Shown: positions 1 to 64,000 of the stretch, piece by piece
How positions within the stretch are numbered: position 1 is the stretch's first letter
How the letters are laid out: each line of letters opens with the position of its first letter
Assembly (NCBI RefSeq): GCF_024298765.1
Contig: NZ_CP101210.1
DNA length: 64,000 bases
Reading direction: 5' to 3' (one strand)
Source of the DNA: Escherichia coli
GTDB taxonomy: Bacteria; Pseudomonadota; Gammaproteobacteria; Enterobacterales; Enterobacteriaceae
Notes under the pieces: generated by a model
Database searches by the model: none
Told to the model about the DNA's origin: nothing
The model's input: the letters and a program-made list of their open reading frames with translations, nothing else
Made by a program: the position numbers and the translations under genes

Positions 1-182
1 CCCCATTCAAGAACAGCAAGCAGCATTGAGAACTTGGGAATCCAGTCTCTCTTCCACCTGCTGATCTGCGACTTATCAACTCCCACAGCTTCCGCTGTCT
101 TCTCAGTTCCAAGCATTGCGATTTTGTTAAGCAACGCACTCTCGATTCGTAGTGCCTCGTTGCGTTTGTTTGCACGAACCAT
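1..182 (-). CDS. cII: Lambda CII transcriptional activator, N-terminal part only (gene runs off window start)
   Basis: Reverse-strand translation from ATG at 182..180 gives MVRANKRNEALRIESALLNKIAMLGTEKTAEAVGVDKSQISRWKRDWIPKFSMLLAVLEW. Confidence 0.9.
   Translation of the reverse strand, partial: MVRANKRNEALRIESALLNKIAMLGTEKTAEAVGVDKSQISRWKRDWIPKFSMLLAVLEW
160..173 (+). promoter_or_regulatory. pRE region: CII-binding direct repeat TTGC-N6-TTGC overlapping cII start
   Basis: ttgcgtttgtttgc on the strand antisense to cII; matches the known CII recognition motif. Confidence 0.6.
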
Positions 183-261
183 ATGTAAGTATTTCCTTAG
201 ATAACAATTGATTGAATGTATGCAAATAAATGCATACACCATAGGTGTGGTTTAATTGGAT

Positions 262-293
262 GCCCTTTTTCAGGGCGGGGATGGGTAAGAGCG
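262..293 (-). promoter_or_regulatory. nutR (boxA CGCTCTTAC, boxB GCCCTGAAAAAGGGC) between cro and cII
   Basis: Reverse complement of 262..293 reads cgctcttacccatccccgccctgaaaaagggc. Confidence 0.75.
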
Positions 294-300
294 GGGTTAT

Positions 301-510
<210 letters not shown>

Positions 511-527
511 TTAGTACATGCAACTAT

Positions 528-591
528 TATCACCGCCAGAGGTAAAATAGTCAACACGCACGGTGTTAGATATTTATCCCTTGCGGTGATA
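528..591. promoter_or_regulatory. Right operator OR1 (528..544), OR2 (551..567), OR3 (575..591) with divergent pR and pRM
   Basis: Three 17-bp sites tatcaccgccagaggta, caacacgcacggtgtta, tatcccttgcggtgata between cro and cI. Confidence 0.88.
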
Positions 592-598
592 GATTTAA

Positions 599-1315
<717 letters not shown>

Positions 1316-1442
1316 TAGGAAGTAAGTTTTATGTTGACGGCACAGTCAACTTGGCATAGATTAATTAAACCAAGCCCAGCCCCGTTCGCAGACAATTGTT
1401 AATATCTGCATAACGGCTCTGGGCTATTTTTTTGGGACTCTT

Positions 1443-2300
1443 ATGAAGAAAGCAGCAATTTTAATTGATGCGGGTTTTTTCATGCAGCGTGTTCATGCTA
1501 CGCATCGTAAACACTTCGCCGAGCATGAACTGACTGCGCAATGCATAATGAAAGTAATATGGTCAATGGTTCTTTCCCATCTTAATGGAAAACGTCAATC
1601 ACAAGAACGTAGGGAACCGCTTGAGCTTTATAGAATTTACTTCTATGACTGTCCACCACTCGACATTCAAACACGCCTTCCACTTCCTGAGCCTGGCAAT
1701 AAGACGCCTGGTCGCAAGAATTTCAAACTCGAAAAATCATATATTCTGAGAACGGAGCTGCATGAAGAGTTAAGAAAAACTCGAAAAACAGCCTTAAGAT
1801 TAGGGAATCTTGTTGATAATAAGCGATGGCAACTAACTACATTCTCCCTTGATGCTCTGATGAAAGGAACGAAAAAATGGGATGAACTGACAAATGATGA
1901 TTTTTACTATGACATCAAACAAAAACAAGTTGATATCAAGCTAGGGATGGATATCACGACTTTAGCTTATGAAAAACTTGTTGATGTAATTGTCCTTGTT
2001 GCTGGGGACTCAGACTTTGTGCCTGCCGCCAAACACGCCAGAATTAAAGGTATTGATTTTATTCTTGATCCACTAAGACAGAATGTTACCCCATCACTGT
2101 CAGAGCACATTGATGGAGTTCAGTCATACAGCTTGATATCAGGACTTGCCGATGCTTTACATGTTGAGCCAGACCCGGCACCTGACTGGTGGGAAGATCG
2201 AAAAAAAGGCAAGCCTAGGGGAAAAAACAATAGCGGTAAACGCAGGTATGGAAACACTCAAGCTGAGTCTGCAAAGAAACATCAAAGAAATAAACGATAA
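1443..2300 (+). CDS. NYN/LabA-like PIN-fold predicted nuclease with Lys/Arg-rich C-terminal tail; occupies the rexA-rexB position
   Basis: 285-aa ORF with ATG start; motifs AAILIDAGFF, VDIKLGMD and VLVAGDSDFVPAAKHARIKGIDFILD resemble NYN acidic motifs; does not match my recollection of RexA; AT-rich. Confidence 0.75.
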   Translation: MKKAAILIDAGFFMQRVHATHRKHFAEHELTAQCIMKVIWSMVLSHLNGKRQSQERREPLELYRIYFYDCPPLDIQTRLPLPEPGNKTPGRKNFKLEKSYILRTELHEELRKTRKTALRLGNLVDNKRWQLTTFSLDALMKGTKKWDELTNDDFYYDIKQKQVDIKLGMDITTLAYEKLVDVIVLVAGDSDFVPAAKHARIKGIDFILDPLRQNVTPSLSEHIDGVQSYSLISGLADALHVEPDPAPDWWEDRKKGKPRGKNNSGKRRYGNTQAESAKKHQRNKR

Positions 2301-2309
2301 TCCCATCAA

Positions 2310-2336
2310 CCCGGCCACCGAGCCGGGTTTTCTTTG
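2310..2336 (+). terminator. Rho-independent terminator after the NYN gene
   Basis: cccggc-caccga-gccggg hairpin followed by ttttctttg. Confidence 0.6.
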
Positions 2337-2491
2337 CCTCACGATCGCCCCACCTAAAAACACATAACCAATTGTATTTATTTTAAAATTAATAGGTGCA
2401 ACTCACTAAACAACGCAATTCTGATCTCTCGATCACCTCCCAAGCCACACAACCCTGCAAAAAATAAATCTATATAAAAAACATACAGATA

Positions 2492-2552
2492 ACCATCTGC
2501 GGTGATAAATTATCTCTGGCGGTGTTGACACAAATACCACTAGCGGTGATAC
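2492..2552 (+). promoter_or_regulatory. Left operator OL3 (2492..2508), OL2 (2511..2527), OL1 (2535..2551) with pL (-35 ttgaca 2525..2530, -10 gatact 2547..2552)
   Basis: aaccatctgcggtgata, tatctctggcggtgttg, taccactagcggtgata upstream of N. Confidence 0.88.
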
Positions 2553-2592
2553 TAAACACACCAGCAGGACGCACTAACCCACATGAAGGTGA

Positions 2593-2623
2593 TGCTCTTA
2601 AAAATTAAGCCCTGAAGAAGGGC
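2593..2623 (+). promoter_or_regulatory. nutL (boxA tgctcttaa, boxB gccctgaagaagggc)
   Basis: gatgctcttaaaaattaagccctgaagaagggc between pL and N. Confidence 0.8.
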
Positions 2624-2781
2624 AGCATTCAAAGCAGAAGGCTTTGGGGTGTGTGATACGAAACGAAACATTGGCCGGAAGTGCGAATCCGGATTAGCTG
2701 CAAATGAGCCAATCGTGGGGTGTTTTCGTTCAGGACTACGACTCCCACACACCACCAAAGCTAACTGACAAGAGAATCCAG

Positions 2782-3679
<898 letters not shown>

Positions 3680-3802
3680 TTAAAAGACAGGCATACTAAT
3701 AAACACTGCACTGTGTATTTATTCCAACGAGTGAATACACGGAGCAATGTCGCTCGTAACTAAACAGGAGCCGACTTGTTCTGATTATTGGAAATCTTCT
3801 TT

Positions 3803-3829
3803 GCCCTCCAGTGTGAGGGCGATTTTTTA
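3803..3829 (+). terminator. Rho-independent terminator upstream of ea10 (tL1-like)
   Basis: gccctc-cagtgt-gagggc hairpin followed by gattttttat. Confidence 0.5.
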
Positions 3830-3848
3830 TCTATGAGGATATGAATAG

Positions 3849-4217
3849 GTGTCAAACATCAAAAAATACATCATTGATTACGACTGGAAAGCATCAATAG
3901 AAATTGAAATCGACCATGACGTAATGACAGAGGAAAAACTTCACCAGATTAATAATTTCTGGTCAGACTCTGAATACCGACTCAATAAACACGGCTCTGT
4001 ATTAAATGCTGTATTAATCATGCTGGCGCAACATGCTCTGCTTATAGCAATTTCAAGCGACTTAAATGCATATGGTGTTGTGTGTGAGTTCGACTGGAAT
4101 GATGGAAATGGTCAGGAAGGATGGCCTCCAATGGATGGTAGCGAAGGAATAAGAATTACCGATATCGATACATCAGGAATATTTGATTCAGATGATATGG
4201 CTATCAAGGCCGCCTGA
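3849..4217 (+). CDS. ea10: Ea10-like protein (122 aa)
   Basis: GTG-initiated ORF MSNIKKYIIDYDWKASIEIEIDHDVMTEEKLHQINNFWSD...; position collinear with lambda ea10. Confidence 0.8.
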   Translation: MSNIKKYIIDYDWKASIEIEIDHDVMTEEKLHQINNFWSDSEYRLNKHGSVLNAVLIMLAQHALLIAISSDLNAYGVVCEFDWNDGNGQEGWPPMDGSEGIRITDIDTSGIFDSDDMAIKAA

Positions 4218-4289
4218 GTGCGGCTTTACCGCATACCAATAACGCTTCACTCGAGGCGTTTTTCGTTATGTATAAATAAGGAGCACACC

Positions 4290-4430
4290 ATGCAATATGC
4301 CATTGCAGGGTGGCCTGTTGCTGGCTGCCCTTCCGAATCTTTACTTGAACGAATCACCCGTAAATTACGTGACGGATGGAAACGCCTTATCGACATACTT
4401 AATCAGCCAGGAGTACCCAAAAATGGATAA
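4290..4430 (+). CDS. cIII: CIII (FtsH inhibitor), 46 aa here because of an in-frame TAA
   Basis: [46 protein letters not shown] then TAA at 4428..4430. Confidence 0.85.
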   Translation: MQYAIAGWPVAGCPSESLLERITRKLRDGWKRLIDILNQPGVPKNG

Positions 4431-4566
4431 AAAACTTATGGCTATCCAGACAAAATTCACTATTGCCACTTTTATTGGCGATGAAAAGATGTTTCGTGAG
4501 GCCGTCGACGCTTATAAAAAATGGATATTAATACTGAAACTGAGATCAAGCAAAAGCATTCACTAA
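4423..4566 (+). CDS. kil: Kil (host-killing, FtsZ inhibitor), 47 aa
   Basis: [47 protein letters not shown] overlapping cIII end and gam start as in lambda. Confidence 0.8.
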
Positions 4567-4937
4567 CCCCCTTTCCTGTTTTCCTAATCAGCCCGGCATT
4601 TCGCGGGCGATATTTTCACAGCTATTTCAGGAGTTCGGCCATGAACGCTTATTACATTCAGGATCGTCTTGAGGCTCAGAGCTGGGCGCGTCACTACCAG
4701 CAGATAGCCCGTGAAGAGAAAGAGGCAGAACTGGCAGACGACATGGAAAAAGGCCTGCCCCAGCACCTGTTTGAATCGCTATGCATCGATCATTTGCAAC
4801 GCCACGGGGCCAGCAAAAAAGCCATTACCCGTGCGTTTGATGACGATGTTGAGTTTCAGGAGCGCATGGCAGAACACATCCGGTACATGGTTGAAACCAT
4901 TGCTCACCATCAGGTTGATATTGATTCAGAGGTATAA
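4521..4937 (+). CDS. gam: Gam (RecBCD inhibitor)
   Basis: 138-aa [64 protein letters not shown]... Confidence 0.95.
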
Positions 4938-4942
4938 AACGG

Positions 4943-5728
4943 ATGAGTACAGCACTCGCAACGCTGGCAGGGAAGCTGGCTGAACGTGTCGGCATGGATT
5001 CTGTCGACCCACAGGAACTGATCACCACTCTTCGCCAGACGGCATTTAAAGGCGATGCCAGCGATGCGCAGTTCATCGCATTGTTGATCGTCGCCAACCA
5101 GTACGGCCTTAATCCGTGGACGAAAGAAATTTACGCCTTCCCTGACAAGCAGAACGGCATCGTTCCGGTGGTGGGCGTTGATGGCTGGTCCCGTATCATC
5201 AATGAAAACCAGCAGTTTGATGGCATGGACTTTGAGCAGGACAATGAATCATGTACATGCCGGATTTACCGCAAGGACCGTAATCATCCGATCTGCGTTA
5301 CCGAGTGGATGGATGAATGCCGCCGCGAACCATTCAAAACCCGCGAAGGCAGAGAAATCACCGGACCGTGGCAGTCGCATCCCAAACGGATGTTACGGCA
5401 TAAAGCCATGATTCAGTGTGCCCGTCTGGCCTTCGGATTTGCTGGTATCTATGACAAGGATGAAGCCGAGCGCATTGTCGAAAATACCGCATACACTGCA
5501 GAACGTCCGCCGGAACGCGACATCACTCCGGTTAACGATGAAACCATGCAGGAGATTAACACTATGCTGATTGCCCTGGACAAAACATGGGATGACGACT
5601 TATTGCCGCTCTGTTCCCAGATATTTCGCCGCGACATTCGCGCATCGTCAGAACTGACACAGGCCGAAGCAATGAAAGCTCTTGGATTCCTGAAACAGAA
5701 AGCCTCTGAACAGAAGGTGGCTGCATGA
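4943..5728 (+). CDS. bet: Bet (Red-beta single-strand annealing protein)
   Basis: 261-aa [69 protein letters not shown]... Confidence 0.97.
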
Positions 5729-6405
5729 CACCGGACATTATCCTGCAGCGTACCGGGATCGACGTGAGAGCTGTCGAACAGGGGGATGATGCATGGCACA
5801 AATTACGGCTCGGCGTCATCACCGCTTCAGAAGTTCACAACGTGATAGCAAAGCCCCGCTCAGGAAAGAAGTGGCCTGACATGAAAATGTCCTACTTCCA
5901 CACCCTGCTGGCTGAGGTTTGCACCGGTGTGGCTCCGGAAGTTAACGCTAAGGCGCTGGCCTGGGGAAAACAGTACGAGAACGACGCCAGAACCCTCTTT
6001 GAGTTCACTTCCGGCGTTAATGTTACTGAATCCCCGATCATCTATCGCGACGAAAGTATGCGCACCGCCTGCTCTCCCGATGGTTTATGCAGTGACGGCA
6101 ACGGCCTTGAACTGAAATGCCCGTTTACCTCCCGGGATTTCATGAAGTTCCGGCTCGGTGGTTTCGAGGCCATAAAATCGGCTTACATGGCCCAGGTGCA
6201 GTACAGCATGTGGGTGACGCGAAAAGATGCCTGGTACTTTGCCAACTATGACCCACGAATGAAGCGTGAAGGCCTGCATTATGTCGTGGTTGAGCGGGAT
6301 GAAAATTACATGGCGAGTTTTGACGAGATGGTGCCGGAGTTCATCGAAAAAATGGACGAGGCACTGGCTGAAATTGGTTTTGTATTTGGGGAGCAATGGC
6401 GATGA
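5725..6405 (+). CDS. exo: Exo (lambda exonuclease, Red-alpha)
   Basis: 226-aa [68 protein letters not shown]... Confidence 0.97.
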
Positions 6406-6584
6406 CGCATCCTCACGATAATATCCGGGTAGGCGCGATCACTTTCGTCTACTCCATTACAAAGCGAGGCTGGGTATTTCCCGGCCTTTCTGTTATCAGA
6501 AATCCCCTGAAAGCACAGCGGCTGGCTGAGGAGATAAATAATAAACGGGGAGCTGTATGCACAAAGCATCTCCCGTTGAGTTAA
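6396..6584 (+). CDS. Lambda orf60a-like small protein
   Basis: [58 protein letters not shown]... immediately after exo. Confidence 0.6.
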
Positions 6585-6748
6585 GAACGAGTATCGAGAT
6601 GGCACATAGCCTCGCTCAAATTGGAGTCAGGTTTGTGCCAATACCAGTAGAAACAGACGAAGAATTTCATACGTTAGCCGCATCCCTTTCACAAAAGCTG
6701 GAAATGATGGTGGCGAAAGCAGAAGCAGATGAGAGAGACCAGGTATGA
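6557..6748 (+). CDS. Lambda orf63-like small protein
   Basis: 63-aa [66 protein letters not shown]. Confidence 0.6.
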   Translation: MHKASPVELRTSIEMAHSLAQIGVRFVPIPVETDEEFHTLAASLSQKLEMMVAKAEADERDQV

Positions 6749-6824
6749 CAACCACTGAATGCATTTTTCTGGCAGCGGGCTTCATATTCTGTGTGCTTAT
6801 GCTTGCCGACATGGGGCTTGTTCA

Positions 6825-7040
6825 ATGACACCTCAGCAAGAAAACGCCCTTCGCAGCATTGCCCGTCAGGCTAATTCTGAAATCAAAAAAGCCAGACAGC
6901 AGTTTCCGGATAAAAACGTCGATGACATTTGCCGTAGCGTACTAAAGAAGCACCGCGAAACGGTAACGCTGATGGGATTCACACCGACTCATTTAAGCCT
7001 GGCGATCGGCATGTTGAACGGCGTCTTTAAGGAACGGTGA
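6825..7040 (+). CDS. Lambda orf61-like small protein
   Basis: ORF from ATG 6825 MTPQQENALRSIARQANSEIKKARQQFPDKNVDDICRSVLKKHRETVTLMGF...; start choice uncertain. Confidence 0.5.
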   Translation: MTPQQENALRSIARQANSEIKKARQQFPDKNVDDICRSVLKKHRETVTLMGFTPTHLSLAIGMLNGVFKER

Positions 7041-7138
7041 ACATGAAAAGCAAAATCATCAGGGAGCTACAGGCTCCTTTTTTATTATTCGCATTCACCC
7101 TCAAGCGTATTAACCAACAATTCAGGGATTAATGAAAG

Positions 7139-7360
7139 ATGGCAGACATCATTGATTCAGCATCAGAAATTGAAGAATTACAGCGCAACACAGCAATAAA
7201 AATGCGCCGCCTGAACCACCAGGCTATATCTGCCACTCATTGTTGTGAGTGTGGCGATCCGATAGATGAACGAAGACGCTTGGCCGTTCAGGGTTGTCGG
7301 ACTTGTGCAAGTTGCCAGGAGGATCTGGAACTTATCAGTAAACAGAGAGGTTCGAAGTGA
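7139..7360 (+). CDS. TraR/DksA-family C4 zinc-finger protein (lambda orf73-like)
   Basis: 73-aa ORF with CCECGDPIDERRRLAVQGCRTCASC four-cysteine finger. Confidence 0.8.
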   Translation: MADIIDSASEIEELQRNTAIKMRRLNHQAISATHCCECGDPIDERRRLAVQGCRTCASCQEDLELISKQRGSK

Positions 7361-7905
7361 GCGAAATTAACTCTCAGGCACTGCGTGAGGCGGCAGTAGC
7401 AATTGAAACAGTAGCAACACCTCAAAAATTGCTGGCATTTCGTATGAAAGTCACACCTCAGGTTGTGCTGGCTCTACTGGATGAACGAGATGCATTAAAT
7501 GAACGCCTAGCCGAACTGGAGGCTGATTTAGCAGGGCTGGCCGAAGACCACCAGAAAGCGACTGAGTCAATTAAGCAGGCTGATGCAGCTGTTAAGTTGG
7601 CACACGAGAAGTTTTCGGCGCTGGCGGCGGAGAATGAGCTGGCTCGTAAAGCAGTTCAGGAATTCTGCGATGTTGTTGGCGACAGCACCGAGGTTATCTG
7701 CGAGGAGATTGGGAGAGATGGTGTTCTGGTTATTTTGGAGGCCATGAAGGCAACAGGAAATATGCCAGCCACCGATGCTTTCCTGGCTGAAGTACGGGCG
7801 CAGGGGGTGGAGATGATGCGCGAACATCCATCAATCAAACTTTGCTCTTTGACGCACATATGTGATGAGTTAGCCGCCCAGCTTCGCAAAGGAGGCAACC
7901 AGTGA
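7357..7905 (+). CDS. ea22: Ea22-like protein (182 aa, coiled-coil)
   Basis: 182-aa ORF collinear with lambda ea22; MSEINSQALREAAVAIETVATPQKLLAF... Confidence 0.7.
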   Translation: MSEINSQALREAAVAIETVATPQKLLAFRMKVTPQVVLALLDERDALNERLAELEADLAGLAEDHQKATESIKQADAAVKLAHEKFSALAAENELARKAVQEFCDVVGDSTEVICEEIGRDGVLVILEAMKATGNMPATDAFLAEVRAQGVEMMREHPSIKLCSLTHICDELAAQLRKGGNQ

Positions 7906-8035
7906 CTGGACATGCAGCAATCCTCGACATGTGCTGTGGCAGTCGCATGTTCTGGTTAGATAAGAATGACGAACGGGCGAGATAAGCGATCGGTTAAGTG
8001 CTATAGTAATGCGCTTTTGTATTTATGGAGTGAAT

Positions 8036-8734
8036 ATGAAAAATATCCTACTGGCATCATTGTTAGTGGCATCGCCGGGTGCATTTGCAGCCAGCTTTGA
8101 CTGCCAAAAGGCTTCGACAGCAATCGAACATAAAATCTGCGATAACGAACGTCTGTCAAAATTAGACGAACAGCTTAGCTCTGCCTATTCTAGTGCCCTC
8201 AAAGGAAACCCAGAGAACGCAGACACCCTAAAAATGGTTCAACGTCAGTGGGTAAATATGCGTGGAAAACTCACTGATAATAAGGCTCTGGAGCTGGCTT
8301 ATCTTATCCAAATTAATGGCCTCAAAGGTTTGGGGAGTTCAGTCAGCGTAACAGCGGCCAATGACATACCCACGTCGGCGCAGAAACATTCTAAAGAGCA
8401 GGAAGATACAAGTAAGGCAGAAGCTAAGTCGGTCAAGAACGGCAATAAGCTAACCTTAGAGTCATTCCGAGCTAAATATGTAGAAGTAGATGGTGAGTAT
8501 TACAGCACGACATCCATTCCTAGAGGCAGTTCGTTCTTGTTCACTTGCGCTAGTCGTATTGCTGATGACCAAGTGAATATTTGGAAGAAACAGGCAGCCA
8601 AAGAGGGCAAAATCGACCTATTCTTTGAGGTTGAGAATCACTTACACACGGCTATGTTGAACGCCAATTTTCAGAAGTTGAATTCAGACCCTGCCAAAAG
8701 AGGTATTTGTAATCTGATTAACGCAGTGCCGTAA
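8036..8734 (+). CDS. Secreted protein with signal peptide and DUF1311/LprI-like N-terminal domain; replaces ea8.5
   Basis: MKNILLASLLVASPGAFAASFDCQKASTAIEHKICDNERLSKLDEQLSSAYSSALKG...QRQW; GGAG RBS before ATG 8036. Confidence 0.7.
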   Translation: MKNILLASLLVASPGAFAASFDCQKASTAIEHKICDNERLSKLDEQLSSAYSSALKGNPENADTLKMVQRQWVNMRGKLTDNKALELAYLIQINGLKGLGSSVSVTAANDIPTSAQKHSKEQEDTSKAEAKSVKNGNKLTLESFRAKYVEVDGEYYSTTSIPRGSSFLFTCASRIADDQVNIWKKQAAKEGKIDLFFEVENHLHTAMLNANFQKLNSDPAKRGICNLINAVP

Positions 8735-8744
8735 GTAAATTTAG

Positions 8745-8775
8745 GGCCACAGTTGTGGCCTTAAATATTTTTTTC
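8745..8775 (+). terminator. Putative rho-independent terminator after the DUF1311 gene
   Basis: ggccac-agtt-gtggcc hairpin followed by T-rich run. Confidence 0.45.
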
Positions 8776-8970
8776 AGCCTTTTCTTATTTGTAATAAGCA
8801 GTACTTGGTAGTGCTTATAAAACAGAATAAAAAATATATGACTTTGGCGATTACCCAGTAAAGATATTCGAAATAAATGTAAATATCGACAATGAATAAC
8901 TATCCTCGCACTCGCGGGGATTTCTTTTATCTGAACTCGCTACGGCGAGTTTTTTTTATGGAGATGATAA

Positions 8971-9138
8971 ATGCACTTCCGAGTCACAGGTGAATGGAAT
9001 GGAGAACCATTCAACAGAGTTATCGAAGCCGAGAACATCAGCGACTGCTATGACCACTGGATGCTGTGGGCGCAGATAGCACATGCAGACGTAACCAATA
9101 TTCGAATTGAAGAACTGAAAGAACACCAAGCCGCCTGA
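8971..9138 (+). CDS. Lambda orf55-like small protein (below 60-aa ORF-track cutoff)
   Basis: MHFRVTGEWNGEPFNRVIEAENISDCYDHWMLWAQIAHADVTNIRIEELKEHQAA; collinear with lambda orf55 upstream of xis; followed by gccgcc..ggcggc hairpin + T-run. Confidence 0.65.
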   Translation: MHFRVTGEWNGEPFNRVIEAENISDCYDHWMLWAQIAHADVTNIRIEELKEHQAA

Positions 9139-9177
9139 TGGCGGTTTTTTCTTGCGTGTAATTGCGGAGACTTTGCG

Positions 9178-9396
9178 ATGTACTTGACACTTCAGGAGTG
9201 GAACGCACGCCAGCGACGCCCAAGAAGCCTTGAAACAGTTCGTCGATGGGTACGCGAGTGCAGGATATTCCCTCCTCCGGTTAAGGATGGAAGAGAGTAT
9301 CTGTTCCACGAATCAGCGGTAAAGGTTGACTTAAATCGACCAGTAACAGGTAGCCTTTTGAAGAGGATCAGAAATGGGAAGAAGGCGAAGTCATGA
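9178..9396 (+). CDS. xis: Excisionase Xis
   Basis: 72-aa ORF MYLTLQEWNARQRRPRSLETVRRWVRECRIFPPPVKDGREYLFHESAVKVDLNRPVTGSLLKRIRNGKKAKS. Confidence 0.96.
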   Translation: MYLTLQEWNARQRRPRSLETVRRWVRECRIFPPPVKDGREYLFHESAVKVDLNRPVTGSLLKRIRNGKKAKS

Positions 9397-10444
9397 GCGC
9401 CGGGATTTACCCCCTAACCTTTATATAAGAAACAATGGATATTACTGCTACAGGGACCCAAGGACGGGTAAAGAGTTTGGATTAGGCCGAGACAGGCGAA
9501 TCGCAATCACTGAAGCTATACAGGCCAACATTGAGTTATTTTCAGGACACAAACACAAGCCTCTGACAGCGAGAATCAACAGTGATAATTCCGTTACGTT
9601 ACATTCATGGCTTGATCGCTACGAAAAAATCCTGGCCAGCAGAGGAATCAAGCAGAAGACACTCATAAATTACATGAGCAAAATTAAAGCAATAAGGAGG
9701 GGTCTGCCTGATGCTCCACTTGAAGACATCACCACAAAAGAAATTGCGGCAATGCTCAATGGATACATAGACGAGGGCAAGGCGGCATCAGCCAAGTTAA
9801 TCAGATCAACACTGAGCGATGCATTCCGAGAGGCTATAGCTGAAGGCCATATAACAACAAACCCGGTCGCAGCCACTCGCGCTGCAAAATCAGAGGTAAG
9901 GAGATCAAGACTTACGGCTGACGAATACCTGAAAATTTATCAAGCAGCAGAATCATCACCATGTTGGCTTAGACTTGCAATGGAACTGGCTGTTGTTACC
10001 GGGCAGCGAGTTGGTGATTTATGCGAAATGAAGTGGTCTGATATCGTAGATGGATATCTTTATGTCGAGCAAAGCAAAACAGGCGTAAAAATTGCCATCC
10101 CAACAACATTGCATGTTGATGCTCTCGGGATATCAATGAAGGAAACACTTGATAAATGCAAAAAGATTCTTGGCGGAGAAACCATAATTGCATCTACTCG
10201 TCGTGAACCGCTTTCATCCGGCACAGTATCAAGGTATTTTATGCGCGCACGAAAAGCATCAGGTCTTTCCTTCGAAGGGGATCCGCCTACCTTTCACGAG
10301 TTGCGCAGTTTGTCTGCAAGACTCTATGAGAAGCAGATAAGCGATAAGTTTGCTCAACATCTTCTCGGGCATAAGTCGGACACCATGGCATCACAGTATC
10401 GTGATGACAGAGGCAGGGAGTGGGACAAAATTGAAATCAAATAA
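9374..10444 (+). CDS. int: Integrase Int (tyrosine recombinase)
   Basis: 356-aa ORF MGRRRSHERRDLPPNLYIRNNGYYCYRDPRTGKEFGLGRDRRIAITEAIQANIELFSG... overlapping xis end. Confidence 0.97.
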   Translation: MGRRRSHERRDLPPNLYIRNNGYYCYRDPRTGKEFGLGRDRRIAITEAIQANIELFSGHKHKPLTARINSDNSVTLHSWLDRYEKILASRGIKQKTLINYMSKIKAIRRGLPDAPLEDITTKEIAAMLNGYIDEGKAASAKLIRSTLSDAFREAIAEGHITTNPVAATRAAKSEVRRSRLTADEYLKIYQAAESSPCWLRLAMELAVVTGQRVGDLCEMKWSDIVDGYLYVEQSKTGVKIAIPTTLHVDALGISMKETLDKCKKILGGETIIASTRREPLSSGTVSRYFMRARKASGLSFEGDPPTFHELRSLSARLYEKQISDKFAQHLLGHKSDTMASQYRDDRGREWDKIEIK

Positions 10445-10532
10445 TGATTTTATTTTGACTGATAGTGACCTGTTCGTTGCAACAAATTGATAAGCAATGC
10501 TTTTTTATAATGCCAACTTAGTATAAAAAAGC
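10445..10532. other. attL: P' arm plus 15-bp core (10518..10532, ttagtataaaaaagc = reverse complement of GCTTTTTTATACTAA)
   Basis: Sequence downstream of int matches lambda P' arm and core, followed by bacterial attB flank aggcttca. Confidence 0.9.
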
Positions 10533-10578
10533 AGGCTTCAACGGATTCATTTTTCTATTTCATAGCCCGGAGCAACCT

Positions 10579-11862
10579 GTGAACACATTTTCAGTTTCCC
10601 GTCTGGCGCTGGCATTGGCTTTTGGCGTGACGCTGACCGCCTGTAGCTCAACACCGCCCGATCAACGTCCTTCTGATCAAACCGCGCCTGGTACCTCTTC
10701 TCGCCCGATTCTGTCGGCAAAAGAAGCGCAGAATTTCGATGCTCAACACTATTTTGCATCCCTGACACCAGGTGCGGCAGCGTGGAATCCTTCCCCGATT
10801 ACCCTGCCTGCACAACCTGACTTTGTTGTCGGCCCGGCGGGTACTCAAGGTGTAACGCATACCACGATTCAGGCGGCGGTAGATGCGGCAATTATCAAGC
10901 GTACCAACAAGCGCCAGTATATTGCCGTGATGCCTGGTGAGTATCAGGGAACGGTATATGTCCCTGCCGCTCCGGGTGGAATTACTCTGTACGGTACAGG
11001 TGAAAAACCGATTGATGTGAAGATTGGGCTTTCCCTTGATGGGGGCATGAGCCCTGCCGACTGGCGTCACGACGTCAACCCGCGCGGCAAATATATGCCA
11101 GGTAAACCAGCGTGGTATATGTACGATAGCTGCCAGAGCAAACGCAGCGACAGTATCGGCGTTCTCTGCTCTGCGGTCTTCTGGTCACAAAACAATGGAC
11201 TGCAACTGCAAAACCTGACCATCGAAAACACGCTGGGCGATAGCGTAGATGCGGGTAACCATCCGGCGGTGGCACTGCGTACTGATGGTGACCAGGTACA
11301 GATTAACAACGTTAACATTCTCGGTCGTCAGAACACCTTCTTTGTCACCAACAGCGGTGTGCAGAACCGTCTGGAAACGAATCGTCAGCCGCGTACGCTG
11401 GTGACCAACAGCTACATTGAAGGGGATGTGGATATCGTTTCTGGTCGCGGCGCAGTGGTGTTCGATAATACCGAATTCCGCGTGGTGAACTCACGTACTC
11501 AGCAAGAAGCGTATGTGTTTGCACCGGCTACGCTGTCCAACATTTACTACGGTTTCCTCGCCGTAAACAGTCGTTTCAATGCTTCCGGTGATGGCGTGGC
11601 GCAACTGGGCCGCTCGCTGGATGTTGATGCCAATACCAACGGTCAGGTGGTGATCCGTGATAGCGCCATCAACGAAGGTTTTAACACAGCCAAACCGTGG
11701 GCTGATGCGGTGATTTCCAATCGTCCATTCGCGGGTAACACCGGCAGCGTTGATGATAACGACGAAGTACAGCGCAATCTGAATGACACTAACTACAACC
11801 GCATGTGGGAATACAATAACCGCGGCGTGGGTAGCAAAGTGGTTGCAGAGGCGAAGAAGTAG
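10579..11862 (+). CDS. ybhC: YbhC outer-membrane lipoprotein (pectinesterase-like acyl-CoA thioesterase)
   Basis: 427-aa ORF with lipoprotein signal MNTFSVSRLALALAFGVTLTACSS; GTG start. Confidence 0.9.
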   Translation: MNTFSVSRLALALAFGVTLTACSSTPPDQRPSDQTAPGTSSRPILSAKEAQNFDAQHYFASLTPGAAAWNPSPITLPAQPDFVVGPAGTQGVTHTTIQAAVDAAIIKRTNKRQYIAVMPGEYQGTVYVPAAPGGITLYGTGEKPIDVKIGLSLDGGMSPADWRHDVNPRGKYMPGKPAWYMYDSCQSKRSDSIGVLCSAVFWSQNNGLQLQNLTIENTLGDSVDAGNHPAVALRTDGDQVQINNVNILGRQNTFFVTNSGVQNRLETNRQPRTLVTNSYIEGDVDIVSGRGAVVFDNTEFRVVNSRTQQEAYVFAPATLSNIYYGFLAVNSRFNASGDGVAQLGRSLDVDANTNGQVVIRDSAINEGFNTAKPWADAVISNRPFAGNTGSVDDNDEVQRNLNDTNYNRMWEYNNRGVGSKVVAEAKK

Positions 11863-11875
11863 GAGCTGTTAACTA

Positions 11876-11992
<117 letters not shown>

Positions 11993-12002
11993 ATGGCGCT
12001 TT

Positions 12003-14264
12003 TTACATCTGACGGTTTTTATTGAAGTTAATCAAACTACCCGCCTTGATAATCTCGCGCTCTTCAGCAGTCAGACTTTCCATATAGAGCGTAATCTCCG
12101 TTACCGGTGCATCTTCATGGATCACATAACCTTTAAACGTCGTTCCAGGATTATCCAGCGCCGCTTTAATGCCAGGGATGTAAATGTAATCCCCCACTTC
12201 AAACGTTGGTGCTTCCGCCATTTGCAGCGGTAACATCCCCCAGTTGATGACGTTAGAACGGTAGCGTTTAGTCGCGTATTCCTCGGCAATATTCGCCAGA
12301 CCGCCAATCACACGCTGGCAGCTCGCCGCCTGCTCACGCGCAGAACCATCGCCTGGTTTCACCGCATAGACCATGCTGCCAATTTCAGTTTGCAGCGGAT
12401 CAATATGCTCCTGACCAGCAATCTGCTTAATGCGCGCAAACACCTCTGTCAGCTCGCTGACATTCCCCGCCAGACGCTGATTTTCCAGCTCAGCAGTCGC
12501 TTTACTTCTGCCAACATAACCGGGATCGCGGCGTGACAGGGTAAACTCCGCCAGACCAATCGGATTTGAACGATAAGAAGAGGTTTCACCGGAAGGAATC
12601 AGTTCGTCGGTGGTGGTGACTTCGTCGAGGATCTTCGAGCACACTTTGAGGACGATATTGTCAGTCAGCGCGCCCAATTCCGGCCAGTCTTTGATGTTCG
12701 GTCCGTAGATCAGCGGTTGCTGGGTCGCCCCTTTCACAAAGCCTTGATAGACGCGATTTTTATACGGCGTTACATCGAAGGCGTACTCCGGCACGTTGTC
12801 CCAGCAATCGAGTTCGCTGGCAGAGGTTAAATAGCCACCGTTTGCCGCAGTTGCAGCGATAGAACGAGCGTCCATCAACGCCACCGCTGACATCTGCCCA
12901 TTAGCTGGCTTAGAGCCTTCGCGGTTCGGGAAGTTACGCGTGGTGTGGCGAATACTCAAACCGTTGTTGATTGGCGTATCGCCCGCACCAAAGCATGGGC
13001 CGCAGAACGCGGTTCTGATGATTGCGCCTGCGCCAATCAAATCTGCTACCACACCTTTTTTGGCGAGATCCATAAACACCGGCTGTGATGACGGGTAAAC
13101 CGCCAATGAGAAGGTATCGTTGCCGCAGGATTGACCGCGCAGCGCATTCGCCGCCGCGATGACGTTTTCGTAGTTACCGCCAGAACAGCCCGCGATAATC
13201 CCCTGCTGCACTTTCAGGCGACCATTTTCCACTTTATCCAGCAGCGAGAGTTTGGCTTTACCGTGCGCCACGCGTTCGGACTCAATTTCAATCTCACGCA
13301 GAATGTCGGTCAGGTTCTGGTTCAGCGTGTCGATTTCATACACGTTGCTCGGGTGGAATGGCAGCGCAATCATTGGTTTGATGGCGCTTAAATCAACGCT
13401 GATGCAGCCATCGTAGTACGCCATTGGTTGAGGGTTAAGTTGGCAGTAATCCTGGCCGCGACCGTGCAGCGCCAGCCAGTTATGGACTTCTTCATCGGTT
13501 TGCCAGACAGAACTTAAACAGGTCGTTTCAGTGGTCATCACGTCAACGCTGTTACGGAAATCGGTAGAGAGCGCTGCAACACCGGGACCTACGAACTCCA
13601 TCACTTTGTTTTTGACGTAACCGTTTTTGAACACGGCACCGATGATAGCCAGCGCCACATCCTGCGGCCCCACATACGGCGCAGGTTTTCCGGTCAGATG
13701 CACCGCAACCACGCCCGGATAGTCGATATCCCAGGTGTCATTAAGCAGCTGTTTTACCAACTCGCCGCCGCCCTCGCCAACCGCCATTGTCCCTAACGCA
13801 CCGTAACGGGTATGGCTGTCTGACCCGAGGATCATTTTGCCGCCGCCCGCCATCATTTCACGCATATATTGATGGATGACCGCAATATGCGGTGGCACAA
13901 AAATACCGCCATAACGCTGGGCCGCCGATAAACCAAAAACATGGTCATCACCGTTAATGGTGCCGCCCACAGCACAGAGTGAGTTATGGCAGTTGGTCAG
14001 CACATACGGCAGCGGGAAACGTTCCATACCGGACGCTTTAGCGGTCTGTACAATACCAACAAAGGTAATATCGTGAGAGGCTAATGAATCAAACTTAATT
14101 TTAAGTTTATCCATATTTCCGGACGTATTATGAGAAGAGAGAATAGACCAGGCAATAGTGCCTTTTTTTGCTTCTTCTTTTTTTATTTCGCCGGTGAAAT
14201 GTTCTTCGGCAATTATTTCGTTATTGCTGGCGAGAAACACGCCTTTTTCAGATAACTTGATCAT
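12003..14264 (-). CDS. ybhJ: YbhJ aconitase-family protein
   Basis: Long ORF, aconitase-like; start taken at ATG giving [16 protein letters not shown] (753 aa). Confidence 0.85.
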
Positions 14265-14446
14265 CAAATGCTCCAGATATCTGCGCACCGTGAAGTGCGC
14301 AGAAAGATAATAAATGGATATACTCTAAATAATTCGAGTTGCAGGAAGGCGACAAGCGAGTGAATCCCCAGGAGCTTACATAAGTAAGTGACTGGGGTGA
14401 GCGAACGCAGACGCAGCACATGCAACTTGAAGTATGACGAGTATAT

Positions 14447-15880
14447 TTACAGCATGTTCCAGCCGATCAGCATATTCCACCACCACACGCCGAGGGTGAT
14501 ATGCACCAGGAAGGTTAATATCGTCAGTACCGCACCGACCAACCACCAGGATTTAATATCGTTGTAACCCACGCCAAAGATGACCGGACCTGCCGCGCCG
14601 CCATAGTGAGTAACCATGCCGCCATAGGAGTTAGAGAACAACAGTGCCAGCGCGGTTAACATTAACGGTGCGCCGGAGACATTCGCCAGCATGGCAAATA
14701 CCGGTAACATGGCAACGATATAGGCACTACCAGAAGCGAAGAAATAACGCACGATGATGCTGAGGAAAATAATAACGAAGAAAGCAACGTTACCGTGACC
14801 ATCAAATGCCAGGTTATTTTTAAAGACTTCAGCTAACCATTCGAAGAATTTAACTTTCGATAATAAGGAGCTTAAGCCGATAATACCGCCGTACCAGATT
14901 AAGGTATTCCAGCCGCCTTTATTTTTAACCACGTCTTCCCAGGTAACGATACCCAGCAGCAGCATAGTTGCCATAACAACGATTGCCACGGTGGATTCAT
15001 CAACCCCCAGAGACTTACTGAAAATCCAGCCCAGCAGCGCCAGCACAAAGACACCGAGCAGCATTTTTTCGCGGATTTTCATCGGTCCCAGTTCGGCAAG
15101 GCCCGCTTTAGCGATGGTTTTGTTATCCACCTTCTTAATTTCTGGTGGATACATGGTGTAAATCACCAGCGGGGTGACCAGCAGCATAATGATGCCCGGC
15201 AATCCGGCGGCTAGCGCCCATCCACCCCAGCTAATTTGCAGGTGCAGAATGTCGTTGATCATTTTCAGCGCCAGAATGTTCCCCGCCATTGCGGTAAAGA
15301 ACATATAGCTGGTGGTTTTAGTGACCATGTAAATGGACATCATCAGGTAATGTCCAACACGACGCGGACTTTTTTCCGGTTCTGATCCCAAAGCCACTGC
15401 CACGCTGTTGATGATCGGTAACACGATGCCGCCCGCACGCGCGGTGTTAGACGGTGTTGCCGGAGCCAGTACCAGATCGAGAAATACCGTAACGTAACCC
15501 AGACCCAGGGTAGTGCTACCAATTTTACCAATCAGCAGATAGGCAATACGTTTACCTAAGCCTGTGGTTACAAACGCGGCGCTTAAAGTAAACGCAGAAA
15601 ACACCAGCCAGGTGGTACCGGAAGAGTAACCGCTTAATACGGCGGTGGTTTTAAATTCCCCACCTGATAAGTTACCCACCACTACCATCGATGCGGCGAC
15701 GGCAATTAACAGTACGACAGGTTCCGGGAAAGGCTTGATAACCAGCCCCACAATGGCCGCCAGGTAAATACCAAAAAGCACCCACGCCAGTTCGCTTAAT
15801 CCTGCCGGAGCTGGCATAAAGCCAATAATACATGGGATCGCTAATATCAGAATTAGCTTCCATAACGATTTTTTATTCAT
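14447..15880 (-). CDS. ybhI: YbhI DASS-family anion transporter
   Basis: 477-aa polytopic membrane ORF. Confidence 0.88.
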   Translation of the reverse strand: MNKKSLWKLILILAIPCIIGFMPAPAGLSELAWVLFGIYLAAIVGLVIKPFPEPVVLLIAVAASMVVVGNLSGGEFKTTAVLSGYSSGTTWLVFSAFTLSAAFVTTGLGKRIAYLLIGKIGSTTLGLGYVTVFLDLVLAPATPSNTARAGGIVLPIINSVAVALGSEPEKSPRRVGHYLMMSIYMVTKTTSYMFFTAMAGNILALKMINDILHLQISWGGWALAAGLPGIIMLLVTPLVIYTMYPPEIKKVDNKTIAKAGLAELGPMKIREKMLLGVFVLALLGWIFSKSLGVDESTVAIVVMATMLLLGIVTWEDVVKNKGGWNTLIWYGGIIGLSSLLSKVKFFEWLAEVFKNNLAFDGHGNVAFFVIIFLSIIVRYFFASGSAYIVAMLPVFAMLANVSGAPLMLTALALLFSNSYGGMVTHYGGAAGPVIFGVGYNDIKSWWLVGAVLTILTFLVHITLGVWWWNMLIGWNML

Positions 15881-15955
15881 TTAATATCCTGTTCTTTCTG
15901 TATGACTCATACAGAATTCCTTTATTGATTGTCATTATCACGACAACAAAATTTT

Positions 15956-17008
15956 TCAGGGAAGATAAACTTCACCGGAAAATATTTTTCTTGTCGTCCG
16001 AATAACAGATGCGCGTAACGTCGTGGCATCCTGACCTTCATTACTTAAATGAACGTCGAGCGCACCACTGGGGTGTTCAATATTGATATTGCCGTATCCT
16101 ACAGAAGGGACGATTTGTCGGGTGACGGTGCCTTCCAATGCACAACTACAGGAAATAGCAATAGCACCGGTTATCGCCAAAGCGCGATGGCAAGAATGCG
16201 GCATAAAATAACGCACATTAATTGCCCCGCCTTTCTGCGCTGGAGAAATAAGTACAGGTTTAGGGATAACCATATTACTGACATCGCCTAAGCCCATTGC
16301 TTTACCCGCTTGTAGACGGATAGATTCAATGCTGGCTAATAATGCTTTGTCGGCATCCAGCTCTGCCGGTAATTCATAGCCTGTTTTTCCCAGATATTCA
16401 GCAGGAATAATGACAACTGGCATCGCCATATCGATACAGGTCACCGGGACATCGTCAAAATAATCAATCTGATTATCCGTCGGGAAGACTTTTCCGGTTT
16501 TCGTTCCGGCGGCATTCAGGAAAGTGAGCGCAACCGGTGCGGCAGTACCCGGTACGCCGTCAATTCTGGCGCTACCCTCGTACTCGACAACACCATTTGG
16601 CGTTTGCACATCAGCTTCGATAAACGTACCCGTATTGACGTTGCGGATACGTACGCGGGTAACTGGCGAAGTCGCTGCAATCAAACCATTTTCAATGGCG
16701 AATGCCCCAACGCCAGACAGCATATTGCCGCAGTTAGGCGTGGTATCGACACGTTGCTCATGGACGATAACTTGAGCAAACAGATAATCGACATCTGCAC
16801 GCGGATCGCTGGAGCGGCTAATAATGGCGACTTTACTGGTCAGCGGATTACCGCCGCCAATACCGTCAATTTCCAGATCGTTACCGGAACCCATAATTGC
16901 CATCAATATTTTATCGCGCTGCGTTTGATCTTCGGGTAGATGTTCCGCTAACAGGAACGCGCCCCTCGAGGTTCCACCTCGCATCATCACGCAGGGTATT
17001 TTTTTCAT
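15956..17008 (-). CDS. ybhH: YbhH (PrpF/AcnD-accessory isomerase family)
   Basis: 350-aa ORF MKKIPCVMMRGGTSRGAFLL... Confidence 0.88.
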   Translation of the reverse strand: MKKIPCVMMRGGTSRGAFLLAEHLPEDQTQRDKILMAIMGSGNDLEIDGIGGGNPLTSKVAIISRSSDPRADVDYLFAQVIVHEQRVDTTPNCGNMLSGVGAFAIENGLIAATSPVTRVRIRNVNTGTFIEADVQTPNGVVEYEGSARIDGVPGTAAPVALTFLNAAGTKTGKVFPTDNQIDYFDDVPVTCIDMAMPVVIIPAEYLGKTGYELPAELDADKALLASIESIRLQAGKAMGLGDVSNMVIPKPVLISPAQKGGAINVRYFMPHSCHRALAITGAIAISCSCALEGTVTRQIVPSVGYGNINIEHPSGALDVHLSNEGQDATTLRASVIRTTRKIFSGEVYLP

Positions 17009-17191
17009 AATAATGCCCTCAATTTAAAAACATAACTTATTGCGATATGGTTACATTAAGGGCAAAGCATCTCTAATGACTTTAGCTCAACGATTAATAA
17101 CATTTTTTCATTAATTTAAGTTGGCTAAATGCAGTTAAAATTTTTAACTGCCAGTCACCCAAAATCGTCGCTTCCATTTTCCGGAGTAATA

Positions 17192-18145
17192 ATGAAGCAT
17201 GAATTATCAAGTATGAAGGCATTTGTCATACTGGCAGAGTCCAGTTCATTTAACAATGCTGCTAAATTACTCAATATTACGCAACCTGCATTAACGCGAA
17301 GAATAAAAAAGATGGAGGAAGATTTACACATTCAACTATTTGAGCGTACAACTCGCAAGGTTACGTTAACAAAAGCAGGAAAAAGGTTGCTCCCGGAGGC
17401 GCGGGAATTAATAAAAAAATTCGATGAAACGCTTTTTAATATTCGTGATATGAATGCTTATCATCGTGGTATGGTGACGTTAGCGTGTATTCCGACCGCA
17501 GTATTTTATTTTTTACCGCTGGCAATCGGTAAATTTAATGAGCTGTATCCCAATATTAAAGTGCGGATTCTGGAACAAGGCACGAATAATTGCATGGAAT
17601 CGGTGCTGTGTAACGAATCAGACTTTGGCATAAACATGAACAACGTCACAAATTCATCCATTGATTTTACCCCACTGGTCAACGAGCCGTTCGTGCTGGC
17701 CTGTCGGCGTGACCATCCATTGGCCAAAAAGCAGCTTGTAGAATGGCAGGAGTTAGTGGGTTACAAAATGATTGGCGTACGCTCCTCCAGCGGCAACCGA
17801 CTATTGATAGAACAACAGCTAGCCGACAAGCCCTGGAAGCTGGACTGGTTTTACGAAGTGCGTCATCTTTCGACGTCATTAGGGCTGGTGGAGGCGGGAC
17901 TGGGGATTTCGGCGCTTCCTGGTCTGGCAATGCCCCATGCGCCCTATTCTTCGATTATTGGTATCCCGCTGGTGGAACCGGTTATACGTCGGACATTGGG
18001 GATTATTCGCCGCAAAGATGCCGTGCTTTCTCCGGCAGCTGAACGCTTTTTTGCCTTGCTGATTAATTTGTGGACTGACGATAAAGACAATTTGTGGACC
18101 AATATCGTCGAACGCCAGAGACATGCGTTACAGGAGATAGGTTAA
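17192..18145 (+). CDS. ybhD: YbhD LysR-family transcriptional regulator
   Basis: HTH LysR N-terminus MKHELSSMKAFVILAESSSFNNAAKLLNITQPALTRRIKKMEE; divergent from ybhH. Confidence 0.88.
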   Translation: MKHELSSMKAFVILAESSSFNNAAKLLNITQPALTRRIKKMEEDLHIQLFERTTRKVTLTKAGKRLLPEARELIKKFDETLFNIRDMNAYHRGMVTLACIPTAVFYFLPLAIGKFNELYPNIKVRILEQGTNNCMESVLCNESDFGINMNNVTNSSIDFTPLVNEPFVLACRRDHPLAKKQLVEWQELVGYKMIGVRSSSGNRLLIEQQLADKPWKLDWFYEVRHLSTSLGLVEAGLGISALPGLAMPHAPYSSIIGIPLVEPVIRRTLGIIRRKDAVLSPAAERFFALLINLWTDDKDNLWTNIVERQRHALQEIG

Positions 18146-18185
18146 TACACCGGCGCAGAAGAGACTGCGCCGGGTAAATCAGCGG

Positions 18186-19217
<1,032 letters not shown>

Positions 19218-19335
19218 CTAAAATTAGTCGCTTTTGGCGGTGAATGCTGAATTAAAACGCAGAATTTTGTCCGATAGTGGTATCGGTGTACCATTCGCGC
19301 AGACGAAAATTCTTAACCTTAATCTGGAATACGCC

Positions 19336-20154
19336 ATGACCACACGCGTGATTGCTCTCGACTTAGACGGCACCTTATTGACCCCGAAAAAGACCTTGCT
19401 TCCATCATCGATAGAAGCCCTGGCCCGCGCTCGCGAAGCAGGCTATCAATTAATCATCGTCACAGGTCGCCATCACGTCGCTATTCATCCTTTTTATCAG
19501 GCGCTGGCGCTGGATACACCTGCTATTTGCTGTAATGGCACCTATTTGTATGATTATCATGCAAAAACTGTGCTGGAAGCGGACCCAATGCCTGTTAACA
19601 AAGCCCTGCAACTCATTGAGATGCTGAATGAACACCACATTCACGGTCTGATGTATGTGGATGATGCGATGGTTTATGAGCACCCGACCGGACATGTCAT
19701 TCGCACGTCTAACTGGGCGCAAACCCTGCCGCCGGAACAGCGTCCGACTTTCACACAAGTCGCTTCTCTGGCTGAAACGGCGCAACAAGTTAACGCCGTA
19801 TGGAAGTTCGCCCTGACGCACGATGACCTGCCGCAATTGCAGAATTTTGGTAAGCATGTCGAACATGAACTGGGACTGGAGTGTGAATGGTCCTGGCACG
19901 ATCAGGTTGATATTGCACGCGGCGGCAACAGCAAAGGTAAACGTTTGACGAAATGGGTTGAGGCGCAAGGCTGGTCGATGGAAAACGTCGTGGCCTTCGG
20001 CGATAACTTCAATGATATTAGTATGCTGGAAGCCGCTGGTACAGGCGTGGCGATGGGCAACGCCGATGACGCAGTAAAAGCGCGCGCCAACATTGTGATT
20101 GGTGATAACACCACCGACAGCATTGCCCAGTTCATTTATAGCCACCTGATTTAA
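19336..20154 (+). CDS. ybhA: YbhA HAD-family pyridoxal phosphate phosphatase
   Basis: MTTRVIALDLDGTLL HAD motif; 272 aa from internal ATG of the 306-aa track ORF. Confidence 0.88.
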   Translation: MTTRVIALDLDGTLLTPKKTLLPSSIEALARAREAGYQLIIVTGRHHVAIHPFYQALALDTPAICCNGTYLYDYHAKTVLEADPMPVNKALQLIEMLNEHHIHGLMYVDDAMVYEHPTGHVIRTSNWAQTLPPEQRPTFTQVASLAETAQQVNAVWKFALTHDDLPQLQNFGKHVEHELGLECEWSWHDQVDIARGGNSKGKRLTKWVEAQGWSMENVVAFGDNFNDISMLEAAGTGVAMGNADDAVKARANIVIGDNTTDSIAQFIYSHLI

Positions 20155-21213
20155 TCAGGCGGTTATCGACACACTTTTAATTTGCGCATACAGCCACAGG
20201 CCAGGTTTGATCGCCAGTTCATCCCTGGCCCACGGGCTGATACGCGCCCACAGCGTTTTACCGCCGACTTCCAGCTCCACTTCCACCTGGCCGTTGTCGT
20301 CATAACTATTAACAACTTTTGCCCGCAATACGTTACGAATGCTGGTTTGCTGTGGCGGTTGTAAAACCAGCGAGACATCGGAAGCCTGAATGCGGATGCG
20401 TAGCGCAGCTTGCAGCGGTTCGTCCAGCTTATTGACCCACAAATGCTGATCGCCCAGCGCCAGCGCGGTCATCGCGTAATGCGGATGATGCTCAAGTACT
20501 GTCACTTTCAGAATGCTACTTTGTTGCTCTTTCGGTAGCCACGGATTCATCACGCTACTACCCCAGACTTCTTCCAGCGCGCCAAAGGCTTTCACCTGAC
20601 CGTTTTCCAGTACCATCACTCTGTCTGCCAGATGGAGGATTTCATCCAGCGAATGGCTGACATACAACATCGGAATGTTGATTTCCCGCGTCAGACGTTG
20701 CAGATAAGGCAACAGTTCGCGTTTACGCGGAATATCCAGTGACGCCAGCGGTTCATCCAGCAACAGCAATTCCGGTGCTGTCAGCAAAGCCCGACCAATC
20801 GCCACGCGCTGTTTTTCGCCTCCGGACAGGCTGCCTGGTAAACGTTCAAGCAACGGTTCAATGCCTAAAAGCGCCACCAGCTTATCGAACTGATTGACCA
20901 TGCTTTTCGCCATGCCGTAGCGCAGATTGCCACGCACTTTGTAATGCGGGAACAGCCGCGCATCCTGAAAAACATAGCCAACGCGACGCTTTTCCGGCGA
21001 CAGGCAGATACCTTTTTCGGCATCATTTAGTACCCGACCATTGAGGACAATCCGCCCTTTTTGCGGACGTGTCAGTCCACTGATGGCGTTAATCAGCGAA
21101 GTTTTTCCGGCACCGGAGACGCCAAAGATAGCAGTTATGCCATTGGCGGGCAGCGTTTCATCAATGGTCAGGCAATGGTTGCCCAACGTCTGGGAAAAAT
21201 TCAGTTCCAGCAT
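20155..21213 (-). CDS. modC: Molybdate ABC transporter ATPase
   Basis: 352-aa ORF with Walker [10 protein letters not shown] and TOBE domain. Confidence 0.93.
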
Positions 21214-21215
21214 GA

Positions 21216-21905
21216 TTAGCGCCCTGCCCGTTCACGGCTGATTCTGGCCAGCCATTCTGAAATCAACAGGGAGATCATCGCCAGCGCAATAGAAATAATG
21301 CACAGTCTCGCCGCGCCACTTTCCCCGCCGGGGGTCTGGATCAGGGTATACATGGCAGAAGGAATGGTTCGCGTTTCACCAGGAATGTTCGACACAAAGG
21401 TGATGGTTGCACCAAACTCACCGAGAGAACGAGCAAAAGCCAGTACCGTACCAACAATAATGCCCGGTAAGGTCAGCGGTAACGTGATAGTAAAGAAAAC
21501 GCGCCAGCGCCCGGCACCCAGTGTTCTTGCGGCCTGTTCCAGTTTGATATCAACACCTTCCAGCGCCAGACGAATTGCCCGCACCATCAGCGGAAACGAC
21601 ATAACGGCGGCAGCGAGAACCGCGCCGCGCCAGCTAAAGGCGAAGGTAATGCCAAACCAGTCATACAGACGTTCACCGATAAATCCGCGCCGTCCCATCG
21701 AAACTAATAATAAGTAACCGACGACCACGGGCGGTAACACCAGCGGTAGATGCAGTACGCTGTCGAGCAGAGCTTTGCCCGGAAACGTGCAACGCACCAG
21801 TAACCAGGCAAAAAAGATCCCAAACGGCAGGCTAAACAGCACAGCCAGGGAAGAAACTTTCAGGCTTAATAAAACTGCCTGCCATTCTGGATCAGTCAGT
21901 ATCAT
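21216..21905 (-). CDS. modB: Molybdate ABC transporter permease
   Basis: 229-aa membrane ORF. Confidence 0.93.
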
Positions 21906-22678
21906 TACTTGGTTGTAAATCCGTAACGTTTAAAGATTTCCGCAGCCTGCGGCCCTTTCAAATAATCATAAAATGCTTTCACTGTCGCATTGTTATGCCC
22001 TTCCACAACAGCAACCGGATATTCCACTTTTTTATGTGAATCTTCCGGGAAGGTGGCAACCACTTTTACCCCTTTGCTGGCAACTGCGTCAGAACCGTAA
22101 ACAATACCCAGCGGCGCTTCATTGCGTTCGACCAACGCCAGCGCGCCACGAACATCTTCCGCCGGAGCCAGTTTCGGGGAGAGCGTATCCCATGCGCCCA
22201 GTTTTTGCAGTGCTTCTTTTGCATAAATGCCAGCGGGAACATGTTCCGGATCGCCAACCGCCAGACGACCGCCATTCAGCAGCGAAGTCCAGTTGGTTTT
22301 GCTGTCGATGGTGAAATCTTTCTGCTCGCTGGCTTTCGGTGCTACAACGACCAGGCTATTGCCGAGCAGTGTCTGGCGCGAAGCCGTATCGATCGCTTTT
22401 TTATCAACCGCATAATCCATCCATTTCTGATCGGCAGAAATAAACAGATCCGCAGGCGCACCCGCTTCAATCTGACGGGCCAAAGTAGATGACGAAGCGA
22501 AAGAAGAAACCACATCCACGCCTTTCTCTTTTTTATACTGCGTAGCAATGTCCTGCATTGCGTTAGTCAGTGATGCGGCGGCGAACACCGTGATTTTCCC
22601 TTCATCTGCCAGTGCATTGCCAGCAACAGCGAAAGAGAGTGCCGCCCCGGCAAACAAGTTCAACCATTTACGAGCCAT
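21905..22678 (-). CDS. modA: Molybdate periplasmic binding protein
   Basis: 257-aa ORF with signal peptide MARKWLNLFAGAALSFAVAGNALA. Confidence 0.93.
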   Translation of the reverse strand: MARKWLNLFAGAALSFAVAGNALADEGKITVFAAASLTNAMQDIATQYKKEKGVDVVSSFASSSTLARQIEAGAPADLFISADQKWMDYAVDKKAIDTASRQTLLGNSLVVVAPKASEQKDFTIDSKTNWTSLLNGGRLAVGDPEHVPAGIYAKEALQKLGAWDTLSPKLAPAEDVRGALALVERNEAPLGIVYGSDAVASKGVKVVATFPEDSHKKVEYPVAVVEGHNNATVKAFYDYLKGPQAAEIFKRYGFTTK

Positions 22679-22692
22679 TGGTAACCCCTTAA

Positions 22693-22725
22693 TCTAACGT
22701 TATGTAGGCGACAATATAACGGCTA
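22693..22725. promoter_or_regulatory. ModE operator at modA promoter
   Basis: Reverse complement reads cgttatattgtcgcctacataacgttagattaagg, matching the known ModE site. Confidence 0.7.
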
Positions 22726-22843
22726 ACTCAGAATTTTCCCAGCAGTTATTGCTAACCTTTGTGAGGTAGATGAGAAAAAATATCGGCAGGAAAAGCAGGA
22801 GGTTGAGAAAAAGAAATGCCCGACTAAGCGGGCATTCAGGGAT

Positions 22844-23011
<168 letters not shown>

Positions 23012-23121
23012 TCATGAGACTATTCTAACCGCTAAGCAAAGAAAAGCACTCCCCTTTTGTGCGGTCAGCTTTGCGTGGCGTTCGTTTTCCGTCACAATAA
23101 GACTTTTTCCAGGATATTGTT

Positions 23122-23910
23122 ATGCAGGCCGAAATCCTTCTCACCCTTAAGCTCCAACAAAAATTATTCGCCGACCCGCGCCGCATTTCGCTACTAAAAC
23201 ACATTGCGCTTTCCGGTTCCATTAGCCAGGGAGCGAAAGATGCCGGTATCAGCTATAAAAGCGCATGGGATGCCATTAACGAGATGAATCAGTTAAGTGA
23301 GCATATTCTGGTTGAGCGCGCAACAGGCGGTAAAGGTGGAGGCGGCGCAGTACTGACCCGCTATGGTCAGCGACTGATTCAGCTCTATGACTTACTGGCG
23401 CAAATCCAGCAAAAAGCCTTTGATGTGTTAAGTGACGATGACGCCCTGCCGCTGAACAGCCTGCTGGTCGCGATCTCACGTTTTTCACTGCAAACCAGCG
23501 CCCGTAACCAATGGTTTGGCACCATCACCGCCCGCGATCATGATGACGTTCAACAGCATGTTGATGTCTTACTGGCTGACGGAAAAACACGCCTGAAAGT
23601 CGCAATTACCGCACAAAGCGGCGCGCGTCTGGGGCTGGATGAAGGCAAAGAAGTGTTGATATTACTAAAAGCGCCGTGGGTAGGCATTACTCAGGACGAA
23701 GCGGTCGCACAAAACGCCGACAACCAATTACCGGGTATTATTAGCCATATTGAGCGCGGCGCAGAGCAGTGCGAAGTATTAATGGCGCTACCCGACGGGC
23801 AAACACTGTGCGCCACAGTGCCGGTAAATGAAGCGACTTCTCTTCAGCAAGGACAGAATGTCACGGCCTACTTTAATGCCGACAGCGTGATTATCGCCAC
23901 GCTGTGCTAA
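23122..23910 (+). CDS. modE: Molybdate-responsive regulator ModE
   Basis: 262-aa ORF MQAEILLTLKLQQKLFADPRRISLLKHIALSGSISQGAKDAGISYKSAWDAINEMN. Confidence 0.93.
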   Translation: MQAEILLTLKLQQKLFADPRRISLLKHIALSGSISQGAKDAGISYKSAWDAINEMNQLSEHILVERATGGKGGGGAVLTRYGQRLIQLYDLLAQIQQKAFDVLSDDDALPLNSLLVAISRFSLQTSARNQWFGTITARDHDDVQQHVDVLLADGKTRLKVAITAQSGARLGLDEGKEVLILLKAPWVGITQDEAVAQNADNQLPGIISHIERGAEQCEVLMALPDGQTLCATVPVNEATSLQQGQNVTAYFNADSVIIATLC

Positions 23911-23977
23911 GCGTGTTGACAATTTGTTATGAAACACGTATCCCTGTCAGTAATCGCTGCACAAAATGGGATATAAA

Positions 23978-25450
23978 ATGTCATCGTTGCAAATTTTGCA
24001 AGGCACGTTTCGTCTTAGCGACACAAAAACGCTGCAATTGCCTCAGCTAACGTTAAACGCGGGTGATAGTTGGGCGTTTGTCGGTTCGAATGGAAGCGGG
24101 AAATCGGCGCTGGCCCGCGCGCAGGCGGGGGAACTTCCGCTTTTGAAAGGTGAACGGCAAAGCCAGTTTTCCCACATCACTCGTCTCTCCTTCGAGCAAT
24201 TGCAAAAGCTCGTCAGCGACGAATGGCAGCGGAATAACACCGATATGCTCGGCCCTGGCGAAGATGACACCGGGCGTACCACGGCTGAAATCATTCAGGA
24301 TGAAGTAAAGGATGCACCGCGTTGCATGCAACTGGCGCAGCAGTTCGGTATTACCGCCCTCCTCGACCGACGCTTTAAATACCTTTCCACTGGCGAGACG
24401 CGAAAAACCCTGCTGTGTCAGGCGCTGATGTCGGAGCCTGACTTGTTGATTCTTGATGAGCCGTTCGATGGCCTGGATGTTGCCTCACGTCAGCAGCTGG
24501 CTGAGCTACTCGCCTCGTTACATCAGTCCGGTATTACTCTGGTACTGGTGCTCAATCGCTTCGATGAGATCCCGGAATTTGTCCAGTTTGCTGGCGTGCT
24601 GGCGGATTGTACGTTAGCGGAAACGGGCGCTAAAGAGGAACTGCTCCAGCAAGCACTCGTCGCGCAACTGGCACATAGCGAACAGCTTGAAGGTGTGCAA
24701 CTGCCGGAGCCGGATGAACCTTCAGCACGTCACGCCTTACCCGCCAACGAACCGCGCATTGTGCTGAACAACGGCGTGGTTTCTTATAACGATCGCCCCA
24801 TTCTTAATAACCTTAGCTGGCAGGTGAATCCAGGCGAGCACTGGCAAATTGTCGGGCCAAATGGCGCGGGAAAATCGACGTTATTAAGCCTGATTACTGG
24901 CGATCATCCGCAAGGTTACAGCAACGATTTGACGCTTTTCGGACGACGTCGCGGCAGCGGCGAAACCATCTGGGATATCAAAAAGCATATCGGTTACGTC
25001 AGCAGTAGTTTGCATCTGGATTACCGGGTCAGCACTACCGTGCGTAATGTGATCCTTTCTGGCTATTTTGATTCGATTGGCATTTATCAGGCCGTTTCGG
25101 ATCGCCAGCAAAAACTGGTGCAGCAGTGGCTGGATATTCTCGGCATTGATAAACGCACGGCTGACGCTCCGTTCCATAGTCTTTCCTGGGGACAGCAGCG
25201 TCTGGCGCTGATCGTCCGCGCGCTGGTGAAACATCCGACGTTGCTTATTCTCGATGAACCACTACAGGGGCTTGATCCGCTCAATCGCCAGCTTATCCGC
25301 CGGTTTGTTGATGTGCTGATTAGCGAAGGTGAAACGCAATTGTTGTTTGTTTCGCACCATGCTGAAGATGCGCCTGCCTGTATTACCCATCGTCTTGAGT
25401 TCGTGCCGGACGGTGACTTTTATCGCTATGCGCTGACAAAAATAAACTGA
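23978..25450 (+). CDS. modF: ModF ABC-type ATPase (two ATP-binding domains)
   Basis: Two Walker A motifs GSNGSGKS and GPNGAGKST; start at MSSLQILQG. Confidence 0.9.
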   Translation: MSSLQILQGTFRLSDTKTLQLPQLTLNAGDSWAFVGSNGSGKSALARAQAGELPLLKGERQSQFSHITRLSFEQLQKLVSDEWQRNNTDMLGPGEDDTGRTTAEIIQDEVKDAPRCMQLAQQFGITALLDRRFKYLSTGETRKTLLCQALMSEPDLLILDEPFDGLDVASRQQLAELLASLHQSGITLVLVLNRFDEIPEFVQFAGVLADCTLAETGAKEELLQQALVAQLAHSEQLEGVQLPEPDEPSARHALPANEPRIVLNNGVVSYNDRPILNNLSWQVNPGEHWQIVGPNGAGKSTLLSLITGDHPQGYSNDLTLFGRRRGSGETIWDIKKHIGYVSSSLHLDYRVSTTVRNVILSGYFDSIGIYQAVSDRQQKLVQQWLDILGIDKRTADAPFHSLSWGQQRLALIVRALVKHPTLLILDEPLQGLDPLNRQLIRRFVDVLISEGETQLLFVSHHAEDAPACITHRLEFVPDGDFYRYALTKIN

Positions 25451-25616
25451 GTCGGTAATGCTGACTGTACCGGAGGCGGCCTAAGCGCCCTCTCCGGCCT
25501 ACAGTTCGACGCATCCAGGCATGAAACCGCGACTTTTTTCAGATAAAAAGCTCAATCATTCATAAACCCTCTGTTTTATAATCCATTAATGGCGCATAAA
25601 AAACGGCTAAATTCTT

Positions 25617-25632
25617 GTGTAAACGATTCCAC
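25617..25632. promoter_or_regulatory. gal operator OE within P1/P2 promoter region (OI at about 25730..25745 inside galE)
   Basis: gtgtaaacgattccac upstream of galE; gtggtagcggttacat inside galE. Confidence 0.7.
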
Positions 25633-25710
25633 TAATTTATTCCATGTCACACTTTTCGCATCTTTGTTATGCTATGGTTATTTCATACCATAAGCCTAAT
25701 GGAGCGAATT

Positions 25711-26727
25711 ATGAGAGTTCTGGTTACCGGTGGTAGCGGTTACATTGGAAGTCATACCTGTGTGCAATTACTGCAAAACGGTCATGATGTCATCATTCTT
25801 GATAACCTCTGTAACAGTAAGCGCAGCGTACTGCCTGTTATCGAGCGTTTAGGCGGCAAACATCCAACGTTTGTTGAAGGCGATATCCGTAACGAAGCGT
25901 TGATGACCGAGATCCTGCACGATCACGCTATCGACACTGTGATCCACTTCGCCGGGCTGAAAGCCGTTGGCGAATCGGTACAAAAACCGCTTGAATATTA
26001 CGACAACAATGTCAACGGTACCCTGCGCCTGATTAGCGCCATGCGCGCCGCGAACGTCAAAAACTTTATTTTTAGCTCCTCCGCCACCGTCTATGGCGAT
26101 CAGCCCAAAATTCCATACGTTGAAAGCTTCCCGACCGGCACACCGCAAAGCCCTTACGGCAAAAGCAAACTGATGGTGGAACAGATCCTCACCGATCTGC
26201 AAAAAGCCCAGCCGGACTGGAGCATTGCCCTGCTGCGCTACTTCAACCCGGTTGGCGCGCATCCGTCGGGCGATATGGGCGAAGATCCGCAAGGCATTCC
26301 GAATAACCTGATGCCATACATCGCCCAGGTTGCTGTAGGCCGTCGCGACTCGCTGGCGATTTTTGGTAACGATTATCCGACCGAAGACGGTACTGGCGTA
26401 CGCGATTACATCCACGTAATGGATCTGGCGGACGGTCACGTCGTGGCGATGGAAAAACTGGCGAACAAGCCAGGCGTACACATCTATAACCTCGGCGCTG
26501 GCGTAGGCAGCAGCGTGCTGGACGTGGTTAATGCCTTCAGCAAAGCCTGCGGCAAACCGGTTAATTATCATTTTGCACCGCGTCGCGAGGGCGACCTTCC
26601 GGCCTACTGGGCGGACGCCAGCAAAGCCGACCGTGAACTGAACTGGCGCGTAACGCGCACACTCGATGAAATGGCGCAGGACACCTGGCACTGGCAGTCA
26701 CGCCATCCACAGGGATATCCCGATTAA
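25711..26727 (+). CDS. galE: UDP-glucose 4-epimerase
   Basis: MRVLVTGGSGYIGSHTCVQLLQNGHDVIILDNLCNSKRSVL...; 338 aa. Confidence 0.96.
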   Translation: MRVLVTGGSGYIGSHTCVQLLQNGHDVIILDNLCNSKRSVLPVIERLGGKHPTFVEGDIRNEALMTEILHDHAIDTVIHFAGLKAVGESVQKPLEYYDNNVNGTLRLISAMRAANVKNFIFSSSATVYGDQPKIPYVESFPTGTPQSPYGKSKLMVEQILTDLQKAQPDWSIALLRYFNPVGAHPSGDMGEDPQGIPNNLMPYIAQVAVGRRDSLAIFGNDYPTEDGTGVRDYIHVMDLADGHVVAMEKLANKPGVHIYNLGAGVGSSVLDVVNAFSKACGKPVNYHFAPRREGDLPAYWADASKADRELNWRVTRTLDEMAQDTWHWQSRHPQGYPD

Positions 26728-26736
26728 GGAACGACC

Positions 26737-27783
26737 ATGACGCAATTTAATCCCGTTGATCATCCACATCGCCGCTACAACCCGCTCACCGGGCAATGGA
26801 TTCTGGTTTCACCGCACCGCGCTAAGCGCCCCTGGCAGGGGGCGCAGGAAACGCCAGCCAAACAGGTGTTACCTGCTCATGATCCAGATTGCTTCCTCTG
26901 CGCAGGTAATGTGCGGGTGACAGGCGATAAAAACCCCGATTACACCGGGACTTACGTTTTCACTAATGACTTTGCGGCTTTGATGTCTGACACACCAGAT
27001 GCGCCGGAAAGTCACGATCCGCTGATGCGTTGCCAGAGCGCGCGTGGCACCAGTCGGGTGATCTGCTTTTCACCGGATCACAGCAAAACGTTGCCAGAAC
27101 TCAGCGTTGCGGCATTGACGGAAATCGTCAAAACCTGGCAGGAGCAAACCGCAGAACTGGGGAAAACGTACCCATGGGTGCAGGTCTTTGAAAACAAAGG
27201 CGCGGCGATGGGCTGCTCTAACCCGCATCCGCACGGACAGATTTGGGCAAATAGCTTCCTGCCTAACGAAGCTGAGCGCGAAGACCGTCTGCAAAAAGAA
27301 TATTTCGCCGAACAGAAATCGCCAATGCTGGTGGATTATGTTCAGCGCGAGCTGGCAGACGGTAGCCGTACCGTTGTCGAAACCGAACACTGGTTAGCCG
27401 TTGTACCTTACTGGGCTGCCTGGCCGTTCGAAACGCTACTGCTGCCCAAAGCCCACGTTTTACGGATCACCGATTTGACCGACGCCCAGCGCAGCGATTT
27501 GGCACTGGCGTTGAAAAAGCTGACCAGTCGTTATGACAACCTCTTCCAGTGCTCCTTCCCCTACTCTATGGGCTGGCACGGCGCGCCATTTAATGGCGAA
27601 GAGAATCAACACTGGCAGCTGCACGCGCACTTTTATCCGCCTCTGTTGCGCTCTGCCACCGTACGTAAATTTATGGTTGGTTATGAAATGCTGGCAGAAA
27701 CCCAGCGAGACCTGACCGCAGAACAGGCCGCAGAGCGTTTGCGCGCAGTCAGCGATATCCATTTTCGCGAATCCGGAGTGTAA
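26737..27783 (+). CDS. galT: Galactose-1-phosphate uridylyltransferase
   Basis: 348-aa [38 protein letters not shown]. Confidence 0.96.
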
Positions 27784-27786
27784 GAA

Positions 27787-28935
27787 ATGAGTCTGAAAGA
27801 AAAAACACAATCTCTGTTTGCCAACGCATTTGGCTACCCTGCCACTCACACCATTCAGGCGCCTGGCCGCGTGAATTTGATTGGTGAACACACCGACTAC
27901 AACGACGGTTTCGTTCTGCCCTGCGCGATTGATTATCAAACCGTGATCAGTTGTGCACCACGCGATGACCGTAAAGTTCGCGTGATGGCAGCCGATTATG
28001 AAAATCAGCTCGACGAGTTTTCCCTCGATGCGACCATTGTCGCGCATGAAAACTATCAATGGGCTAACTACGTTCGTGGCGTGGTGAAACATCTGCAACT
28101 GCGTAACAACAGCTTCGGCGGCGTGGACATGGTGATCAGCGGCAATGTGCCGCAGGGTGCCGGGTTAAGTTCTTCCGCTTCACTGGAAGTCGCGGTCGGA
28201 ACCGTATTGCAGCAGCTTTATCATTTGCCGCTGGACGGCGCACAAATCGCGCTTAACGGTCAGGAAGCAGAAAACCAGTTTGTTGGCTGTAACTGCGGGA
28301 TCATGGATCAGCTAATTTCCGCACTCGGCAAGAAAGATCATGCCTTGCTGATTGACTGCCGCTCACTGGGGACTAAAGCAGTTTCCATGCCGAAAGGTGT
28401 GGCTGTCGTCATCATTAACAGTAACTTCAAACGTACCCTGGTTGGCAGCGAATACAACACCCGTCGTGAACAGTGCGAAACTGGTGCGCGTTTCTTCCAG
28501 CAGCCAGCGCTGCGCGATGTCACCATTGAAGAGTTCAACGCTGTTGCGCATGAACTGGACCCAATCGTGGCGAAACGCGTGCGTCATATCCTGACTGAAA
28601 ACGCCCGCACCGTTGAAGCTGCCAGCGCACTGGAGCAAGGCGACCTGAAACGTATGGGCGAGTTGATGGCGGAGTCTCATGCCTCTATGCGCGATGATTT
28701 CGAAATCACCGTGCCGCAAATTGACACTCTGGTAGAAATCGTCAAAGCTGTGATTGGCGACAAAGGTGGCGTACGCATGACCGGCGGCGGATTTGGCGGC
28801 TGTATCGTCGCGCTGATCCCGGAAGAGCTGGTGCCTGCCGTACAGCAAGCTGTCGCTGAACAATATGAAGCAAAAACAGGTATTAAAGAGACTTTTTACG
28901 TTTGTAAACCATCACAAGGAGCAGGACAGTGCTGA
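27787..28935 (+). CDS. galK: Galactokinase
   Basis: 382-aa [52 protein letters not shown]. Confidence 0.96.
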
Positions 28936-29969
28936 ACGAAACTCCCGCACTGGCACCCGATGGTCAGCCGTACCGACTGTTAACTTTGCGTAACAACGCA
29001 GGGATGGTAGTCACGCTGATGGACTGGGGTGCGACTTTACTTTCCGCCCGTATTCCGTTTTCCGATGGCAGCGTCCGCGAGGCGCTGCTCGGCTGTGCCA
29101 GCCCGGAATGCTATCAGGATCAGGCCGCATTTCTGGGGGCCTCTATTGGTCGTTATGCCAACCGTATCGCCAATAGCCGTTATACCTTTGACGGTGAAAC
29201 CGTGACGCTTTCACCAAGTCAGGGCGTTAACCAGCTGCACGGCGGCCCGGAAGGGTTCGACAAACGTCGCTGGCAGATTGTGAACCAGAACGATCGTCAG
29301 GTGCTGTTTGCCCTGAGTTCAGATGATGGCGATCAGGGCTTCCCGGGTAATCTCGGAGCGACGGTACAATATCGTCTGACCGACGATAACCGTATCTCTA
29401 TTACTTATCGCGCCACAGTTGATAAACCTTGCCCGGTGAATATGACTAATCACGTCTATTTCAATCTTGACGGCGAGCAGTCTGACGTGCGCAATCACAA
29501 GTTGCAGATTCTGGCGGACGAATATCTGCCGGTTGATGAAGGCGGCATTCCCCACGACGGCCTGAAATCTGTCGCCGGAACGTCTTTTGATTTCCGCAGC
29601 GCCAAAATCATCGCCAGTGAGTTTCTTGCCGACGACGATCAGCGCAAAGTGAAAGGTTACGATCACGCGTTCTTGTTACAGGCCAAAGGCGATGGCAAGA
29701 AAGTGGCGGCGCATGTCTGGTCAGCAGATGAAAAATTGCAGCTGAAGGTCTACACCACCGCTCCGGCTCTGCAATTCTACTCCGGCAACTACCTCGGCGG
29801 CACACCGTCGCGGGGAACCGAACCTTACACCGACTGGCAAGGGCTGGCGTTGGAAAGCGAGTTTCTGCCGGACAGCCCGAACCACCCTGAATGGCCGCAA
29901 CCGGACTGTTTCCTGCGTCCTGGCGAAGAGTATTCCAGCCTGACGGAATATCAGTTTATTGCTCAGTAA
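28929..29969 (+). CDS. galM: Galactose mutarotase (aldose 1-epimerase)
   Basis: 346-aa [46 protein letters not shown]. Confidence 0.95.
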
Positions 29970-30171
29970 TGTTAAGCCCTCGTCATGAGGGCTTTATCTT
30001 CATATTGTTCAAATCACCAGCAAACACCGACATATTTGCAACTCAATATTCACAACAACCTTACACTGCGACACTATTTTCGCTATGGTTATGCGTAAGC
30101 ATTGCTGTTGCTTCGTCACGGCAATATAATGAGAATTATTATCATTAAAAGATGATTTGAGGAGTAAGTAT

Positions 30172-30924
30172 ATGGCTGTAACTAAGCTGGTTCTGGTTCG
30201 TCATGGCGAAAGTCAGTGGAACAAAGAAAACCGTTTCACCGGTTGGTACGACGTGGATCTGTCTGAGAAAGGCGTAAGCGAAGCAAAAGCAGCAGGTAAG
30301 CTGCTGAAAGAGGAAGGTTACAGCTTTGACTTTGCTTACACCTCTGTGCTGAAACGCGCTATCCATACCCTGTGGAATGTGCTGGACGAACTGGATCAGG
30401 CATGGCTGCCCGTTGAGAAATCCTGGAAACTGAACGAACGTCACTACGGTGCGTTGCAGGGTCTGAACAAAGCAGAAACCGCTGAAAAGTATGGCGACGA
30501 GCAGGTGAAACAGTGGCGTCGTGGTTTTGCAGTGACTCCGCCGGAACTGACTAAAGATGATGAGCGTTATCCGGGTCACGATCCACGTTACGCGAAGCTG
30601 AGCGAGAAAGAACTGCCGCTGACGGAAAGCCTGGCGCTGACCATTGACCGCGTGATCCCTTACTGGAATGAAACCATTCTGCCGCGTATGAAGAGCGGTG
30701 AGCGCGTAATCATCGCTGCACACGGTAACTCGTTACGTGCGCTGGTGAAATATCTTGATAACATGAGCGAAGAAGAGATTCTTGAGCTGAATATCCCGAC
30801 CGGCGTGCCGCTGGTTTATGAGTTTGACGAGAACTTCAAACCGCTGAAACGCTATTATCTGGGTAATGCTGACGAGATCGCGGCGAAAGCAGCAGCCGTT
30901 GCGAACCAGGGTAAAGCGAAGTAA
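30172..30924 (+). CDS. gpmA: 2,3-bisphosphoglycerate-dependent phosphoglycerate mutase
   Basis: [34 protein letters not shown]; 250 aa. Confidence 0.96.
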
Positions 30925-30949
30925 ACGTCATTCGTTTAAAAATGAGAAA

Positions 30950-30977
30950 GCCGACTGCAAGTGAGTCGGCTTTTTTG
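30950..30977 (+). terminator. gpmA rho-independent terminator
   Basis: gccgactgcaagtgagtcggc hairpin followed by ttttttg. Confidence 0.75.
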
Positions 30978-31071
30978 TTTGTCGTTGCTAACAATGGAGC
31001 ACATTGCCTGATGCTACGCTGCGCGTCTTATCAGGGCTGCAAACGTACAGTCATGGCGATTCGACTATAAA

Positions 31072-32124
31072 TTACCCGCGACGCGCTTTTACTGCATTCG
31101 CCAGTTGACGTAACAGAGCATCGGTATCATCCCAGCCAATGCAGGCATCGGTGATGCTCTTACCATAGGCCAGCGGTTCCCCACTCTCGAGGCTCTGATT
31201 GCCTTCCACCAGATGGCTTTCCACCATCACGCCAATAATAGCCTTTTCGCCACCGGCAATCTGCTGGCAAACGTCAGCACAAACATCCATCTGCTTTTTG
31301 AATTGTTTTGACGAGTTAGCATGGCTGAAATCGATCATCACCTGTGCTGGCAGGCCTGCTTTGTTCAGCCCTTCTTTCACTTCAGCAACGTGCTTCGCGC
31401 TGTAGTTAGGCTCTTTACCGCCGCGCAGAATGATATGGCAATCGCCGTTACCGCTGGTATTCACAATCGCCGAATGCCCCCATTTCGTTACGGACAGGAA
31501 GCAGTGCGGCGCACCGGCGGCATTAATGGCATCGATAGCCACTTTAATCGTACCGTCGGTGCCATTTTTGAAGCCGACCGGACAAGAAAGCCCTGATGCC
31601 AGTTCGCGGTGCACCTGCGATTCGGTGGTACGTGCGCCAATTGCGCCCCAGCTCATCAGGTCAGCGAGATATTGTGGGGTGATCATATCCAGGAATTCAC
31701 CCGCCGCTGGCAGACCGCTGTCGTTAATATCGAGCAGCAATTTGCGGGCAATACGCAGACCATCGTTGATCTGGAAGCTGTTATCCATATGCGGATCGTT
31801 AATCAGCCCTTTCCAGCCCACCGTAGTACGCGGCTTTTCAAAATAGACGCGCATCACGATTTCCAGCTCATCTTGCAACTCTTCACGCAGCGTCAGCAAG
31901 CGAGTGGCATACTCTTTCGCCGCGACAGGATCATGAATTGAGCACGGACCAATCACCACCAACAGGCGATCATCATTACCTTTCAGGATCTTATGGATCG
32001 CTTTTCGGGCATGGGCGACCGTATTCGCGGCATTTTCAGTAGCGGGGAATTTTTCCAGCAATGCGACAGGAGGAAGTAACTCTTTGATTTCTTTGATGCG
32101 TAAATCGTCGTTCTGATAATTCAT
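31072..32124 (-). CDS. aroG: DAHP synthase, Phe-sensitive
   Basis: 350-aa ORF MNYQNDDLRIKEIKELLPPVALLEKFPATENAANTVAHARKAIHKILKGNDDRLLVVIGPCSIHDP. Confidence 0.96.
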   Translation of the reverse strand: MNYQNDDLRIKEIKELLPPVALLEKFPATENAANTVAHARKAIHKILKGNDDRLLVVIGPCSIHDPVAAKEYATRLLTLREELQDELEIVMRVYFEKPRTTVGWKGLINDPHMDNSFQINDGLRIARKLLLDINDSGLPAAGEFLDMITPQYLADLMSWGAIGARTTESQVHRELASGLSCPVGFKNGTDGTIKVAIDAINAAGAPHCFLSVTKWGHSAIVNTSGNGDCHIILRGGKEPNYSAKHVAEVKEGLNKAGLPAQVMIDFSHANSSKQFKKQMDVCADVCQQIAGGEKAIIGVMVESHLVEGNQSLESGEPLAYGKSITDACIGWDDTDALLRQLANAVKARRG

Positions 32125-32194
32125 GTCTGTTCCAGTGTTGCCATACTTATCTTAGTGAATGCAATACTTCCAATCTATATCTTCCGTCAGAATG

Positions 32195-32212
32195 TGTAAA
32201 CGGGGTTTTACA
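32195..32212. promoter_or_regulatory. TyrR box (TGTAAA-N6-TTTACA) in aroG promoter
   Basis: tgtaaacggggttttaca upstream of aroG. Confidence 0.7.
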
Positions 32213-32439
32213 CTATGAACGGATTAATCCTGGAATTAGCAAGAAAAACGCCAGATTGTCGCGAAAAACGAGATCTCTCCTACAATTTCTAACTGTAACT
32301 CCTTTGTTTGTTAATTATTTCAAGATTCTCTGCTGGGTATCTTTGCCTGGCTGAAATCTTAAACCATTGCCTTATATTCACCTGCAAATGCACTGTTGGA
32401 AGAGGTTATCCGACATAACGACCATAACAGGAGCATCCT

Positions 32440-32820
32440 ATGAAAATGACAAAACTGGCCACACTATTTTTGACTGCCACTCTAAGCCTTGCCAGCGGTG
32501 CCGCACTGGCTGCCGATAGCGGAGCGCAAAGCAATAACGGCCAGGCAAACGCCGCAGCTGATGCGGGCCAGGTAGCCCCTGACGCCCGTGAAAATGTCGC
32601 GCCAAATAACGTCGACAATAACGGGGTAAATACCGGTTCTGGAGGCACAATGCTGCATCCGGATGGTTCTTCAATGAACAACGACGGCATGACCAAAGAT
32701 GAAGAGCACAAGAACACCATGTGCAAAGATGGTCGCTGCCCGGATATCAATAAAAAAGTCCAAACCGGTGATGGCATCAACAATGATGTCGATACCAAAA
32801 CCGACGGTACCACGCAGTAA
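32440..32820 (+). CDS. ybgS: YbgS periplasmic protein
   Basis: 126-aa ORF with signal peptide [24 protein letters not shown]. Confidence 0.88.
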
Positions 32821-32933
32821 CCCTGCGAAATAGCCAATAATGGGAGAGCGGAGTCTCTCCCTTTTAATTTTTCCCTTCTAAAAGCAGTATGATGTCATAA
32901 AGTTAAGTGAGAATAATTAAGGGATGACTCGTC

Positions 32934-33875
32934 ATGGCGCACTCACACTCACACACTTCCTCACACCTGCCAGAAGATAATAATGCTCGTCGCTTGTTAT
33001 ATGCTTTCGGCGTGACTGCCGGGTTTATGCTCGTAGAAGTCATTGGTGGTTTTCTTTCCGGTTCTCTGGCATTGCTGGCCGATGCGGGTCATATGTTGAC
33101 CGATACTGCCGCCCTGCTTTTCGCCCTACTCGCAGTGCAATTTTCCCGTCGTCCTCCCACCATTCGCCACACTTTCGGTTGGCTAAGATTGACCACGCTC
33201 GCGGCGTTTGTGAATGCCATCGCCCTGGTGGTGATTACTATTTTGATTGTCTGGGAGGCGATAGAACGCTTCCGCACTCCGCGTCCGGTCGAGGGCGGCA
33301 TGATGATGGCAATTGCCGTGGCTGGGCTGCTGGCAAATATACTTTCTTTCTGGTTACTTCATCACGGCAGCGAAGAGAAAAACCTCAACGTGCGAGCAGC
33401 GGCACTGCATGTGCTCGGGGACCTGCTGGGTTCGGTTGGGGCTATTATTGCCGCGTTGATTATTATCTGGACCGGCTGGACACCTGCTGACCCCATTCTC
33501 TCAATACTGGTGTCGCTTCTGGTTCTGCGTAGCGCGTGGCGACTGTTGAAAGATAGCGTGAATGAATTACTTGAAGGTGCACCGGTATCGCTGGATATCG
33601 CCGAACTGAAGCGTCGTATGTGCCGGGAAATCCCGGAAGTCCGCAATGTGCACCATGTGCATGTATGGATGGTAGGCGAGAAGCCGGTGATGACGCTGCA
33701 TGTGCAGGTGATCCCGCCACACGATCACGATGCCTTGTTAGATCAGATCCAACACTACCTGATGGATCACTATCAGATTGAGCACGCCACTATTCAGATG
33801 GAATATCAACCTTGTCATGGGCCAGACTGCCACCTGAATGAAGGGGTGTCTGGCCATTCACATCATCACCATTAA
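32934..33875 (+). CDS. zitB: Zinc efflux cation diffusion facilitator ZitB
   Basis: 313-aa CDF transporter ORF with His-rich ends. Confidence 0.93.
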
Positions 33876-34591
33876 TGGGACAGCGCGCGTGAACCTCTTT
33901 CGCGTGCGCTGTTGATCCACATCCGGCTGCCGTTGAGGGCAATAAAGGTCAGGATGATGTACTCCAGAGACATGGCGTAAACGCCCTGAAGTGCAAAAAT
34001 AACGACGCTAATCACGTTAATAATCACCCACAACAGCCAGTTTTCCACATACTTACGCGTCATCAGAATCATTGCCACGATAGATAACACCATCATGCAT
34101 GAATCCCAGAACGGGAAAGCGTCCGGCTGTAGTTCAGGCATCGCAACCTGTAATCCTAATGCTTGCATGATCATGACTGCCACGCGGGTCAAAAATGCAA
34201 ACACCGGATTGATAAATACTGTCATCAGACCAATCGAAACAACGCAAACCGCTAACCAGCTTAGCGCCTTCGGCAATGGCAACCAGCGAATTTTCAACTC
34301 CGCCTCGTTCTGACTGGTTTGTCGCGACCACGCATACCAGCCGTAAATATTCGCGGCAAAGAAAAACACCTGTAATAGCAGGCTGGCATACAGCTGAATC
34401 TGAAAGAAAATAATGCCAAACAAGGTGACGTTGATCAGGCCAAAGAAGTAGTTGCTGATCTTCTCCAGACTGGCAAGGCCAATACACAGCAACCCGGCGA
34501 TCGTGCCTACCGCTTCGATCCATGAGAGATCATAACCGCCTGCACCTATTGGTATATGTACCAGGATATTCTGCACACTAAAAAAATCCAT
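33872..34591 (-). CDS. pnuC: Nicotinamide riboside transporter PnuC
   Basis: 239-aa membrane ORF downstream of nadA. Confidence 0.93.
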
Positions 34592-34628
34592 CTTTCCCCC
34601 AAAGCGTAACGTTACGCCTTATTATTCG

Positions 34629-35672
34629 TTATCCACGTAGTGTAGCCGCAAAATCCAGCATACGATTGAGCGGCACCAGCGCCCTCTCTCGCAGCCTTTC
34701 ATCAACATGAACCTCGTGATTGCTTCCTTCCTGTTCTAATGCCTCTGCGATGGCCTGAAGGCCATTCATGGCCATCCACGGACAATGCGCGCAGCTGCGG
34801 CAGGTTGCACCCTCACCCGCGGTTGGTGCTTCCAGTAACTCTTTATCTGGCACCGCCTGCTGCATTTTGTAGAAAATGCCCCGATCGGTTGCCACGATAA
34901 GCCGCTGATGTGGCAATGTTTTCGCAGCAGCGATCAGTTGACTGGTGGAACCGACCGCATCCGCCATATCGACAATAGCTTGTGGTGATTCTGGATGCAC
35001 CAGTATGGCAGCATCCGGGTATTCTTCTTGCAAGCGGGTTAACGCCTGAGTCTTAAATTCATCATGCACAATGCAGGCACCCTGCCAGCATAAAATGTCT
35101 GCGCCCGTCTGTTTTTGCACGTAACGCCCCAGATGTTTGTCGGGTGCCCAGATGATTTTTTCACCCAAACTATCCAGATGATCAATAAGTTCGACGGCAA
35201 TGCTTGAAGTTACCACCCAATCTGCGCGCGCTTTTACCGCAGCAGAAGTGTTGGCGTAGACGACGACAGTACGATCGGGATGGGCATCGCAAAATGCGTT
35301 AAATTCTTCAACAGGGCAGCCGAGATCCAGTGAACATTCAGCCTGAAGTGTCGGCATCAGAATTGTTTTTTCCGGACTGAGAATTTTGGCGGTTTCTCCC
35401 ATAAATCTCACCCCAGCGACTAATAACGTAGAAGCGGGATGCTTTGCACCGAAGCGCGCCATTTCCAGAGAATCAGAAATACAGCCACCGGTTTCTTCTG
35501 CCAGTTGTTGAATTTCGGGATCGGTATAGTAGTGGGCAACCATCACCGCATTACGTTCTTTTAGCAGACGTTTTATCTTCTCACGGTAATACGCTTTTTC
35601 ATCAATGCTTAACGGCGTCGGCTTCGGGGGGAAAGGATAAATCGCCGTGTCTGGATCAAACATCACGCTCAT
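34629..35672 (-). CDS. nadA: Quinolinate synthase
   Basis: 347-aa [66 protein letters not shown]. Confidence 0.96.
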
Positions 35673-35916
35673 CTTACCATCTCGTTTTACAGGCTTAACG
35701 TTAAAACCGACATGAGCGTAATATTCGCTGTTATCGGTGAAATTTGTTTTATATGCTAAACAAGATAGTCGAATGGTGGGGAAAAGTCACTCGAATTACG
35801 TATGAGATGCCGAATGCCACACTTTGCGTCTTATTCCTCCGACGTAGAGTTGTTTACGCAGCAAACGCGGAGTATGTCATCAGGGTCAAGAATTGAAATT
35901 GAGAGATGCCTGAATA

Positions 35917-35947
35917 GCAAAAAAGCGCCTTTAGGGCGCTTTTTTGC
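35917..35947. terminator. Bidirectional rho-independent terminator (end of lysT tRNA operon)
   Basis: A-run, aagcgcc..ggcgctt hairpin, T-run. Confidence 0.7.
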
Positions 35948-35949
35948 AT

Positions 35950-36025
35950 TGGTGGGTCGTGCAGGATTCGAACCTGCGACCAATTGATTAAAAGTCAACT
36001 GCTCTACCAACTGAGCTAACGACCC
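35950..36025 (-). tRNA. lysQ: tRNA-Lys (UUU)
   Basis: Reverse complement is GGGTCGTTAGCTCAGTTGGTAGAGCAGTTGACTTTTAATCAATTGGTCGCAGGTTCGAATCCTGCACGACCCACCA; symbol assigned by order. Confidence 0.93.
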
Positions 36026-36058
36026 CTTGCGGGATTATGCTGCTTTAATCATTCAGGA

Positions 36059-36134
36059 TGGTGGGTCGTGCAGGATTCGAACCTGCGACCAATTGATTAA
36101 AAGTCAACTGCTCTACCAACTGAGCTAACGACCC
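36059..36134 (-). tRNA. lysZ: tRNA-Lys (UUU)
   Basis: Identical 76-nt tRNA-Lys sequence; symbol by order. Confidence 0.93.
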
Positions 36135-36182
36135 ATACGGGTGTTACCTGAAAGATTTCTACTCGGAACCAATGTTTAAAAT

Positions 36183-36258
36183 TGGTGGGTCGTGCAGGAT
36201 TCGAACCTGCGACCAATTGATTAAAAGTCAACTGCTCTACCAACTGAGCTAACGACCC
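36183..36258 (-). tRNA. lysY: tRNA-Lys (UUU)
   Basis: Identical 76-nt tRNA-Lys sequence; symbol by order. Confidence 0.93.
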
Positions 36259-36261
36259 GAG

Positions 36262-36337
36262 TGGTGGGTGATGACGGGATCGAACCGCCGACCCCCTCCT
36301 TGTAAGGGAGGTGCTCTCCCAGCTGAGCTAATCACCC
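36262..36337 (-). tRNA. valZ: tRNA-Val (UAC)
   Basis: Reverse complement is GGGTGATTAGCTCAGCTGGGAGAGCACCTCCCTTACAAGGAGGGGGTCGGCGGTTCGATCCCGTCATCACCCACCA. Confidence 0.93.
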
Positions 36338-36388
36338 GATACTGCGCTGGATACTACAAACTACTTCCACCGAACCCACAGTAATTAG

Positions 36389-36464
36389 TGGTGGGTCGTG
36401 CAGGATTCGAACCTGCGACCAATTGATTAAAAGTCAACTGCTCTACCAACTGAGCTAACGACCC
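36389..36464 (-). tRNA. lysW: tRNA-Lys (UUU)
   Basis: Identical 76-nt tRNA-Lys sequence; symbol by order. Confidence 0.93.
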
Positions 36465-36466
36465 GG

Positions 36467-36542
36467 TGGTGGGTGATGACGGGATCGAACCGCCGACCCC
36501 CTCCTTGTAAGGGAGGTGCTCTCCCAGCTGAGCTAATCACCC
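36467..36542 (-). tRNA. valT: tRNA-Val (UAC)
   Basis: Identical 76-nt tRNA-Val sequence; symbol by order. Confidence 0.93.
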
Positions 36543-36577
36543 GATACTACGCTGGATACTACAACTAACTATGTTAG

Positions 36578-36595
36578 TGGTGGGTCGTGCAGGAT
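36578..36595 (-). pseudogene. Orphan 3' fragment of tRNA-Lys (last 18 nt ATCCTGCACGACCCACCA) in the lysT-valT spacer
   Basis: tggtgggtcgtgcaggat matches only the 3' end of the tRNA-Lys genes; upstream sequence is unrelated. Confidence 0.7.
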
Positions 36596-36677
36596 GACTC
36601 GACTTCGTCTCGCCCTTCGGGCCGTTGCTGACGCAACGTTATCCTTCACGTTTTACTACCGCGTCCACCTTAGCGAT

Positions 36678-36753
36678 TGGTGGGTCGTGCAGGATTCGAA
36701 CCTGCGACCAATTGATTAAAAGTCAACTGCTCTACCAACTGAGCTAACGACCC
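36678..36753 (-). tRNA. lysT: tRNA-Lys (UUU)
   Basis: Identical 76-nt tRNA-Lys sequence; first gene of the operon. Confidence 0.93.
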
Positions 36754-36917
36754 ACTTTTTCGTTGCTTTCGGTTTGTTTGATATCCCGTGGCAACGGCGG
36801 CATATATTACTGATTTCAGACTTGAGCGCAACAAAAATTTCGATGTAGATCACTCAACTGCTTATGATTCGCACGACACGACCAGAAATAATGCGACTTC
36901 TGGTCGTGTGTTATGCA

Positions 36918-37709
36918 TTACATCGCGTTCAGACGTTTTTGCGCCTGTTTAGCGCCATCAGTACCAGGGTATTTACTGATAACCTGCTGGTATACGGCTT
37001 TCGCTTTTGCGGTGTCACCTTTGTCCTGCATGATGACGCCGACTTTAAACATCGCATCTGCAGCCTTCGGTGACTTCGGATAGTTTTTCACTACCGAAGC
37101 AAAATAATACGCCGCATCATCTTTTTTACCCTTGTTGTAGTTTAACTGACCCAGCCAATAATTGGCGTTTGGCAGGTAAGTTGAATCAGGGTAATTTTTG
37201 ATGAAATTCTGAAATGCCACCATTGCGTCATCCTGGCGGGATTTATCCTGCACCAGCGCAATAGCTGCATTGTAATCCGTGTTTGCATCACCGCTTTTCA
37301 CCGGCGCGCCAGCATTCGCAGTACCAGCATCAGCTGTCGGCGTCGTTGATGCCGCCACACCGCTTTGATCGCCGCTGGTTGATTGCGCCGCTGCACCACC
37401 GCTGCTGAGGCTGTCGATCTGCAACAGGATCTGCTTTTGCCGCTCCACGACCTGATTCAGTTGATACTGATTTTCCTGAATCTGACCACGCAGGGAATCA
37501 ATATCGGATTGATTATCAGAGAGTTGTTGCTGGAGTTGGGTTAAAAGCTGGCTGTGAGCATTAGAAATACGCTCAAGTTGAGTGACGCGGTCTTCGACCG
37601 AGCCTGAGCCGACACTACTGATTGGTGCCTGAGCAAAAGCGGCCCAGGGGGCCGCTATACCAACCAGTAACGACAGACTCAATAGTTGATGTCTGAAGTT
37701 ACTGCTCAT
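36918..37709 (-). CDS. cpoB: CpoB (YbgF) TPR periplasmic protein
   Basis: 263-aa ORF with signal peptide, coiled coil and C-terminal TPR. Confidence 0.93.
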   Translation of the reverse strand: MSSNFRHQLLSLSLLVGIAAPWAAFAQAPISSVGSGSVEDRVTQLERISNAHSQLLTQLQQQLSDNQSDIDSLRGQIQENQYQLNQVVERQKQILLQIDSLSSGGAAAQSTSGDQSGVAASTTPTADAGTANAGAPVKSGDANTDYNAAIALVQDKSRQDDAMVAFQNFIKNYPDSTYLPNANYWLGQLNYNKGKKDDAAYYFASVVKNYPKSPKAADAMFKVGVIMQDKGDTAKAKAVYQQVISKYPGTDGAKQAQKRLNAM

Positions 37710-37718
37710 GCAATTCTC

Positions 37719-38264
<546 letters not shown>

Positions 38265-38274
38265 TTAATTATTA

Positions 38275-39567
38275 TCACAGATACGGCGACCAGGCAGGGA
38301 ATTTGACCTGTCCATCAGTTGCCGGAAGACGCGCTTTGAAACGCCCATCTGTAGAAACCAAATTCAGCACGGATCCCATCCCCTGAGAAGAGCTGTAGAT
38401 TACCATAGTGCCGTTAGGTGCCAGACTTGGCGTTTCATCCAGGAACGTGGACGACAGAACTTGTACGCCTCCCGTTGCCAGATCTTGTTTGGCAATGTGC
38501 TGCTGCCCACCGTTGGAGCTGACCATTACCATAAATTTACCGTCGCTGCTGACATCCGCATCCTGGTTCTGCGAACCTTCCCAGGTAATACGTTGTGGCG
38601 CACCGCCGTTGATATTCACTTTATAAACCTGCGGACGACCGGCCTGGTCAGAAGTAAATGCCAGGTTCTGGCTGTCCGGGAACCAGGTCGGTTCGGTATT
38701 GTTACTGCGACCATCAGTTACCTGGCGGATCTGACCAGAAGCCAAATCCATTACGTACAGGTTCAGGCTACCGGTTTTCGACAAGGCGAATGCCAGTTTG
38801 CTGCCGTCTGGCGAGAATGCAGGTGCACCGTTGTGACGCGGGAATGAAGCCACCTGACGTACAGCGCCATTTGCCAGCGTCTGAATAACCAGCGCGGAAC
38901 GACCGCTTTCGAAGGTCACATAAGCCAGTTTAGAACCGTCTGGTGACCACGCCGGAGACATCAGCGGTTGCGGTGAACGGTGAACGACAAACTGGTTGTA
39001 ACCGTCATAGTCAGATACGCGCAGTTCATACGGGAACTGACCGCCGTTAGTCTGAACAACGTAGGCAATACGGGTACGGAACGCACCTTTAATACCGGTC
39101 AGTTTTTCAAATACTTCGTCACTGGCGGTATGACCAGCATAACGCAGCCACTGCTTGTTCACTTTGTACGAGTTCTGAGCAAGTACAGTACCCGGTGCGC
39201 CGCCAGTGTCAACAAGTTGATAAGCGACATTGTAAGAACCATCCGGATTCGGAGTGACCTGACCGACAACCACAGCGTCAATGCCCAGCGCGGACCATGC
39301 AGCTGGTTGTACTTCCTGCGCACTACCCGGCTGCTGTGGCAGACGAGCACGATCTAACGGATTAAATTTACCGCTGTTACGCAAGTCAGCAGCAACGATG
39401 CCGCCAATATCTTCAGGTGCCGCACCAGGCCCCGCCCACTGGAAAGGAACAACACCAATAGGACGACCGGAATCTACACCGCTGTCGATCACAATGCGGA
39501 CTTCAGCATGCAGAACTGATGCCCACAGTATGAGAAAACCAAATGCTACTCGTAATGCCTGCTTCAT
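38275..39567 (-). CDS. tolB: TolB periplasmic beta-propeller
   Basis: [30 protein letters not shown]; 430 aa. Confidence 0.95.
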
Positions 39568-39699
39568 CATATCTCCCTTATCTGGACCGATGGCCCACGA
39601 TAATTTAGCAGAATGTTAACAAACTAAAATACACAAAACTACCAGAACCCCGTAGCAACCGGTGCCTGATGTTGACCGTCGGAACAGTCAACATCGCGA

Positions 39700-40989
39700 T
39701 TACGGTTTGAAGTCCAATGGCGCGTTTTTGAACACTTCATATACTGCCTGGCTTGGTGGTTTCGGGATCTTCGCAAGTTTAGCTGCTGCCAACGCAGCTT
39801 GACAAAGTGCGGGATCGCCACCTTCAGGTTTGATATCCAGTAACATACCATCGGGTGCCAGTTTTATGCGCAGCGTACAGGTTTTGCCTGCATAGGACGA
39901 TGCGTCATAGAACTTACTTTCGATAGCAGATTTAATCTGCCCGGCATAGTTATTGATATCGGCCCCTGATGCGCCATTGTTTTTAGTATTACCACTCCCG
40001 GCAGGCGAAGCATTGTTCCCTTTCGCCCCTCCCCCCGTTTTCGGTGCATTCTTACCAGAGCTTAGCTCACCGAAAATATCATCTGCCTCTGCGGCAGCTT
40101 TTGCTGCAGCGGCTTTTTCAGCTGCTGCTTTTGCCGCTGCCGCTTTTTTGTCTGCGGCGGCTTTTTCTGCCGCTGCTTTCTTATCAGCTGCTGCCTTTTC
40201 AGCAGCCGCTTTTTCTGCTGCTTTTTTGTCGGCTGCCGCTTTCTCTGCTGCCGCTTTCTTATCAGCTGCAGCCTTTTCAGCAGCCGCTTTCTTCTCAGCT
40301 TCTGCCTTGGCTTTTTCAGCAGCTTCGGTTGCCGCTTTCTTTCTTGCTTCAGCTGCAGCTGCTTCTGTCGCTTCAGCTTTCTTCTTCAGCGCCGCAGCAG
40401 CAGCCTCGGCTTTTTTCTGCGCTTCGACTGCGGCTTTGGCGGCTTCTGCTTCTGCTTTTTTCTTCGCGTCTGCCGCCGCTTTCTTCGCTGCTTCTTCCGC
40501 AGCTTTAGCATCCGCTTCGGCCTTCGCTTTAGCATCCGCTTCGGCCTTCGCTTTAGCATCTGCCGCCGCTTTCGCTGCCGCCTCTTCCGCTTGCTTCTGC
40601 TTTAACTCGGCCTGTTTTGCGGCTTCTTCAGCCTGCTTTTTCTGCTCCTGAGCCGCTAACCGCTCTTTCTCAAGTTGCTTCAGGCGTTCCTGTTCAGCCG
40701 CTTGTTTCTCACGCAGTTCTTCAGCAGCCTGCTGCTCCTTCATCTTGCGCTGCTCATCAGAACGCTTCGCGCTTGATTCCTGGCTTTGCATACGTTTGTA
40801 CTGCTCAACTACCGCACCTGAATCAACCATGACAGCGTCGATGGACGAACCACCGCCGCCTCCGGCTGAAGCTTCTATATTCTCATCGAACGAACTCCAG
40901 ATCAGCGCCGCAAATAAGATGACATGCAGCACTGCTGAAATAATTATCGCCCGCTTGAGCTTGTCGTTTTGTTCGGTTGCCTTTGACAC
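39700..40989 (-). CDS. tolA: TolA (429 aa here, GTG start)
   Basis: MSKATEQNDKLKRAIIISAVLHVILFAALIW followed by long Ala/Lys/Glu-rich helical domain and C-terminal domain. Confidence 0.95.
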   Translation of the reverse strand: MSKATEQNDKLKRAIIISAVLHVILFAALIWSSFDENIEASAGGGGGSSIDAVMVDSGAVVEQYKRMQSQESSAKRSDEQRKMKEQQAAEELREKQAAEQERLKQLEKERLAAQEQKKQAEEAAKQAELKQKQAEEAAAKAAADAKAKAEADAKAKAEADAKAAEEAAKKAAADAKKKAEAEAAKAAVEAQKKAEAAAAALKKKAEATEAAAAEARKKAATEAAEKAKAEAEKKAAAEKAAADKKAAAEKAAADKKAAEKAAAEKAAADKKAAAEKAAADKKAAAAKAAAEKAAAAKAAAEADDIFGELSSGKNAPKTGGGAKGNNASPAGSGNTKNNGASGADINNYAGQIKSAIESKFYDASSYAGKTCTLRIKLAPDGMLLDIKPEGGDPALCQAALAAAKLAKIPKPPSQAVYEVFKNAPLDFKP

Positions 40990-41053
40990 TCTCGGTTTCC
41001 AAAAACTGTTCGCCTGTTACCCGCTCTCTTTCAAGCAAGGGAAACGCAGATGT

Positions 41054-41482
41054 TTAGATAGGCTGCGTCATTAAACCAACCGATTTCACACCCGCACTAT
41101 GTAACAAGTTCAGTGCTTTAATTATTTCATCGTAAGGCACATCTTTTGCGCCACCGATCAGAAAGACCGTTTTCGGGTTGGCCTTGAAACGGCTGGACAC
41201 TTCCGCCACCACCTGCTCTGGTGGTAAACGCTCCAGACGATCTTTCTCAACCACCACGGTGTACTGACCAATACCAGACACTTCAACAATCACTGGCGGA
41301 TTATCGTTACTGCTCACCGCCTGTGATTCAGTAGCGTCTGGCAGATCGACCTCCACGCTCTGGGTGATGATGGGCGCTGTCGCCATAAAGATCAGCAACA
41401 GCACCAGCAGTACGTCCAGCAACGGTACAATGTTGATTTCGGACTTGAGATCGCGACGACCTCGTCCACGCGCTCTGGCCAT
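41054..41482 (-). CDS. tolR: TolR
   Basis: 142-aa ORF MARARGRGRRDLKSEINIVPLLDVLLVLLLIFMATAPI. Confidence 0.95.
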   Translation of the reverse strand: MARARGRGRRDLKSEINIVPLLDVLLVLLLIFMATAPIITQSVEVDLPDATESQAVSSNDNPPVIVEVSGIGQYTVVVEKDRLERLPPEQVVAEVSSRFKANPKTVFLIGGAKDVPYDEIIKALNLLHSAGVKSVGLMTQPI

Positions 41483-41485
41483 GGC

Positions 41486-42579
<1,094 letters not shown>

Positions 42580-42728
42580 TTTACATCCCGGTAATGCAAC
42601 AAAAGTTAGAGCTTTTAAACGCTGCTACTATACGCGCGCGATTGAGGTTTGGGAATGAGGGCAAGTTAAGGGAGCGTAAAAATTTATGGGCCTGACTCGG
42701 CCCATAAATTTTTAAAGAGAATTCTGAT

Positions 42729-43022
42729 TTAAAAGAAGAAGAAAATCAGCCCGACAATGAGAACAATATCGGCAAGCAATGGGCAAAAAATCCCTTGCCA
42801 GAGAACCTTCTGCGGACGAAAGCCCACGCCGTGAATCACACCAGCACAGACGGCCCACATCAGCAGTAAACCATGCCAGATTTCCAGTTCACTGGTCTTC
42901 GCGGCGAAACGTGATGGGTCCCAAAACATACATCCTGCTAACAGAAGTGCCATCACGAAGGAAAGCGCCCGCAGGGGGCGCTTGTCCATTACCGCATACA
43001 AGGTTGCGATAATCTTACTCAT
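42729..43022 (-). CDS. ybgE: YbgE small membrane protein
   Basis: 97-aa ORF downstream of cydX. Confidence 0.9.
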   Translation of the reverse strand: MSKIIATLYAVMDKRPLRALSFVMALLLAGCMFWDPSRFAAKTSELEIWHGLLLMWAVCAGVIHGVGFRPQKVLWQGIFCPLLADIVLIVGLIFFFF

Positions 43023-43135
43023 CAGATGTCTTCTTGACCGGCTTTGCCTGATTCGACGTGCTCAAGCGCCAGCGCGGTGATTACCCCAAACGAACAGGCA
43101 AGAAGCGTTCCCAGAATCCATGCGAAATACCACAT
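43022..43135 (-). CDS. cydX: CydX, 37-aa cytochrome bd subunit
   Basis: Reverse-strand ORF MWYFAWILGTLLACSFGVITALALEHVESGKAGQEDI; below track cutoff. Confidence 0.88.
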   Translation of the reverse strand: MWYFAWILGTLLACSFGVITALALEHVESGKAGQEDI

Positions 43136-43149
43136 TTTTAGCTCCTTAC

Positions 43150-44289
43150 TTAGTACAGAGAGTGGGTGTTACGTTCAATATCTTCTTTGGTGATACGACC
43201 GAACATTTTCCAGTAACACCAGGCGGTGTAGAGCAGAATGATCGGTACCAGAACCACCGCAACCCAGGTCATGACGTTAAGCGTCAGCTGGCTGGAAGTT
43301 GCATCCCACATTGTCAGACTTGCGTTCATCATGGTGCTGGACGGCATCACAAACGGGAACATTGCGATACCGGCAGTCAGGATGATGCAGGCCAGCGTCA
43401 GGGAGGAGAACACAAACGCCCACGCGGCTTTATCCATACGTGCAGTCAGGATGGTCAGCAGCGGCAGAACCACACCCAGTGCCGGAATAGCCCACAGAAT
43501 TGGCGTGTTGTTGAAGTTAACCAGCCATGCGCCAGCTTCACGAACCACTTCTTTATTCAGCGGGTTAGAGGCTGCGTAATGGTCCATTGTCGATTTCACG
43601 ACATAACCATCGATACCGTACATCACCCATACGCCAGCCAGTGCGAAGCAGACCAGCGTCACCAGTGCCGCCACCTGAGCCGTTGCACGGGTACGCAGGT
43701 GCAGTTCGCCCACGGTACGCATTTGCAGATAGGTTGCGCCCTGAGTAATGATCATCCCTACGCTCACCACACCTGCCAGCAGGCCGAACGGGTTAAGCAG
43801 CTGGAAGAAGTTACCGGTGTAGTACAGACGCAGATATTCATCAACGTTGAATGGTACGCCCTGCAACAGGTTACCGAACGCTACACCAATCACCAGCGGC
43901 GGAACGAAGCTACCAATGAAGATGCCCCAGTCCCACATGTTACGCCAGCGGGTTTCTTCAATCTTGGAGCGGTAATCAAAACCGACCGGACGGAAGAACA
44001 AAGACGCCAGCACGAGGATCATCGCCACATAGAAGCCGGAGAACGCAGCGGCATAGACCATCGGCCAGGCAGCAAACAGTGCGCCGCCTGCGGTGATCAG
44101 CCAAACCTGGTTACCGTCCCAGTGTGGTGCGATGGAGTTAATCATAATTCGACGCTCGGTGTCGTTACGACCGAGGAAACGGGTGAGCATGCCCACCCCC
44201 ATGTCGAAACCGTCAGTGACTGCAAAACCAATCAGCAGAACGCCAACCAGCAGCCACCAGATAAAACGCAATACTTCATAATCGATCAT
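43150..44289 (-). CDS. cydB: Cytochrome bd-I oxidase subunit II
   Basis: 379-aa ORF MIDYEVLRFIWWLLVGVLLIGFAVTDGFDMGVG. Confidence 0.96.
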   Translation of the reverse strand: MIDYEVLRFIWWLLVGVLLIGFAVTDGFDMGVGMLTRFLGRNDTERRIMINSIAPHWDGNQVWLITAGGALFAAWPMVYAAAFSGFYVAMILVLASLFFRPVGFDYRSKIEETRWRNMWDWGIFIGSFVPPLVIGVAFGNLLQGVPFNVDEYLRLYYTGNFFQLLNPFGLLAGVVSVGMIITQGATYLQMRTVGELHLRTRATAQVAALVTLVCFALAGVWVMYGIDGYVVKSTMDHYAASNPLNKEVVREAGAWLVNFNNTPILWAIPALGVVLPLLTILTARMDKAAWAFVFSSLTLACIILTAGIAMFPFVMPSSTMMNASLTMWDATSSQLTLNVMTWVAVVLVPIILLYTAWCYWKMFGRITKEDIERNTHSLY

Positions 44290-44304
44290 TTGACGACTCC
44301 TGTC

Positions 44305-45873
44305 TTAGCGTGCCGGCTGAGTAGTCGTGGAAGACTGCTCAAAGTGATAGCGACCGGTTTTCAGGCTGCTTGGGCCGAGGCGTGCAAACTTGAACATTAA
44401 GAACAATTCTGCCACCAGGAACAGGGTATACAGGCCGCAAATCAGCACCATTGAGAAGATGAGATCGCCTGCGGTCAGTGACGAATTCGCCACAGCTGTC
44501 GGCAGCACTTCACCGATAGCCCACGGTTGGCGGCCATATTCAGCCACGAACCAGCCCGCTTCTACAGCAATCCACGGCAGCGGAATACCGTACAGCGCGG
44601 CGCGCAGCAGCCATTTTTTCTCGCCAATGCGGTTGCGGATGACACTCCAGAAAGAGAGCGCAATGATTGCCAGCAGCAGGAAGCCACACGCCACCATGAT
44701 ACGGAACGCGAAGTACAGCGGCGCTACACGCGGAATGGAGTCTTTGGTTGCCTGTTGAATCTGAGCTTCAGTCGCATCAGCCACGTTTGGCGTATAGCGT
44801 TTCAGCAGCAGACCGTAACCGAGATCTTTCTTCATGCTATTGAACTGGTCACGAACGGCCTGGTCAGTAGAACCAGAACGCAGTTGTTCGAGCAGAGAGT
44901 ACGCCTTCATCCCGTTACGAATGCGTTCTTCATGCTGCACCATCAGTTCTTTCAGGCCGATAACTGGAGTATCCACGGAACGCGTTGCAATGATGCCCAG
45001 CGCGTAAGGGATCTGGATCGCAAATTTGTTCGTCTCCTCTTCCTGATCAGGAATGCCGAACAGAGTAAAGGCAGCAGGTGCAGGTTGCGTTTCCCACTCG
45101 GCTTCGATAGCAGCCAGTTTGGTTTTCTGCACGTCGCCCATTTCGTAACCGGATTCATCACCCAGAACAATAACAGACAGAACGGCAGCCATACCGAAGC
45201 TGGCAGCGATAGCAAAGGAGCGTTTAGCGAAGGCGAAGTCACGACCTTTCAGCATATACCATGCGCTGATACCGAGGATGAACATTGCGCCAGTCACATA
45301 ACCAGAAGCTACGGTGTGAACGAATTTCACCTGAGCAACCGGGTTAAGCACCAGCTCGGAGAAGCTCACCATCTCCATACGCATAGTTTCAAAGTTGAAA
45401 TCGGACGCGATTGGGTTTTGCATCCAGCCGTTTGCAACCAGAATCCACAGTGCGGACAGGTTTGAACCGAGCGCCACCAGCCAGGTGACACACATATGCT
45501 GAACTTTACCCAGACGATCCCAACCGAAGAAGAACAGACCTACAAAGGTGGATTCGAGGAAGAAGGCCATCAGACCTTCGATTGCCAGCGGCGCACCGAA
45601 GATATCCCCTACATAGTGGGAATAGTAAGACCAGTTAGTCCCGAACTGGAACTCCATGGTCAGACCGGTAGCCACACCCAGAGCAAAGTTGATACCAAAC
45701 AACTTGCCCCAGAACTTGGTCATATCTTTATAAATCTGTTTGCCGGAAAGAACGTAGACCGTTTCCATAATGGCCAGCAGGAACGCCATACCGAGCGTCA
45801 GTGGCACAAAAAGGAAGTGGTACATCGCGGTCAAGGCAAACTGTAAGCGCGACAGTTCGACTATATCTAACAT
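44305..45873 (-). CDS. cydA: Cytochrome bd-I oxidase subunit I
   Basis: [70 protein letters not shown]; 522 aa. Confidence 0.96.
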
Positions 45874-47201
45874 CATGACTCCTTGCTCATCGCATGAAGA
45901 CTCCGAGAGTGAACCCCGTTAGAAAGGGTCACACGCATGCCCCAATACAAAATTATTTGCTCGCCTCTATCGTTGCCATTTCATCAAAAGAGGAAAAGAC
46001 AATGATAAAAAAGTTACAAATGTGTTAATGAATAAACCAAATTGATCCCGTAATTATATTACGCCGCAAAATCCTTACAATAAACAGGTTTTTATTGAGC
46101 AAATTTGCATTTTTCGACAGTGATCAATTTATAGCGAAATTGTCACGATCTCACCAATTTGATCTACAACAATTTATCGTGTTTTGCAGATTTTTTTCAA
46201 GAATTAAAAATTGATTTATATCAAAATCAACCATATATGTTAATTATGTGTGAATCATGAGCCACTGGTAACTTTATTGTTAATTTATTGTAACAAAATA
46301 GCACAGTAAAATTACCCACATGGAAATATATAGATAAAAAACCAGTATTTTATTTAACAGAGCCGCTTTATCGACTTTTTATAATACTAATTAGTTAGAG
46401 TAGCTACTTTATTGCCATTTTACATAACATATTTTTATCAACGTTAATTGATTGTTGTCTTTATGAGCAACGTACTGTAAATCCGTCACTTATTGTTTCA
46501 TTGGTAATAATCACAAGAAGAAATAGATACCTTAGGTATAGTCAGATGGAACAAGGATTTTCAAAATAAAATATATATGGTATTAATATTTCCCGATCTG
46601 TATTCAATGATTAGCTCAAAGATTGAAAATCAAGAGAAATTGTTATAGCAGTGATACGAAACAACAAAACGGAATGATTGCCAGCCGTTAGAAAACACCG
46701 GACACTCTCGTGTAAAAAGCTACCCTGTCTATGGATATAGCGATATCAACTCATCAAGCGTGGACTGAATGATATTCAGCTCCATATGGGCGGCAACCTG
46801 GAGGATAAACATGATTTCGCCGTTGGAATCAAGGTTGTTCTGCAATATCTACCAGACTGCTTCAATTTATCTGTTTTGGCAGTGCCATAATCTTAATTTA
46901 ACTATTTGAAGATGATGATATTGTAAGATGCCAGAAATTTAGTAATCTGGAGAACCATGTTTACGATCACTAAATATTAAAGTAATAGTCGATAATTCAG
47001 TAACACATCGGGTAATATAATGTATTGATACATAATCATATTAAAAATTCGTGATTAAATAACATAAGAATATGTTTTATTATCATTAAAAAACCTTCTA
47101 TTTCCATCATCCTTAAGATAATAGAACAGTGAATGATGGATAACTTCACCAGAAAAACAAGCAAGAATATAAAATTTAAAAATATGATTCCACTTTCATT
47201 G

Positions 47202-48317
47202 TTATAAAATGGCATCGTGAAGAGCGAGTTGATAATACTGCAATGCATCAGCGTCCTGTCCAGCAGTTTCATAAATTTTGGCAATGTTATAATAGGAGTT
47301 AGCGCGCATTGTCGCCGCATTTGCTCCACTGGCTAACGAGATCGCTTTACGATTTGCCCAAATTGCTTCCGCGATGTTGCCATTTTTCTGATACGCCAGC
47401 CCCAGGTTACTAAATGCCTGTCCGTAATTGCCGTCTAATTCTGTTGCCTGTTGGAAGAGTTGAATGGCTTGCTCAAGTTGACCGGTTTTATAAACAGCTT
47501 CACCTTCGCGATTATATTTTCTTGCCAGTTGAGTATCTCCACTGTTTTGCATCGCAGGTGAAGCCGGAGTTGAAGAACCCGTCGCAGGCATTATCACAGT
47601 GGCTAAATCCCTGACGCCTAATGTGGTGTCGTTAAAATTGGCGCTGGTAACAGAGTTGATATCTTCAAACTCGCCGTTTGGATTGAGTTTAAACACGGTC
47701 CAGATGTTCCCTCGTTTTCCAGCAGGGACACTATAACTACGCACCAGGGAGCTCCCTACATAAACAAACACTTTTGCCTTACTGGCAGAGAGATAATTAC
47801 TGTTGGGCAACCCTTTGTTGCTATAGTCCTGCACGGCATAGATGTAACTTTCGCCAAAATGCTTTTTGCTGATAGTGACAGTTTCTGATCCATAGCTATC
47901 CGTATCATCAACATCCAGATTAGCATCAGTCCCCTCTTTACTATCAAAATAGATATGTCCGCCAGGGAAGATCAAATGTGAATCAAGATCAAAAGGCTTT
48001 TCGCCCCAGCTCAAAACTACACGCATGCCATCCAGACTAGTCATTGCCGGACTAATCGCATAAGTCATGCCAGCACACGAACATTTGACCACCAGATTAG
48101 AATAGCCCTCTTTTTTGACGATCAATAAAGCATCTTGATCATCAGCAAATGTAGAACCCAGATTAACGCTGCCCGATGCATTTGTGGTTCCAGAAACAGA
48201 TTGTGCGCCATTGCGTTGCAGCGTCACCGATACTCCCTCAATGCGTTTATCTTTCACTGTCGCACTTAAAATATCGATATTTACATCGGCCGCATAAACG
48301 TCCGAATTTACACCCAT
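47202..48317 (-). CDS. Hypothetical protein with C-terminal TPR repeats in the position K-12 has mngRAB; N-terminal start uncertain
   Basis: 371-aa ORF; C-terminal ...AIQLFQQATELDGNYGQAFSNLGLAYQKNGNIAEAIWANRKAISL...ALQYYQLALHDAIL. Confidence 0.6.
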   Translation of the reverse strand: MGVNSDVYAADVNIDILSATVKDKRIEGVSVTLQRNGAQSVSGTTNASGSVNLGSTFADDQDALLIVKKEGYSNLVVKCSCAGMTYAISPAMTSLDGMRVVLSWGEKPFDLDSHLIFPGGHIYFDSKEGTDANLDVDDTDSYGSETVTISKKHFGESYIYAVQDYSNKGLPNSNYLSASKAKVFVYVGSSLVRSYSVPAGKRGNIWTVFKLNPNGEFEDINSVTSANFNDTTLGVRDLATVIMPATGSSTPASPAMQNSGDTQLARKYNREGEAVYKTGQLEQAIQLFQQATELDGNYGQAFSNLGLAYQKNGNIAEAIWANRKAISLASGANAATMRANSYYNIAKIYETAGQDADALQYYQLALHDAIL

Positions 48318-48454
48318 CAGGGCCAGAGCAACCGGCAGAACAATTTTCTTCTTGTATAAATGCTTTTACAGAACGGAGAGGGGATATTTTGCCGGGCATT
48401 ATTGCGCAGAAGATGGGAGAAAAGCAGTGGGCAAACTTTTCAGATTAGTGCCCG

Positions 48455-48556
48455 AATAAAAAAGGCCATCATAAGATGGCCAACCATGTCGAAACCGACA
48501 GCCCTTCGCCCCTCCTGTAGAGGGAAGCGGCGAGGGCTATTTCTTATTACAGATAT
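48455..48556 (-). ncRNA. sdhX: SdhX (RybD)-like 3'UTR sRNA of the sdh-suc operon with intrinsic terminator
   Basis: About 100 nt downstream of sucD stop ending in ggccatc..gatggcc hairpin plus T-run; boundaries approximate. Confidence 0.55.
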
Positions 48557-49426
48557 TTATTTCAGAACAGTTTTCAGTGCTTCACCGATATCCGCCAGGC
48601 TGCGAACGGTTTTCACGCCTGCGGCTTCCAGAGCAGCGAATTTCTCATCCGCAGTCCCTTTACCACCGGCAATGATCGCACCTGCGTGACCCATACGTTT
48701 GCCTTTCGGCGCAGTCACACCAGCGATGTAACCCACAACTGGCTTGGTAACGTGCTCCTTGATGTACGCCGCTGCTTCTTCTTCAGCGCTACCGCCGATC
48801 TCACCGATCATCACGATCGCTTCGGTCTGCGGATCTTTTTCGAACATTTCGAGGATGTCGATAAAGTTAGAGCCAGGGATCGGGTCGCCGCCGATACCAA
48901 CGCAGGTCGACTGACCGAAACCGTAATCCGTGGTCTGTTTAACCGCTTCATAGGTCAGCGTACCGGAACGGGAAACGATACCCACTTTACCCGGTTTGTG
49001 AATGTGACCCGGCTGGATACCGATTTTGCATTCCCCCGGGGTGATAACGCCTGGGCAGTTCGGGCCGATCATACGAACGCCTGCTTCATCCAGTTTCACT
49101 TTCACCGTCAGCATATCCAGCGTCGGGATGCCTTCAGTGATGGTGATAATCAGTTTGATGCCTGCATCGATAGCTTCCAGAATGGAGTCTTTGCAGAACG
49201 GTGCTGGTACGTAGATAACAGAGGCGGTAGCGCCAGTAGCAGCAACAGCTTCACGCACGGTGTTGAACACTGGCAGGCCGAGGTGGGTAGTACCGCCTTT
49301 ACCTGGGGTTACGCCGCCAACCATTTTAGTGCCGTATGCAATGGCCTGTTCTGAGTGGAAAGTCCCCTGGCTACCGGTAAAGCCCTGGCAGATAACCTTG
49401 GTGTTTTTATCAATTAAAATGGACAT
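48557..49426 (-). CDS. sucD: Succinyl-CoA synthetase alpha subunit
   Basis: 289-aa [48 protein letters not shown]. Confidence 0.97.
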
Positions 49427-50592
49427 TATTTCCCCTCCACTGCGGCAACAACCTGCTGAGCTGCATCCGTCAGACCTTTTGCTGCAATAATATTCAGGCC
49501 GCTGTCAGCCAGTTTCTTCGCGCCGAGTTCGGCGTTGTTACCTTCCAGACGTACCACGACCGGTACGTTAACACCCACTTCCGCTACCGCGCCGATGATA
49601 CCGTCAGCGATCAGGTCGCAACGAACGATACCGCCGAAGATGTTAACCAGAACGGCTTTCACTTTGTCGTCAGAGAGGATGATTTTGAACGCTTCGGTTA
49701 CACGTTCTTTGGTTGCGCCGCCGCCAACGTCCAGGAAGTTAGCTGGTTCGCCGCCGTGCAGTTTAACGATGTCCATGGTGCCCATCGCCAGGCCTGCGCC
49801 GTTAACCATACAACCGATGTTACCGTCCAGCGCAACGTAGTTCAGTTCCCACTGTGCAGCCTGTGCTTCACGCGGATCTTCCTGCGACTGGTCACGCATT
49901 TCGCGCAGATCAGGCTGGCGGAACAGTGCGTTGCCATCAGCGCCCAGTTTGCCGTCGAGGCAAATCAGATCGCCCTGTTTGGTAATGACCAGCGGGTTGA
50001 TTTCGATCAGCGCCAGGTCGCGCTCCAGGAAAATGGTCGCCAGGCCCATGAAGATTTTGGTGAACTGCTGAACCAGTTTACCTTCCAGACCCAGTTTGAA
50101 CGCCAGCTCGCGTCCCTGATACGGCATCGGGCCAGTCAGCGGATCAAGCGCAACTTTGTGGATCAGGTGCGGAGTTTCTTCCGCCACTTTTTCAATTTCC
50201 ACGCCGCCTTCGGTGGAGGCCATAAAGACCACACGACGGGAACTACGGTCAACAACGGCACCGAGATACAGCTCTTTAGCGATATCGGTCGCTGCTTCAA
50301 CCAGAATCTGGTTAACCGGTTGGCCATTGGCATCTGTTTGATACGTTACCAGACGCTTGCCCAGCCAGTTTTCTGCAAAAGCACGGATGTCTTCTTTGCT
50401 GTTTACCACTTTCACACCGCCCGCTTTACCGCGGCCACCAGCGTGAACCTGACATTTCACTACCCACGGACCGGCACCGATTTTTGAAGCGGCTTCTTCT
50501 GCTTCGCGCGGAGTAGTACAGGCATAACCCACCGGTGCTGGTAAGCCATAGCGGGCAAAAAGTTGTTTTGCCTGATATTCATGTAAGTTCAT
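49426..50592 (-). CDS. sucC: Succinyl-CoA synthetase beta subunit
   Basis: 388-aa [64 protein letters not shown]. Confidence 0.97.
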
Positions 50593-50685
50593 GTGTTCTG
50601 TCCATCCTTCAGTAATCGTTATCTTTTAAACCGTAGACCGACACCCTATTCACGTCGGTCTACAGTGCAGGTGAAGCTTAAACTA

Positions 50686-51903
50686 CTACACGTCCAGCAG
50701 CAGACGAGTCGGATCTTCCAGCAACTCTTTGATCGTTACCAGGAAGCCCACGGATTCGCGACCATCGATCAGACGGTGATCGTAGGACAGCGCCAGGTAC
50801 ATCATCGGCAGGATCTCAACCTGACCATTCACCGCCATCGGACGATCTTTGATAGCGTGCATACCCAGAATTGCGCTCTGCGGCGGGTTGATGATAGGCG
50901 TTGACATCAGGGAACCGAACACACCACCGTTGGTGATGGTGAAGTTACCACCGGTCAGATCTTCAACCGTCAGCTTGCCGTCACGGCCTTTAACTGCCAG
51001 CTCTTTGATTTTCTTCTCGATGTCTGCCATGCCGAGGGTATCGACATCACGCAGAACCGGCGTCACCAGGCCGCGCGGCGTAGAAACCGCCATACTGACG
51101 TCGAAATAGTTGTGGTAAACCACATCATCGCCGTCGATAGACGCATTCACTTCCGGGTAACGTTTCAGGGCTTCAACCACCGCTTTCACGTAGAAGGACA
51201 TAAAGCCCAGACGAATGCCGTGGCGTTTTTCAAACGCTTCACCGTACTGCTTACGCAGATCCATAATCGGCTTCATGTTGACTTCGTTGAACGTGGTCAG
51301 CATGGCGGTGGAGTTTTTCGCTTCCAGCAGACGCTCTGCCACACGCTTACGCAGGCGGGTCATCGGGACACGTTTTTCGCTACGTGCAGCCAGGGCCGGT
51401 TGCGCCGCCGGAGCAGCCGCTGCCGGAGCAGACTCTTTCGCCGGGGCTTTCGCCAGATGTTTTTCCACATCTTCACGGGTCAGACGACCACCCACACCGG
51501 TGCCTTTAATGGCGCTGGCGTCGAGGTTATGTTCAGCCAGCAGGCGACGGATCGCCGGGCTTAACGCATCGTTGTTTTGCTCTTCCAGAGACGCCTGCTG
51601 GCGTTGCGCCGGAGTGGACGCTTTCTCTTCAGATTTCGCGCTGGTTTCTTTACCCGCGCTGTTGCCTTCACGCAGGCGACCAAGGATCTGACGAGACGTT
51701 ACCGTTGTACCTTCATCTTCCAGAACCGCATCCAGAATGCCGTCTGCTGATGCCGGTACTTCCAGTACCACTTTGTCAGTTTCGATTTCTACCAGCACTT
51801 CATCACGTACGACTGCGTCGCCGGGTTTTTTATGCCAGGTTGCGACGGTGGCATCGGCTACGGATTCAGGCAGGTCAGGGACCAGAATATCTACGCTACT
51901 CAT
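50686..51903 (-). CDS. sucB: 2-oxoglutarate dehydrogenase E2 (dihydrolipoyl succinyltransferase)
   Basis: 405-aa [54 protein letters not shown]. Confidence 0.97.
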
Positions 51904-51917
51904 TGTGTATCCTTTAT

Positions 51918-54719
51918 TTATTCGACGTTCAGCGCGTCATTAACCAGATCTTGTTGCTGTTTCTGGTGAACGGACATATACCCTACCGCCGGAGAGGCGG
52001 AGGCCGGGCGGCCTGCATAACGCAGAGAAGCCCCAAACGGAATCACTTCACGGAAATGATGCTGGCTGCAGTACCATGCGCCCTGGTTGAGCGGCTCTTC
52101 CTGGCACCAGACAAAATCCTTGACGTGAGCAAACTGCTGCAACACTTCCTGCATCGCTTTATGCGGGAACGGGTAGAGTTGCTCGATACGCACAATGGCG
52201 ACATCGTGTTGATTGTTCTTACGACGTTGTTCCAGCAGGTCGTAATAAACCTTACCAGAACACATCACTACACGCTTAACGCCCTTCGGATCAAGCTCGT
52301 CGATTTCACCGATGGCTGGCAGGAAGGTGCCGTTCGCCAGTTCTTCGAGGCTGGAAACCGCCAGCGGATGACGCAGCAGGGATTTCGGCGACATCACGAC
52401 CAGCGGACGACGCATCCCGCGCAGCGCCTGACGACGCAGCATGTGGTAAACCTGTGCCGGGGTAGAAGGTACGCAAACCTGCATGTTTTGCTCAGCACAA
52501 AGTTGCAGATAACGTTCCAGACGCGCGGAGGAGTGCTCCGGCCCCTGCCCTTCGTAACCGTGCGGCAGCAACATCACCAGACCACACATCCGGCCCCATT
52601 TCTGTTCGCCAGAGGAGATGAACTGGTCGATAACCACCTGCGCACCGTTGGCGAAGTCACCGAACTGCGCTTCCCAGATGGTCAGAGTGCGTGGTTCTGC
52701 GGTGGCATAACCGTATTCAAACGCCAGCACGGCTTCTTCTGACAGTACGGAGTCCCAGACACGGAACGCGCCCTGACCGTTATGGATGTGTTGCAGCGGC
52801 GTGTAAGTGGAACCGTTAGACTGGTTGTGGATCACCGCGTGGCGGTGGAAGAAGGTACCGCGACCGGAGTCTTCACCCGACAGGCGAACCGGAATGCCTT
52901 CATCAACCAGCGTGGCGTAAGCGAGGTTTTCCGCACCGCCCCAGTCGAACAGTTTCTCACCGGCTGCCATTGCCTGGCGATCGCCATAAATCTTGGCAAC
53001 GCGAGACTGCATTTCAACTGCTTCCGGCACCGTACTGATGCGTTTAGCCAGTTCCTGCAGGCGCTTCATCTCAACTTTGTTCGGGTACTCTTCGTCCCAT
53101 TCGTGGTTGAGGTATGGCGACCAGGTGAAAGAGTGCATGTTCATCGGACGCCACTCTGCTACCACGCAATCGCCAGCATCCAGCGCATCGCGGTACAGGT
53201 TAACCATCTCGGTGGCATCTTCCAGCGTCGCCACTTTTTCCTGCTCCAGCTTGTCAGCGTAGATTTTGCGCGGCGTCGGATGTTTTTTGATTTTCTGATA
53301 CATCAGCGGCTGGGTTGCGCTCGGCTCGTCGGCTTCGTTGTGGCCATGACGGCGGTAGCACACCAGGTCGATGAAGACATCACGTTTAAAGGTGTTACGG
53401 AAATCGAGCGCCAGACGGGTCACAAAGGCAACGGCTTCCGGATCATCCGCGTTTACGTGGAAAATCGGTGCCTGAACCATCTTACCGATATCAGTACAGT
53501 ACGGCGTCGAACGGGCATCCAGCGGGTTAGAGGTGGTGAAGCCAACCTGGTTGTTGATAACGATACGTACCGTACCGCCAACTTCATAGCCACGCGCTTT
53601 CGACATGTTCAGGGTTTCCTGAACCACGCCCTGTCCGGTCACTGCGGCGTCACCGTGGATGGTGATTGGCAGCACTTTGTTGCTGCTCGGCTCATCAAGT
53701 CTGTCCAGACGGGCACGAACAGAACCGATAACTACCGGGCTGACAATCTCAAGGTGAGACGGGTTAAACGCCAGCGCCAGGTGCACCAGGCCGCCATCGG
53801 TCTGGAAGTCAGACGAGAAGCCCATGTGGTATTTCACGTCACCCGTGCCGAGGTGTTCTTTATGTTTACCGGCGAACTCGTCGAACAAGTCTTGCGGTTT
53901 TTTACCCAGCACGTTCACCAGCACGTTCAGACGACCACGGTGCGCCATCCCGAGAACCACTTCGCGGGTGCCGCTGTTGCCAGCGTGGCGGATCATCTCT
54001 TTAAGCATCGGGATTAACGCGTCACCGCCTTCCAGCGAGAAGCGTTTTGCGCCAGGGAATTTTGCGCCGAGGTAACGTTCAAGGCCTTCAGCGGCGGTCA
54101 GTTCGCTTAAGAAGCGTTTTTTCTCTTCGCTATTGAAAGTCGCGCGACCAGACTCGATACGCTGTTGGATCCAGCGTTTTTCTTCGGTGCTGGTGATGTG
54201 CATATACTCGGCACCAATCGGGCCGCAGTAGGTTTGCTTGAGGGCTTCCAGCAGCTCGCCGAGTTTCATGGTTTCTTTGCCGCTGGCAAATGAACCGACG
54301 TTGAAGGTCTCCTGGAAGTCTGCTTCGGTCAGATCGTGGAAAGATGGATCCAGATCGGCCACTTTATCTTGCTGCCACAGTCCCAGCGGATCGAGATTCG
54401 CATGCTGGTGACCACGGAAGCGGTATGCGTTAATGAGCTGCAGGACTTTAACCTGCTTCACATTGGTGTCAGGGTCGGAGATCGTTGAAGAGTAACGTGA
54501 AGCGTCTTTCGCCAGGCGGCGGAAATATTCACGCGTTTGAGAGTGGAATTGATCCGGTTTGACTCCCGTACCAGGTAACTGCTGGAACGTCGAACGCCAG
54601 TTAGCGTCAACCGAGTCAGGATCGGTTAAGAAGTCTTCATAGAGCTGTTCTATCCAGCTCTGGTTTGCGCCAGAGAGGTAAGAAGAGTCCAACCAGGCTT
54701 TCAAAGCGCTGTTCTGCAT
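51918..54719 (-). CDS. sucA: 2-oxoglutarate dehydrogenase E1
   Basis: 933-aa [44 protein letters not shown]. Confidence 0.97.
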
Positions 54720-54904
54720 CGTGATCCCTTAAGCATCTTTTTTATGCTTACTTCGCCGTGGATACTACCACGCACATTTCATATCTGATGTGCGTGCCGG
54801 GGTTCACTTGTTGCGGACTTGTCGTGTTTTCTGCGTCCGCTAAGGAACCTTTAAAAACTGTCTTAGTGTCAGGGGCAGTTTTTAAAGATTTCCTGCATTT
54901 CTTT

Positions 54905-55078
54905 TGTAGGCCGGATAAGGCATTCACGCCGCATCCGGCGCTGTTTGCCTGATGCGACGCTTGCGCGTCTTATCAGGCCTACGGTTTCTGCATTTCTTTT
55001 GTAGGCCGGATAAGGCGTTCACGCCGCATCCGGCACTGGTTGCCTGATGCGACGCTTGTGCGTCTTATCAGGCCTGGG
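54905..55078. repeat. REP/BIME cluster in sdhB-sucA intergenic region
   Basis: Two copies of gtaggccggataaggc..cacgccgcatccggc..gcctgatgcgacgctt..gcgtcttatcaggcc units. Confidence 0.85.
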
Positions 55079-55079
55079 T

Positions 55080-55796
55080 TTACGCATTACGTTGCAACAA
55101 CATCGACTTGATATGGCCGATGGCGCGCGTCGGGTTCAGCCCCTTCGGACATACACTGACGCAGTTCATGATGCTGTGACAGCGGAATACGCTGAATGCA
55201 TCGCTCAAACCGTCGAGGCGGCTGTCAGTCTCGGTATCACGGCTATCGATCAGGAAACGATATGCCGCTAACAAGCCTGCCGGGCCGATAAACTTATCGG
55301 GATTCCACCAGAAAGACGGACAAGAGGTTGAACAACATGCGCAGAGAATACATTCATACAGCCCGTCGAGTTTTTCGCGCTGCTCTGGCATCTGTAAATG
55401 CTCGCGAGCTGGCGGATTTTGTCCATTATTCAACAGGTAAGGCTTAATTTTCTCATATTGCGCATAGAATTGTCCCATGTCTACCACCAAATCGCGGATC
55501 ACCGGTAAACCTGGCAGCGGGCGAATCACAATCTTCTTGCCCGGCTGGTTGAGTGCCGAAATCGGGGTAATACAGGCCAGACCATTCTTGCCGTTCATGT
55601 TCAGACCGTCGGAACCGCACACACCTTCACGGCAGGAGCGACGGAACGACAGGCTGGGATCTTTCTCTTTCAGCTGGATAAGCGCATCCAGCAGCATCAT
55701 GTCACGACCTTCTTCCGCTTCCAGGGTGTAATCCTGCATACGCGGAGCATCATCAACATCCGGGTTATAGCGATAAATTGAAAACTCGAGTCTCAT
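55080..55796 (-). CDS. sdhB: Succinate dehydrogenase iron-sulfur subunit
   Basis: 238-aa ORF MRLEFSIYRYNPDVDDAPRMQDYTLEAEEGRDMMLLDALIQLKEKDPSLSFRRSCREGVCGSDG. Confidence 0.97.
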   Translation of the reverse strand: MRLEFSIYRYNPDVDDAPRMQDYTLEAEEGRDMMLLDALIQLKEKDPSLSFRRSCREGVCGSDGLNMNGKNGLACITPISALNQPGKKIVIRPLPGLPVIRDLVVDMGQFYAQYEKIKPYLLNNGQNPPAREHLQMPEQREKLDGLYECILCACCSTSCPSFWWNPDKFIGPAGLLAAYRFLIDSRDTETDSRLDGLSDAFSVFRCHSIMNCVSVCPKGLNPTRAIGHIKSMLLQRNA

Positions 55797-55811
55797 TTTC
55801 CTGTCTCCGCA

Positions 55812-57578
55812 TTAGTAAGTACGAATCTTCGGCGGGAATGCCGGGCGCAGTTTCGGTTCCATGTTGACGCTTCGGCGCGTCATGGATTCCGACTCAGGCA
55901 GATACAGGGAGTGGCACAGCCAGTTTTCATCATCACGATCCGGGAAGTCGAAGCGGCTATGTGCGCCACGGCTTTCGGTACGGAAGTTGGCAGAAACAGC
56001 CGTTGCATACGCCGTTTCCATCAGGTTATCCAGTTCCAGGCACTCAACGCGCTGGGTGTTGAACTCGCTGGAAGTGTCATCCAGACGGGCATTTTTCAGA
56101 CGCTCGCGGATAACTTTCAACTGCTCAAGCCCTTTCGCCATCGCATCACCTTCACGGAAGACCGAGAAGTTATGCTGCATACATTCTTGCAGCGCTTTAC
56201 GAATCGCCACCGGATCTTCACCGTTACGATTATTGTTCCAGCGGTTCAGACGATCCAGAGATGCTTCAACATCAGACTCGCTGGCATCGCGCAATGCGCC
56301 CTGCTCGGCGATAGACTCTTGCAGATGCAAACCCGCTGCGCGACCAAAGACCACCAGGTCCAGCAGCGAGTTGCCGCCCAGACGGTTAGCGCCGTGTACC
56401 GATACACAAGCGATTTCACCAACGGCAAACAGCCCCGGAACAACCACATCTTCGCCTTTCTCGTTCACCGTCAGCGCCTGACCGGTCACTTTGGTCGGAA
56501 TACCGCCCATCATGTAGTGACAGGTTGGGATAACCGGAATCGGCTCTTTCACCGGATCAACGTGAGCGAAGGTACGGGAGAGTTCCAGAATACCCGGCAG
56601 ACGGGATTCGAGAACTTCTTTACCCAAGTGGTCAAGTTTCAGTTTCGCGTGTGGCCCCCACGGACCATCACAGCCGCGACCTTCACGGATTTCAATCATG
56701 ATGGAACGCGCCACCACGTCACGGCCCGCCAGGTCTTTGGCGTTCGGCGCATAACGCTCCATAAAGCGTTCGCCATGTTTGTTCAGCAGATAACCGCCTT
56801 CACCACGGCACCCTTCGGTGACCAGTACGCCCGCACCGGCAATACCGGTCGGGTGGAACTGCCACATTTCCATATCCTGCACTGGTACGCCTGCACGGAT
56901 AGCCATGCCGACGCCGTCGCCAGTGTTAATGTGGGCGTTGGTAGTGGACTGATAAATACGCCCTGCCCCGCCAGTCGCCAGCACGGTAGCGCGAGCTTTG
57001 AAGTAAACCACTTCACCAGTTTCGATGCACAGTGCGGTACAACCGACCACCGCGCCATCCTGGTTTTTCACCAGATCCAGCGCATACCACTCGGAGAAAA
57101 TGGTGGTGTGGTTTTTCAGGTTCTGCTGATAAAGGGTGTGCAACAGTGCGTGACCGGTACGGTCAGCTGCCGCCGCAGTACGTGCCGCCTGCTCGCCGCC
57201 GAAGTTTTTCGACTGACCGCCAAACGGACGTTGATAGATACGACCATCATCAAGACGCGAGAACGGCAGGCCCATATGTTCCAGTTCCAGAATCGCTTCC
57301 GGCCCGGTTTTACACATATATTCAATCGCGTCCTGGTCACCGATATAGTCCGAACCTTTTACGGTGTCGTACATATGCCATTCCCAGTTATCTTCATGGG
57401 TATTACCCAGCGCAACGGTAATGCCGCCTTGCGCAGAAACGGTATGGGAACGGGTCGGGAAGACTTTAGAGAGCAGCGCACAGGTCTGACCGCTCTGGGA
57501 AATTTGCAGCGCCGCGCGCATACCTGCGCCACCGGCACCAATCACAACTGCATCAAATTCTCTGACTGGCAATTTCAT
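55812..57578 (-). CDS. sdhA: Succinate dehydrogenase flavoprotein subunit
   Basis: [52 protein letters not shown]; 588 aa from internal ATG. Confidence 0.97.
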
Positions 57579-57925
57579 CACACACCCCACACCACAACGA
57601 ATCCATAAATCACGTAAACCACCAGAGCAACGACAATCACCAGTTGCAGCATCAGGCGCAAGGCCAGCGGTTTAACGTAGTCGGTCAACACCTGCCACAT
57701 GCCGATCCAGGCATGGATCAAGATAGAAAACAGCGCCAGCAGGGTGAACACTTTGGTGAACGCAGAGGCGAAGAAACCGATCCAGACTTCATATGTCAGT
57801 TCGCCACTGGTGGCGAAAAAACCGACCATATAAATGATGTAGAGCGTCAGGACGATAGCGGTAGCGCGAACGAGGATGAAATCATGTACGCCATTGCGTC
57901 CTAATGCGGAGGCGTTGCTTACCAT
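57578..57925 (-). CDS. sdhD: Succinate dehydrogenase membrane anchor SdhD
   Basis: 115-aa membrane [40 protein letters not shown]. Confidence 0.95.
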
Positions 57926-58308
57926 ACGAGGACTCCTGCGAGAAGTGAAAGCACGACAGTAATAACAAAGGAGATTTTGGCGGAGCGTTTACCCGCTTCG
58001 AATGTTTCTTCCAGATAGCCAAAATCCATCATCATGTGGCGAATACCTACGACGACGTGATACGCCAGAGCGGTAAGGATGCCCCACATGATAAATTTGA
58101 CGAAGAAGCTGCCCATAATCGCGGAAGCTTGCTCGAAACCTTCAGGGGAAGAGAGGCTGGTACCCAGAAGCCACAGCAGGATGCCCACTGCAACAAAGGT
58201 GATCACACCGGAAACGCGATGGAGAATGGACGCTATCGCCGTGATGGGGAACCGGATGGTCTGTAGGTCCAGATTAACAGGTCTTTGTTTTTTCACATTT
58301 CTTATCAT
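57919..58308 (-). CDS. sdhC: Succinate dehydrogenase cytochrome b556 subunit SdhC
   Basis: [49 protein letters not shown]; 129 aa. Confidence 0.95.
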
Positions 58309-59016
58309 GAATAACGCCCACATGCTGTTCTTATTATTCCCTGGGGACTACGGGCACAGAGGTTAACTTTCTGTTACCTGGAGACGTCGGGATTTCCTTC
58401 CTCCGGTCTGCTTGCGGGTCAGACAGCGTCCTTTCTATAACTGCGCGTCATGCAAAACACTGCTTCCAGATGCGAAAACGACACGTTACAACGCTGGGTG
58501 GCTCGGGATTGCAGGGTGTTCCGGAGACCTGGCGGCAGTATAGGCCGTTCACAAAATCATTACAATTAACCTACATATAGTTTGTCGGGTTTTATCCTGA
58601 ACAGTGATCTGCGTCACGATAACAACATTTATTTAATTTTTAATCATCTAATTTGACAATCATTCAACAAAGTTGTTACAAACATTACCAGGAAAAGCAT
58701 ATAATGCGTAAAAGTTATGAAGTCGGTATTTCACCTAAGATTAACTTATGTAACAGTGTGGAAGTATTGACCAATTCATTCGGGACAGTTATTAGTGGTA
58801 GACAAGTTTAATAATTCGGATTGCTAAGTACTTGATTCGCCATTTATTCGTCATCAATGGATCCTTTACCTGCAAGCGCCCAGAGCTCTGTACCCAGGTT
58901 TTCCCCTCTTTCACAGAGCGGCGAGCCAAATAACAAACGGGTAAAGCCAGGTTGATGTGCGAAGGCAAATTTAAGTTCCGGCAGTCTTACGCAATAAGGC
59001 GCTAAGGAGACCTTAA

Positions 59017-60300
59017 ATGGCTGATACAAAAGCAAAACTCACCCTCAACGGGGATACAGCTGTTGAACTGGATGTGCTGAAAGGCACGCTGGGTCAAGAT
59101 GTTATTGATATCCGTACTCTCGGTTCAAAAGGTGTATTCACCTTTGACCCAGGCTTCACTTCAACCGCATCCTGCGAATCTAAAATTACTTTTATTGATG
59201 GTGATGAAGGTATTTTGCTGCACCGCGGTTTCCCGATCGATCAGCTGGCGACCGATTCTAACTACCTGGAAGTTTGTTACATCCTGCTGAATGGTGAAAA
59301 ACCGACTCAGGAACAGTATGACGAATTTAAAACTACGGTGACCCGTCATACCATGATCCACGAGCAGATTACCCGTCTGTTCCATGCTTTCCGTCGCGAC
59401 TCGCATCCAATGGCAGTCATGTGTGGTATTACCGGCGCGCTGGCGGCGTTCTACCACGACTCGCTGGATGTTAACAATCCTCGTCATCGTGAAATTGCCG
59501 CGTTCCGCCTGCTGTCAAAAATGCCGACCATGGCCGCGATGTGTTACAAGTATTCCATTGGTCAGCCATTTGTTTACCCGCGCAATGATCTCTCCTACGC
59601 TGGTAACTTCCTGAATATGATGTTCTCCACGCCGTGCGAACCGTATGAAGTTAATCCGATTCTGGAACGTGCTATGGACCGTATTCTGATCCTGCACGCT
59701 GACCATGAACAGAACGCCTCCACCTCCACCGTGCGTACCGCTGGCTCTTCGGGTGCGAACCCGTTTGCCTGTATCGCTGCAGGTATTGCTTCACTGTGGG
59801 GACCTGCGCACGGTGGTGCTAACGAAGCGGCGCTGAAAATGCTGGAAGAAATCAGCTCCGTTAAACACATTCCGGAATTTGTTCGTCGTGCGAAAGACAA
59901 AAATGATTCTTTCCGCCTGATGGGCTTCGGTCACCGCGTGTACAAAAATTACGACCCGCGCGCCACCGTAATGCGTGAAACCTGCCATGAAGTTCTGAAA
60001 GAGCTGGGTACCAAAGATGACCTGCTGGAAGTGGCTATGGAGCTGGAAAACATCGCGCTGAACGACCCGTACTTTATCGAGAAAAAACTGTACCCGAACG
60101 TCGATTTCTACTCTGGTATCATCCTGAAAGCGATGGGTATTCCGTCTTCCATGTTCACCGTCATTTTCGCAATGGCACGTACCGTTGGCTGGATCGCCCA
60201 CTGGAGCGAAATGCACAGTGACGGTATGAAGATTGCCCGTCCGCGTCAACTGTATACAGGATATGAAAAACGCGACTTTAAAAGCGATATCAAGCGTTAA
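59017..60300 (+). CDS. gltA: Citrate synthase
   Basis: 427-aa [68 protein letters not shown]; divergent from sdhC. Confidence 0.97.
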
Positions 60301-60328
60301 TGATTGATTGCTAAGCCGTTTACTTTCC

Positions 60329-60361
60329 GGACCCGCCTTTAATAGAGCGGGTTCTTTTTTA
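60329..60361 (+). terminator. gltA rho-independent terminator
   Basis: acccgc..gcgggt hairpin followed by tcttttttat. Confidence 0.75.
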
Positions 60362-60689
60362 TATGGCTGAACATAATAAATTGTAAAAATTAAACCAGAT
60401 GCAAATACCCATTAATAAGGTGAAAAAATGTGACAAGTCACATACTGAGCAGAATGATAAGTTTATTTTTTTACTTTCCTGCCGGTAGCATTGTTAACCC
60501 AATGAAAATTATGCATATCCATCCCACCCCATCTTTCATCTCATTAAACAATAAATTTATGCACTCAATTATTCCATTCTTTATATAACAAGCTTTTTAA
60601 TATTGTTAAATAAAACCAAATACATTCAACTGTCAGTTAATATATTCTTGCCTCGCAACACTCTATCTCATTATTTAAAGGACTCAGCT

Positions 60690-61256
60690 ATGTTTAAAGG
60701 ACAAAAAACATTTGCCGCACTGGCCGTATCTCTGCTGTTCACTGCACCTGTTTATGCGGCTGATGAAGGATCCGGTGAAATTCACTTTAAAGGTGAAGTT
60801 ATTGAAGCACCGTGTGAAATACATCAGGATGATATTGATAAAGAAGTTGAACTCGGTCAGGTGACCACCAGCCACATTAATCAGTCGCATCACAGCGATG
60901 CCGTTGCTGTCGACCTGCGCTTAGTCAACTGCGATCTGGAAAACTCCAACAACGGTTCCGGCGGCAAGATTTCTAAAGTTGCAGTCACCTTTGACAGCTC
61001 AGCGAAAACCACCGGCGCAGATCCGATTCTCAACAACACCAGCACGGGTGAAGCGACCGGTGTCGGCGTGCGTTTAATGAATAAAGATCAAAGCAATATC
61101 GTTTTAGGCACCGCTACTCCAGATATCGACCTGGCACCAACCTCCAGCGAACAAACGTTAAATTTCTTTGCGTGGATGGAACAAATTGATCAGGCTACGC
61201 CCGTAACACCAGGCGCAGTTACGGCGAATGCGACCTACGTACTGGATTATAAATAA
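60690..61256 (+). CDS. ybgD: Fimbrial subunit (chaperone-usher pilus)
   Basis: MFKGQKTFAALAVSLLFTAPVYAADEGSGEIHFKGEVIEAPCEI; 188 aa. Confidence 0.88.
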   Translation: MFKGQKTFAALAVSLLFTAPVYAADEGSGEIHFKGEVIEAPCEIHQDDIDKEVELGQVTTSHINQSHHSDAVAVDLRLVNCDLENSNNGSGGKISKVAVTFDSSAKTTGADPILNNTSTGEATGVGVRLMNKDQSNIVLGTATPDIDLAPTSSEQTLNFFAWMEQIDQATPVTPGAVTANATYVLDYK

Positions 61257-61306
61257 GTATCACTTTGGCGGCGTCATCGCCGCCTTTCTTCAAATATTTA
61301 TCAGGT

Positions 61307-63766
61307 ATGGACACCGTGAATATTTATCGACTCTCTTTTATATCCTGCCTGGTCATGGCGATACCTTCCGCATTGGCGGTCGAATTCAACCTGAATGTCC
61401 TCGATAAATCGATGCGAGATCGCATTGATATTTCATTATTAAAGGAAAAAGGGGGCATTGCTCCCGGTGAATATTTTGTTAGCGTTACAGTAAATAACAA
61501 CCAAATCAGTAACGGACAAAAAATTGACTGGAAAAAGAACGGTGACCAAACCATTCCGTGTATTAATGATTTACTGGTAGATAAATTTGGTTTAAAACCT
61601 GAAGTTCGTCAGTCGTTACCACGGTTAAACCAGTGCGTCGATTTTAGCTCCCGGCCTGAAATTCTCTTCATTTTTGATCAGGCTAGCCAGCAACTGAATA
61701 TCACTATTCCACAAGCCTGGCTGGCGTGGCACTCAGATAACTGGACTCCCCCCTCAACATGGAAAGAAGGTGTCGCCGGCGTCCTGATGGACTACAACCT
61801 GTTTGCAAGCAGCTACCGCCCACAGGATGGTAGCAACAGCACTAACCTGAACGCCTATGGAACAGCCGGAATTAACGCGGGAGCATGGCGTTTACGCAGT
61901 GATTACCAATTGAATCAGACCGATAGCGATGATAACCATGAACAGTCAGGCGAAATATCACGCACCTATCTTTTTCGTCCATTACCGCAATTAGGTTCAA
62001 AATTAACCCTTGGTGAAACGGATTTCAGTTCCAATATTTTCGACGGCTTTTCTTATACCGGCGCGGCACTGGCAAGTGACGATCGGATGTTACCGTGGGA
62101 GCTACGCGGCTACGCCCCACAAATCAGCGGCATTGCACAAACCAACGCCACCGTCACCGTGAGTCACTCAGGGCGAGTTATTTACCAGAAGAAAGTCCCA
62201 CCAGGTCCGTTTATCATTGATGACCTTAATCAGTCCGTCCAGGGTACGTTAGATGTCAAAGTGACGGAAGAAGATGGTCGGGCGAACAATTTCCAGGTTT
62301 CGGCAGCATCGACGCCTTTCCTTACGCGCCAGGGGCAGGTTCGCTATAAACTTGCTGCCGGTCAGCCGCGAACATCTATGTCTCATCAAACTGAAAATGA
62401 AACCTTTTTTAGCAATGAAGTTTCCTGGGGGATGCTGTCAAATACCTCACTGTACGGCGGCCTGCTGATTTCGGGTGACGACTACCATTCTGCCGCAATG
62501 GGTATCGGGCAAAATATGCTGTGGCTTGGTGCATTGTCGTTTGATGTCACGTGGGCCAGTAGTCAGTTTGATACTCAGCAGGACGAGCGGGGCTTAAGTT
62601 ACCGCTTTAATTACAGCAAACAAGTGGATGCCACCGACAGCACGATTTCGCTCGCCGCTTATCGTTTCTCCGATCGTCATTTTCACAGCTACGCCAACTA
62701 TCTGGATCACAAATACAACAACAGCGATGCGCAGGACGAAAAACAGACGATCAGCTTATCCGTGGGCCAACCGATTACCCCACTGAACCTCAATCTGTAC
62801 GCCAACCTGCTGCATCAAACCTGGTGGAATGCAGACGCCTCCACGACCGCCAACATCACGGCGGGTTTTAATGTTGATATTGGTAACTGGAGAGATATCT
62901 CGATCTCGACGTCATTCAATACAACCCATTACGAAGATAAAGATCGCGACAATCAGATTTACCTGTCGATTTCGCTCCCCTTCGGTAACGGGGGGCGGGT
63001 CGGTTATGACATGCAAAACAGTAGTCACAGCACCACACACCGCATGTCGTGGAATGATACGTTAGATGAACGTAATAGCTGGGGCATGTCTACCGGACTG
63101 CAATCCGACCGTCCGGATAATGGAGTCCAGGTGAGCGGTAACTATCAGCACCTGAGTTCAGCGGGTGAGTGGGATATTTCTGGTACCTATGCCGCCAATG
63201 ATTACAGTTCCGTCAGCAGCAGCTGGAGCGGTTCTTTCACGGCAACTCAATATGGTGCGGCGTTCCATCGTCGCAGCTCCACCAATGAACCACGTCTGAT
63301 GGTCAGTACCGATGGCGTGGCAGATATTCCGGTTCAGGGCAATCTCGACTACACCAACCATTTTGGCATTGCGGTGGTGCCGTTGATTTCCAGTTATCAG
63401 CCTTCCACCGTGGCGGTGAACATGAATGATTTACCCGACGGCGTAACAGTGGCAGAAAACGTTATCAAAGAAACGTGGATTGAAGGCGCGATAGGTTACA
63501 AATCGCTGGCTTCCCGTTCCGGTAAAGACGTTAACGTCATCATTCGCAACGCCAGCGGTCAGTTCCCTCCCCTCGGTGCGGATATCCGCCAGGATAACAG
63601 CGGCATTAGCGTGGGGATGGTTGGCGAGGAAGGACATGCCTGGTTAAGCGGAGTCGCTGAAAATCAAATGCTTACCGTGGTCTGGGGTGATAGTCAGCAT
63701 TGCTCGCTCCATCTTCCTGAACATATGGAAGACACCGCAAATCGACTGATTTTACCTTGTCATTAA
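61307..63766 (+). CDS. ybgQ: Fimbrial outer-membrane usher
   Basis: Long usher-family ORF; start at MDTVNIYRLSFISCLVMAIPSALA is my best guess. Confidence 0.85.
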   Translation: MDTVNIYRLSFISCLVMAIPSALAVEFNLNVLDKSMRDRIDISLLKEKGGIAPGEYFVSVTVNNNQISNGQKIDWKKNGDQTIPCINDLLVDKFGLKPEVRQSLPRLNQCVDFSSRPEILFIFDQASQQLNITIPQAWLAWHSDNWTPPSTWKEGVAGVLMDYNLFASSYRPQDGSNSTNLNAYGTAGINAGAWRLRSDYQLNQTDSDDNHEQSGEISRTYLFRPLPQLGSKLTLGETDFSSNIFDGFSYTGAALASDDRMLPWELRGYAPQISGIAQTNATVTVSHSGRVIYQKKVPPGPFIIDDLNQSVQGTLDVKVTEEDGRANNFQVSAASTPFLTRQGQVRYKLAAGQPRTSMSHQTENETFFSNEVSWGMLSNTSLYGGLLISGDDYHSAAMGIGQNMLWLGALSFDVTWASSQFDTQQDERGLSYRFNYSKQVDATDSTISLAAYRFSDRHFHSYANYLDHKYNNSDAQDEKQTISLSVGQPITPLNLNLYANLLHQTWWNADASTTANITAGFNVDIGNWRDISISTSFNTTHYEDKDRDNQIYLSISLPFGNGGRVGYDMQNSSHSTTHRMSWNDTLDERNSWGMSTGLQSDRPDNGVQVSGNYQHLSSAGEWDISGTYAANDYSSVSSSWSGSFTATQYGAAFHRRSSTNEPRLMVSTDGVADIPVQGNLDYTNHFGIAVVPLISSYQPSTVAVNMNDLPDGVTVAENVIKETWIEGAIGYKSLASRSGKDVNVIIRNASGQFPPLGADIRQDNSGISVGMVGEEGHAWLSGVAENQMLTVVWGDSQHCSLHLPEHMEDTANRLILPCH

Positions 63767-63780
63767 TTAAGGAAATGAAA

Positions 63781-64000
63781 ATGACATTTATGAAAGGACT
63801 ACCCCTTTTGTTGTTGGTTGCCAGTCTGTGCAGCCACGCTGCACTACAACCCGATCGCACTCGTATTGTGTTTAACGCTAATGATAAAGCTACCAGTCTG
63901 CGCGTGGATAATCGTAGCGATAAACTCCCCTACCTCGCTTATTCCTGGCTCGAAAATGAAAAAGGGGAGAAAAGCGATGATCTTCTGGTTGCCCTGCCAC
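63781..64000 (+). CDS. ybgP: Fimbrial periplasmic chaperone, N-terminal part (runs off window end)
   Basis: MTFMKGLPLLLLVASLCSHAALQPDRTRIVFNANDKATSLRVDNRSDKLPYLAYSWLENEKGEKSDDLLVALP PapD-like. Confidence 0.85.
   Translation, partial: MTFMKGLPLLLLVASLCSHAALQPDRTRIVFNANDKATSLRVDNRSDKLPYLAYSWLENEKGEKSDDLLVALP

Follow-up and report, generated by a model that had tools for sequence, protein, structure and literature searches.

In this lambdoid prophage, the immunity-region slot that holds rexA-rexB in lambda is occupied by a compact cassette in which the gene for a predicted NYN/LabA-type nuclease lies directly downstream of a conserved structured RNA. The RNA, which falls outside Rfam 15, is what is new here; the NYN annotation and the presence of the same DNA in Stx2a phages and E. 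coli prophages were already known. By its sequence features and by analogy with known systems, the interval from about 1333 to 2336 of the window (the whole 64-kb stretch of DNA analysed) may be a mobile unit that replaces rexA-rexB and combines RNA and nuclease in a type III-like toxin-antitoxin or abortive-infection system, a reading that we prefer but put forward tentatively.

The earlier note had placed a single open reading frame in the rex slot, and the frame is there: 1443..2300 (+), 285 aa with an ATG start, between a lambda-type cI gene and OL/pL. The upstream neighbour cI (602..1315, +; 237-aa ORF), which lies outside the cassette and bears a LexA-family repressor annotation in identical prophages, has the same DNA sequence as lambda cI through its stop codon. 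In the alignment with lambda NC_001416, identity disappears a few bases past this codon, at about 1320 (left junction, 1320..1332), and returns at the hairpin AACCCGGCC...GCCGGGTTTTCTTTGCC (2308 onward), from which it continues via OL/pL into N. This loss and recovery of identity demonstrates a clean replacement of rexA-rexB, for which the segment ~1320-2305 is a precise substitute. From the cI stop to the terminator we detected no DNA similarity to lambda, and the encoded protein is an NYN protein without homology to RexA or RexB.

The returning lambda sequence opens with a predicted intrinsic terminator (2308..2336, +), a hairpin at 2308-2329 followed by a U-rich tract, in a form common to lambda timm. 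This element is likely the right recombination junction, and a terminator hairpin also follows the NYN gene at its 3′ side in the Klebsiella and Tatumella copies. Farther downstream and outside the cassette, the lambda alignment places the OL operators and pL at 2487..2560 (+), with the pL hexamers TTGACA-17-GATACT at 2525-2553. As had been reported, the ORF shares the orientation of cI and has the terminator hairpin behind it; its AT-richness is real but moderate (GC 40.9%, GC3 33%, compared with 46.2% for cI, 49.5% for N and 49.8% for the 64-kb window).

Profile and fold comparison both confirmed the proposed assignment of the product to the NYN/LabA-type, PIN-like predicted nucleases, a class whose metal-dependent activity is expected here. 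The translation, which includes MKKAAILIDAGFF, QVDIKLGMDI and VLVAGDSDFVPAAKHARIKGIDFILD, matches Pfam PF01936 (NYN) with an i-Evalue of 1.1e-8 over residues 158-205 only, and TIGR00288 with an E-value of 5.5e-7, under its curated cut-off; PF01936 is precomputed on all homologues. A PDB sequence search returned no relative, and relatives are visible through fold comparison only, in which the PIN-like three-layer fold superimposes on the solved NYN domains of MARF1 (5yaa) and VPA0982 (2qip). Shared with these LabA-like NYN proteins (PF01936 / COG1432) is also the acidic pattern, namely an Asp after strand 1, the helix Asp of K-x-x-D-x-x-L and a G-D-S-D motif. The invariant acidic residues are D9, D69, D164, D170, D189 and D191, with D9, D164, D170, D189 and D191 invariant across 57 sequences. 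The prophage protein differs from LabA-like NYN proteins in two family-specific elaborations inside the NYN domain (residues ~70-97 and ~121-158) and in a C-terminal extension (~229-285) that combines a conserved P-x-WW motif with a K/R tail. This Lys/Arg-rich tail, previously taken to suggest nucleic-acid binding, is present (14 K/R versus 6 D/E in the last 45 residues, pI 10.5) but is not conserved in the family; the tails of Pseudomonas members are neutral or acidic, which rules it out as a family-defining nucleic-acid-binding module.

Judged by its conservation, ORF 1443..2300 is a real gene, as its homologues number in the thousands, 34 alignment columns are invariant, and dN is 0.11-0.44 while synonymous sites are saturated. 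Third-position identity was used instead of dN/dS, dS being saturated. In a 2017 classification of PIN-like proteins, the bacterial LabA-like NYN members had no known function at that date, and our literature search found no paper describing this NYN family.

The cassette is a mobile, single-gene cargo, probably an autonomous transcription unit of the 'moron' type that moves horizontally. Thousands of 90%-identity clusters, from at least 590 species and many phyla, make up the NYN family, and its members are single genes, mostly in cargo or lysogeny-related positions on prophages, satellites and plasmids. A P22-like Proteus phage has the gene downstream of its repressor, a Streptococcus prophage has it between repressor and integrase, and prophages of Pseudomonas, Halomonas and Burkholderia have it beside the integrase; in other E. 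coli prophages it lies antisense, flanked by Q and the lysis genes. Further copies occur in a satellite-like element of Klebsiella and on conjugative plasmids, and on Campylobacter plasmids its neighbour is a large SNF2 protein, with the relaxase close by. Not every member sits on an obvious mobile element, since Proteus carries it as a conserved chromosomal gene beside glmS. No context examined contained a gene for a partner protein. The cassette is neither rare nor confined to this phage: phage ev099 carries identical DNA, as do about 50 Stx2a phages and 73 complete E. coli genomes, with strain APEC O2-211 as one example of a carrier, and identical copies are already annotated 'NYN domain-containing protein'.

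Folding, covariation and a covariance model together define the conserved structured RNA ahead of the gene (class A; 1373..1433, +), which is intrinsic-terminator-like in form. Its helices P1 (1373-1379/1419-1425), P2 (1382-1386/1413-1417) and P3 (1388-1392/1406-1410) enclose a 13-nt loop (1393-1405), and P1 is followed by A1426 and then by U7 (1427-1433). RNAfold gives -35.5 kcal/mol (z -2.4) for the entire cI-ORF intergenic region (1316-1445). Across the class A alignment, the 17 pairs are 93.5% paired and 11 of them show compensatory change, a level reached in 0/500 shuffles; slid controls are 28-46% paired. The covariance model scores this RNA at 76.6 bits (E 1e-20), the sole true match in the 64-kb window, and a search of lambda returned none. 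Rfam 15 yielded no relevant match in the window at E <= 10, nothing in 20 loci at gathering thresholds and nothing in 16 loci at E <= 1.

Upstream of the RNA, a consensus scan identified a cassette promoter-like site (1333..1362, +; 9/12 matches) composed of -35 TTGACG (1334-1339), a 17-nt spacer and -10 TAGATT (1357-1362), with the -35 element inside the palindrome GTTGAC-N6-GTCAAC (1333-1350). Many homologues in unrelated settings have TTGAC in the same position, -107 to -115 relative to the start codon, and in many members it precedes the hairpin at a constant distance. Between RNA and gene, the GC-rich P1 stem and U7 form an intrinsic terminator-like feature 10 nt before the start codon, and a terminator-like stem with a U-run before the NYN start codon is likewise found across the family. 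The promoters and terminators named here were all recognised by consensus match only and are putative. A Shine-Dalgarno-like GGGA (1434-1437) with its spacer (1434..1442, +), read from the sequence, probably serves the NYN gene and lies outside the hairpin. Translational masking by the hairpin is therefore ruled out, and any control should operate through termination or in trans. Antitermination of the leader terminator by N or Q was dropped as well, because the transcript has no nut or qut site and pL lies downstream of the gene.

Nearly every family member shows the same typical order of promoter-like site, 55-65 nt multi-helix RNA with U-run, and NYN gene. Class B/C RNAs (88.5% paired; 138 compensatory cells versus 44 ± 6 in shuffles) range over Proteobacteria, Acidobacteria, Bacteroidota, Thermaceae, Verrucomicrobia, Elusimicrobia and Treponema and include one Streptococcus prophage and one Burkholderia phage; class B has the conserved unpaired nucleotides CAGUA(C/A)G and GCCGA-N-CC. 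Throughout the 350-440 kb searched, covariance-model matches fell almost only on the + strand, 20-100 nt ahead of the NYN start. The RNA is the best-conserved part of the cassette: where two cassettes agree at only 37-44% of third codon positions, their hairpins are still 89-100% identical. It is also retained in alleles whose NYN gene is deleted. One Amylibacter genome carries three tandem units of promoter, RNA and U-run with a 145-nt period ahead of a single NYN gene, each with its own promoter-like site, whereas no other genome has three units. This triple unit fits a separately acting, dosage-sensitive RNA.

The linkage of RNA and gene bears on the proposal, made in the earlier note, that the protein is a stand-alone nuclease inside the cI operon. 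Expression from pRM, with the hairpin as an ordinary terminator or insulator, would agree with the co-orientation of the gene with cI, the terminator behind it and the lack of a partner protein gene in any context. However, the hairpin, loops included, is conserved far above synonymous sites, it covaries, and it accompanies the gene family through different phyla and kinds of element, while the promoter-like site lies inside the cassette, between cI and the hairpin. The operon claim gives way to a cassette with its own promoter-like site (1334-1362), leader RNA (1373-1433) and 3′ terminator, all of which accompany the NYN gene in unrelated contexts, and 'stand-alone' gives way to a conserved RNA partner that goes with the family across phyla. 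We regard this account as already disfavoured and highly improbable.

The layout of the cassette resembles that of RNA-controlled toxin and abortive-infection systems. Type III systems (ToxIN, AbiQ-antiQ, CptIN, TenpIN), in which a labile RNA holds a nuclease in check, have in common with it the order promoter, non-coding RNA, intrinsic terminator and nuclease gene, as well as carriage on mobile elements. By this analogy, a small structured RNA (~55-60 nt) would be made from the cassette's own promoter and end at the terminator-like U-run, and the NYN gene directly downstream would be expressed only through terminator read-through. With most transcripts stopping at the U-run, the RNA would be in excess and could bind and restrain the nuclease, or its synthesis. 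An infecting phage that shuts off host transcription or hastens RNA decay would lower the RNA level, and the freed, putatively toxic nuclease would cleave RNA, its presumed substrate rather than DNA, so that the infection would be aborted. The lysogen would thereby gain an exclusion function in place of RexAB.

Comparison with known systems reveals both likenesses and differences. The slot between cI and the timm terminator/OL and the orientation are common to RexA-RexB and the cassette, and the lysogen-expressed exclusion role of the former is expected for the latter too. The two have no sequence relation, and RexAB is a sensor plus a membrane protein expressed from pRM, whereas the cassette has one nuclease, its own promoter-like site and an RNA. 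Several features weigh against a type III-like reading. The toxin fold is NYN (PIN-like), unlike that of ToxN/AbiQ, to which the protein has no match in PADLOC or NCBIfam; the RNA is one 55-65 nt multi-helix hairpin, whereas type III RNAs are toxin-processed tandem repeats of ~35 nt, and the window holds one hairpin unit. The terminator-shaped leader is, moreover, also typical of a cis attenuator or riboswitch. [quoted passage not shown] AbiF/RCd22 resembles the NYN cassette in being prophage-encoded and in having its effector gene directly preceded by a structured ncRNA, but Abi_2 is unrelated to NYN and, by Rfam scans, the abiF RNA motif is unrelated to the cassette RNA. The Rfam library scanned presumably includes the abiF motif.

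The terminator-shaped leader could instead be purely cis-acting, an attenuator or riboswitch that senses a ligand or the NYN protein and has no antitoxin role; the nuclease would then be a transcriptionally gated effector, off until a signal arrives, for defence or otherwise. The U-run stands directly ahead of the gene, so that structure formation would mean termination, and the conserved unpaired nucleotides of class B could form a binding pocket; NYN/PIN-like RNases, Regnase-1 among them, regulate their own mRNA via stem-loops, which provides a further argument of this kind. Yet the promoter-like -10 lies only ~10 nt before P1 and leaves no room for an alternative antiterminator helix, and a leader confined to cis hardly explains three complete promoter, RNA and terminator units before one gene, or RNA copies kept beside deleted genes. 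We consider it a possible explanation, if on the unlikely side.

In another account, which we judge improbable, the RNA is a substrate or product of the nuclease, and the pair generates a small RNA by processing, or breaks down certain transcripts, for the benefit of the mobile element itself, without excluding other phages; lysogeny or plasmid maintenance, addiction and counter-defence on entry are conceivable services. The recurrence of lysogen-expressed cargo slots (after repressors, beside integrases, antisense in the late region) matches the pattern of prophage exclusion genes and argues against this, as does the fact that the cassette here takes the place of rexAB itself. What speaks for it are the conjugative plasmid copies near the relaxase and beside SNF2 (the Campylobacter position could suit an entry or counter-defence role instead), the copies that adjoin toxin-antitoxin pairs, the conserved chromosomal copy in Proteus and two other NYN candidates that were negative in defence screens. 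Within the preferred RNA/nuclease module, the RNA might also be more than an inhibitor and provide sensing or specificity to a ribonucleoprotein immune effector of a novel type. As a decoy or sensor, for example, it could switch on the NYN nuclease when bound or cleaved by a phage factor, or it could guide the nuclease to particular targets; we rate this as slightly more doubtful still.

The earlier observation that no characterised defence family claims the protein was upheld: its PHROG family is of unknown function, and PADLOC-DB 2.0 gave no full-length defence model match, with weak, domain-level matches to HEC-09 (E 2e-4) and NYN (E 1.4e-3) over ~45 residues each. Four other family members likewise had only short domain-level matches in PADLOC-DB 2.0. 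Three single-protein predicted RNases, HEC-09, 'NYND' (WP_001399740.1) and DS-3 (split PIN), have been put forward as anti-phage genes; unlike the NYN cassette, none of them is reported with an RNA partner. DS-3 (DefensePredictor) is a validated single-protein split-PIN defence whose catalytic mutants abolish defence; identity with it is ruled out by a different sequence and an hhalign probability of 0.3%. In published screens in E. coli, neither of the single-gene NYN candidates, HEC-09 and 'NYND', was protective. Membership in HEC-09 or PADLOC NYN was rejected on the grounds that the matches are motif-level only; that to HEC-09 covers 46 residues at domain level, and the N-terminus differs. 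'NYND' has 215 aa, and a search with a short-form family member found no E. coli protein among the best 120 matches. Brenes & Laub are said to have described a validated prophage PIN-domain system in 2025 (Cell Host Microbe).

If the RNA-nuclease pairing is functional, it would give a function and a testable mechanism to the very large bacterial LabA/NYN family and would extend the RNA-controlled toxin and abortive-infection systems by a toxin fold and an RNA motif that are both new to them. The lambdoid rex slot would then swap complete exclusion cassettes by recombination at a common terminator hairpin, an exchange that would include about 50 sequenced Stx2a-converting phages of pathogenic E. 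coli. Should the sensor or specificity variant be true, an RNA-plus-NYN system would extend across bacterial phyla on phages, satellites and plasmids. Single-protein screens or gene-splitting annotation pipelines can miss the RNA component.

The immunity region is of the lambda type and runs in reverse of the standard lambda map, with cro (301-501, minus), pR (554-526, minus), cI (602-1315), a 285-aa ORF (1443-2300), a terminator hairpin (2308-2329), pL (2525-2553) and N, which ends at 3105. Alignment with lambda (NC_001416) revealed identity up to the end of cI, loss of similarity a few bases past its stop codon, and resumption at AACCCGGCC...GCCGGGTTTTCTTTGCCTCACGATCGCCCC, from where it extends across OL, pL and nutL and into N. 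Given this break and the return at the hairpin, window ~1320-2305 is an exact substitute for rexA-rexB (lambda 35825-37114), which bears out the earlier note's claim that a single ORF had replaced these two genes. The ORF is AT-rich, as also stated there, with 40.9% GC (GC3 33%) versus 46% for cI and 50% for the window.

The post-NYN hairpin, CCCGGCC-loop-GCCGGG, is nearly the same as the lambda timm after rexB and recurs after NYN genes in unrelated settings (window 2308-2336; homologue loci L025, ~5860-5890, and L029, ~2325-2355). In the window, its loop resembles that of the cassette copies and its 3' flank that of lambda, suggesting cassette exchange by recombination within the hairpin, which makes this shared element a plausible recombination junction.

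By profile, fold and acidic residues, the ORF product belongs to the NYN/LabA family, just as the earlier note had predicted, with nuclease activity and substrate both predicted. Pfam returned the expected NYN family (PF01936, E = 1.1e-8, residues 158-205), NCBIfam returned TIGR00288 (NYN, E = 5.5e-7) and PHROGs phrog_5783 ('unknown function', E = 1.5e-119). PADLOC yielded weak, motif-level matches only (HEC-09, 2e-4; NYN, 1.4e-3), placing the ORF in none of its families. The motifs quoted in the note are found in the translation, and the alignment of 57 homologues (41-86% identical) contains 34 invariant columns, among them D9, D69, D164, D170, D189 and D191; the AlphaFold2 model based on it reached pLDDT 89.2 and pTM 0.81. 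Compared with a minimal NYN domain, the protein is elaborated at residues ~70-97 and ~121-158 and is extended at its C-terminus by a segment that includes a conserved P-x-WW motif. The Lys/Arg-rich tail is present (14 K/R in the final 45 residues), but the alignment limits it to enterobacterial members. With dN of 0.11-0.44 against relatives and synonymous sites saturated, sequence comparison indicates that the ORF is a real gene with an NYN fold, maintained under purifying selection.

In RefSeq E. coli chromosomes whose DNA is 100% identical to the window, PGAP splits this intact ORF in two (chromosomal loci L001, 4128-4985, and L020, 1628-2485). The first piece is a pseudogene of 118 codons, 'PIN domain-containing' or 'hypothetical', with its C-terminus missing, and the second a 117-aa 'NYN domain-containing protein' (WP_137413698.1). 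Use of the truncated 129-aa O157 allele (WP_000708838.1) as protein evidence is the probable cause of this error. Unlike these chromosomes, the phage RefSeq record has the full gene annotated.

Between cI and the ORF lies a 127-nt spacer with a promoter-like TTGACG-17-TAGATT (1334-1362) and a long hairpin of three helices (1373-1425); an A and U7 (1427-1433) come after the hairpin and end 10 nt before the start codon. This spacer, including the promoter-like site, is kept nearly base for base in a Klebsiella satellite-like element and in the P22-like Proteus phage Brookers, where a compensatory change converts GCAGA/UCUGC to GUAGA/UCUAC. Other homologues follow a common upstream plan: a TTGAC-type -35, a -10, a gap of at most ~10 nt, a 55-65 nt structure, a U-run, a Shine-Dalgarno sequence (SD) and the start codon. 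The -35 in the window also lies inside a perfect palindrome, GTTGAC-N6-GTCAAC (1333-1350), and ~12 homologues from Pseudomonas, Tatumella, Klebsiella and others have TTGAC-N6-GTCAA, with no more than one mismatch, at -107 to -115; the palindrome looks like a putative operator for a dimeric regulator.

Two versions of the RNA were distinguished. Class A accompanies long-form gammaproteobacterial NYN proteins, including that of the window; its 17 pairs are 93.5% paired across 19 distinct sequences, 11 of them changed on both sides, values reached in 0 of 500 shuffles, and slid-partner controls gave 28-46% pairing. Class B/C accompanies short-form proteins in Alpha-, Beta-, Gamma- and Deltaproteobacteria, Acidobacteria, Bacteroidota, Thermaceae, Verrucomicrobia, Elusimicrobia and Treponema, and is also found in phages phiE202 and Javan85 and on Xanthomonas plasmids. 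It consists, in order, of an 8-bp P1, an unpaired conserved CAGUA(C/A)G, a variable P2 hairpin, a conserved GCCGA-N-CC, the P1 3' strand and a U-run. Across 53 distinct sequences in a covariance-model alignment, 88.5% of cells are paired and 138 are compensatory versus 44 ± 6 in shuffles; the slid controls (26-56% pairing) offer a fairer comparison, since the model itself guided the alignment. Since classes A and B both have a CAGUAC core, we regard them as one putative RNA family.

When the window is compared with the Klebsiella, Tatumella, Photorhabdus and Brookers copies, identity is 89-100% in the 53-nt hairpin, versus 69-86% for the proteins and 37-44% for third codon positions; by this measure no other part of the cassette is as constrained as the RNA. 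Across the 64-kb window the class A model has one true match (76.6 bits, E = 1e-20); it has none in lambda, and all its remaining matches lie just upstream of NYN genes. The class B model showed the same pattern in 442 kb searched. Of 79 genome loci, 61 were positive with one model or the other; in most of the rest the RNA is recognisable by eye, with three loci (L056, L064, L081) lacking it by either route. Rfam 15 holds no matching family.

DNA of window 1316-2500 is present at 99.9% identity in Escherichia phage ev099, whose gp48 is annotated 'NYN domain-containing protein', as well as in phages 2B8, E212 and EC.P3, in about 50 Stx2a-converting phages and, over at least 80% of its length, in 73 of 5,426 complete E. 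coli genomes. The 90%-identity protein cluster of the ORF spans Klebsiella, Salmonella, Enterobacter and Tatumella. The wider NYN family yielded 7,035 matches with the ORF as query and at least 8,000 with a short-form member, and, with one genome scanned per species, relatives turned up in no fewer than 590 species from many phyla.

In every setting inspected, NYN homologues occupy cargo positions, always as a single gene with no conserved protein partner beside it. The gene lies directly 3' of the repressor and co-oriented in Brookers, flanked by repressor and integrase in Streptococcus phage Javan85, adjacent to the integrase at a prophage end in Pseudomonas syringae, Halomonas and Burkholderia phage phiE202, with primase and T5orf172 in the Klebsiella element, and beside glmS on the Proteus chromosome. 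A 59%-identical, 287-aa paralogue, very common in E. coli, Shigella and Salmonella, is antisense between Q and the lysis cassette of other E. coli prophages (L021-L024, 5001-5864), with its own class A RNA and an N6/N4 DNA methyltransferase gene as neighbour. Plasmids of Xanthomonas, Aeromonas, Thermus and Campylobacter (136 of the last) also carry the gene. Short-form members are near-universal on Campylobacter pTet-type conjugative plasmids (L016, 5998-6678; 136 plasmid records), directly after a 1,931-aa SNF2-related protein and near a MobP1 relaxase, a setting that could point to entry or counter-defence rather than exclusion. In Pinirhizobacter, ~500 nt 5' of the NYN cassette, a stretch (L095, 921-999) matches the C4 antisense RNA of P1/P7-type phage immunity at a sub-threshold score (39.3 bits, E = 6e-4; the gathering score is 45), suggesting another possible prophage immunity-region setting.

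The cassette thus combines a promoter-like site, a structured RNA, a terminator-like U-run and a nuclease gene, on mobile elements and in lysogen-expressed slots. Type III toxin-antitoxin/abortive-infection systems share this promoter-RNA-terminator-nuclease layout on mobile elements, although the cassette is not a member of the ToxIN-type families, as the toxin fold differs and its RNA is not a repeat array. In the similarly arranged C. difficile prophage AbiF, the ncRNA upstream of the effector gene neutralises the toxin in cis and trans (bioRxiv 10.1101/2025.04.15.648962). Because this layout is common to both, we tentatively favour, at somewhat under even odds, a model in which the RNA restrains the predicted NYN nuclease, which would be set free once infection disturbs transcription or the stability of RNA. 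The sequence evidence establishes the replacement of rexA-rexB, the NYN fold, the structure of the RNA, its linkage to the NYN gene and the mobility of the cassette, whereas binding of RNA to protein, toxicity, substrate and an anti-phage effect are what we infer under this model; location and layout make a defence role plausible.

The closest competitor, possible though distinctly less probable, is that the RNA acts purely in cis as an attenuator or riboswitch. It lies between a promoter-like site and the start codon and ends in a U-run. Several features mark the RNA as a unit of its own. The SD is outside the hairpin, the -10 and P1 are too close together for an antiterminator to fit between them, and an Amylibacter MAG (L101, 1052-1476) carries one NYN gene preceded by three tandem 145-nt units, each with promoter-like site, RNA and U-run. 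Deleted alleles also retain the RNA: E. coli O157 AR-0428 (L019, 3431-3890) keeps the leader RNA and a 129-aa N-terminal remnant before a deletion reaching N, and a second, internally deleted copy in Stx2a phage Stx2_EH0505 (L003, 7535-7968) keeps the RNA, roughly the first 95 nt and last ~100 nt of the ORF, and the terminator. The lambda timm-like terminator hairpin also stands 3' of the NYN gene in the Klebsiella and Tatumella copies. These features together argue that the cassette is a complete transcription unit, with promoter and terminator activity of its own as the expectation. An RNA-processing or maintenance function serving the mobile element is an unlikely alternative. The earlier note's reading, a stand-alone nuclease in the cI operon, is right as to a single gene without protein partner but incomplete given the conserved RNA and separate transcription unit, and we consider it very improbable.

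The 2017 PIN-like classification assigned no function to bacterial LabA-like NYN proteins, and single-gene NYN defence candidates, proposed twice (HEC-09, a distant relative of the ORF, and NYND), failed both times. The literature searched, with incomplete coverage, held no paper tying NYN proteins to an RNA antitoxin or describing the NYN-upstream RNA. The RNA is what the present analysis adds to the initial observation, turning it into a candidate variant of RNA-controlled nuclease module that is widespread and directly testable. Kinship of the ORF with RexAB and with DS-3 was considered and rejected, both being unrelated.

Beside N, at the lambda sieB position, the window carries a different 167-aa ORF (3098-3601, minus) with a C-terminal CxxC...CxxC motif, which matches phrog_1244 (function unknown, E = 4.6e-53) and has no meaningful match in PADLOC. 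Other prophages with the same immunity region hold yet other genes there, such as an Nmad5-family protein in L001, making this position a second variable cargo slot.

Follow-up and report, generated by a model that had tools for sequence, protein, structure and literature searches.

A predicted promoter and a covarying terminator-like RNA hairpin in front of a mobile NYN nuclease gene in a lambda-like prophage of Escherichia coli

The locus between cI and the t_imm-like terminator

The window, by which we mean the whole stretch of Escherichia coli DNA that was analysed (64,000 nt), starts with the immunity region of a lambda-like prophage, in an orientation that is the reverse of the usual lambda map. 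The features of the locus are collected in Table 1. A gap of 127 nt separates the lambda-type cI repressor gene from the gene for an NYN-domain nuclease, and this gene together with its leader and the sequence up to the next terminator forms a cassette that occupies the rexA-rexB slot of lambda. Homology to the 3' end of lambda rexB begins at about position 2308, where the terminator scan detected a t_imm-like terminator with an 8-bp stem, 6 GC pairs and the tail TTTTCTTT. This terminator has a folding energy of -14.5 kcal/mol and itself shares homology with the end of the rexB region in lambda.

The NYN protein also matches phrog_5783, and its AlphaFold2 model (pLDDT 86) had the NYN domain of MARF1 as its best PDB match and the sole match of the fold search; a sequence-profile search with the NYN family against solved structures gave no match. 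Six acidic residues (D9, D69, D164, D170, D189 and D191) are invariant. Based on the Pfam assignment, the structural match to MARF1 and these residues, the product was assigned as a putative PIN-like RNase. In a search with PADLOC, the locus showed weak matches to the HEC-09 and NYN models.

Table 1. Positions of the genes and leader elements at the start of the window
Feature	Position	Strand	Sequence or basis
cro	301-501	minus	immunity region of lambda-like prophage
Lambda-type cI repressor gene	602-1315	+	ORF list; LexA-family repressor annotation in the identical phages ev099 and 2B8
cI stop codon	1313-1315	+	TGA
Mobile NYN cassette (leader, NYN gene and sequence up to the t_imm-like terminator)	1316-2307	+	
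Perfect palindrome	1333-1350	none	GTTGAC-GGCACA-GTCAAC; left half is the -35 hexamer
Predicted sigma-70 promoter	1334-1362	+	-35 TTGACG (1334-1339), 17-nt spacer, -10 TAGATT (1357-1362)
Three-stem RNA hairpin, 53 nt	1373-1425	+	fold, covariation, covariance model
Hairpin stem 1	1373-1379 / 1419-1425	+	AGCCCAG / CTGGGCT
Hairpin stem 2	1382-1386 / 1412-1416	+	CCGTT / AACGG
Hairpin stem 3	1388-1392 / 1405-1409	+	GCAGA / TCTGC
Hairpin loop, 12 nt	1393-1404	+	CAATTGTTAATA
A + T7 tract	1426-1433	+	directly after stem 1
Segment between T-tract and NYN start	1434-1442	+	GGGACTCTT, then NYN ATG at 1443
Weak Shine-Dalgarno-like element and NYN start	1434-1445	+	GGGA (1434-1437), then ATG (1443)
NYN-domain (PIN-like) nuclease gene, 285 aa	1443-2300	+	Pfam PF01936, E = 6.8e-9
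Downstream terminator of cassette/immunity operon, t_imm-like	2308-2336	+	terminator scan
oL/pL	~2525-2553		N gene next

The original prediction, made from the sequence of this locus, had proposed a perfect palindrome behind cI with a -35-like left half and a -10 candidate 17 bp further on, and both the palindrome and the two hexamers were found where it had placed them. The promoter-like pair has 9 of 12 matches to the consensus, and in a consensus scan of positions 1-3200 it was one of only three promoter-like sites, the other two being the pL site and the site of the pR/pRM region. Comparison with the relatives supports the internal promoter that the prediction had offered as one option: every group of homologous leaders has a -35 of the form TTGAC[G/A/T] and a -10 of the form TAnnnT, separated by 16-18 nt and placed 7-15 nt before the hairpin described below. 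The hexamers, their spacing and the distance to the hairpin are kept while the sequence of the spacer differs among the groups, as expected for a sigma-70 promoter. Some relatives carry near-consensus versions, such as TTGACA-16-TATAAT (L087) and TTGACA-17-GATAAT (L081), and another has TTGACG-17-CAAAAT (L098). From this geometry we infer that transcription starts at about 1369-1372 in the window and 1-15 nt before the hairpin among the relatives. A convincing -10 was not found either for a second, upstream promoter or for a leftward promoter that would use the inverted TTGAC.

Taken alone, the 6-bp palindrome is insignificant (z about -3, with 3 of 200 shuffles as good). Across 59 unique homologous upstream regions, a perfect GTCAA stands 2-12 nt after TTGAC in 12 and a copy with one mismatch in another 22, against 0.59 expected from control counts with permuted 5-mers, and the TTGAC...GTCAA inverted repeat, with a spacer of 6-11 nt, is found again in relatives with as little as 41% protein identity. 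The suggestion of a regulator binding site is thus upheld as far as conservation above chance is concerned, but the feature is not tied to cI. The palindrome may be an operator or a small hairpin. The model of expression by read-through that is proposed below does not account for this conserved palindrome over the -35.

Structure, constraint and distribution of the leader hairpin

Downstream of the promoter, the prediction had noted the arms AGCCCAG and CTGGGCT around a 30-nt spacer, followed by a run of T abutting the start codon. The arms and the run are present; the interior that they enclose is 39 nt rather than 30 and is itself structured, with two more stems and a 12-nt loop, and the T-run ends 9 nt short of the ATG. 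RNA folding, which had been named as a check, gave -25 kcal/mol for the hairpin with its tail (1370-1433), with z = -5.1 and 0 of 200 shuffles as good. As in an intrinsic terminator, a basal stem with 5 GC pairs is followed directly by A and U7, and essentially all relatives have a T-run behind the hairpin. With 53 nt, a 12-nt loop and internal loops, the hairpin is not of the compact terminator kind, and a simple terminator scan for loops of 3-8 nt did not list it. Tandem or direct repeats are absent in 1250-1600. In the group-A relatives defined below, GGGA or GGA is kept at the Shine-Dalgarno position.

To describe the fold comparatively, we aligned 23 distinct hairpins that fall into five groups (A-E), comprising hairpins of Escherichia/Pantoea/Brenneria/Proteus/Photorhabdus, of Edwardsiella/Ewingella, of a Pasteurellaceae type, of one other group and of Pseudomonas. 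Compensatory changes occur at 13 of the 18 pairs of the three-stem model, and 93.7% of the cells are paired, a value reached in 0 of 500 shuffles; when the partners were slid by 1-3 columns as a control, pairing was at most 44%. The alignment contains 20 G.U cells against 0 A.C cells, which shows that it is the + strand, the one that also encodes NYN, that folds.

The unpaired bases of the hairpin are constrained as well. At four-fold-type third codon positions of the NYN gene, the window and its group-A relatives are only 24-41% identical, and synonymous sites are therefore saturated. These relatives share with the window 18-19 of the 19 bases left unpaired in the hairpin, and their outer stems differ by compensatory substitutions only. 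No change occurs at loop positions A3, U7, U8 and A9 in groups A, B, C and E, where protein identity is 46-59%; the loop of group D is shorter (9 nt). Such strong purifying selection on unpaired bases suggests that the hairpin is, in addition, recognised by its sequence. A plain terminator needs no such constraint, and the pattern implies a reader of the hairpin, for which the NYN RNase is perhaps the most economical candidate, as it is the sole protein that always travels with the hairpin RNA. Alternatively, a host factor or a DNA-level constraint could account for the conserved bases, and the group-A interiors could be identical in part because recombination has spread the module, not because each copy was selected where it lies.

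The covariance model R1, which is based on groups A-E, has one strong match in the 64-kb window, at 1370-1435 with 82.7 bits, and among the genomes it gave 12 strong matches, all 12 immediately in front of NYN homologues. The more distant type-2 hairpins are beyond its reach, with best scores of 14-21 bits. An exact search with the hairpin interior likewise found NYN directly downstream in 9 of 9 metagenome contigs and 27 of 28 viral contigs, and for the other hairpin groups the proportions are 15 of 15, 13-14 of 15 and 3 of 3. Of 121 unique regions upstream of NYN homologues, 100 had, by one uniform criterion, a long hairpin followed by a T-run, compared with 54 of 400 control ORFs from the same loci. 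The regions that lack the motif belong mostly to one Rhodanobacter/Dyella clade.

Homologues down to about 40% identity have the long hairpin and T-run just before the start codon, and a promoter-like element precedes the hairpin in many of them. The motif-bearing taxa include Gamma-, Beta- and Alphaproteobacteria, Bacteroidota, Acidobacteriota, Verrucomicrobiota and others. In most of the distant homologues, the design is of type 2: an outer stem, CAGUA(A/C)G, an inner stem-loop, GCCGA(A/C)CC and the closing strand of the outer stem. Compensatory changes were observed at 6 of the 8 pairs of this outer stem; MAFFT alignment with RNAalifold recovers the outer stem only, and the inner stems appear only in single-sequence folds.

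No Rfam 15 family matched at the element in positions 1-4000 of the window, in 12 viral loci or in 12 genomic loci (E <= 1), and the element was not found in the literature on NYN in connection with prophages, defence, RNA antitoxins or rexAB. The paper on anti-sRNAs of EHEC by Hfq-CRAC (PMC4104026) and its supplement hold no entry for the corresponding O157 prophage (Sp1, ECs0272-0276). The RNA svsR, described as co293-like (PMC12803456), was considered as the NYN-leader hairpin and rejected, being located within the 3' end of a cI gene. The promoter/terminator-hairpin leader thus apparently represents a widespread and undescribed RNA family that is tied to NYN genes.

Mobility of the cassette and orphan hairpins in phages

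The block 1316-2382 is 99-100% identical in ev099, 2B8, E212, about 50 Stx2a-converting phages and many E. coli genomes. In the Stx2a phages, the cassette lies behind a different cI and a gene for a DUF3024 protein (PADLOC candidate PDC-S43), and homology to the window starts 17 nt before the lambda-cI stop codon, which indicates that the cassette carries a fragment of its former cI neighbour. NYN relatives at 78-87% identity are located behind other types of cI or in chromosomal sites, and all of them keep the leader. There are also O157:H7 strains in which cI and the leader are retained with a truncated NYN gene, next to proA/thrW. The description of the leader as cI-proximal therefore does not hold, the element being part of the NYN cassette and travelling with it. 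The proposal that the cargo is controlled independently of pRM agrees with the comparison, since NYN has this leader also in places that lack an upstream lambda-type cI.

Hairpin copies without an adjacent NYN gene are rare, with about 4 in roughly 130 places. In the phage contig L029, about 290 nt separate a pR'-like promoter from a group-A hairpin downstream, which is found directly before a tRNA-Arg gene and lysis genes; a 207-aa ORF without a Pfam match, upstream of the hairpin, takes the position of the antiterminator Q gene. At the corresponding site, a prophage of E. coli E3 has an ordinary terminator between the common flanks CAAGCC...GGCTTTTTATTTG. The L029 hairpin occupies this tR' terminator site, its interior standing where E3 has that of a plain tR' hairpin, so that here an NYN-type hairpin substitutes for tR'. 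In L230, a phage of the Pasteurellaceae type, a group-C hairpin follows TTGACA-16-TATTAT at about 85 nt and is located just downstream of a Q antiterminator gene (PF06530), which is again the tR' position. L029 and L230 represent independent lineages, each with its own local hairpin type at tR'. The virulent Chaseviridae phages BSBP01 and vB_Shi_2KOFFS have a group-A hairpin with a one-base deletion at the place where phiEcoM-GJ1 has a tRNA-Arg gene. The orphan copies permit an antitoxin or decoy reading, and equally one as borrowed terminators.

Proposed expression control and its alternatives

We propose, as the probable though by no means certain reading of these data, that the segment 1333-1442 is a built-in expression control of the mobile NYN cassette, combining a promoter, a terminator hairpin, read-through and specific recognition. 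Transcription would start from the sigma-70 promoter just ahead of the hairpin, and the nascent RNA would at once fold into the three stems, which with the U7 tract would act as an intrinsic terminator. Most transcripts from the cassette promoter would end near 1433 and yield a hairpin RNA of about 60-65 nt, and transcripts that arrive from pRM or pRE through cI would stop at the same hairpin. The NYN reading frame would be carried by read-through transcripts only, resulting in a low level of nuclease that is uncoupled from cI. The hairpin would in addition be recognised specifically, perhaps by the NYN RNase, either for feedback on its own leader or through binding of NYN by the short RNA.

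Several other explanations of the same anatomy have to be weighed. As ordinary insulation, the hairpin would be the terminator of the upstream unit (cI) and the promoter would drive NYN, with recent spread accounting for the conservation and no reader being involved. The terminator-like anatomy and the replacement of a plain terminator at tR' are in line with this account, as are the facts that phage morons typically have their own promoter and terminator and that a second terminator follows NYN. Nevertheless, the promoter lies upstream of the terminator, so that cassette transcripts must cross it, whereas an insulator would precede the promoter; the hairpin stands before NYN in chromosomal, non-cI contexts too; and both the three-stem shape with its four loop bases across groups A, B, C and E and the identity of unpaired bases despite saturated synonymous sites speak against it. 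We consider insulation improbable.

A promoter at the DNA level inside the loop appears very improbable: TGTTAATAT (1396-1404) would serve as an extended -10, transcription of the NYN mRNA would begin within the 3' arm and thereby escape the terminator, and the terminator, no more credibly, would block upstream transcription only. The window does contain TG-n-TAATAT, and -10-like hexamers (GATAAT, TAATAT, TATTAT and TACTAT) occur in group B and C loops, but there is no -35, and both the conserved promoter upstream of the hairpin and the compensatory changes in all three stems would be left unexplained. As a general explanation the loop promoter was rejected, because the hairpins of groups D, E and type 2 lack a -10-like hexamer and yet keep the structure. 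Hardly credible at all is a classical attenuator or riboswitch, or an element that works on the minus strand, for instance an antisense RNA or a leftward terminator. The hairpin does lie directly before the start codon, and the minus strand of 1316-1445 is the more stable in isolation (-42.8 kcal/mol, z = -4.6). The attenuator named in the original prediction is unlikely in its classical form, with a competing antiterminator, because in every group only 7-15 nt separate the -10 from the hairpin and the short stretch from the predicted start leaves no upstream transcript sequence for an alternative fold; nor does any Rfam family match in the three scans. The minus-strand reading was rejected on the excess of G.U over A.C cells and the confinement of the T-run to the + strand, and the scan found no minus-strand promoter.

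A further alternative, which we regard as possible but rather unlikely, is a repeat-less type III-like toxin-antitoxin or abortive infection system, in which an abundant terminated hairpin RNA neutralises NYN in trans. An infecting phage that halts host transcription or destroys RNA would free the nuclease, and phages that carry the hairpin would express a decoy, a step to which we give the same modest weight. The order of promoter, structured RNA, terminator and endoribonuclease gene is that of ToxIN, the unpaired hairpin bases are strongly constrained, and the locus is the rexAB slot, adjoining the defence candidate PDC-S43 in the Stx2a phages; the weak PADLOC matches to HEC-09 and NYN point the same way. 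The orphan hairpins are found at highly transcribed phage positions, at tR' after Q in two independent lineages, and in the virulent Chaseviridae the hairpin has replaced a tRNA-Arg gene. Against this stand the lack of tandem repeats and a nuclease fold other than ToxN/AbiQ. A hairpin that is paired throughout, carries a 5'-triphosphate and has a terminator as its 3' end is, moreover, expected to be stable, unlike a labile antitoxin, and the few orphan copies are equally explicable as borrowed terminators. It is in our view rather unlikely that the hairpin RNA and the NYN RNase form an undescribed two-part system across many phyla, as an RNA-antitoxin/nuclease pair or an RNA-gated abortive infection system, and that phages have repeatedly captured the hairpin as a decoy. 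It is likewise doubtful that such decoys were placed at the tR' terminator, where pR' transcribes constitutively, and in Chaseviridae at the site of a tRNA gene.

Returning to the read-through leader with specific recognition as the preferred reading, the features named in the original prediction are real and the cassette has a predicted promoter of its own; that the leader belongs to a wide, sequence-constrained RNA family was not anticipated. With its strong covariation and its association with one NYN/PIN-like clade from Enterobacterales to Bacteroidota and Acidobacteriota, the hairpin is a candidate new RNA family for curation. For lambda-type prophages, it suggests that cargo behind cI may be insulated by its own promoter-terminator leader and not simply co-transcribed from pRM in the manner of rexAB, which matters when the expression of accessory or defence genes is interpreted in lambdoid prophages, those of Stx phages included. 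Should the hairpin indeed partner the nuclease, whether for feedback, as an antitoxin or as a decoy target, it would introduce a new RNA-protein logic into phage defence, and the partnership would provide a simple, testable example of how phages capture RNA.

Comparison with known systems

Lambda transcribes rexAB from pRM together with cI. The NYN cassette sits in the same slot of the cI-rexA-rexB-t_imm operon, from the cI stop to the t_imm-like terminator, with the homology to the rexB end retained; the NYN cargo is unrelated to RexAB and, unlike in lambda, is separated from cI by a terminator-like hairpin and a predicted promoter of its own. The slot cargoes, lambda rexAB and NYN alike, are accessory genes that are expressed in the lysogen and probably have a protective role. 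The cassette also resembles a phage moron, as a self-contained accessory gene with its own predicted promoter and terminator that is placed between genes adjacent in relatives. The moron concept does not include a second terminator between promoter and gene, whereas the NYN cassette has one in the form of a conserved, sequence-constrained RNA.

Type III toxin-antitoxin loci (ToxIN, CptIN and TenpIN) share with the segment 1334-2300 and its counterparts in relatives the order and orientation of elements from promoter to endoribonuclease gene, the promoter and terminator of the NYN locus being predicted. In type III loci, the terminator sets a high ratio of RNA to protein, and these loci are found on mobile elements and in phage-defence settings, as is the NYN cassette. 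Phages reportedly capture antitoxin-like RNA, as in the work on PhiTE and ToxI. The type III antitoxin consists of tandem repeats of 34-45 nt, in contrast to the single 53-nt hairpin of the NYN leader, and the toxin has the ToxN/AbiQ (or CptN/TenpN) fold rather than the NYN/PIN-like fold of PF01936. Since it has neither tandem repeats nor a ToxN-like nuclease, the NYN locus was not filed as a type III system.

Leader RNAs of the lambdoid pR'-tR' type, including StxS of Stx phages, are made from a constitutive promoter with a close intrinsic terminator (PMC7547250). In this arrangement, exemplified by lambda 6S RNA and StxS, the short RNA is the main product and the downstream genes are expressed by read-through, which is the logic proposed here for the NYN leader; the likeness extends to the NYN-type hairpins at the tR' position in two phage lineages. 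In the window, no Q protein, qut or nut site accompanies the NYN leader, whose hairpin, unlike that of pR'-tR', would start almost at +1. It precedes a single nuclease gene, whereas pR'-tR' drives the late operon.

Hairpins that are recognised by the enzyme encoded on the same transcript are known for the E. coli rnc and rne leaders and for the stem-loop of the Regnase-1 mRNA. The NYN leader is similar to these autoregulatory RNase hairpins in that a conserved stem-loop belongs to the predicted transcript of a nuclease gene, the recognition by NYN being putative. It differs from them in that its hairpin is also terminator-like and has a dedicated predicted promoter directly in front.

Hairpins of the NYN type at tR' and in virulent phages

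In two phage contigs, hairpins of the kind found before the NYN nuclease gene lie at the position of tR', the terminator downstream of the late promoter pR' and the antiterminator gene Q (see the table). The hairpin of the first contig (L029) is identical to that of group A, which includes the window, and is located 3' of a pR'-like promoter and of an ORF of 207 aa that takes the place of Q and for which no match was found in Pfam; tRNA-Arg(tct) and the lysis genes follow directly. The same site in the E. coli E3 prophage (L210) carries an ordinary terminator, the interior of which has been swapped for the hairpin in L029, the flanks being common to both. The second contig (L230) is an independent instance: the Q antiterminator gene (PF06530) is immediately 5' of the hairpin region, TTGACA-16-TATTAT is located ~85 nt upstream of the group-C hairpin, and the NYN gene is absent downstream. 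Group-A hairpins with a one-base deletion were also identified in two virulent Chaseviridae, BSBP01 and vB_Shi_2KOFFS, where they occupy the place of the tRNA-Arg gene of their relative phiEcoM-GJ1 (L200), with a small ORF and spanin genes just downstream.

Coordinates of the regions with hairpins, leaders and associated RNA elements in the compared loci
Feature	Locus	Positions	Context
Group-A hairpin at tR'	L029 (IMGVR_UViG_3300011920_000033)	3297-3699	compared with L210
Group-C (Pasteurellaceae-type) hairpin at tR'	L230 (IMGVR_UViG_2837411671_000005)	765-1320	after Q gene
Group-A hairpin, one-base deletion, T5 run	L038 (phage BSBP01)	2503-2566	
Group-A hairpin, one-base deletion, T5 run	L040 (vB_Shi_2KOFFS)	3-63	
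Cassette leader	L001 (Stx2a phage Stx2_EH0505)	2965-3127; second copy ~6490-6900	
Lambda-type cI, leader and damaged NYN gene	L002 (defective prophage, E. coli O157:H7)	2287-3529	adjoins tRNA-Thr/proA
C4 antisense RNA and a1/b1 target elements (Rfam; P1/P7-type immunity)	L126; L180	5009-5208; 2566-2762	minus strand

The cassette in Stx2_EH0505 and O157:H7

In Stx2_EH0505, the cassette of leader and NYN gene is preceded by genes for a 235-aa repressor and a DUF3024 protein (PADLOC PDC-S43), and retains 17 nt left over from the lambda-cI 3' end. The second leader copy, internally deleted and with the -10 hexamer altered to TAGGTT, is found with an NYN remnant ~3.5 kb downstream, past an IS transposase. 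Many O157:H7 genomes have kept the lambda-type cI and the leader at 100% identity, with the NYN gene present only in frameshifted or truncated form.

Elements around the promoter

Additional TTGAC(A/T) and TTTACA-like hexamers, which could function as another promoter or as repeats of a binding site, occur ~16-36 bp 5' of the TTGACGG promoter in relatives not cut off by cI (L004, L010, L014, L019, L028, L031, L032, L069 and L070). The window has no such hexamers upstream of the promoter, their place being occupied by the cI end. A second inverted repeat, CTTGG...CCAAG (1350-1354 with 1370-1374), flanks the -10 hexamer together with the predicted transcription start in the window, and is retained in several, not all, group-A relatives.

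Distant NYN homologues

The long hairpin with its T-run is missing upstream of NYN in one clade, that of Rhodanobacter, Dyella and related genomes (L138-L163), where the NYN homologues show ~44% identity and are preceded by only short GC-rich hairpins. In two Pseudomonas loci (L126 and L180), C4 antisense RNA and a1/b1 elements were detected within several kb of NYN, showing that these loci have a prophage context. Ten loci (L157, L166, L171, L176, L179, L180, L185, L188, L197 and L199) possess upstream of NYN a hairpin of a second design, type-2, with a common internal loop in which the 5' strand contains AGUA and the 3' strand GAA. This loop presumably resembles the sarcin-ricin or loop-E (bulged-G) motif, which often serves in protein binding.

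Follow-up and report, generated by a model that had tools for sequence, protein, structure and literature searches.

A natural one-base variant of the lambda OL1 operator, common among Escherichia coli prophages, is probably near-neutral

INTRODUCTION

Does a single base that sets the OL1 operator of a prophage apart from that of bacteriophage lambda change the way in which its leftward promoter is repressed? The question is raised by a 64,000-nucleotide stretch of Escherichia coli DNA (RefSeq assembly GCF_024298765.1, contig NZ_CP101210.1), referred to here as the window, in which an initial annotation, made without database searches, had noted one departure from the lambda OL1 and had suggested that it could alter repression of pL. 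We consider it very probable that this departure is a near-neutral natural allele of OL1, located at the most tolerant inner position of the operator, which marks one lineage of lambda-immunity prophages and is linked to a T to C change at position -29 of pL.

METHODS

The window was aligned with the lambda reference sequence (NC_001416 / J02459); relative to the standard lambda map its plus strand runs as the reverse complement. Positions relative to pL are numbered from the -10 hexamer at 2548-2553, with +1 placed at window 2560 after the lambda pL transcript start; lambda 35581 aligns to window 2561, and window 2560 is hence equivalent to lambda 35582. Haplotypes of the pL spacer were counted in 5,426 complete E. 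coli genomes by means of 39-mers spanning both variable sites, such that each 28-base megablast seed must contain both. Wild loci were sampled from IMG/VR. A pattern fixing part of OL2 together with OL1 under-samples the IMG/VR variants, and an anchor upstream of OL3, blind to the operator sequence, was used instead, giving 93 loci. For binding energies the OR1 numbering of Moroni et al. (PMC2194778) was followed, in which TACCTCTGGCGGTGATA runs from T3 to A19 and G10 is base 8' of TACCTCTG.

RESULTS

OL1 and its setting

Window positions 2535-2551 read TACCACTAGCGGTGATA on the plus strand, whereas the lambda OL1 (35591-35607) reads TACCACTGGCGGTGATA. The alignment contains a single difference between the two, a G to A change at window 2542, equivalent to lambda 35600 (C to T on the lambda plus strand). 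The lambda OL1 given in the initial annotation was therefore correct, the reference base being G where the window has A, and its statement that OR1, OR2, OR3, OL2 and OL3 match lambda exactly was confirmed base for base. The 'scattered transitions' that it described in the pL/nutL leader are only part of the picture, since the 17 differences from lambda between the pL -10 hexamer and the start of N (2552-2781) comprise nine transitions and eight transversions.

The window resembles lambda at 16 of the 17 bases of OL1, in the placement of the site between the -35 and -10 hexamers of pL, overlapping the -10 hexamer as an imm-lambda OL requires, and in the spacing of the OL3-OL2-OL1 array (sites separated by 3 bp and 7 bp), which aligns with lambda colinearly and without gaps. 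The consensus half TATCACCGC of the 17-bp pseudo-symmetric site is intact. In the layout of the site, TACCACTA-G-CGGTGATA, the variant occupies the innermost base (8') of the non-consensus half-site, beside the central base pair. Besides this A, where lambda has G, the window has C for the T found at -29 of lambda pL, and the flanking leader is approximately 7% diverged. When the window was scanned with the lambda OL1 17-mer, allowing up to three mismatches, three sites were recovered (OL1, OR1 and OR3), against 0.12 expected by chance. The sequence features that characterize an imm-lambda OL/pL region are all present, namely the consensus half, an OL1 lying within pL, the tripartite array, and cognate CI and Cro together with OR1-3 (Table 1). 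Judged from these sequence features, the site is a genuine OL1 operator of a wild lambda-immunity prophage.

Table 1. Features of the immunity region in the window
Feature	Position	Strand	Comparison with lambda or basis
cro	301-501	-	0 of 201 nt different
OR1	528-544		identical
OR2	552-568		identical
OR3	575-591		identical
cI (237 aa)	602-1315	+	20 of 714 nt different; T3A, K71N, R129K, D139G
NYN-domain gene (285 aa)	1443-2300	+	replaces rexA and rexB; Pfam PF01936, E 6.8e-9
Timm-like intrinsic terminator	2308-2337 (also given as 2308-2329)	+	closes the cI operon; the conserved segment leading into OL3 follows
OL3	2491-2507		identical (alignment)
OL2	2511-2527		identical (alignment)
pL	2525-2553	+	homology to lambda pL; 10 of 12 consensus matches
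pL -35 hexamer TTGACA	2525-2530	+	followed by 17-nt spacer
pL spacer variant (-29)	2531	+	T to C (alignment); directly 3' of the -35 hexamer
pL -10 hexamer GATACT	2548-2553	+	
OL1, 17-bp CI/Cro operator	2535-2551		16 of 17 bases identical; alignment, same place between pL hexamers
OL1 non-consensus half	2535-2542		
OL1 variant base (8', pL -18)	2542		G to A relative to lambda 35600
OL1 central base pair	2543		
OL1 consensus half	2544-2551		
nutL	2593-2623	+	
nutL boxA	2593-2600	+	TGCTCTTA; lambda CGCTCTTA
nutL boxB	2609-2623	+	identical
N antiterminator	2782-3105	+	first gene under pL/OL control; Pfam N36, E 1.5e-26

By the same kind of comparison the phage itself is not lambda but a wild prophage with lambda immunity, integrated at att-lambda. 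Over window 2300-2900 its sequence equals that of phage ev099 (NC_049953) and of dozens of E. coli chromosomes, many of them from poultry, at 100% identity, the identity to lambda being only 92.1%. The prophage int gene abuts ybhC, the location of att-lambda, as seen on comparison with E. coli 214-4, and the host genes mod, gal, tol-pal and cyd are encountered from about 10.5 kb onward. Of the two regulators, Cro is identical to that of lambda, and the 237-residue CI has four substitutions, none of them within the helix-turn-helix (approximately residues 33-52). Where lambda has rexAB, the window has one gene for an NYN-domain protein, a predicted nuclease. A terminator equivalent to Timm is also annotated in records EF120455-61.

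Frequency of the two alleles

The combination found in the window, C at -29 with A at -18, occurs in 303 genomes and that of lambda, T at -29 with G at -18, in 229, while the two mixed combinations (C with G, and T with A) occur in five genomes each; the OL1 bearing A (OL1-A) is present in 27 of the 93 IMG/VR loci, and none of these frequencies is a population estimate, because both the E. coli and the IMG/VR collections are clonal and were not deduplicated. Two OL1 alleles are thus common in nature, and of these OL1-A is the commoner in this collection of E. coli genomes. Two sequenced phages, ev099 and mEp332, are identical to the window in both the OL1 17-mer and the spacer C. In the 'immunity region' record of mEp332 (EF120456) the site bears the annotation 'operator oL1', with Cro and CI given as the proteins that bind it; the record presumably belongs to the set of wild lambda-immunity phages of Degnan et al. 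(2007, Mol Microbiol).

A sequencing error or a laboratory mutation is effectively ruled out by the E. coli genome counts. More broadly, an operator-constitutive (virulence-type) mutation, an error or artefact, or any other recent lesion weakening OL1 seems to us a most improbable account: all that speaks for it is a difference from the reference inside an operator, and identical sequence is found in hundreds of independent complete genomes as well as in ev099 and mEp332, the allele residing in integrated prophages in the 303 complete genomes.

Energetic cost of the substitution

The N-terminal arm of CI contacts the central bases of the operator. In the crystal structure of CI bound to OL1 (1LMB) this arm can be seen on the consensus half but is not resolved on the non-consensus half. 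Experimental ΔΔG values for all single substitutions of OR1, determined by Sarai & Takeda (1989), are given in Tables 3 and 5 of Moroni et al. (PMC2194778), and OR1 differs from OL1 solely at position 5'. In these tables the substitution made in the window, G10-C32 to A-T at 8', costs +0.4 kcal/mol, a value obtained for OR1 and lambda CI by in vitro filter binding and equal to an approximately 2-fold change in Kd by the conversion used in that paper (0.546 ln ratio). The other two substitutions of G10 are listed at 0.2 and 0.5 kcal/mol, against 2.5-2.7 kcal/mol at C12, the mirror position 8 of the consensus half, and up to 3.7 kcal/mol at the most critical positions of OR1 (PMC2194778). The unequal cost of 8' and 8 in OR1 fits with an arm that is resolved on the consensus half only. 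Per-position data for CI were not found in PMC4653904, PMC2585596 or PMC3592454, nor binding energies for OL in PMC5880393, nor per-position data for Cro in the literature found.

Both the energies and the biology thus weigh further against a lesion, the cost of +0.4 kcal/mol in OR1 comparing with 2.5-3.7 kcal/mol at critical positions, and mEp332 retaining the immunity group of lambda. The classical v and vir mutations of lambda affect strongly contacted positions and permit growth on lysogens. Like them, the OL1 of the window carries a single-base change in a 17-bp operator, but unlike them it is changed at a position where substitution costs 0.2-0.5 kcal/mol (OR1 values), and it is carried by stable prophages. 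Neither the published OR1 energies nor the population data indicate the large loss of repressor affinity that distinguishes operator-constitutive mutations.

The same substitution in other operators

Operator variation in the wild loci is concentrated at 8'. Of the 93 IMG/VR loci, 17 have a G to A change at this base of OL2, in addition to the 27 changed at OL1, and of 64 loci 50 have it in OR1. The last base of OL3 is changed from A to G in 16 of 93 loci, and no further position of the OL operators varies in more than two of the 93. Among the E. coli genomes, 173 have G and 177 have A as the 8' base of OR1, an approximately even division, and the G to A change there is found in all but one of the seven immunity-region records EF120455-61 in GenBank. 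This OR1 variant, TACCTCTAGCGGTGATA, shares with the OL1 of the window the substitution, the half-site position and the CTAGCGG core, but it lies in OR1 and not in OL1, and the OR1 of the window retains the G of lambda. In mEp332 the G to A change is present at OL1, OL2 and OR1 together, with an additional C to T change in OL3; the window, in contrast, has the lambda sequence at OL2, OR1 and OL3.

In each of OL1, OL2 and OR1 the substitution creates the tetranucleotide CTAG.

Linkage and lineages

The two variable sites of the pL spacer lie 11 bp apart and are in nearly complete linkage, as the 303 and 229 genomes of parental type and the five and five recombinants indicate. Over so short a distance linkage is expected by descent, and co-selection would fit too; that all four combinations nevertheless exist implies that the mutations recur, though rarely, or that very short patches recombine. 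The OL1 allele also tracks the cI allele despite differing cargo genes between them, at cI-to-OL distances ranging from 1.3 to 2.3 kb: OL1-A is found with cI of the R129K/D139G type, as in the window, or of the I55V type, and OL1-G with cI carrying plain T3A,K71N. T3A (STKKK to SAKKK; window 608-610) and K71N (812-814) are present in nearly all of the wild lambda-immunity loci examined, which makes the CI of laboratory lambda the atypical allele.

One possible explanation of this linkage is adaptive tuning, in which A at -18, C at -29 and the cI allele of the lineage would have been selected together for a changed set-point of pL, whether through occupancy of OL1 by CI or Cro, through spacer-dependent strength of pL or through looping between OL and OR; wild lambda-immunity lineages would then differ in their lysis-lysogeny or induction thresholds. 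We think this unlikely. The strong linkage within the spacer and the co-variation of the OL1 and cI alleles across different cargo genes are in its favour, yet linkage over 11 bp is expected by descent alone and the energetic effect measured in OR1 is small. Exactly one G to A change among OL1, OL2 and OR1 is found in 44 of the 64 wild loci scorable at each of these sites, with none (the lambda state) in only six of the 64, and the OL1 and OR1 alleles are negatively associated among the IMG/VR loci (Fisher p=0.019), but these associations trace to three or four immunity-region lineages, and the counts are therefore not independent events. Moreover, mEp332 is changed at all three sites, contrary to any rule of one weakened site.

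A more elaborate version holds that the lineage-specific sets of cI allele, 8' pattern and pL spacer are co-adapted switch settings governing the tightness of repression and the induction threshold, and this we regard as rather improbable. The three cI types that it would treat as co-adapted are plain T3A/K71N, the same with R129K/D139G, and I55V with a block of changes in the C-terminal domain. Were it true, laboratory lambda would be atypical, with G at OL1, OL2 and OR1 and with Thr3 and Lys71 (precursor numbering).

Two further ideas were considered and rejected. That either OR1 or OL1 must be weakened is contradicted by mEp332, with its changes at OL1, OL2 and OR1, and the association is explained by the few lineages. 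That the T3A change in the CI arm compensates for the 8' change is contradicted by the presence of T3A and K71N in nearly all wild loci, whatever the OL1 allele.

The codons that mark the lineage of the window within cI are those of R129K (986-988) and D139G (1016-1018).

DISCUSSION

Our preferred explanation, which we hold to be very probable, remains that of a near-neutral allele, in which the G to A change at 2542 is inherited with the immunity-region lineage and is no mutation of lambda. CI would read position 8' only weakly, and by analogy with OR1 the intrinsic affinity of OL1 for CI would be approximately 2-fold lower; with CI bound cooperatively at OL1 and the unchanged OL2, repression of pL in the lysogen should nonetheless be essentially complete. 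At saturating CI the unrepressed fraction of pL would scale as 1/(K1·K2·coop·[CI2]²), from which we infer that a very small leak from pL would rise 2-fold at most and that the CI level at which pL becomes derepressed would shift approximately 1.4-fold.

The initial suggestion that repression of pL might be altered is sound in that the change sits within an operator of CI and Cro; as regards any appreciable effect, the location at 8', the least sensitive inner position, and the ΔΔG of +0.4 kcal/mol in OR1 point the other way, and on the analogy with OR1 the regulatory significance of the change would be weak. The behaviour of mEp332 is consistent with retained function, as this phage, which carries OL1-A together with the changes in OL2 and OR1, is reported to fall into the same immunity group as lambda and to persist stably as a prophage in MG1655 (PMC3442831).

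Several allele sets of these operators occur in nature, and that of textbook lambda is only one of them. Natural variation in these operators falls largely at positions where substitution costs about 0.4 kcal/mol or less, which amounts to a population-level confirmation of the 1989 substitution data. For the purposes of annotation, a one-base departure from the reference OL1 at 8' should not be counted as a regulatory lesion. OL1-A was already known, because the sequence has been public for years, and its recognition here matters little; should the lineage-specific combinations of operator and cI alleles prove to set different induction thresholds, they would be of some, if modest, interest with regard to how the lambda switch evolved.

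Other features of the region

The NYN-domain gene occupies the cargo slot that separates cI from the Timm terminator, and the copy in E. coli 214-4 is annotated as split or partial. The gene may serve the prophage in defence or exclusion. Different cargo is found in the same slot in other wild loci, for example hicAB in mEp234 and HK106.

In the cro-cI intergenic region the sole difference from lambda is at window 525, C to T on the plus strand. Read along pR this is a G to A change between the -10 hexamer and +1 (GATAATGGTTGC to GATAATAGTTGC), and the position is polymorphic in wild loci. On the left side, the first base of the nutL boxA (2593) is T here and C in lambda, and is C, T or G across wild loci; T is the base that matches the rrn-type boxA. 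At the place of sieB in lambda, directly after N, the window has an antisense ORF of 167 aa (3098-3601, minus strand), which has no Pfam match and has paired CxxC motifs close to its C-terminus.

Identity to E. coli 214-4 is approximately 97.6% in the host flank and 99.6-99.9% in the prophage part. Within the host flank, several BLAST matches to E. coli 214-4, offset from one another, are obtained for the tRNA-Lys/tRNA-Val array near nadA (window ~35,900-36,800), a pattern which suggests that the copy number of the repeat differs between the two genomes.

Follow-up and report, generated by a model that had tools for sequence, protein, structure and literature searches.

A common 46-residue form of the lysogeny factor CIII in a lambda-like prophage of Escherichia coli

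Results

The window analysed here is a 64,000-nucleotide stretch of Escherichia coli DNA (contig NZ_CP101210.1), and all positions refer to it. It begins in a lambda-like prophage that is essentially phage ev099, located at the classical lambda attachment site by ybhC. Positions 1-10532 matched ev099 (NC_049953) at 99.97%, with three mismatches and no gaps, and positions 1-25000 were 100% identical in several complete E. coli chromosomes. The annotated order in NZ_CP070071, which is 100% identical, is CII (cut), Cro, CI, an NYN-domain protein, N, a minus-strand hypothetical protein, Ea10/DUF2528, CIII (4290-4430), Kil (4423-4566), Gam, Bet, Exo, several small genes, Xis and Int, followed by ybhC and mod genes. 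The CII family gene, cro, cI and N are all present in the same prophage, CII lying at the window start on the opposite strand. N occupies 2782-3105 on the plus strand, and cIII is located downstream of it in the leftward early (pL) operon (Table 1). The prophage ends at about 10,505-10,532, where the lambda att core CCAACTTAGTATAAAAAAGC meets the bacterial arm AGGCTTCA; ev099 ceases to match after 10532, and ybhC follows at 10579.

Two further genes of the early region were noted in passing. An intact ORF of 285 aa with an NYN domain (PIN-like nuclease fold) lies between cI and N at 1443-2300, where lambda has rexA/rexB, and its position hints at a defence or exclusion gene expressed in the lysogen. 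PGAP splits this gene into a pseudo-CDS and a 117-aa CDS in an identical genome, but the ORF is uninterrupted in the window and the split reflects no real disruption. A hypothetical ORF of 167 aa lies antisense on the minus strand between N and ea10 (3098-3601), at the position of lambda sieB, and carries paired CxxC motifs (CAQC ... CHRC) in its C-terminal half.

Table 1. Features of the cIII/kil region and its neighbours
Feature	Coordinates	Strand	Description and basis
ea10 (DUF2528)	3849..4217	+	upstream neighbour in the pL operon; annotation
cIII Shine-Dalgarno, AAGGAG	4278..4283	+	6 nt before ATG 4290; read from the sequence
cIII CDS, short form	4290..4430	+	46 codons and TAA; FtsH-inhibitory lysogeny factor CIII; translation
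CIII residues 14-37	4329..4400	+	amphipathic region (Kobiler 2007, PMC1838920, citing Kornitzer 1991); DNA identical to lambda
kil Shine-Dalgarno, AGGAG	4409..4413	+	within cIII, 9 nt before kil ATG; read from the sequence
50-nt difference patch	4415..4464	+	differences from lambda at 4415, 4418, 4421, 4429, 4433, 4452 and 4464; alignment
kil CDS	4423..4566	+	47 aa, MDKKL... variant of the host cell-division inhibitor; translation, Pfam, annotated WP_000358700.1
cIII TAA stop	4428..4430	+	TCA (Ser47) in lambda; kil codon 3 begins with base 4429
post-stop codons	4431..4451	+	KTYGYPD in the cIII frame; codons 3-10 in the kil frame (K-K-L-M-A-I-Q-T)
site of lambda's cIII stop codon	4452..4454	+	AAA here; alignment
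gam	4641..4937	+	downstream neighbour; annotation

The Pfam analysis showed that the 46-aa protein is a complete member of the CIII family. PF02061 (Lambda_CIII) matched at 106.1 bits against a cut-off of 25.7, CIII residues 2-43 covering model positions 1-42 of 42, and both score and extent were the same as for the 54-aa lambda form. The stop at codon 47 thus lies outside the conserved domain (residues 2-43) and outside the essential region (14-37). The model match, residues 14-37 and the pL operon and CII context are all present; the 54 residues with the SNTYGYPD end are not, the protein being 46 aa long. Length is no defining trait of the family, however: the annotated proteins are anywhere between 43 and 55 aa long, and the Pfam model already ends at residue 43. 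The overlapping gene also encodes a regular Kil: PF06301 (Lambda Kil, the FtsZ-ring inhibitor) scored 69.9 bits against a cut-off of 27.6, its positions 1-31 of 31 corresponding to Kil residues 2-32, and the overlap with the cIII 3' end expected of kil is present. A longer, 138-aa form of gam is also open, starting at 4521 and overlapping kil. The NCBIfam search gave no match for CIII or Kil in either form, an uninformative outcome.

The region from cIII to kil is 98% identical to lambda DNA, and therefore the resemblance is plain homology in which chance is no issue. The reference lambda (NC_001416) reads GGA TCA AAC ACT TAT GGC TAT CCA GAC TAA, which gives ...KNGSNTYGYPD followed by the stop, 54 aa in all. 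The aligned 311 nt (4270-4580) contain eight differences between the window and lambda, of which seven fall within 4415-4464. Positions 4270-4414, comprising the upstream leader from 4270, the Shine-Dalgarno and codons 1-41, are lambda base for base, and the differences at 4415, 4418 and 4421 are synonymous third positions of cIII codons 42-44; CIII residues 1-46 are accordingly identical to those of lambda CIII (NP_040620.1, PF02061). The change of C to A at 4429 turns TCA into TAA in cIII and Gln3 (CAA) into Lys (AAA) in Kil. A second change of C to A, at 4433, lies after the cIII stop and replaces Kil Thr4 by Lys (T4K), so that the window Kil begins MDKKL and that of lambda MDQTL. At 4452, T to A replaces the lambda cIII stop by AAA and leaves Kil Thr10 unchanged (ACT to ACA), and the difference at 4464 is likewise synonymous in kil. 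In the cIII frame, KTYGYPD is followed by 10 further residues and a TGA at 4482-4484. The clustering of seven differences at the junction of the two genes looks more like a short mosaic patch left by recombination than like new mutations scattered over the region. The initial annotation had described most of this correctly: translation from ATG 4290 gave 46 codons, TAA and then KTYGYPD, the C-terminus that it gave for 54-aa lambda CIII agreed with NC_001416, the kil N-terminus is MDKKL from ATG 4423, and the alignment placed the stop, relative to lambda, at codon 47 in the cIII/kil overlap. It had overlooked that the site of the lambda stop is AAA here and that residue 48 of the cIII frame is K, not N.

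In both lambda and the window, cIII lies in the pL operon with ea10 before it and kil/gam after it, and overlaps kil; however, the overlap is 32 nt in lambda and 8 nt in the window, and the window protein lacks the last eight residues, SNTYGYPD. At the window junction, ATGGATAA, the kil ATG lies inside cIII, and the cIII stop sits 3 nt past the kil start as against 29 bases past it in lambda. A stop 3 bases past the start is an arrangement favouring termination-reinitiation coupling, which may affect Kil output. The kil Shine-Dalgarno is kept in all aligned relatives and the Kil N-terminus (LMAIQ) is conserved. Base 4429 serves both genes, cIII stop versus Ser47 in one frame and Kil Lys3 versus Gln3 in the other. 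TYGYPD persists after the cIII stop because the same bases encode Kil residues 4-10 in the other frame, and the likeness of the post-stop codons to the lambda C-terminus is a by-product of selection on kil, not a relic of a recently disabled cIII tail. The same effect is seen in the diverged DNA of Salmonella phage ES18, whose cIII frame reads ...CNG, stop, ITYGYSV, stop.

The short allele is frequent. Allele counts were made with allele-specific 30-mers, every 28-base seed of which spans the variable bases. The window allele (TAA AAA) was found in 75 of 5,426 complete E. coli genomes and in two GenBank phage records, both of ev099, and the TAA AAC allele in 220 of these genomes (248 places) and 76 phage records. 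The lambda allele (TCA AAC) occurred in 942 of the 5,426 genomes (1,107 places) and in 134 phage records. Codon 47 is therefore TAA in 295 genomes versus TCA in 942, and in 78 versus 134 phage records; the 54-aa form is the majority among E. coli genomes and is clearly not disfavoured there. In IMG/VR, scanned with any base allowed at the variable sites, 120 loci were found among the matches listed, 47 with TAA (nine flanking haplotypes) and 73 with TCA. The 46-codon ORFs of the listed TAA loci were nearly all intact, with an almost invariant protein. The position of the lambda stop was lost in 7 of the 47 listed TAA loci and in none of the 73 TCA loci, counts that are not phylogenetically independent. 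Taken over these samples, between about one fifth and two fifths of lambda-type cIII genes are of the short form. Its phage carriers include ev099, HK620, HK629, JEP4, TL-2011a, 49 Stx2a-converting and 21 Stx1a-converting phages; for ev099, HK620, HK629, JEP4 and many of the Stx-converting phages the deposited sequence is a complete phage genome.

The exact 46-aa protein is RefSeq WP_001198858.1, named "protease FtsH-inhibitory lysogeny factor CIII", and occurs on at least 1,000 contigs of the protein collection. The exact window Kil is likewise found on at least 1,000 contigs, and both Kil forms are abundant, each reaching at least that number. Only exact-sequence contig counts were used here and cluster size was not taken as a count; the 90%-identity cluster that contains CIII has a 122-aa DUF2528 (Ea10) protein as its representative and mixes two families, a clustering artefact. 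PGAP annotates the gene as a normal CDS, WP_001198858.1, without a pseudogene flag in three different genomes, in NZ_CP070071 at the exact coordinates. The depositors of the HK620 GenBank entry (AF335538, 2001) had already remarked 'protein shorter than similar proteins due internal stop codon'. The 46-aa CIII is thus an ordinary and frequent natural form that was noted in 2001 and is annotated today, and its finding here is a rediscovery. Upstream of its own start, the kil frame stays open as far as an ATG 7 nt inside cIII (4297-4566), and the records of ev099, HK629 and VT1-Sakai annotate an 80-89-aa 'Kil', those of ev099 and HK629 omitting cIII. This long 'Kil' is an artefact of annotation, and in several phage records it conceals the short cIII.

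Comparison with more distant phages showed that the window junction is widespread. Phages APC_JM3.2, JEP4 and HK620 of E. coli and epsilon34 and ST160 of Salmonella have a CIII of 46-55 aa ending in ...NG-TAA, the ATGGATAA junction with its 8-nt overlap, and a lambda-type Kil beginning MDK(S/T)L. HK620 CIII (AAK28863.1) is 46 aa long with the same TAA and the same junction as in the window, but in HK620, as in most carriers, the stop is followed by AAC (Kil MDKTL) and the downstream TAA of lambda is kept, where the window has AAA in both places; HK620 also differs in its 37-aa Kil and P22-like genome. The Salmonella P22-like phages (epsilon34, ST160 and P22) share the CIII core ...ESLLxRITRKLRxGWKRLxDILNQPGVP but show about 20% amino-acid divergence in CIII, and in epsilon34 and ST160 it ends in ...CNG-TAA. 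Salmonella phage ES18 has its cIII stop at codon 29 (annotated as 28 aa), 46 nt before the kil ATG and without overlap, and its lambda-type Kil begins MDKSL; the ATGGATAA junction is still there downstream of the early stop. That stop (cIII at 359-445 of the ES18 record) falls within the essential residues 14-37 and the rest of the gene is readable in frame. The ES18 cIII is a real truncation, unlike the window allele. The junction is therefore common to all six lambda-type-kil phages examined outside lambda's own 47-aa-Kil module. Other arrangements were found in Erwinia phage Midgardsormr38 (CIII of 45 aa ending in ...NQPGKP, 4-nt overlap, a different downstream gene), in HK544 (43 aa, 16-nt overlap) and in P22 and SE1 (52 and 50 aa, the P22 protein ending in ...SHDYCAC, 20-nt overlap with an unrelated 62-aa kil).

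For a neighbour-joining tree of 58 unique haplotypes, the Salmonella phages served as the root and the polymorphic site was masked; its basis of about 230 nt, with few informative sites and from freely recombining phages, allowed qualitative use only. All outgroup and basal lineages carry A at the site, and C is found mostly in the crown group around lambda. The window haplotype nests among TCA-bearing haplotypes close to lambda.

Discussion

Based on the domain content of the gene and its distribution, we consider that positions 4290-4430 are an intact, functional cIII of a lambda-like prophage in its common short 46-aa form, with a probability of about 0.85. According to Kobiler 2007 (PMC1838920), citing Kornitzer 1991, CIII activity depends on residues 14-37, which also suffice for it and form the best-conserved part of the protein. 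Lambda CIII is described as an oligomeric amphipathic helix that competitively blocks the binding of CII to FtsH and is itself degraded by FtsH (PMC1838920). In the window these residues are unchanged from lambda in both DNA and protein, and the suggestion of the initial annotation that the region needed for FtsH inhibition is retained and function may persist agrees with this, activity being a prediction from sequence. From the domain content and the carriage of the allele by sequenced phages, we infer that the 46-aa CIII very probably retains its FtsH-inhibiting function. A synthetic 14-37 peptide was reportedly found by Halder in 2007 to inhibit HflB in vitro.

The 46-aa CIII would be made early from the pL transcript, as lambda CIII is, and its residues 14-37 would form the amphipathic helix, CIII competing with CII for the host protease FtsH; this competition would protect CII and thereby promote lysogeny. 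Codon 47, with the stop, lies past the conserved ...LNQPGVP core, in the tail, which differs in length within the family (43 to 55 aa), and the base that creates the stop also sets Kil residue 3 to Lys and puts the cIII stop 3 nt after the kil start. The tail may still have a quantitative role, in the stability of CIII or the rate of its degradation by FtsH.

The initial annotation had presented the gene as a truncation of the canonical form. The stop relative to lambda stands, but a noteworthy truncation it is not, since WP_001198858.1 and HK620 carry the same 46-aa form; it had also named reference alleles ending at the same position as evidence against its reading, and such alleles exist, the HK620 one since 2001. 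A recent inactivating nonsense mutation, with cIII degenerating in a resident prophage for which establishing lysogeny is no longer required, would fit the change being formally nonsense relative to reference lambda, and true truncations of cIII do occur, as in ES18 at codon 29. We regard it as very improbable here. The conserved domain is already complete before the stop, the 46 codons that precede the stop are preserved among carriers with hardly any variation, codons 42-44 differ from lambda only synonymously, and the prophage matches ev099 at 99.97% over 10.5 kb without gaps; the allele itself is present in hundreds of genomes and in phages deposited as complete genomes, and because of these frequencies the decay reading is largely refuted. 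Neither is the apparent survival of C-terminal codons downstream, on which the initial annotation had relied, a trace of a lost cIII end, as it is an out-of-frame reading of conserved kil codons. The stop might be bypassed by read-through or frameshifting to give a longer CIII or a CIII-Kil fusion, which was considered only for the A-rich tract around it (AAAAATGGATAAAAAAC) and for which nothing was found in favour. Read-through would yield a 64-residue product and not the lambda protein, the lambda stop being gone as well, no recoding signal is conserved, and TAA is the same stop in diverged relatives with differing downstream sequence in the cIII frame, all of which makes a bypass hardly credible. 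The chance of a sequencing or assembly error at 4428-4430 is negligible. It has only the single-base difference from lambda at the critical codon in its favour, and it is refuted by the same bases in independently sequenced genomes and phage isolates (ev099 and 75 complete E. coli genomes), the neighbouring substitutions making up a consistent haplotype; the doubt that had been raised about position 4428 is thereby excluded.

Selection may also act on kil and not on cIII, maintaining the polymorphism through Kil residue 3 (Lys or Gln) or through the coupling of kil translation to cIII, with the length of the CIII tail following passively. In its favour, a single base is read in both genes, Kil carries a further change in the window allele (T4K, beyond the cIII stop), and Lys3 is found in Kil of all diverged relatives; moreover, the cIII stop overlaps the downstream start in every relative examined but ES18, even where the downstream genes are not homologous (4, 8, 16, 20 and 32 nt). 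On the other hand, both Kil forms are on at least 1000 contigs each and neither is obviously favoured, and we hold this explanation to be possible but rather doubtful. It is compatible with an intact short cIII, as it concerns only which gene is the target of selection.

As to which form is older, the short one is probably ancestral for phages with lambda-type kil, and the SNTYGYPD of lambda would be a stop-loss extension read into kil, because all six lambda-type-kil relatives examined share the ATGGATAA junction. The A carried by all outgroup and basal lineages of the tree supports this order without proving it. The direction from 54 to 46 aa assumed by the initial annotation is thus probably the reverse of what happened. 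The window haplotype itself nests among lambda-like ones and carries the 50-nt difference patch, which suggests that its junction was gained by recombination from a TAA-bearing relative. In this lineage, then, the TAA need not simply have been retained; it could have come back by recombination or even have arisen as a new mutation. We tentatively propose, as a scenario somewhat unlikely to hold in full, that the ancestral CIII was of about 46 aa with its stop on the kil start (ATGGATAA) and kil translation tightly coupled, and that a single change of A to C in the lineage of lambda lost the stop, added eight residues read out of the kil frame, turned Kil Lys3 into Gln and, with an overlap of 32 nt, loosened the coupling. 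In that case the distinction between the two widespread alleles would be in the amount of Kil made per CIII and not in CIII activity.

The significance of these results is small and mainly a matter of annotation housekeeping, the coupling of Kil being an only mildly new idea. The 54 aa of lambda CIII should not count as the norm of the family, and short cIII genes should not be flagged as pseudogenes. Of modest biological interest is that the two common alleles may differ in Kil dosage or in CIII turnover.

What the first reader, a model, noticed from the sequence alone, without database searches (positions are those of the whole stretch)
7906..8970. ea8.5 slot carries a secreted DUF1311/LprI-like protein
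Flanks (ea22 upstream, orf55-xis-int downstream) are collinear with lambda, but the intervening segment is about 500 bp longer and encodes a 232-aa protein with a Sec signal peptide (MKNILLASLLVASPGAFA) and an N-terminal Cys-x11-Cys...QRQW region typical of DUF1311 (lysozyme-inhibitor LprI N-terminal domain). It is followed by hairpin terminators and AT-rich spacer. A periplasmic cargo protein at this moron site suggests lysogenic conversion (envelope protection or virulence-related).
Basis: partly seen in the sequence, partly recalled or inferred. Interest (0 to 1): 0.5.

Follow-up and report, generated by a model that had tools for sequence, protein, structure and literature searches.

The report
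Exported DUF1311 phage protein in lambda's ea8.5 slot
A lambda-like prophage carries, where lambda has ea8.5, a self-contained gene for an exported two-domain protein; its database name "lysozyme inhibitor" is not supported by its anatomy, its relatives sit mostly in lytic T4-like phages, and its function is still unknown.

Summary
Window 8036-8734 (+) encodes an intact 232-aa protein with a typical Sec signal peptide (cleavage AFA|AS). Behind it come a DUF1311/LprI helical domain, a disordered linker and a second confidently folded domain.

The gene is a cassette with a conserved extended -10 box and its own terminator. It lies between a 5' stub of a methyltransferase gene and a 3' stub of an ASCH gene, in the slot where lambda has ea8.5. 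The phage part of the window is 100% identical to phage Lambda_ev099, where RefSeq already calls this gene "lysozyme inhibitor LprI family protein".

- The protein has no MliC-type lysozyme-inhibitor domain and no lipobox.
- The C-terminal domain has no structural relative outside its own family.
- About 150 of the 154 phage records with relatives are lytic T4-like or jumbo phages, so lysogenic conversion is not the natural reading.
- dN/dS (0.07-0.28 in the two domains, about 1 in the linker) shows a working protein.

Best guess, at about 0.4: a periplasmic binder or antagonist of incoming cell-wall-cleaving enzymes that protects the cell the phage occupies. This is a modestly interesting, uncharacterised variant of a known domain family.

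The parts
7357..7905 (+). Upstream flank: an ead/Ea22-family gene (182 aa). It is a different allele from lambda ea22.
   Evidence: PHROG 368/492. RefSeq name in ev099. Only residues 1-45 align to lambda Ea22, at 53% identity.
7902..7985 (+). 5' stub of a class I SAM-dependent methyltransferase gene (GTG, 27 codons VTGHAAILDMCCGSRMFWLDKNDERAR, then TAA). This is the left scar of the replacement.
   Evidence: Window 7906-7990 matches the first codons of intact methyltransferase genes in other prophages at 92-97%. Translation.
7967..8774 (+). Mobile cassette (promoter-like box, gene, terminator) shared with SSU5-like phage-plasmids.
   Evidence: 83% DNA identity to Salmonella phage SSU5. In the 124 plasmid records that cover at least 80% of the query, the listed matches all begin at query position 62-74 (window 7967-7979) and end at 869 (window 8774).
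7999..8007 (+). Candidate extended -10 promoter element TGCTATAGT, 37 nt before the ATG. There is no good -35.
   Evidence: Conserved as TGATATAGT in SSU5. TGnTAnnnT also lies 37-45 nt upstream in the loci of the distant relatives P0054 and P0065. The strict consensus scan did not call a promoter here.
8036..8734 (+). CDS of 232 aa plus stop. Signal peptide 8036-8089; DUF1311 domain (residues 19-102) 8090-8341; disordered linker (103-136) 8342-8443; family-specific C-terminal domain (137-232) 8444-8731.
8739..8774 (+). The cassette's own intrinsic terminator (12-bp stem, GGGCCACA/TGTGGCCT core, then T7).
   Evidence: -17.6 kcal/mol, z -4.4. The SSU5 copy has the same stem core.
8775..8840 (+). 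AT-rich spacer found in neither lambda nor SSU5. It contains a small hairpin (8795-8817) with no T tract.
8841..8899 (+). 3' stub of an ASCH-domain gene (...DFGDYPVKIFEINVNIDNE*). This is the right scar of the replacement.
   Evidence: 88-90% identical to the end of intact ASCH genes in HK022, 933W and the BL21 lambdoid remnant, which occupy the same slot.
8902..8952 (+). Two conserved lambdoid hairpin terminators upstream of orf55. The HK022 record annotates this stretch as tL4.
   Evidence: Near-identical to lambda from about 8897 onward..
8971..9138 (+). Downstream flank: homologue of lambda orf55 (lambdap35), followed by xis (9178-9396), int (9374-10444) and the attL core (10518-10532).
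   Evidence: PHROG 676 E 5.5e-40..

Best explanation
Shown:
- Window 8036-8734 is a functional gene for a Sec-exported, soluble periplasmic protein. The mature form is 214 aa, 23.6 kDa.
- It is built from an N-terminal DUF1311 helical domain, a freely evolving disordered linker, and a second, strongly constrained domain (short helix, beta-hairpin, three long helices).
- Two invariant cysteines lie in each domain (C23/C35 and C171/C225).
- The gene travels as a self-contained cassette. That cassette replaced earlier cargo (a methyltransferase gene on the left, an ASCH gene on the right) in the ea8.5 slot of a lambda-like prophage.
- The same family occurs in SSU5-like phage-plasmids, in a recombinase island, and above all in lytic T4-like phages.

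Inferred:
- The cysteine pairs form DsbA-made disulfides.
- In the prophage the cassette is transcribed from its own extended -10 promoter and stopped by its own terminator, so that xis and int are not read through. During lytic growth it is also read from pL.
- In the periplasm the protein binds and antagonises a peptidoglycan glycan-cleaving enzyme that arrives from outside, such as a tail-associated lysozyme or transglycosylase of a superinfecting phage, or a muramidase-type T6SS effector. This would protect the wall of the cell the phage occupies. Functionally that is analogous to T4 Spackle or to T6SS immunity proteins.
For: Gene reality and constraint:
- Full-length PHROG 4675 match.
- All 36 copies are intact.
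- dN/dS against the phage-plasmid alleles is 0.16-0.23 overall: 0.10-0.28 in the N domain, 0.07-0.09 in the C domain, and about 0.8-1.2 in the linker.

Export:
- Signal-peptide features, and no other hydrophobic segment.
- The signal peptide and four Cys are invariant from E. coli prophage copies to Aeromonas and Klebsiella T4-like phage copies.

Fold:
- AF2 gives pLDDT above 90 in both domains.
- The N domain matches DUF1311 structures.

Cassette:
- Boundaries, terminator and conserved -10 box.
- Scars on both sides.

Phage-centred distribution:
-.

Link between DUF1311 and peptidoglycan glycosidases, from papers:
- EHEC Etsi4, a DUF1311 protein, neutralises the periplasmic toxicity of the effector Etse4 (PMC12981562).
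- LprI-domain proteins sit next to lysozyme-like or LysM T6SS effectors in Salmonella Dublin and Pantoea (PMC8867033 and PMC9796082; PMC12135965).
- ScwA alters the levels of MltD and other hydrolases (PMC7933661).
- A P. aeruginosa DUF1311 mutant is depleted under a beta-lactam (cefepime or meropenem), alongside peptidoglycan-recycling genes (PMC7038268).

Precedent for a small helical, disulfide-bonded periplasmic phage protein that blocks a tail lysozyme:
- Spackle (PMC7677548).
Against: - No target is identified, and nothing here shows binding to any hydrolase.
- The protein has no detectable similarity to Etsi4 (BLASTP E 8.6), and no effector gene lies next to it.
- It has no fold or sequence match to Spackle or to any known lysozyme inhibitor.
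- The most constrained part is the C-terminal domain, whose function is entirely unknown.
- Close relatives of the DUF1311 domain pair with many unrelated C-terminal partners (ankyrin, SH3, CHAT, trypsin, OmpH). The domain may therefore be a generic periplasmic module rather than an inhibitor.
- Klebsiella phage Marfa carries both Spackle and a family member, so the two are not simple substitutes.
- The promoter is only a motif match, and the strict scan did not call it.
Confidence: 0.4

Rival explanations
1. Inhibitor of host (animal) lysozyme that gives the lysogen envelope protection or virulence.
For: - Pfam and RefSeq name the domain after M. tuberculosis LprI.
- The protein is predicted to be periplasmic.
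- The gene sits in a prophage moron slot.
Against: - LprI also carries an MliC domain. MliC has been shown to be sufficient for lysozyme resistance, and there is no such evidence for the DUF1311 domain (PMC7933661).
- This protein has no MliC domain, no beta-barrel and no lipobox.
- Deleting scwA, which encodes the one LprI-domain-only protein tested, did not change lysozyme sensitivity.
- Most relatives are in lytic phages of Aeromonas, Klebsiella and E. coli, where protection from animal lysozyme makes little sense.
Confidence: 0.1
2. Modulator of the cell's own peptidoglycan hydrolases, in the manner of ScwA. It would tune wall turnover or the timing of phage lysis rather than block foreign enzymes.
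For: - ScwA, a periplasmic, disulfide-stabilised LprI-domain protein, changes the levels of MltD, Slt, AmiC and others, and its overproduction lyses cells (PMC7933661).
- In T4-like phages the gene sits among genes of the replication cluster, which are early genes in T4 by general knowledge.
Against: - The architecture differs. ScwA has the LprI domain at its C-terminus in a 275-aa protein, whereas here the domain is N-terminal and followed by an unrelated domain.
- No homology to ScwA was tested or seen beyond the shared Pfam domain.
- A role in lysis timing would be expected near the lysis genes, not in the early-left operon.
Confidence: 0.15
3. A periplasmic exclusion or entry-blocking factor unrelated to peptidoglycan. 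The orphan C-terminal domain would bind a receptor, an inner-membrane DNA-entry component or another envelope protein, and DUF1311 would serve only as a scaffold.
For: - The C-terminal domain is the most constrained part (omega 0.07-0.09) and is specific to this phage-borne family.
- The closest DUF1311 relatives carry many different C-terminal partners.
- The family is restricted to phages and mobile elements.
Against: - There is no similarity to known exclusion proteins, and nothing in PADLOC.
- There is no membrane anchor.
- The N domain is also conserved across the whole family.
Confidence: 0.2
4. Non-functional passenger or decaying pseudogene left by mosaic recombination.
For: It is flanked by two gene stubs in a recombination-prone slot.
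Against: - All 36 copies are intact.
- Purifying selection is strong in both domains and the linker is neutral.
- The architecture is conserved from lambdoid to T4-like phages.
Confidence: 0.02

Closest known systems
DUF1311 / LprI domain family (Pfam PF07007; crystal structures 3gi7 and 6ar7)
   Same: The N-terminal domain (residues about 19-102) matches the HMM and the fold. It has the signal peptide, the ASFDC...IC cysteine pair and the QRxW motif.
   Different: - Only model positions 1-70 of 106 match.
- The second cysteine pair of the family consensus (RNxCxDxxC) is missing.
- The domain is fused to a C-terminal domain found nowhere else.
M. tuberculosis LprI and the MliC/PliC/Ivy lysozyme inhibitors
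   Same: Shares the DUF1311 domain with LprI, and both are exported.
   Different: There is no MliC domain, no beta-barrel and no lipoprotein signal. Lysozyme inhibition is therefore not implied.
[not shown]
   Same: Small Sec-exported proteins of the same Pfam family. Orphan copies can be kept without the effector.
   Different: - No pairwise similarity to Etsi4.
- No neighbouring effector.
- There is an extra C-terminal domain.
- The gene is carried by phages, mostly lytic ones.
T4 Spackle (gene 61.3), periplasmic inhibitor of the gp5 tail lysozyme
   Same: A phage-encoded, signal-peptide-bearing helical protein. Spackle has a disulfide, and this protein has conserved cysteine pairs. In T4-like phages the family member lies in the same replication-gene cluster.
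   Different: - Not homologous by sequence or fold.
- It lies between genes 61 and 56, not in the sp position between 41 and 61.
- Phage Marfa has both proteins.
Salmonella ScwA
   Same: Soluble periplasmic LprI-domain protein of low GC. ScwA is stabilised by two disulfides, and this protein has two conserved cysteine pairs.
   Different: The domain order is reversed, ScwA is chromosomal rather than phage-borne, and no shared C- or N-terminal partner domain was found.
Lambda ea8.5 and other cargo of the same slot (ASCH-domain gene in HK022/933W, SAM methyltransferase)
   Same: Same position between the ea22-family gene and orf55-xis-int, in the pL operon.
   Different: No sequence relation to ea8.5. 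Of the slot cargoes identified here (ea8.5, an ASCH-domain protein, a SAM-dependent methyltransferase), this is the only one I examined for export, and it has an export signal; the others were not checked.

Membership tests
DUF1311 / LprI domain (PF07007) | Significant match to the Pfam HMM | tested here: met
   i-E 2.2e-5, 25.2 bits, residues 23-78. The match is partial, covering model positions 1-70 of 106. Homologues carry a precomputed PF07007 hit.
DUF1311 / LprI domain (PF07007) | Helical-bundle fold of solved DUF1311 proteins | tested here: met
   [not shown]
DUF1311 / LprI domain (PF07007) | Four conserved cysteines (two pairs) within the domain | tested here: not met
   Only C23 and C35 are present. 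The consensus RNxCxDxxC pair is absent in this whole subfamily.
Lysozyme inhibitors (LprI full-length, MliC/PliC) | MliC/PliC beta-barrel domain (PF09864) | tested here: not met
   No Pfam hit other than LprI. The AF2 C-terminal domain is a beta-hairpin plus three helices.
Lysozyme inhibitors (LprI full-length, MliC/PliC) | Lipoprotein signal (lipobox Cys) | tested here: not met
   The cleavage motif is AFA|AS. The first Cys is at +5 and is preceded by SFD.
Lysozyme inhibitors (LprI full-length, MliC/PliC) | Inhibition of lysozyme activity | not testable with these tools
   This needs purified protein. Deleting scwA, which encodes the LprI-domain-only protein ScwA, left lysozyme sensitivity unchanged (PMC7933661).
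T6SS immunity protein (DUF1311 type) | Encoded next to a cognate effector or inside a T6SS island | tested here: not met
   The neighbours are an Ea22-family gene and orf55-xis-int. In other elements the neighbours are phage replication genes or a restriction-modification system.
T6SS immunity protein (DUF1311 type) | Sequence similarity to a tested immunity protein (Etsi4) | tested here: not met
   BLASTP E 8.6 against Sakai ECs_0213.
Phage moron | Extra gene between genes that are adjacent or differently filled in related phages | tested here: met
   Lambda, HK022/BL21 and C311 fill the slot with ea8.5, an ASCH gene or a methyltransferase gene. Stubs of the last two remain here.
Phage moron | Own terminator | tested here: met
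   8739-8766 plus T7, retained in the SSU5 copy.
Phage moron | Own promoter | tested here: inconclusive
   A conserved TGnTATAGT lies 37 nt upstream, but there is no -35 and the strict scan did not call it.
Phage moron | Expression from the repressed prophage | not testable with these tools
   Needs RNA-seq, 5' RACE or a reporter in a lysogen.
T4 Spackle-type superinfection exclusion | Homology to Spackle | tested here: not met
   [not shown]
T4 Spackle-type superinfection exclusion | Binds and inhibits a tail lysozyme, or excludes superinfecting phage | not testable with these tools
   Needs plating assays and binding assays.

The most novel reading that the evidence does not exclude
PHROG 4675 proteins (DUF1311 domain plus a structurally orphan, disulfide-bearing C-terminal domain) are a previously unrecognised, widely shared class of phage periplasmic guard. 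They would be used by lytic T4-like phages, lambdoid prophages and phage-plasmids alike to neutralise incoming muralytic enzymes from rival phages or T6SS attackers. The orphan domain would provide a new inhibitor fold or the target specificity.
Probability: 0.2. Interest if true: 0.65.

Novelty: new variant of a known kind. Interest (0 to 1): 0.35.

Why it matters
The practical lesson concerns annotation. More than 100 complete E. coli genomes, more than 120 phage-plasmid records and about 150 phage records carry relatives of this gene. Many of the E. coli and plasmid copies are labelled "lysozyme inhibitor LprI family protein", a function that the protein's anatomy and the one direct test of an LprI-only protein do not support.

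Biologically, it is unusual for an exported protein family under strong constraint to be shared by lytic T4-like phages, temperate lambdoid phages and phage-plasmids. That spread points to a general phage need in the periplasm. If the target is a wall-cleaving enzyme of competitors, this would be a new exclusion or immunity module with a new domain. If not, the family is still a tractable unknown, because it is small, soluble and modelled with high confidence.

Tried and rejected
- C-terminal domain as a degenerate second DUF1311 repeat: rejected. hhalign probability is 0.3%.
- Known anti-phage defence protein: no PADLOC hit.
- NCBIfam: only sub-threshold noise, namely CpoB, an A1S_1983 colistin-resistance family and mevalonate kinase.
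- PDB by sequence or profile: nothing.
- Profile search with the C-terminal domain alone: no new relatives.
- Genomic context of the closest single-domain relatives: the contigs were too short to be useful.
- Genome-collection scan: four weak loci matching the N domain only. The one examined (L053) is a 440-aa Serratia protein of a different architecture.
- The idea that the T4-like homologue sits in the spackle slot: I held it briefly from memory of the T4 map, then rejected it. The annotated Marfa and Aes508 records show the gene between genes 61 and 56, with spackle separately between 41 and 61.
- Structured RNA in the region: no Rfam match in 7300-10700.
- Homology to lambda ea8.5: none at the DNA level.

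Full report
**What is there**

Window 8036-8734 (+) is an intact ORF of 232 codons. GGAG lies 5 nt before the ATG. The product starts MKNILLASLLVASPGAFA|ASFDC. It has one Lys in the n-region, the only hydrophobic stretch of the protein at residues 3-13, and Ala at -3 and -1. There is no lipobox and no twin arginine. The mature protein is 214 aa, 23.6 kDa, pI 8.3. SignalP was not available, so the signal peptide is a rule-based call. The same pattern is kept in every relative aligned, down to 26% identity.

Pfam finds only PF07007 (LprI/DUF1311): i-E 2.2e-5, residues 23-78, model positions 1-70 of 106. PHROGs places the whole protein in phrog_4675, of unknown function, at E 3.5e-94. Three other PHROGs share only the first ~80-135 residues. 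NCBIfam, PADLOC, and PDB by sequence give nothing usable.

**Where it sits**

Window 1-10532 is 100% identical to Escherichia phage Lambda_ev099. About 71% of it aligns to lambda at 97%. The attL core GCTTTTTTATACTAA is at 10518-10532 and ybhC follows, so this is a prophage at the lambda attachment site.

The stretch between the Ea22-family gene and the orf55 homologue is 1065 bp. In lambda it is 561 bp. Homology to lambda resumes only at about 8897, just before two conserved hairpins (8902-8921 and 8933-8952) that an HK022 record annotates as tL4. The upstream gene is an Ea22-family member, but it resembles lambda Ea22 only over its first 45 residues.

**How it got there**

Two scars flank the gene.
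- Left: 7902-7985 is the first 27 codons of a class I SAM-dependent methyltransferase gene, ending in a stop. Intact versions exist in other prophages.
- Right: 8841-8899 is the last 19 codons of an ASCH-domain gene, which fills this slot in HK022, 933W and the BL21 lambdoid remnant.

Between the scars, window 7967-8774 is 83% identical to Salmonella phage SSU5. It is also 80-90% identical to 124 large, mostly non-mobilizable plasmid records, that is SSU5-like phage-plasmids of Enterobacter, E. coli and Citrobacter; the listed matches share the same right boundary (8774) and left boundaries within 12 nt of each other.

The shared unit has three parts:
- 69 nt of upstream sequence with a conserved extended -10 box (TGCTATAGT, 37 nt before the ATG);
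- the gene;
- a strong hairpin plus T7 (-17.6 kcal/mol, z -4.4).

GC drops to 0.36-0.45 across the insert. This is classic moron anatomy. The promoter, however, is only a motif, and the strict scan did not call it.

All lambdoid copies in IMG/VR share the methyltransferase stub, which points to a single insertion that later spread by flanking recombination. The segment is present in 106 of 5426 complete E. coli genomes. One example is another prophage at ybhC with a different surrounding mosaic.

**Is it a working gene?**

All 36 copies checked are intact. Against the phage-plasmid alleles (about 80% amino-acid identity), dN/dS is as follows:

| Region | dN/dS |
|---|---|
| Whole protein | 0.16-0.23 |
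| N domain | 0.10-0.28 |
| Linker | about 0.8-1.2 |
| C domain | 0.07-0.09 |

That is the signature of two functional domains joined by a free tether. It removes the pseudogene objection.

**Structure**

AF2 with a 55-sequence alignment gives two confident domains and a disordered linker at residues 103-133.

The C domain (137-232), modelled alone, has pLDDT 92 and pTM 0.84. It consists of a short helix, a beta-hairpin carrying the conserved DGxxYST motif, and three long helices. C171, N209 and C225 are invariant. Three results define its status:
- It is not a beta-barrel.
- It is not a second DUF1311 repeat (hhalign probability 0.3%).
- Foldseek against AFDB50 finds it only in its own family, in Salmonella, Yersinia and Serratia.

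A profile of the C domain finds no further relatives.

**Who else has it**

The exhaustive representative search gives 5040 hits. Among the 150 listed, nearly all match only the N domain, and only a handful are full-length relatives. Sixty of the closest longer N-domain relatives carry LprI repeats or assorted partners (ankyrin, SH3, CHAT, trypsin, OmpH). None carries MliC.

The surprise is in the phage collection. Of 154 phage records with a relative, only ev099 and SSU5 (two records each) are temperate. The others are lytic T4-like or jumbo myoviruses:
- Aeromonas (65 records);
- Klebsiella (24 records);
- E. coli RB49-like Krischvirus, where only the N domain is present.

In Aes508, in Marfa and in a metagenomic T4-like contig, the gene lies between the primase gene (61) and the dCTPase gene (56), inside the replication cluster. 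The Aes508 and Marfa proteins keep the signal peptide, all four cysteines, G153 and N209. Another relative sits in a serine-recombinase island beside an EcoRV-like restriction-modification system.

**What it probably does**

The database name comes from M. tuberculosis LprI. That protein also carries an MliC domain, which has been shown to be sufficient for lysozyme resistance; no such evidence exists for the DUF1311 domain. The only LprI-domain-only protein tested, Salmonella ScwA, is periplasmic and disulfide-stabilised and gives no lysozyme resistance. It does alter the levels of MltD and other wall hydrolases (PMC7933661).

Other DUF1311 proteins are T6SS immunity proteins against periplasmic wall-targeting effectors:
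- shown for EHEC Etsi4 (PMC12981562);
- inferred by adjacency in Salmonella Dublin and Pantoea.

A P. aeruginosa DUF1311 mutant is depleted under a beta-lactam (cefepime or meropenem) together with wall-recycling genes.

The common thread is interaction with enzymes that cut the glycan strands of peptidoglycan. Taken together with the phage-centred distribution, this makes a periplasmic binder or antagonist of incoming muralytic enzymes the best-supported guess. Such a protein would protect the cell the phage occupies, working like T4 Spackle (PMC7677548) or like a T6SS immunity protein.

This is an inference at about 0.4. Several results count against it:
- The protein has no similarity to Etsi4.
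- It has no similarity to Spackle.
- No effector gene lies nearby.
- Marfa carries both Spackle and this gene.
- The most constrained domain is of unknown function.

The rivals are an inhibitor of host lysozyme (0.1), a ScwA-like modulator of endogenous hydrolases (0.15), an exclusion factor unrelated to peptidoglycan and driven by the C domain (0.2), and a dead gene (0.02).

**Verdict**

The gene is already annotated in RefSeq and catalogued in PHROGs, so its existence is not new. Four things are new here:
- the name is misleading;
- the second domain is an orphan fold;
- the cassette and its scars can be delimited precisely;
- the family is mainly a lytic-phage family.

Interest is modest (0.35). 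It would be higher if a muralytic target or a new exclusion mechanism were shown.

Noticed in passing
window 7902-7985: Truncated 5' end of a class I SAM-dependent methyltransferase gene (27 codons, then a stop). It starts at a GTG that overlaps the stop codon of the Ea22-family gene. Intact versions are found in other prophages and in some plasmids.
   Followed up: yes
window 8841-8899: Truncated 3' end (last 19 codons) of an ASCH-domain gene. That gene occupies this slot in HK022, 933W and the BL21 lambdoid remnant.
   Followed up: yes
window 7357-7905: The 'ea22' gene has the same length as lambda ea22 (182 aa) but aligns to it only over residues 1-45 (53% identity). It is a mosaic allele of the Ea22 family.
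   Followed up: partly
window 8036-8731, compared with L002, L039, L040, L045 and L046: Synonymous divergence from the phage-plasmid alleles is uneven. dS is about 0.3-0.5 in the N domain and about 1.0-1.3 in the C domain. This suggests intragenic recombination, with the two halves having different histories.
   Followed up: no
window 8795-8817: An imperfect hairpin (-8.7 kcal/mol, z -3.2) with no T tract lies in the AT-rich spacer. The spacer matches neither lambda nor SSU5, and its origin and role are unknown.
   Followed up: partly
window 8009-8035: An in-frame upstream ATG gives a 241-aa form, and the representative of a 318-member cluster is called at this length (P0001). It lies at or before the predicted transcription start of the cassette promoter and has no Shine-Dalgarno sequence, so the 232-aa start is more likely.
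   Followed up: partly
L056 4486-5172 (Aeromonas phage Aes508), L057 4501-5259 (Klebsiella phage Marfa), L008 6001-6657: In T4-like lytic phages the family member sits between the primase gene (61) and the dCTPase gene (56). Marfa also has an annotated spackle gene between 41 and 61. E. coli RB49-like phages carry a version of about 130 aa with the N domain only.
   Followed up: partly
L009 2172-7972: A distant family member (P0077) lies in a small island with two serine recombinases, apparently inserted in a Mg-chelatase/ComM-like gene. It sits beside an EcoRV-like endonuclease, a methyltransferase and an HTH controller protein.
   Followed up: no
window 1-10532 and 10518-10532: The whole phage part of the window is 100% identical to phage Lambda_ev099. 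The attL core lies at 10518-10532, next to ybhC. The host part of the window (10.6-64 kb) was not examined.
   Followed up: partly
window 8956-9309 (-): A 117-aa antisense ORF overlaps orf55 and xis. It is probably spurious and was not tested.
   Followed up: no

Follow-up and report, generated by a model that had tools for sequence, protein, structure and literature searches.

The window, that is, the whole stretch of 64,000 nucleotides of Escherichia coli DNA that was analysed, begins in the early region of a lambdoid prophage and passes into bacterial DNA at an attachment site next to ybhC. The segment 10445..10578 was found to be exactly the spacer between int and ybhC, composed of 73 nt of P' arm, a 15-nt core and 46 nt of bacterial DNA; the int stop codon occupies 10442..10444, and the GTG start codon of ybhC stands at 10579, 46 nt from the core. 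The gene order of the prophage arm in the window is the 5' part of cII, cro, cI, an NYN-domain gene, N, cIII, kil, gam, bet, exo, an ea22-like gene, an LprI-like gene, xis, int and the P' arm. With its first base inside cII, the window contains neither the genes for replication nor the late genes, and attR too lies beyond it. The features considered below are the following.

1..10532, no strand assigned: left (early) arm of the prophage, by match to phage ev099 and in blocks to lambda, annotated from a near-identical genome
1443..2300, plus strand: NYN-domain (nuclease-like) gene, a continuous 285-aa open reading frame in place of rexAB, between cI and pL
3098..3601, minus strand: 167-aa open reading frame in the position of lambda sieB, with no Pfam or PADLOC match
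8009..8734, plus strand: gene of the LprI family (lysozyme-inhibitor-like), in place of the lambda ea8.5 region
9178..9396, plus strand: xis, excisionase, 72 aa (Pfam Exc, E = 3.9e-41)
9374..10444, plus strand: int, lambda-type tyrosine integrase, 356 aa, by Pfam domains and lambda comparison
10441..10451, minus strand: P'3 arm-type Int site, overlapping the int stop codon, identical to lambda
10452..10461, minus strand: P'2 arm-type Int site, identical to lambda
10462..10471, minus strand: P'1 arm-type Int site, identical to lambda
10480..10492, minus strand: H' IHF-binding site TATCAATTTGTTG, which fits WATCAANNNNTTR, identical to lambda
10514..10522, plus strand: C' core-type Int site, plus-strand reading CAACTTAGT, identical to lambda
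10518..10532, minus strand: common core GCTTTTTTATACTAA, 15 bp, exact match
10521..10527, minus strand: 7-bp overlap TTTATAC, the strand-exchange region within the core
10526..10534, minus strand: B core-type Int site CTGCTTTTT, identical to attB of K-12
10533..10578, no strand assigned: bacterial B-arm flank, the 5' untranslated region of ybhC, identical to K-12 MG1655
10579..11862, plus strand: ybhC, outer-membrane lipoprotein with a pectinesterase-like fold, 427 aa (Pfam Pectinesterase), annotated in near-identical genomes and in K-12

In the bacterial part of the window, a tetratricopeptide-repeat gene was observed between cydA and sucD (~47202..48317, minus strand), followed by ~1.3 kb with no annotated gene. 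In K-12, mngR, mngA and mngB presumably lie between sucD and cydA, and the locus in the window looks like a strain-specific replacement.

The core and its two parent sequences

The lambda core is present as a single copy in the 64-kb window, on the minus strand, and no second copy was found there even when two mismatches were allowed; the number of exact matches expected by chance from base composition was 0.00012. The parentage of the flanks was evaluated in a five-way alignment of the reverse complement of the window, lambda attP (core at 27724..27738 of NC_001416), ev099 attP, the empty attB of K-12 MG1655 (core at 807328..807342, between ybhC and ybhB) and the attR of a relative, after which the mismatches were counted directly. 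The core was found to be identical in lambda attP, ev099 attP and K-12 attB. On the minus strand, the core and the next 313 nt (328 nt in total) match lambda from position 27724 on with zero mismatches, a stretch that contains C', the H' IHF site, P'1 to P'3, the P' arm and the 3' end of int. On the ybhC side, the core and 120 nt (135 nt in total, running into ybhC) are identical to the attB region of K-12 MG1655, and the empty K-12 site can be aligned with the bacterial flank of the window position by position. Compared with the arms that an Int-mediated junction would have exchanged, both flanks stayed at the random level: the ybhC side matched the lambda P arm at 18 and the ev099 P arm at 23 of 100 bases, and the int side matched the K-12 B' arm at 26 of 100 bases. 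Such a switch of parent precisely at the core marks a B-O-P' junction, and by its sequence the site is a BOP' (attL) hybrid.

These comparisons bear out the initial annotation, which had described an intact attL at attB-lambda beside ybhC, in which the core separates the P' arm and int from the ybhC flank. Its placement of the prophage at the canonical lambda site agrees with the K-12 alignment and with the published position of attB between ybhC and ybhB, and its statement that attR and the late region lie outside the window is confirmed by the single core and by the start of the window within cII. The same annotation had taken the site to mark the exact prophage boundary; the junction does fall at the core, but it is precise only to the 15-bp identity block, since strand exchange would occur somewhere within the 7-bp overlap. 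The base at 10532 is G on the core strand, the same as in attB, which is consistent with a crossover inside the overlap.

The protein-binding sites of the P' side are complete, C', H' and P'1 to P'3 all being present with the sequence and spacing found in lambda. The exact lambda arm-type sequences AAAATCATTAT, CAGTCAAAAT and AGGTCACTAT were located on the minus strand within 10441..10471; the names of the sites follow the lambda literature (e.g. PMC4880445), and the sequences of P'1 to P'3 are those established for the lambda att site. The adjoining integrase contains the lambda-integrase Arm DNA-binding domain (Arm-DNA-bind_1, E = 7e-33) and the Phage_integrase catalytic domain (E = 3e-40), and differs from lambda Int in four residues, H164P, A245T, I248V and E264K. 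None of these differences touches the catalytic residues of lambda Int, R212, K235, H308, R311, H333 and Y342. Xis has one amino-acid difference from lambda Xis (G59S). The cognate int and xis next to attL are both intact.

Affinities of the prophage

Against Escherichia phage ev099 (NC_049953.1), the arm showed 3 mismatches in 10,532 positions, and the similarity ended exactly at 10532. The gene content of ev099 is the same from cII to the att core, including the NYN-domain and LprI-like genes, although ev099 is a free-phage record that carries this arm with attP (P-O-P') and is placed in the genus Radostvirus in the record taxonomy, whereas the window holds attL. A literature search for 'ev099' returned irrelevant papers only. 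Lambda accounts for 70% of the arm, with 97% identity, and matches it in five blocks of 87-98% identity; Cro is identical to its lambda counterpart and cI differs from it in four amino acids. The prophage is accordingly classed, by its lambda-type cI and cro, as a member of the imm-lambda group, and its architecture is that of a mosaic lambdoid with lambda int/xis/att and cI/cro modules. The candidate that it represents phage lambda itself (Lambdavirus lambda) was rejected, given the 70% coverage, the replacement of rexAB by the NYN-domain gene and of the sieB/ral and ea8.5 regions by other genes, and the best match to ev099, a phage of another genus according to its record. The attL of a lambda lysogen (BOP', between gal and bio) nevertheless shares with this site the core, C', H', P'1 to P'3 and the 3' end of int over the 328 nt, as well as the K-12 B side over the 135 nt, with int adjoining attL on the gal/ybhC side in the same orientation.

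The three genes that replace lambda genes were also scanned with PADLOC. The NYN-domain protein gave weak matches (E = 2e-4 and 1.4e-3), and the other two gave none. In the annotation of relatives made by PGAP, the NYN-domain reading frame appears as a truncated pseudogene and a short CDS, while the ev099 record has one full-length gene.

Partner attR and the history of the prophage

When positions 1..25000 of the window were compared by megablast with 5,426 complete E. coli genomes, no perfect match was found, the best match having 2 mismatches. The genome of FDAARGOS_1287 differs from the window at 7 of 64,000 positions (the whole window), and that of strain 104 at 1 of the 6,924 positions of the overlap that was compared. 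In both, the prophage runs on through O, P, the nin region, Q, lysis, head and tail genes and the b region, and ends with attR beside ybhB and bioA. The initial annotation had tied its reading to a second core copy and a prophage right arm elsewhere in the genome, and in the two closest genomes attR and right arm are indeed both present; from these relatives we infer that the prophage of the window would have an attR and a right arm of its own.

The attR cores of the relatives (10726..10740 of locus L003 and 2972..2986 of locus L006) read ACTTTTTTATACTAA and match the attL core at 14 of 15 positions, with the 7-bp overlap intact. The variant is the first base of the core (A for G), outside the overlap and on the phage-inherited side of attR, and it turns the C site from the lambda CAGCTTTTT into CAACTTTTT. 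The variant C site fits the core-type consensus CAACTTNNT better than that of lambda does. The P arm at attR has the lambda length and is identical to lambda at 154 of 185 positions, the P2, H1 and H2 motifs standing where lambda has them and the P1 sequence being conserved, as judged by eye. This P arm was observed to differ from that of both lambda and ev099, while the P' side is identical to both, and the ev099 core starts with G, whereas the attR core of the relatives starts with A. On the B' side of the relatives' attR, one SNP was seen with respect to K-12, CTTTAGCG instead of CTTGAGCG.

In both relatives, a PICI-like element of ~11 kb was observed inside a head gene of the same prophage, outside the window. 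In FDAARGOS_1287 it lies in the portal gene (~26481..37293 of locus L006) with a 13-bp identity block, and in strain 104 it interrupts the major capsid gene near codon 80 (~16523..27829 of locus L002), with a 10-bp identity block. These elements encode an integrase, a regulator, a primase, SSB, a capsid protein and a decoration protein; a small terminase is added in the FDAARGOS_1287 copy, and DUF262 and HEPN genes in the strain 104 copy. The capsid E position and 10-bp block of strain 104 are those of the published E:Phage_cap_E:80 site of helper-embedded PICIs; portal-gene (B) sites have been published as well, the portal site of FDAARGOS_1287 not being matched to a specific type (PMC10111431). 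The idea that these satellites are a novelty was rejected on this basis, although the published model composite (PMC10111431) sits at icd, whereas the composites of the relatives sit at attB-lambda. The late region of the relatives' prophage (41717..44882 of locus L006) also includes iss, a serum-survival gene that stands at the position of bor, and, between Q and the lysis genes, a gene for a porin; as lambdoid accessory genes, the two are typical of avian-pathogenic lineages.

Taken together, the single core, the identities of 328 and 135 nt, the switch point, the binding sites, Int and Xis, the attR of the relatives, the free-phage record of ev099, the population and the literature are best explained if 10441..10534 is an intact attL made by a lambda-type phage whose Int recombined attP with the primary attB-lambda between ybhC and ybhB, the prophage being a lambda-immunity mosaic near ev099; this reading is very probable on the sequence comparisons, at roughly 0.94. 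The contrary idea, a core that matches by chance or a secondary (non-canonical) att site, finds nothing in its favour but the AT-richness of the core, and it was rejected as scarcely credible in view of the 0.00012 exact matches expected and of the hundreds of flanking bases that equal lambda P'/int on one side and the K-12 attB flank on the other, the empty K-12 site aligning throughout. A genuine attL at the end of a defective, locked-in prophage, so that the junction would be a relic without productive excision or phage release, is unlikely, although more can be said for it. The portal gene of FDAARGOS_1287 or the major capsid gene of strain 104 is split by the satellite, IS1 and transposase fragments lie in the b region beside attR in both relatives, and the attR core is one base off the attL core. 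Nevertheless, attL and the genes int, xis, cI and cro are intact and nearly identical to their lambda counterparts, the attR of the relatives retains the 7-bp overlap and the P-arm sites, and the core variant falls outside that overlap and leaves a C site that matches the consensus CAACTTNNT. Moreover, the satellites are flanked by the 13-bp and 10-bp identity blocks, and the one composite of this kind that has been studied by induction excised precisely as a whole, the satellite being excised afterwards (PMC10111431).

A slightly less likely alternative concerns the order of events, namely that an older lambda-type prophage took attB and that its interior was later swapped by homologous recombination with lambdoid phages, so that attL was inherited and the int/att module and the rest would have separate histories. 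The mosaicism of the arm with respect to lambda, in which blocks of 87-98% identity alternate with unrelated inserts, would suit such a history, as would the P arm of the relatives' attR, which departs from lambda and ev099 where their P' side does not, and the A-for-G core variant, which is absent from ev099. However, an arm of 10.5 kb that is only 3 positions off ev099, with the similarity stopping at the core, is what simple Int-mediated integration predicts, and the alternative bears on history only, the identity and working of the site being unchanged by it.

Excision, transcription and occurrence

The working of the site can be proposed from lambda. In the lysogen, attL would be passive (PMC4880445). 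Upon induction, the N-terminal domain of Int would bind P'1 and P'2 while C-terminal domains occupy the core sites B and C', and the bending of the DNA by IHF at H' would allow one Int to bridge an arm site and a core site (PMC4880445). The attL complex would then pair with an attR complex of Int, Xis, IHF and Fis, and strand exchange in two ordered pairs, at either edge of TTTATAC and by way of a Holliday junction, would yield the circular phage genome (attP) and a restored attB (PMC4880445). This mechanism is carried over from established lambda biology (Landy and colleagues; PMC4880445) and would apply here by likeness. Excision is plausible, since int, xis and attL are intact. Nevertheless, the ability of the prophage to form plaques is uncertain because of the satellite-split head gene and the IS1 and transposase remnants in both relatives.

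Whether the attL and attR of the source strain bracket a nested helper-satellite composite, with a PICI in the portal or capsid gene, appears evenly balanced. If they do, Int/Xis recombination at attL would excise and mobilise the satellite along with its helper, and the helper would need precise excision of the satellite before it could assemble heads. On induction, the source strain may in that case not yield a simple plaque-forming phage, and the composite would at most be a further example of a known arrangement (PMC10111431), located at attB-lambda.

The junction was also scanned for promoters and terminators. No terminator-like site was found in 10300..10700 and therefore none between int and the co-oriented ybhC, and the one promoter-like site in this interval, inside the 3' end of int, scored no better than shuffled sequence. 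Integration of lambda shifts sib/tI to the attR end, away from int. As no terminator-like site separates int from ybhC, transcription from the phage could run on into ybhC upon induction. Beyond 46 nt upstream of the start codon of ybhC, all DNA is replaced by the prophage, and the transcription of ybhC may be affected by the prophage, either through loss of upstream promoter DNA or through read-through from pI/pL.

The feature is a textbook attL, already known as such, and the finding bears on no open question. Its practical value is that the prophage boundary is fixed within a 15-bp block, that the integration module is that of lambda, and that int, xis and attL are intact. The lambda attB between ybhC and ybhB is among the island-abundant (genomic-island) integration loci studied in Escherichia (PMC3467070, PMC9580842). 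The int-attL-ybhC junction was found in 1,498 of the 5,426 complete E. coli genomes, counted where at least 80% of a 5-kb query was covered, which illustrates how common the occupation of attB-lambda is.
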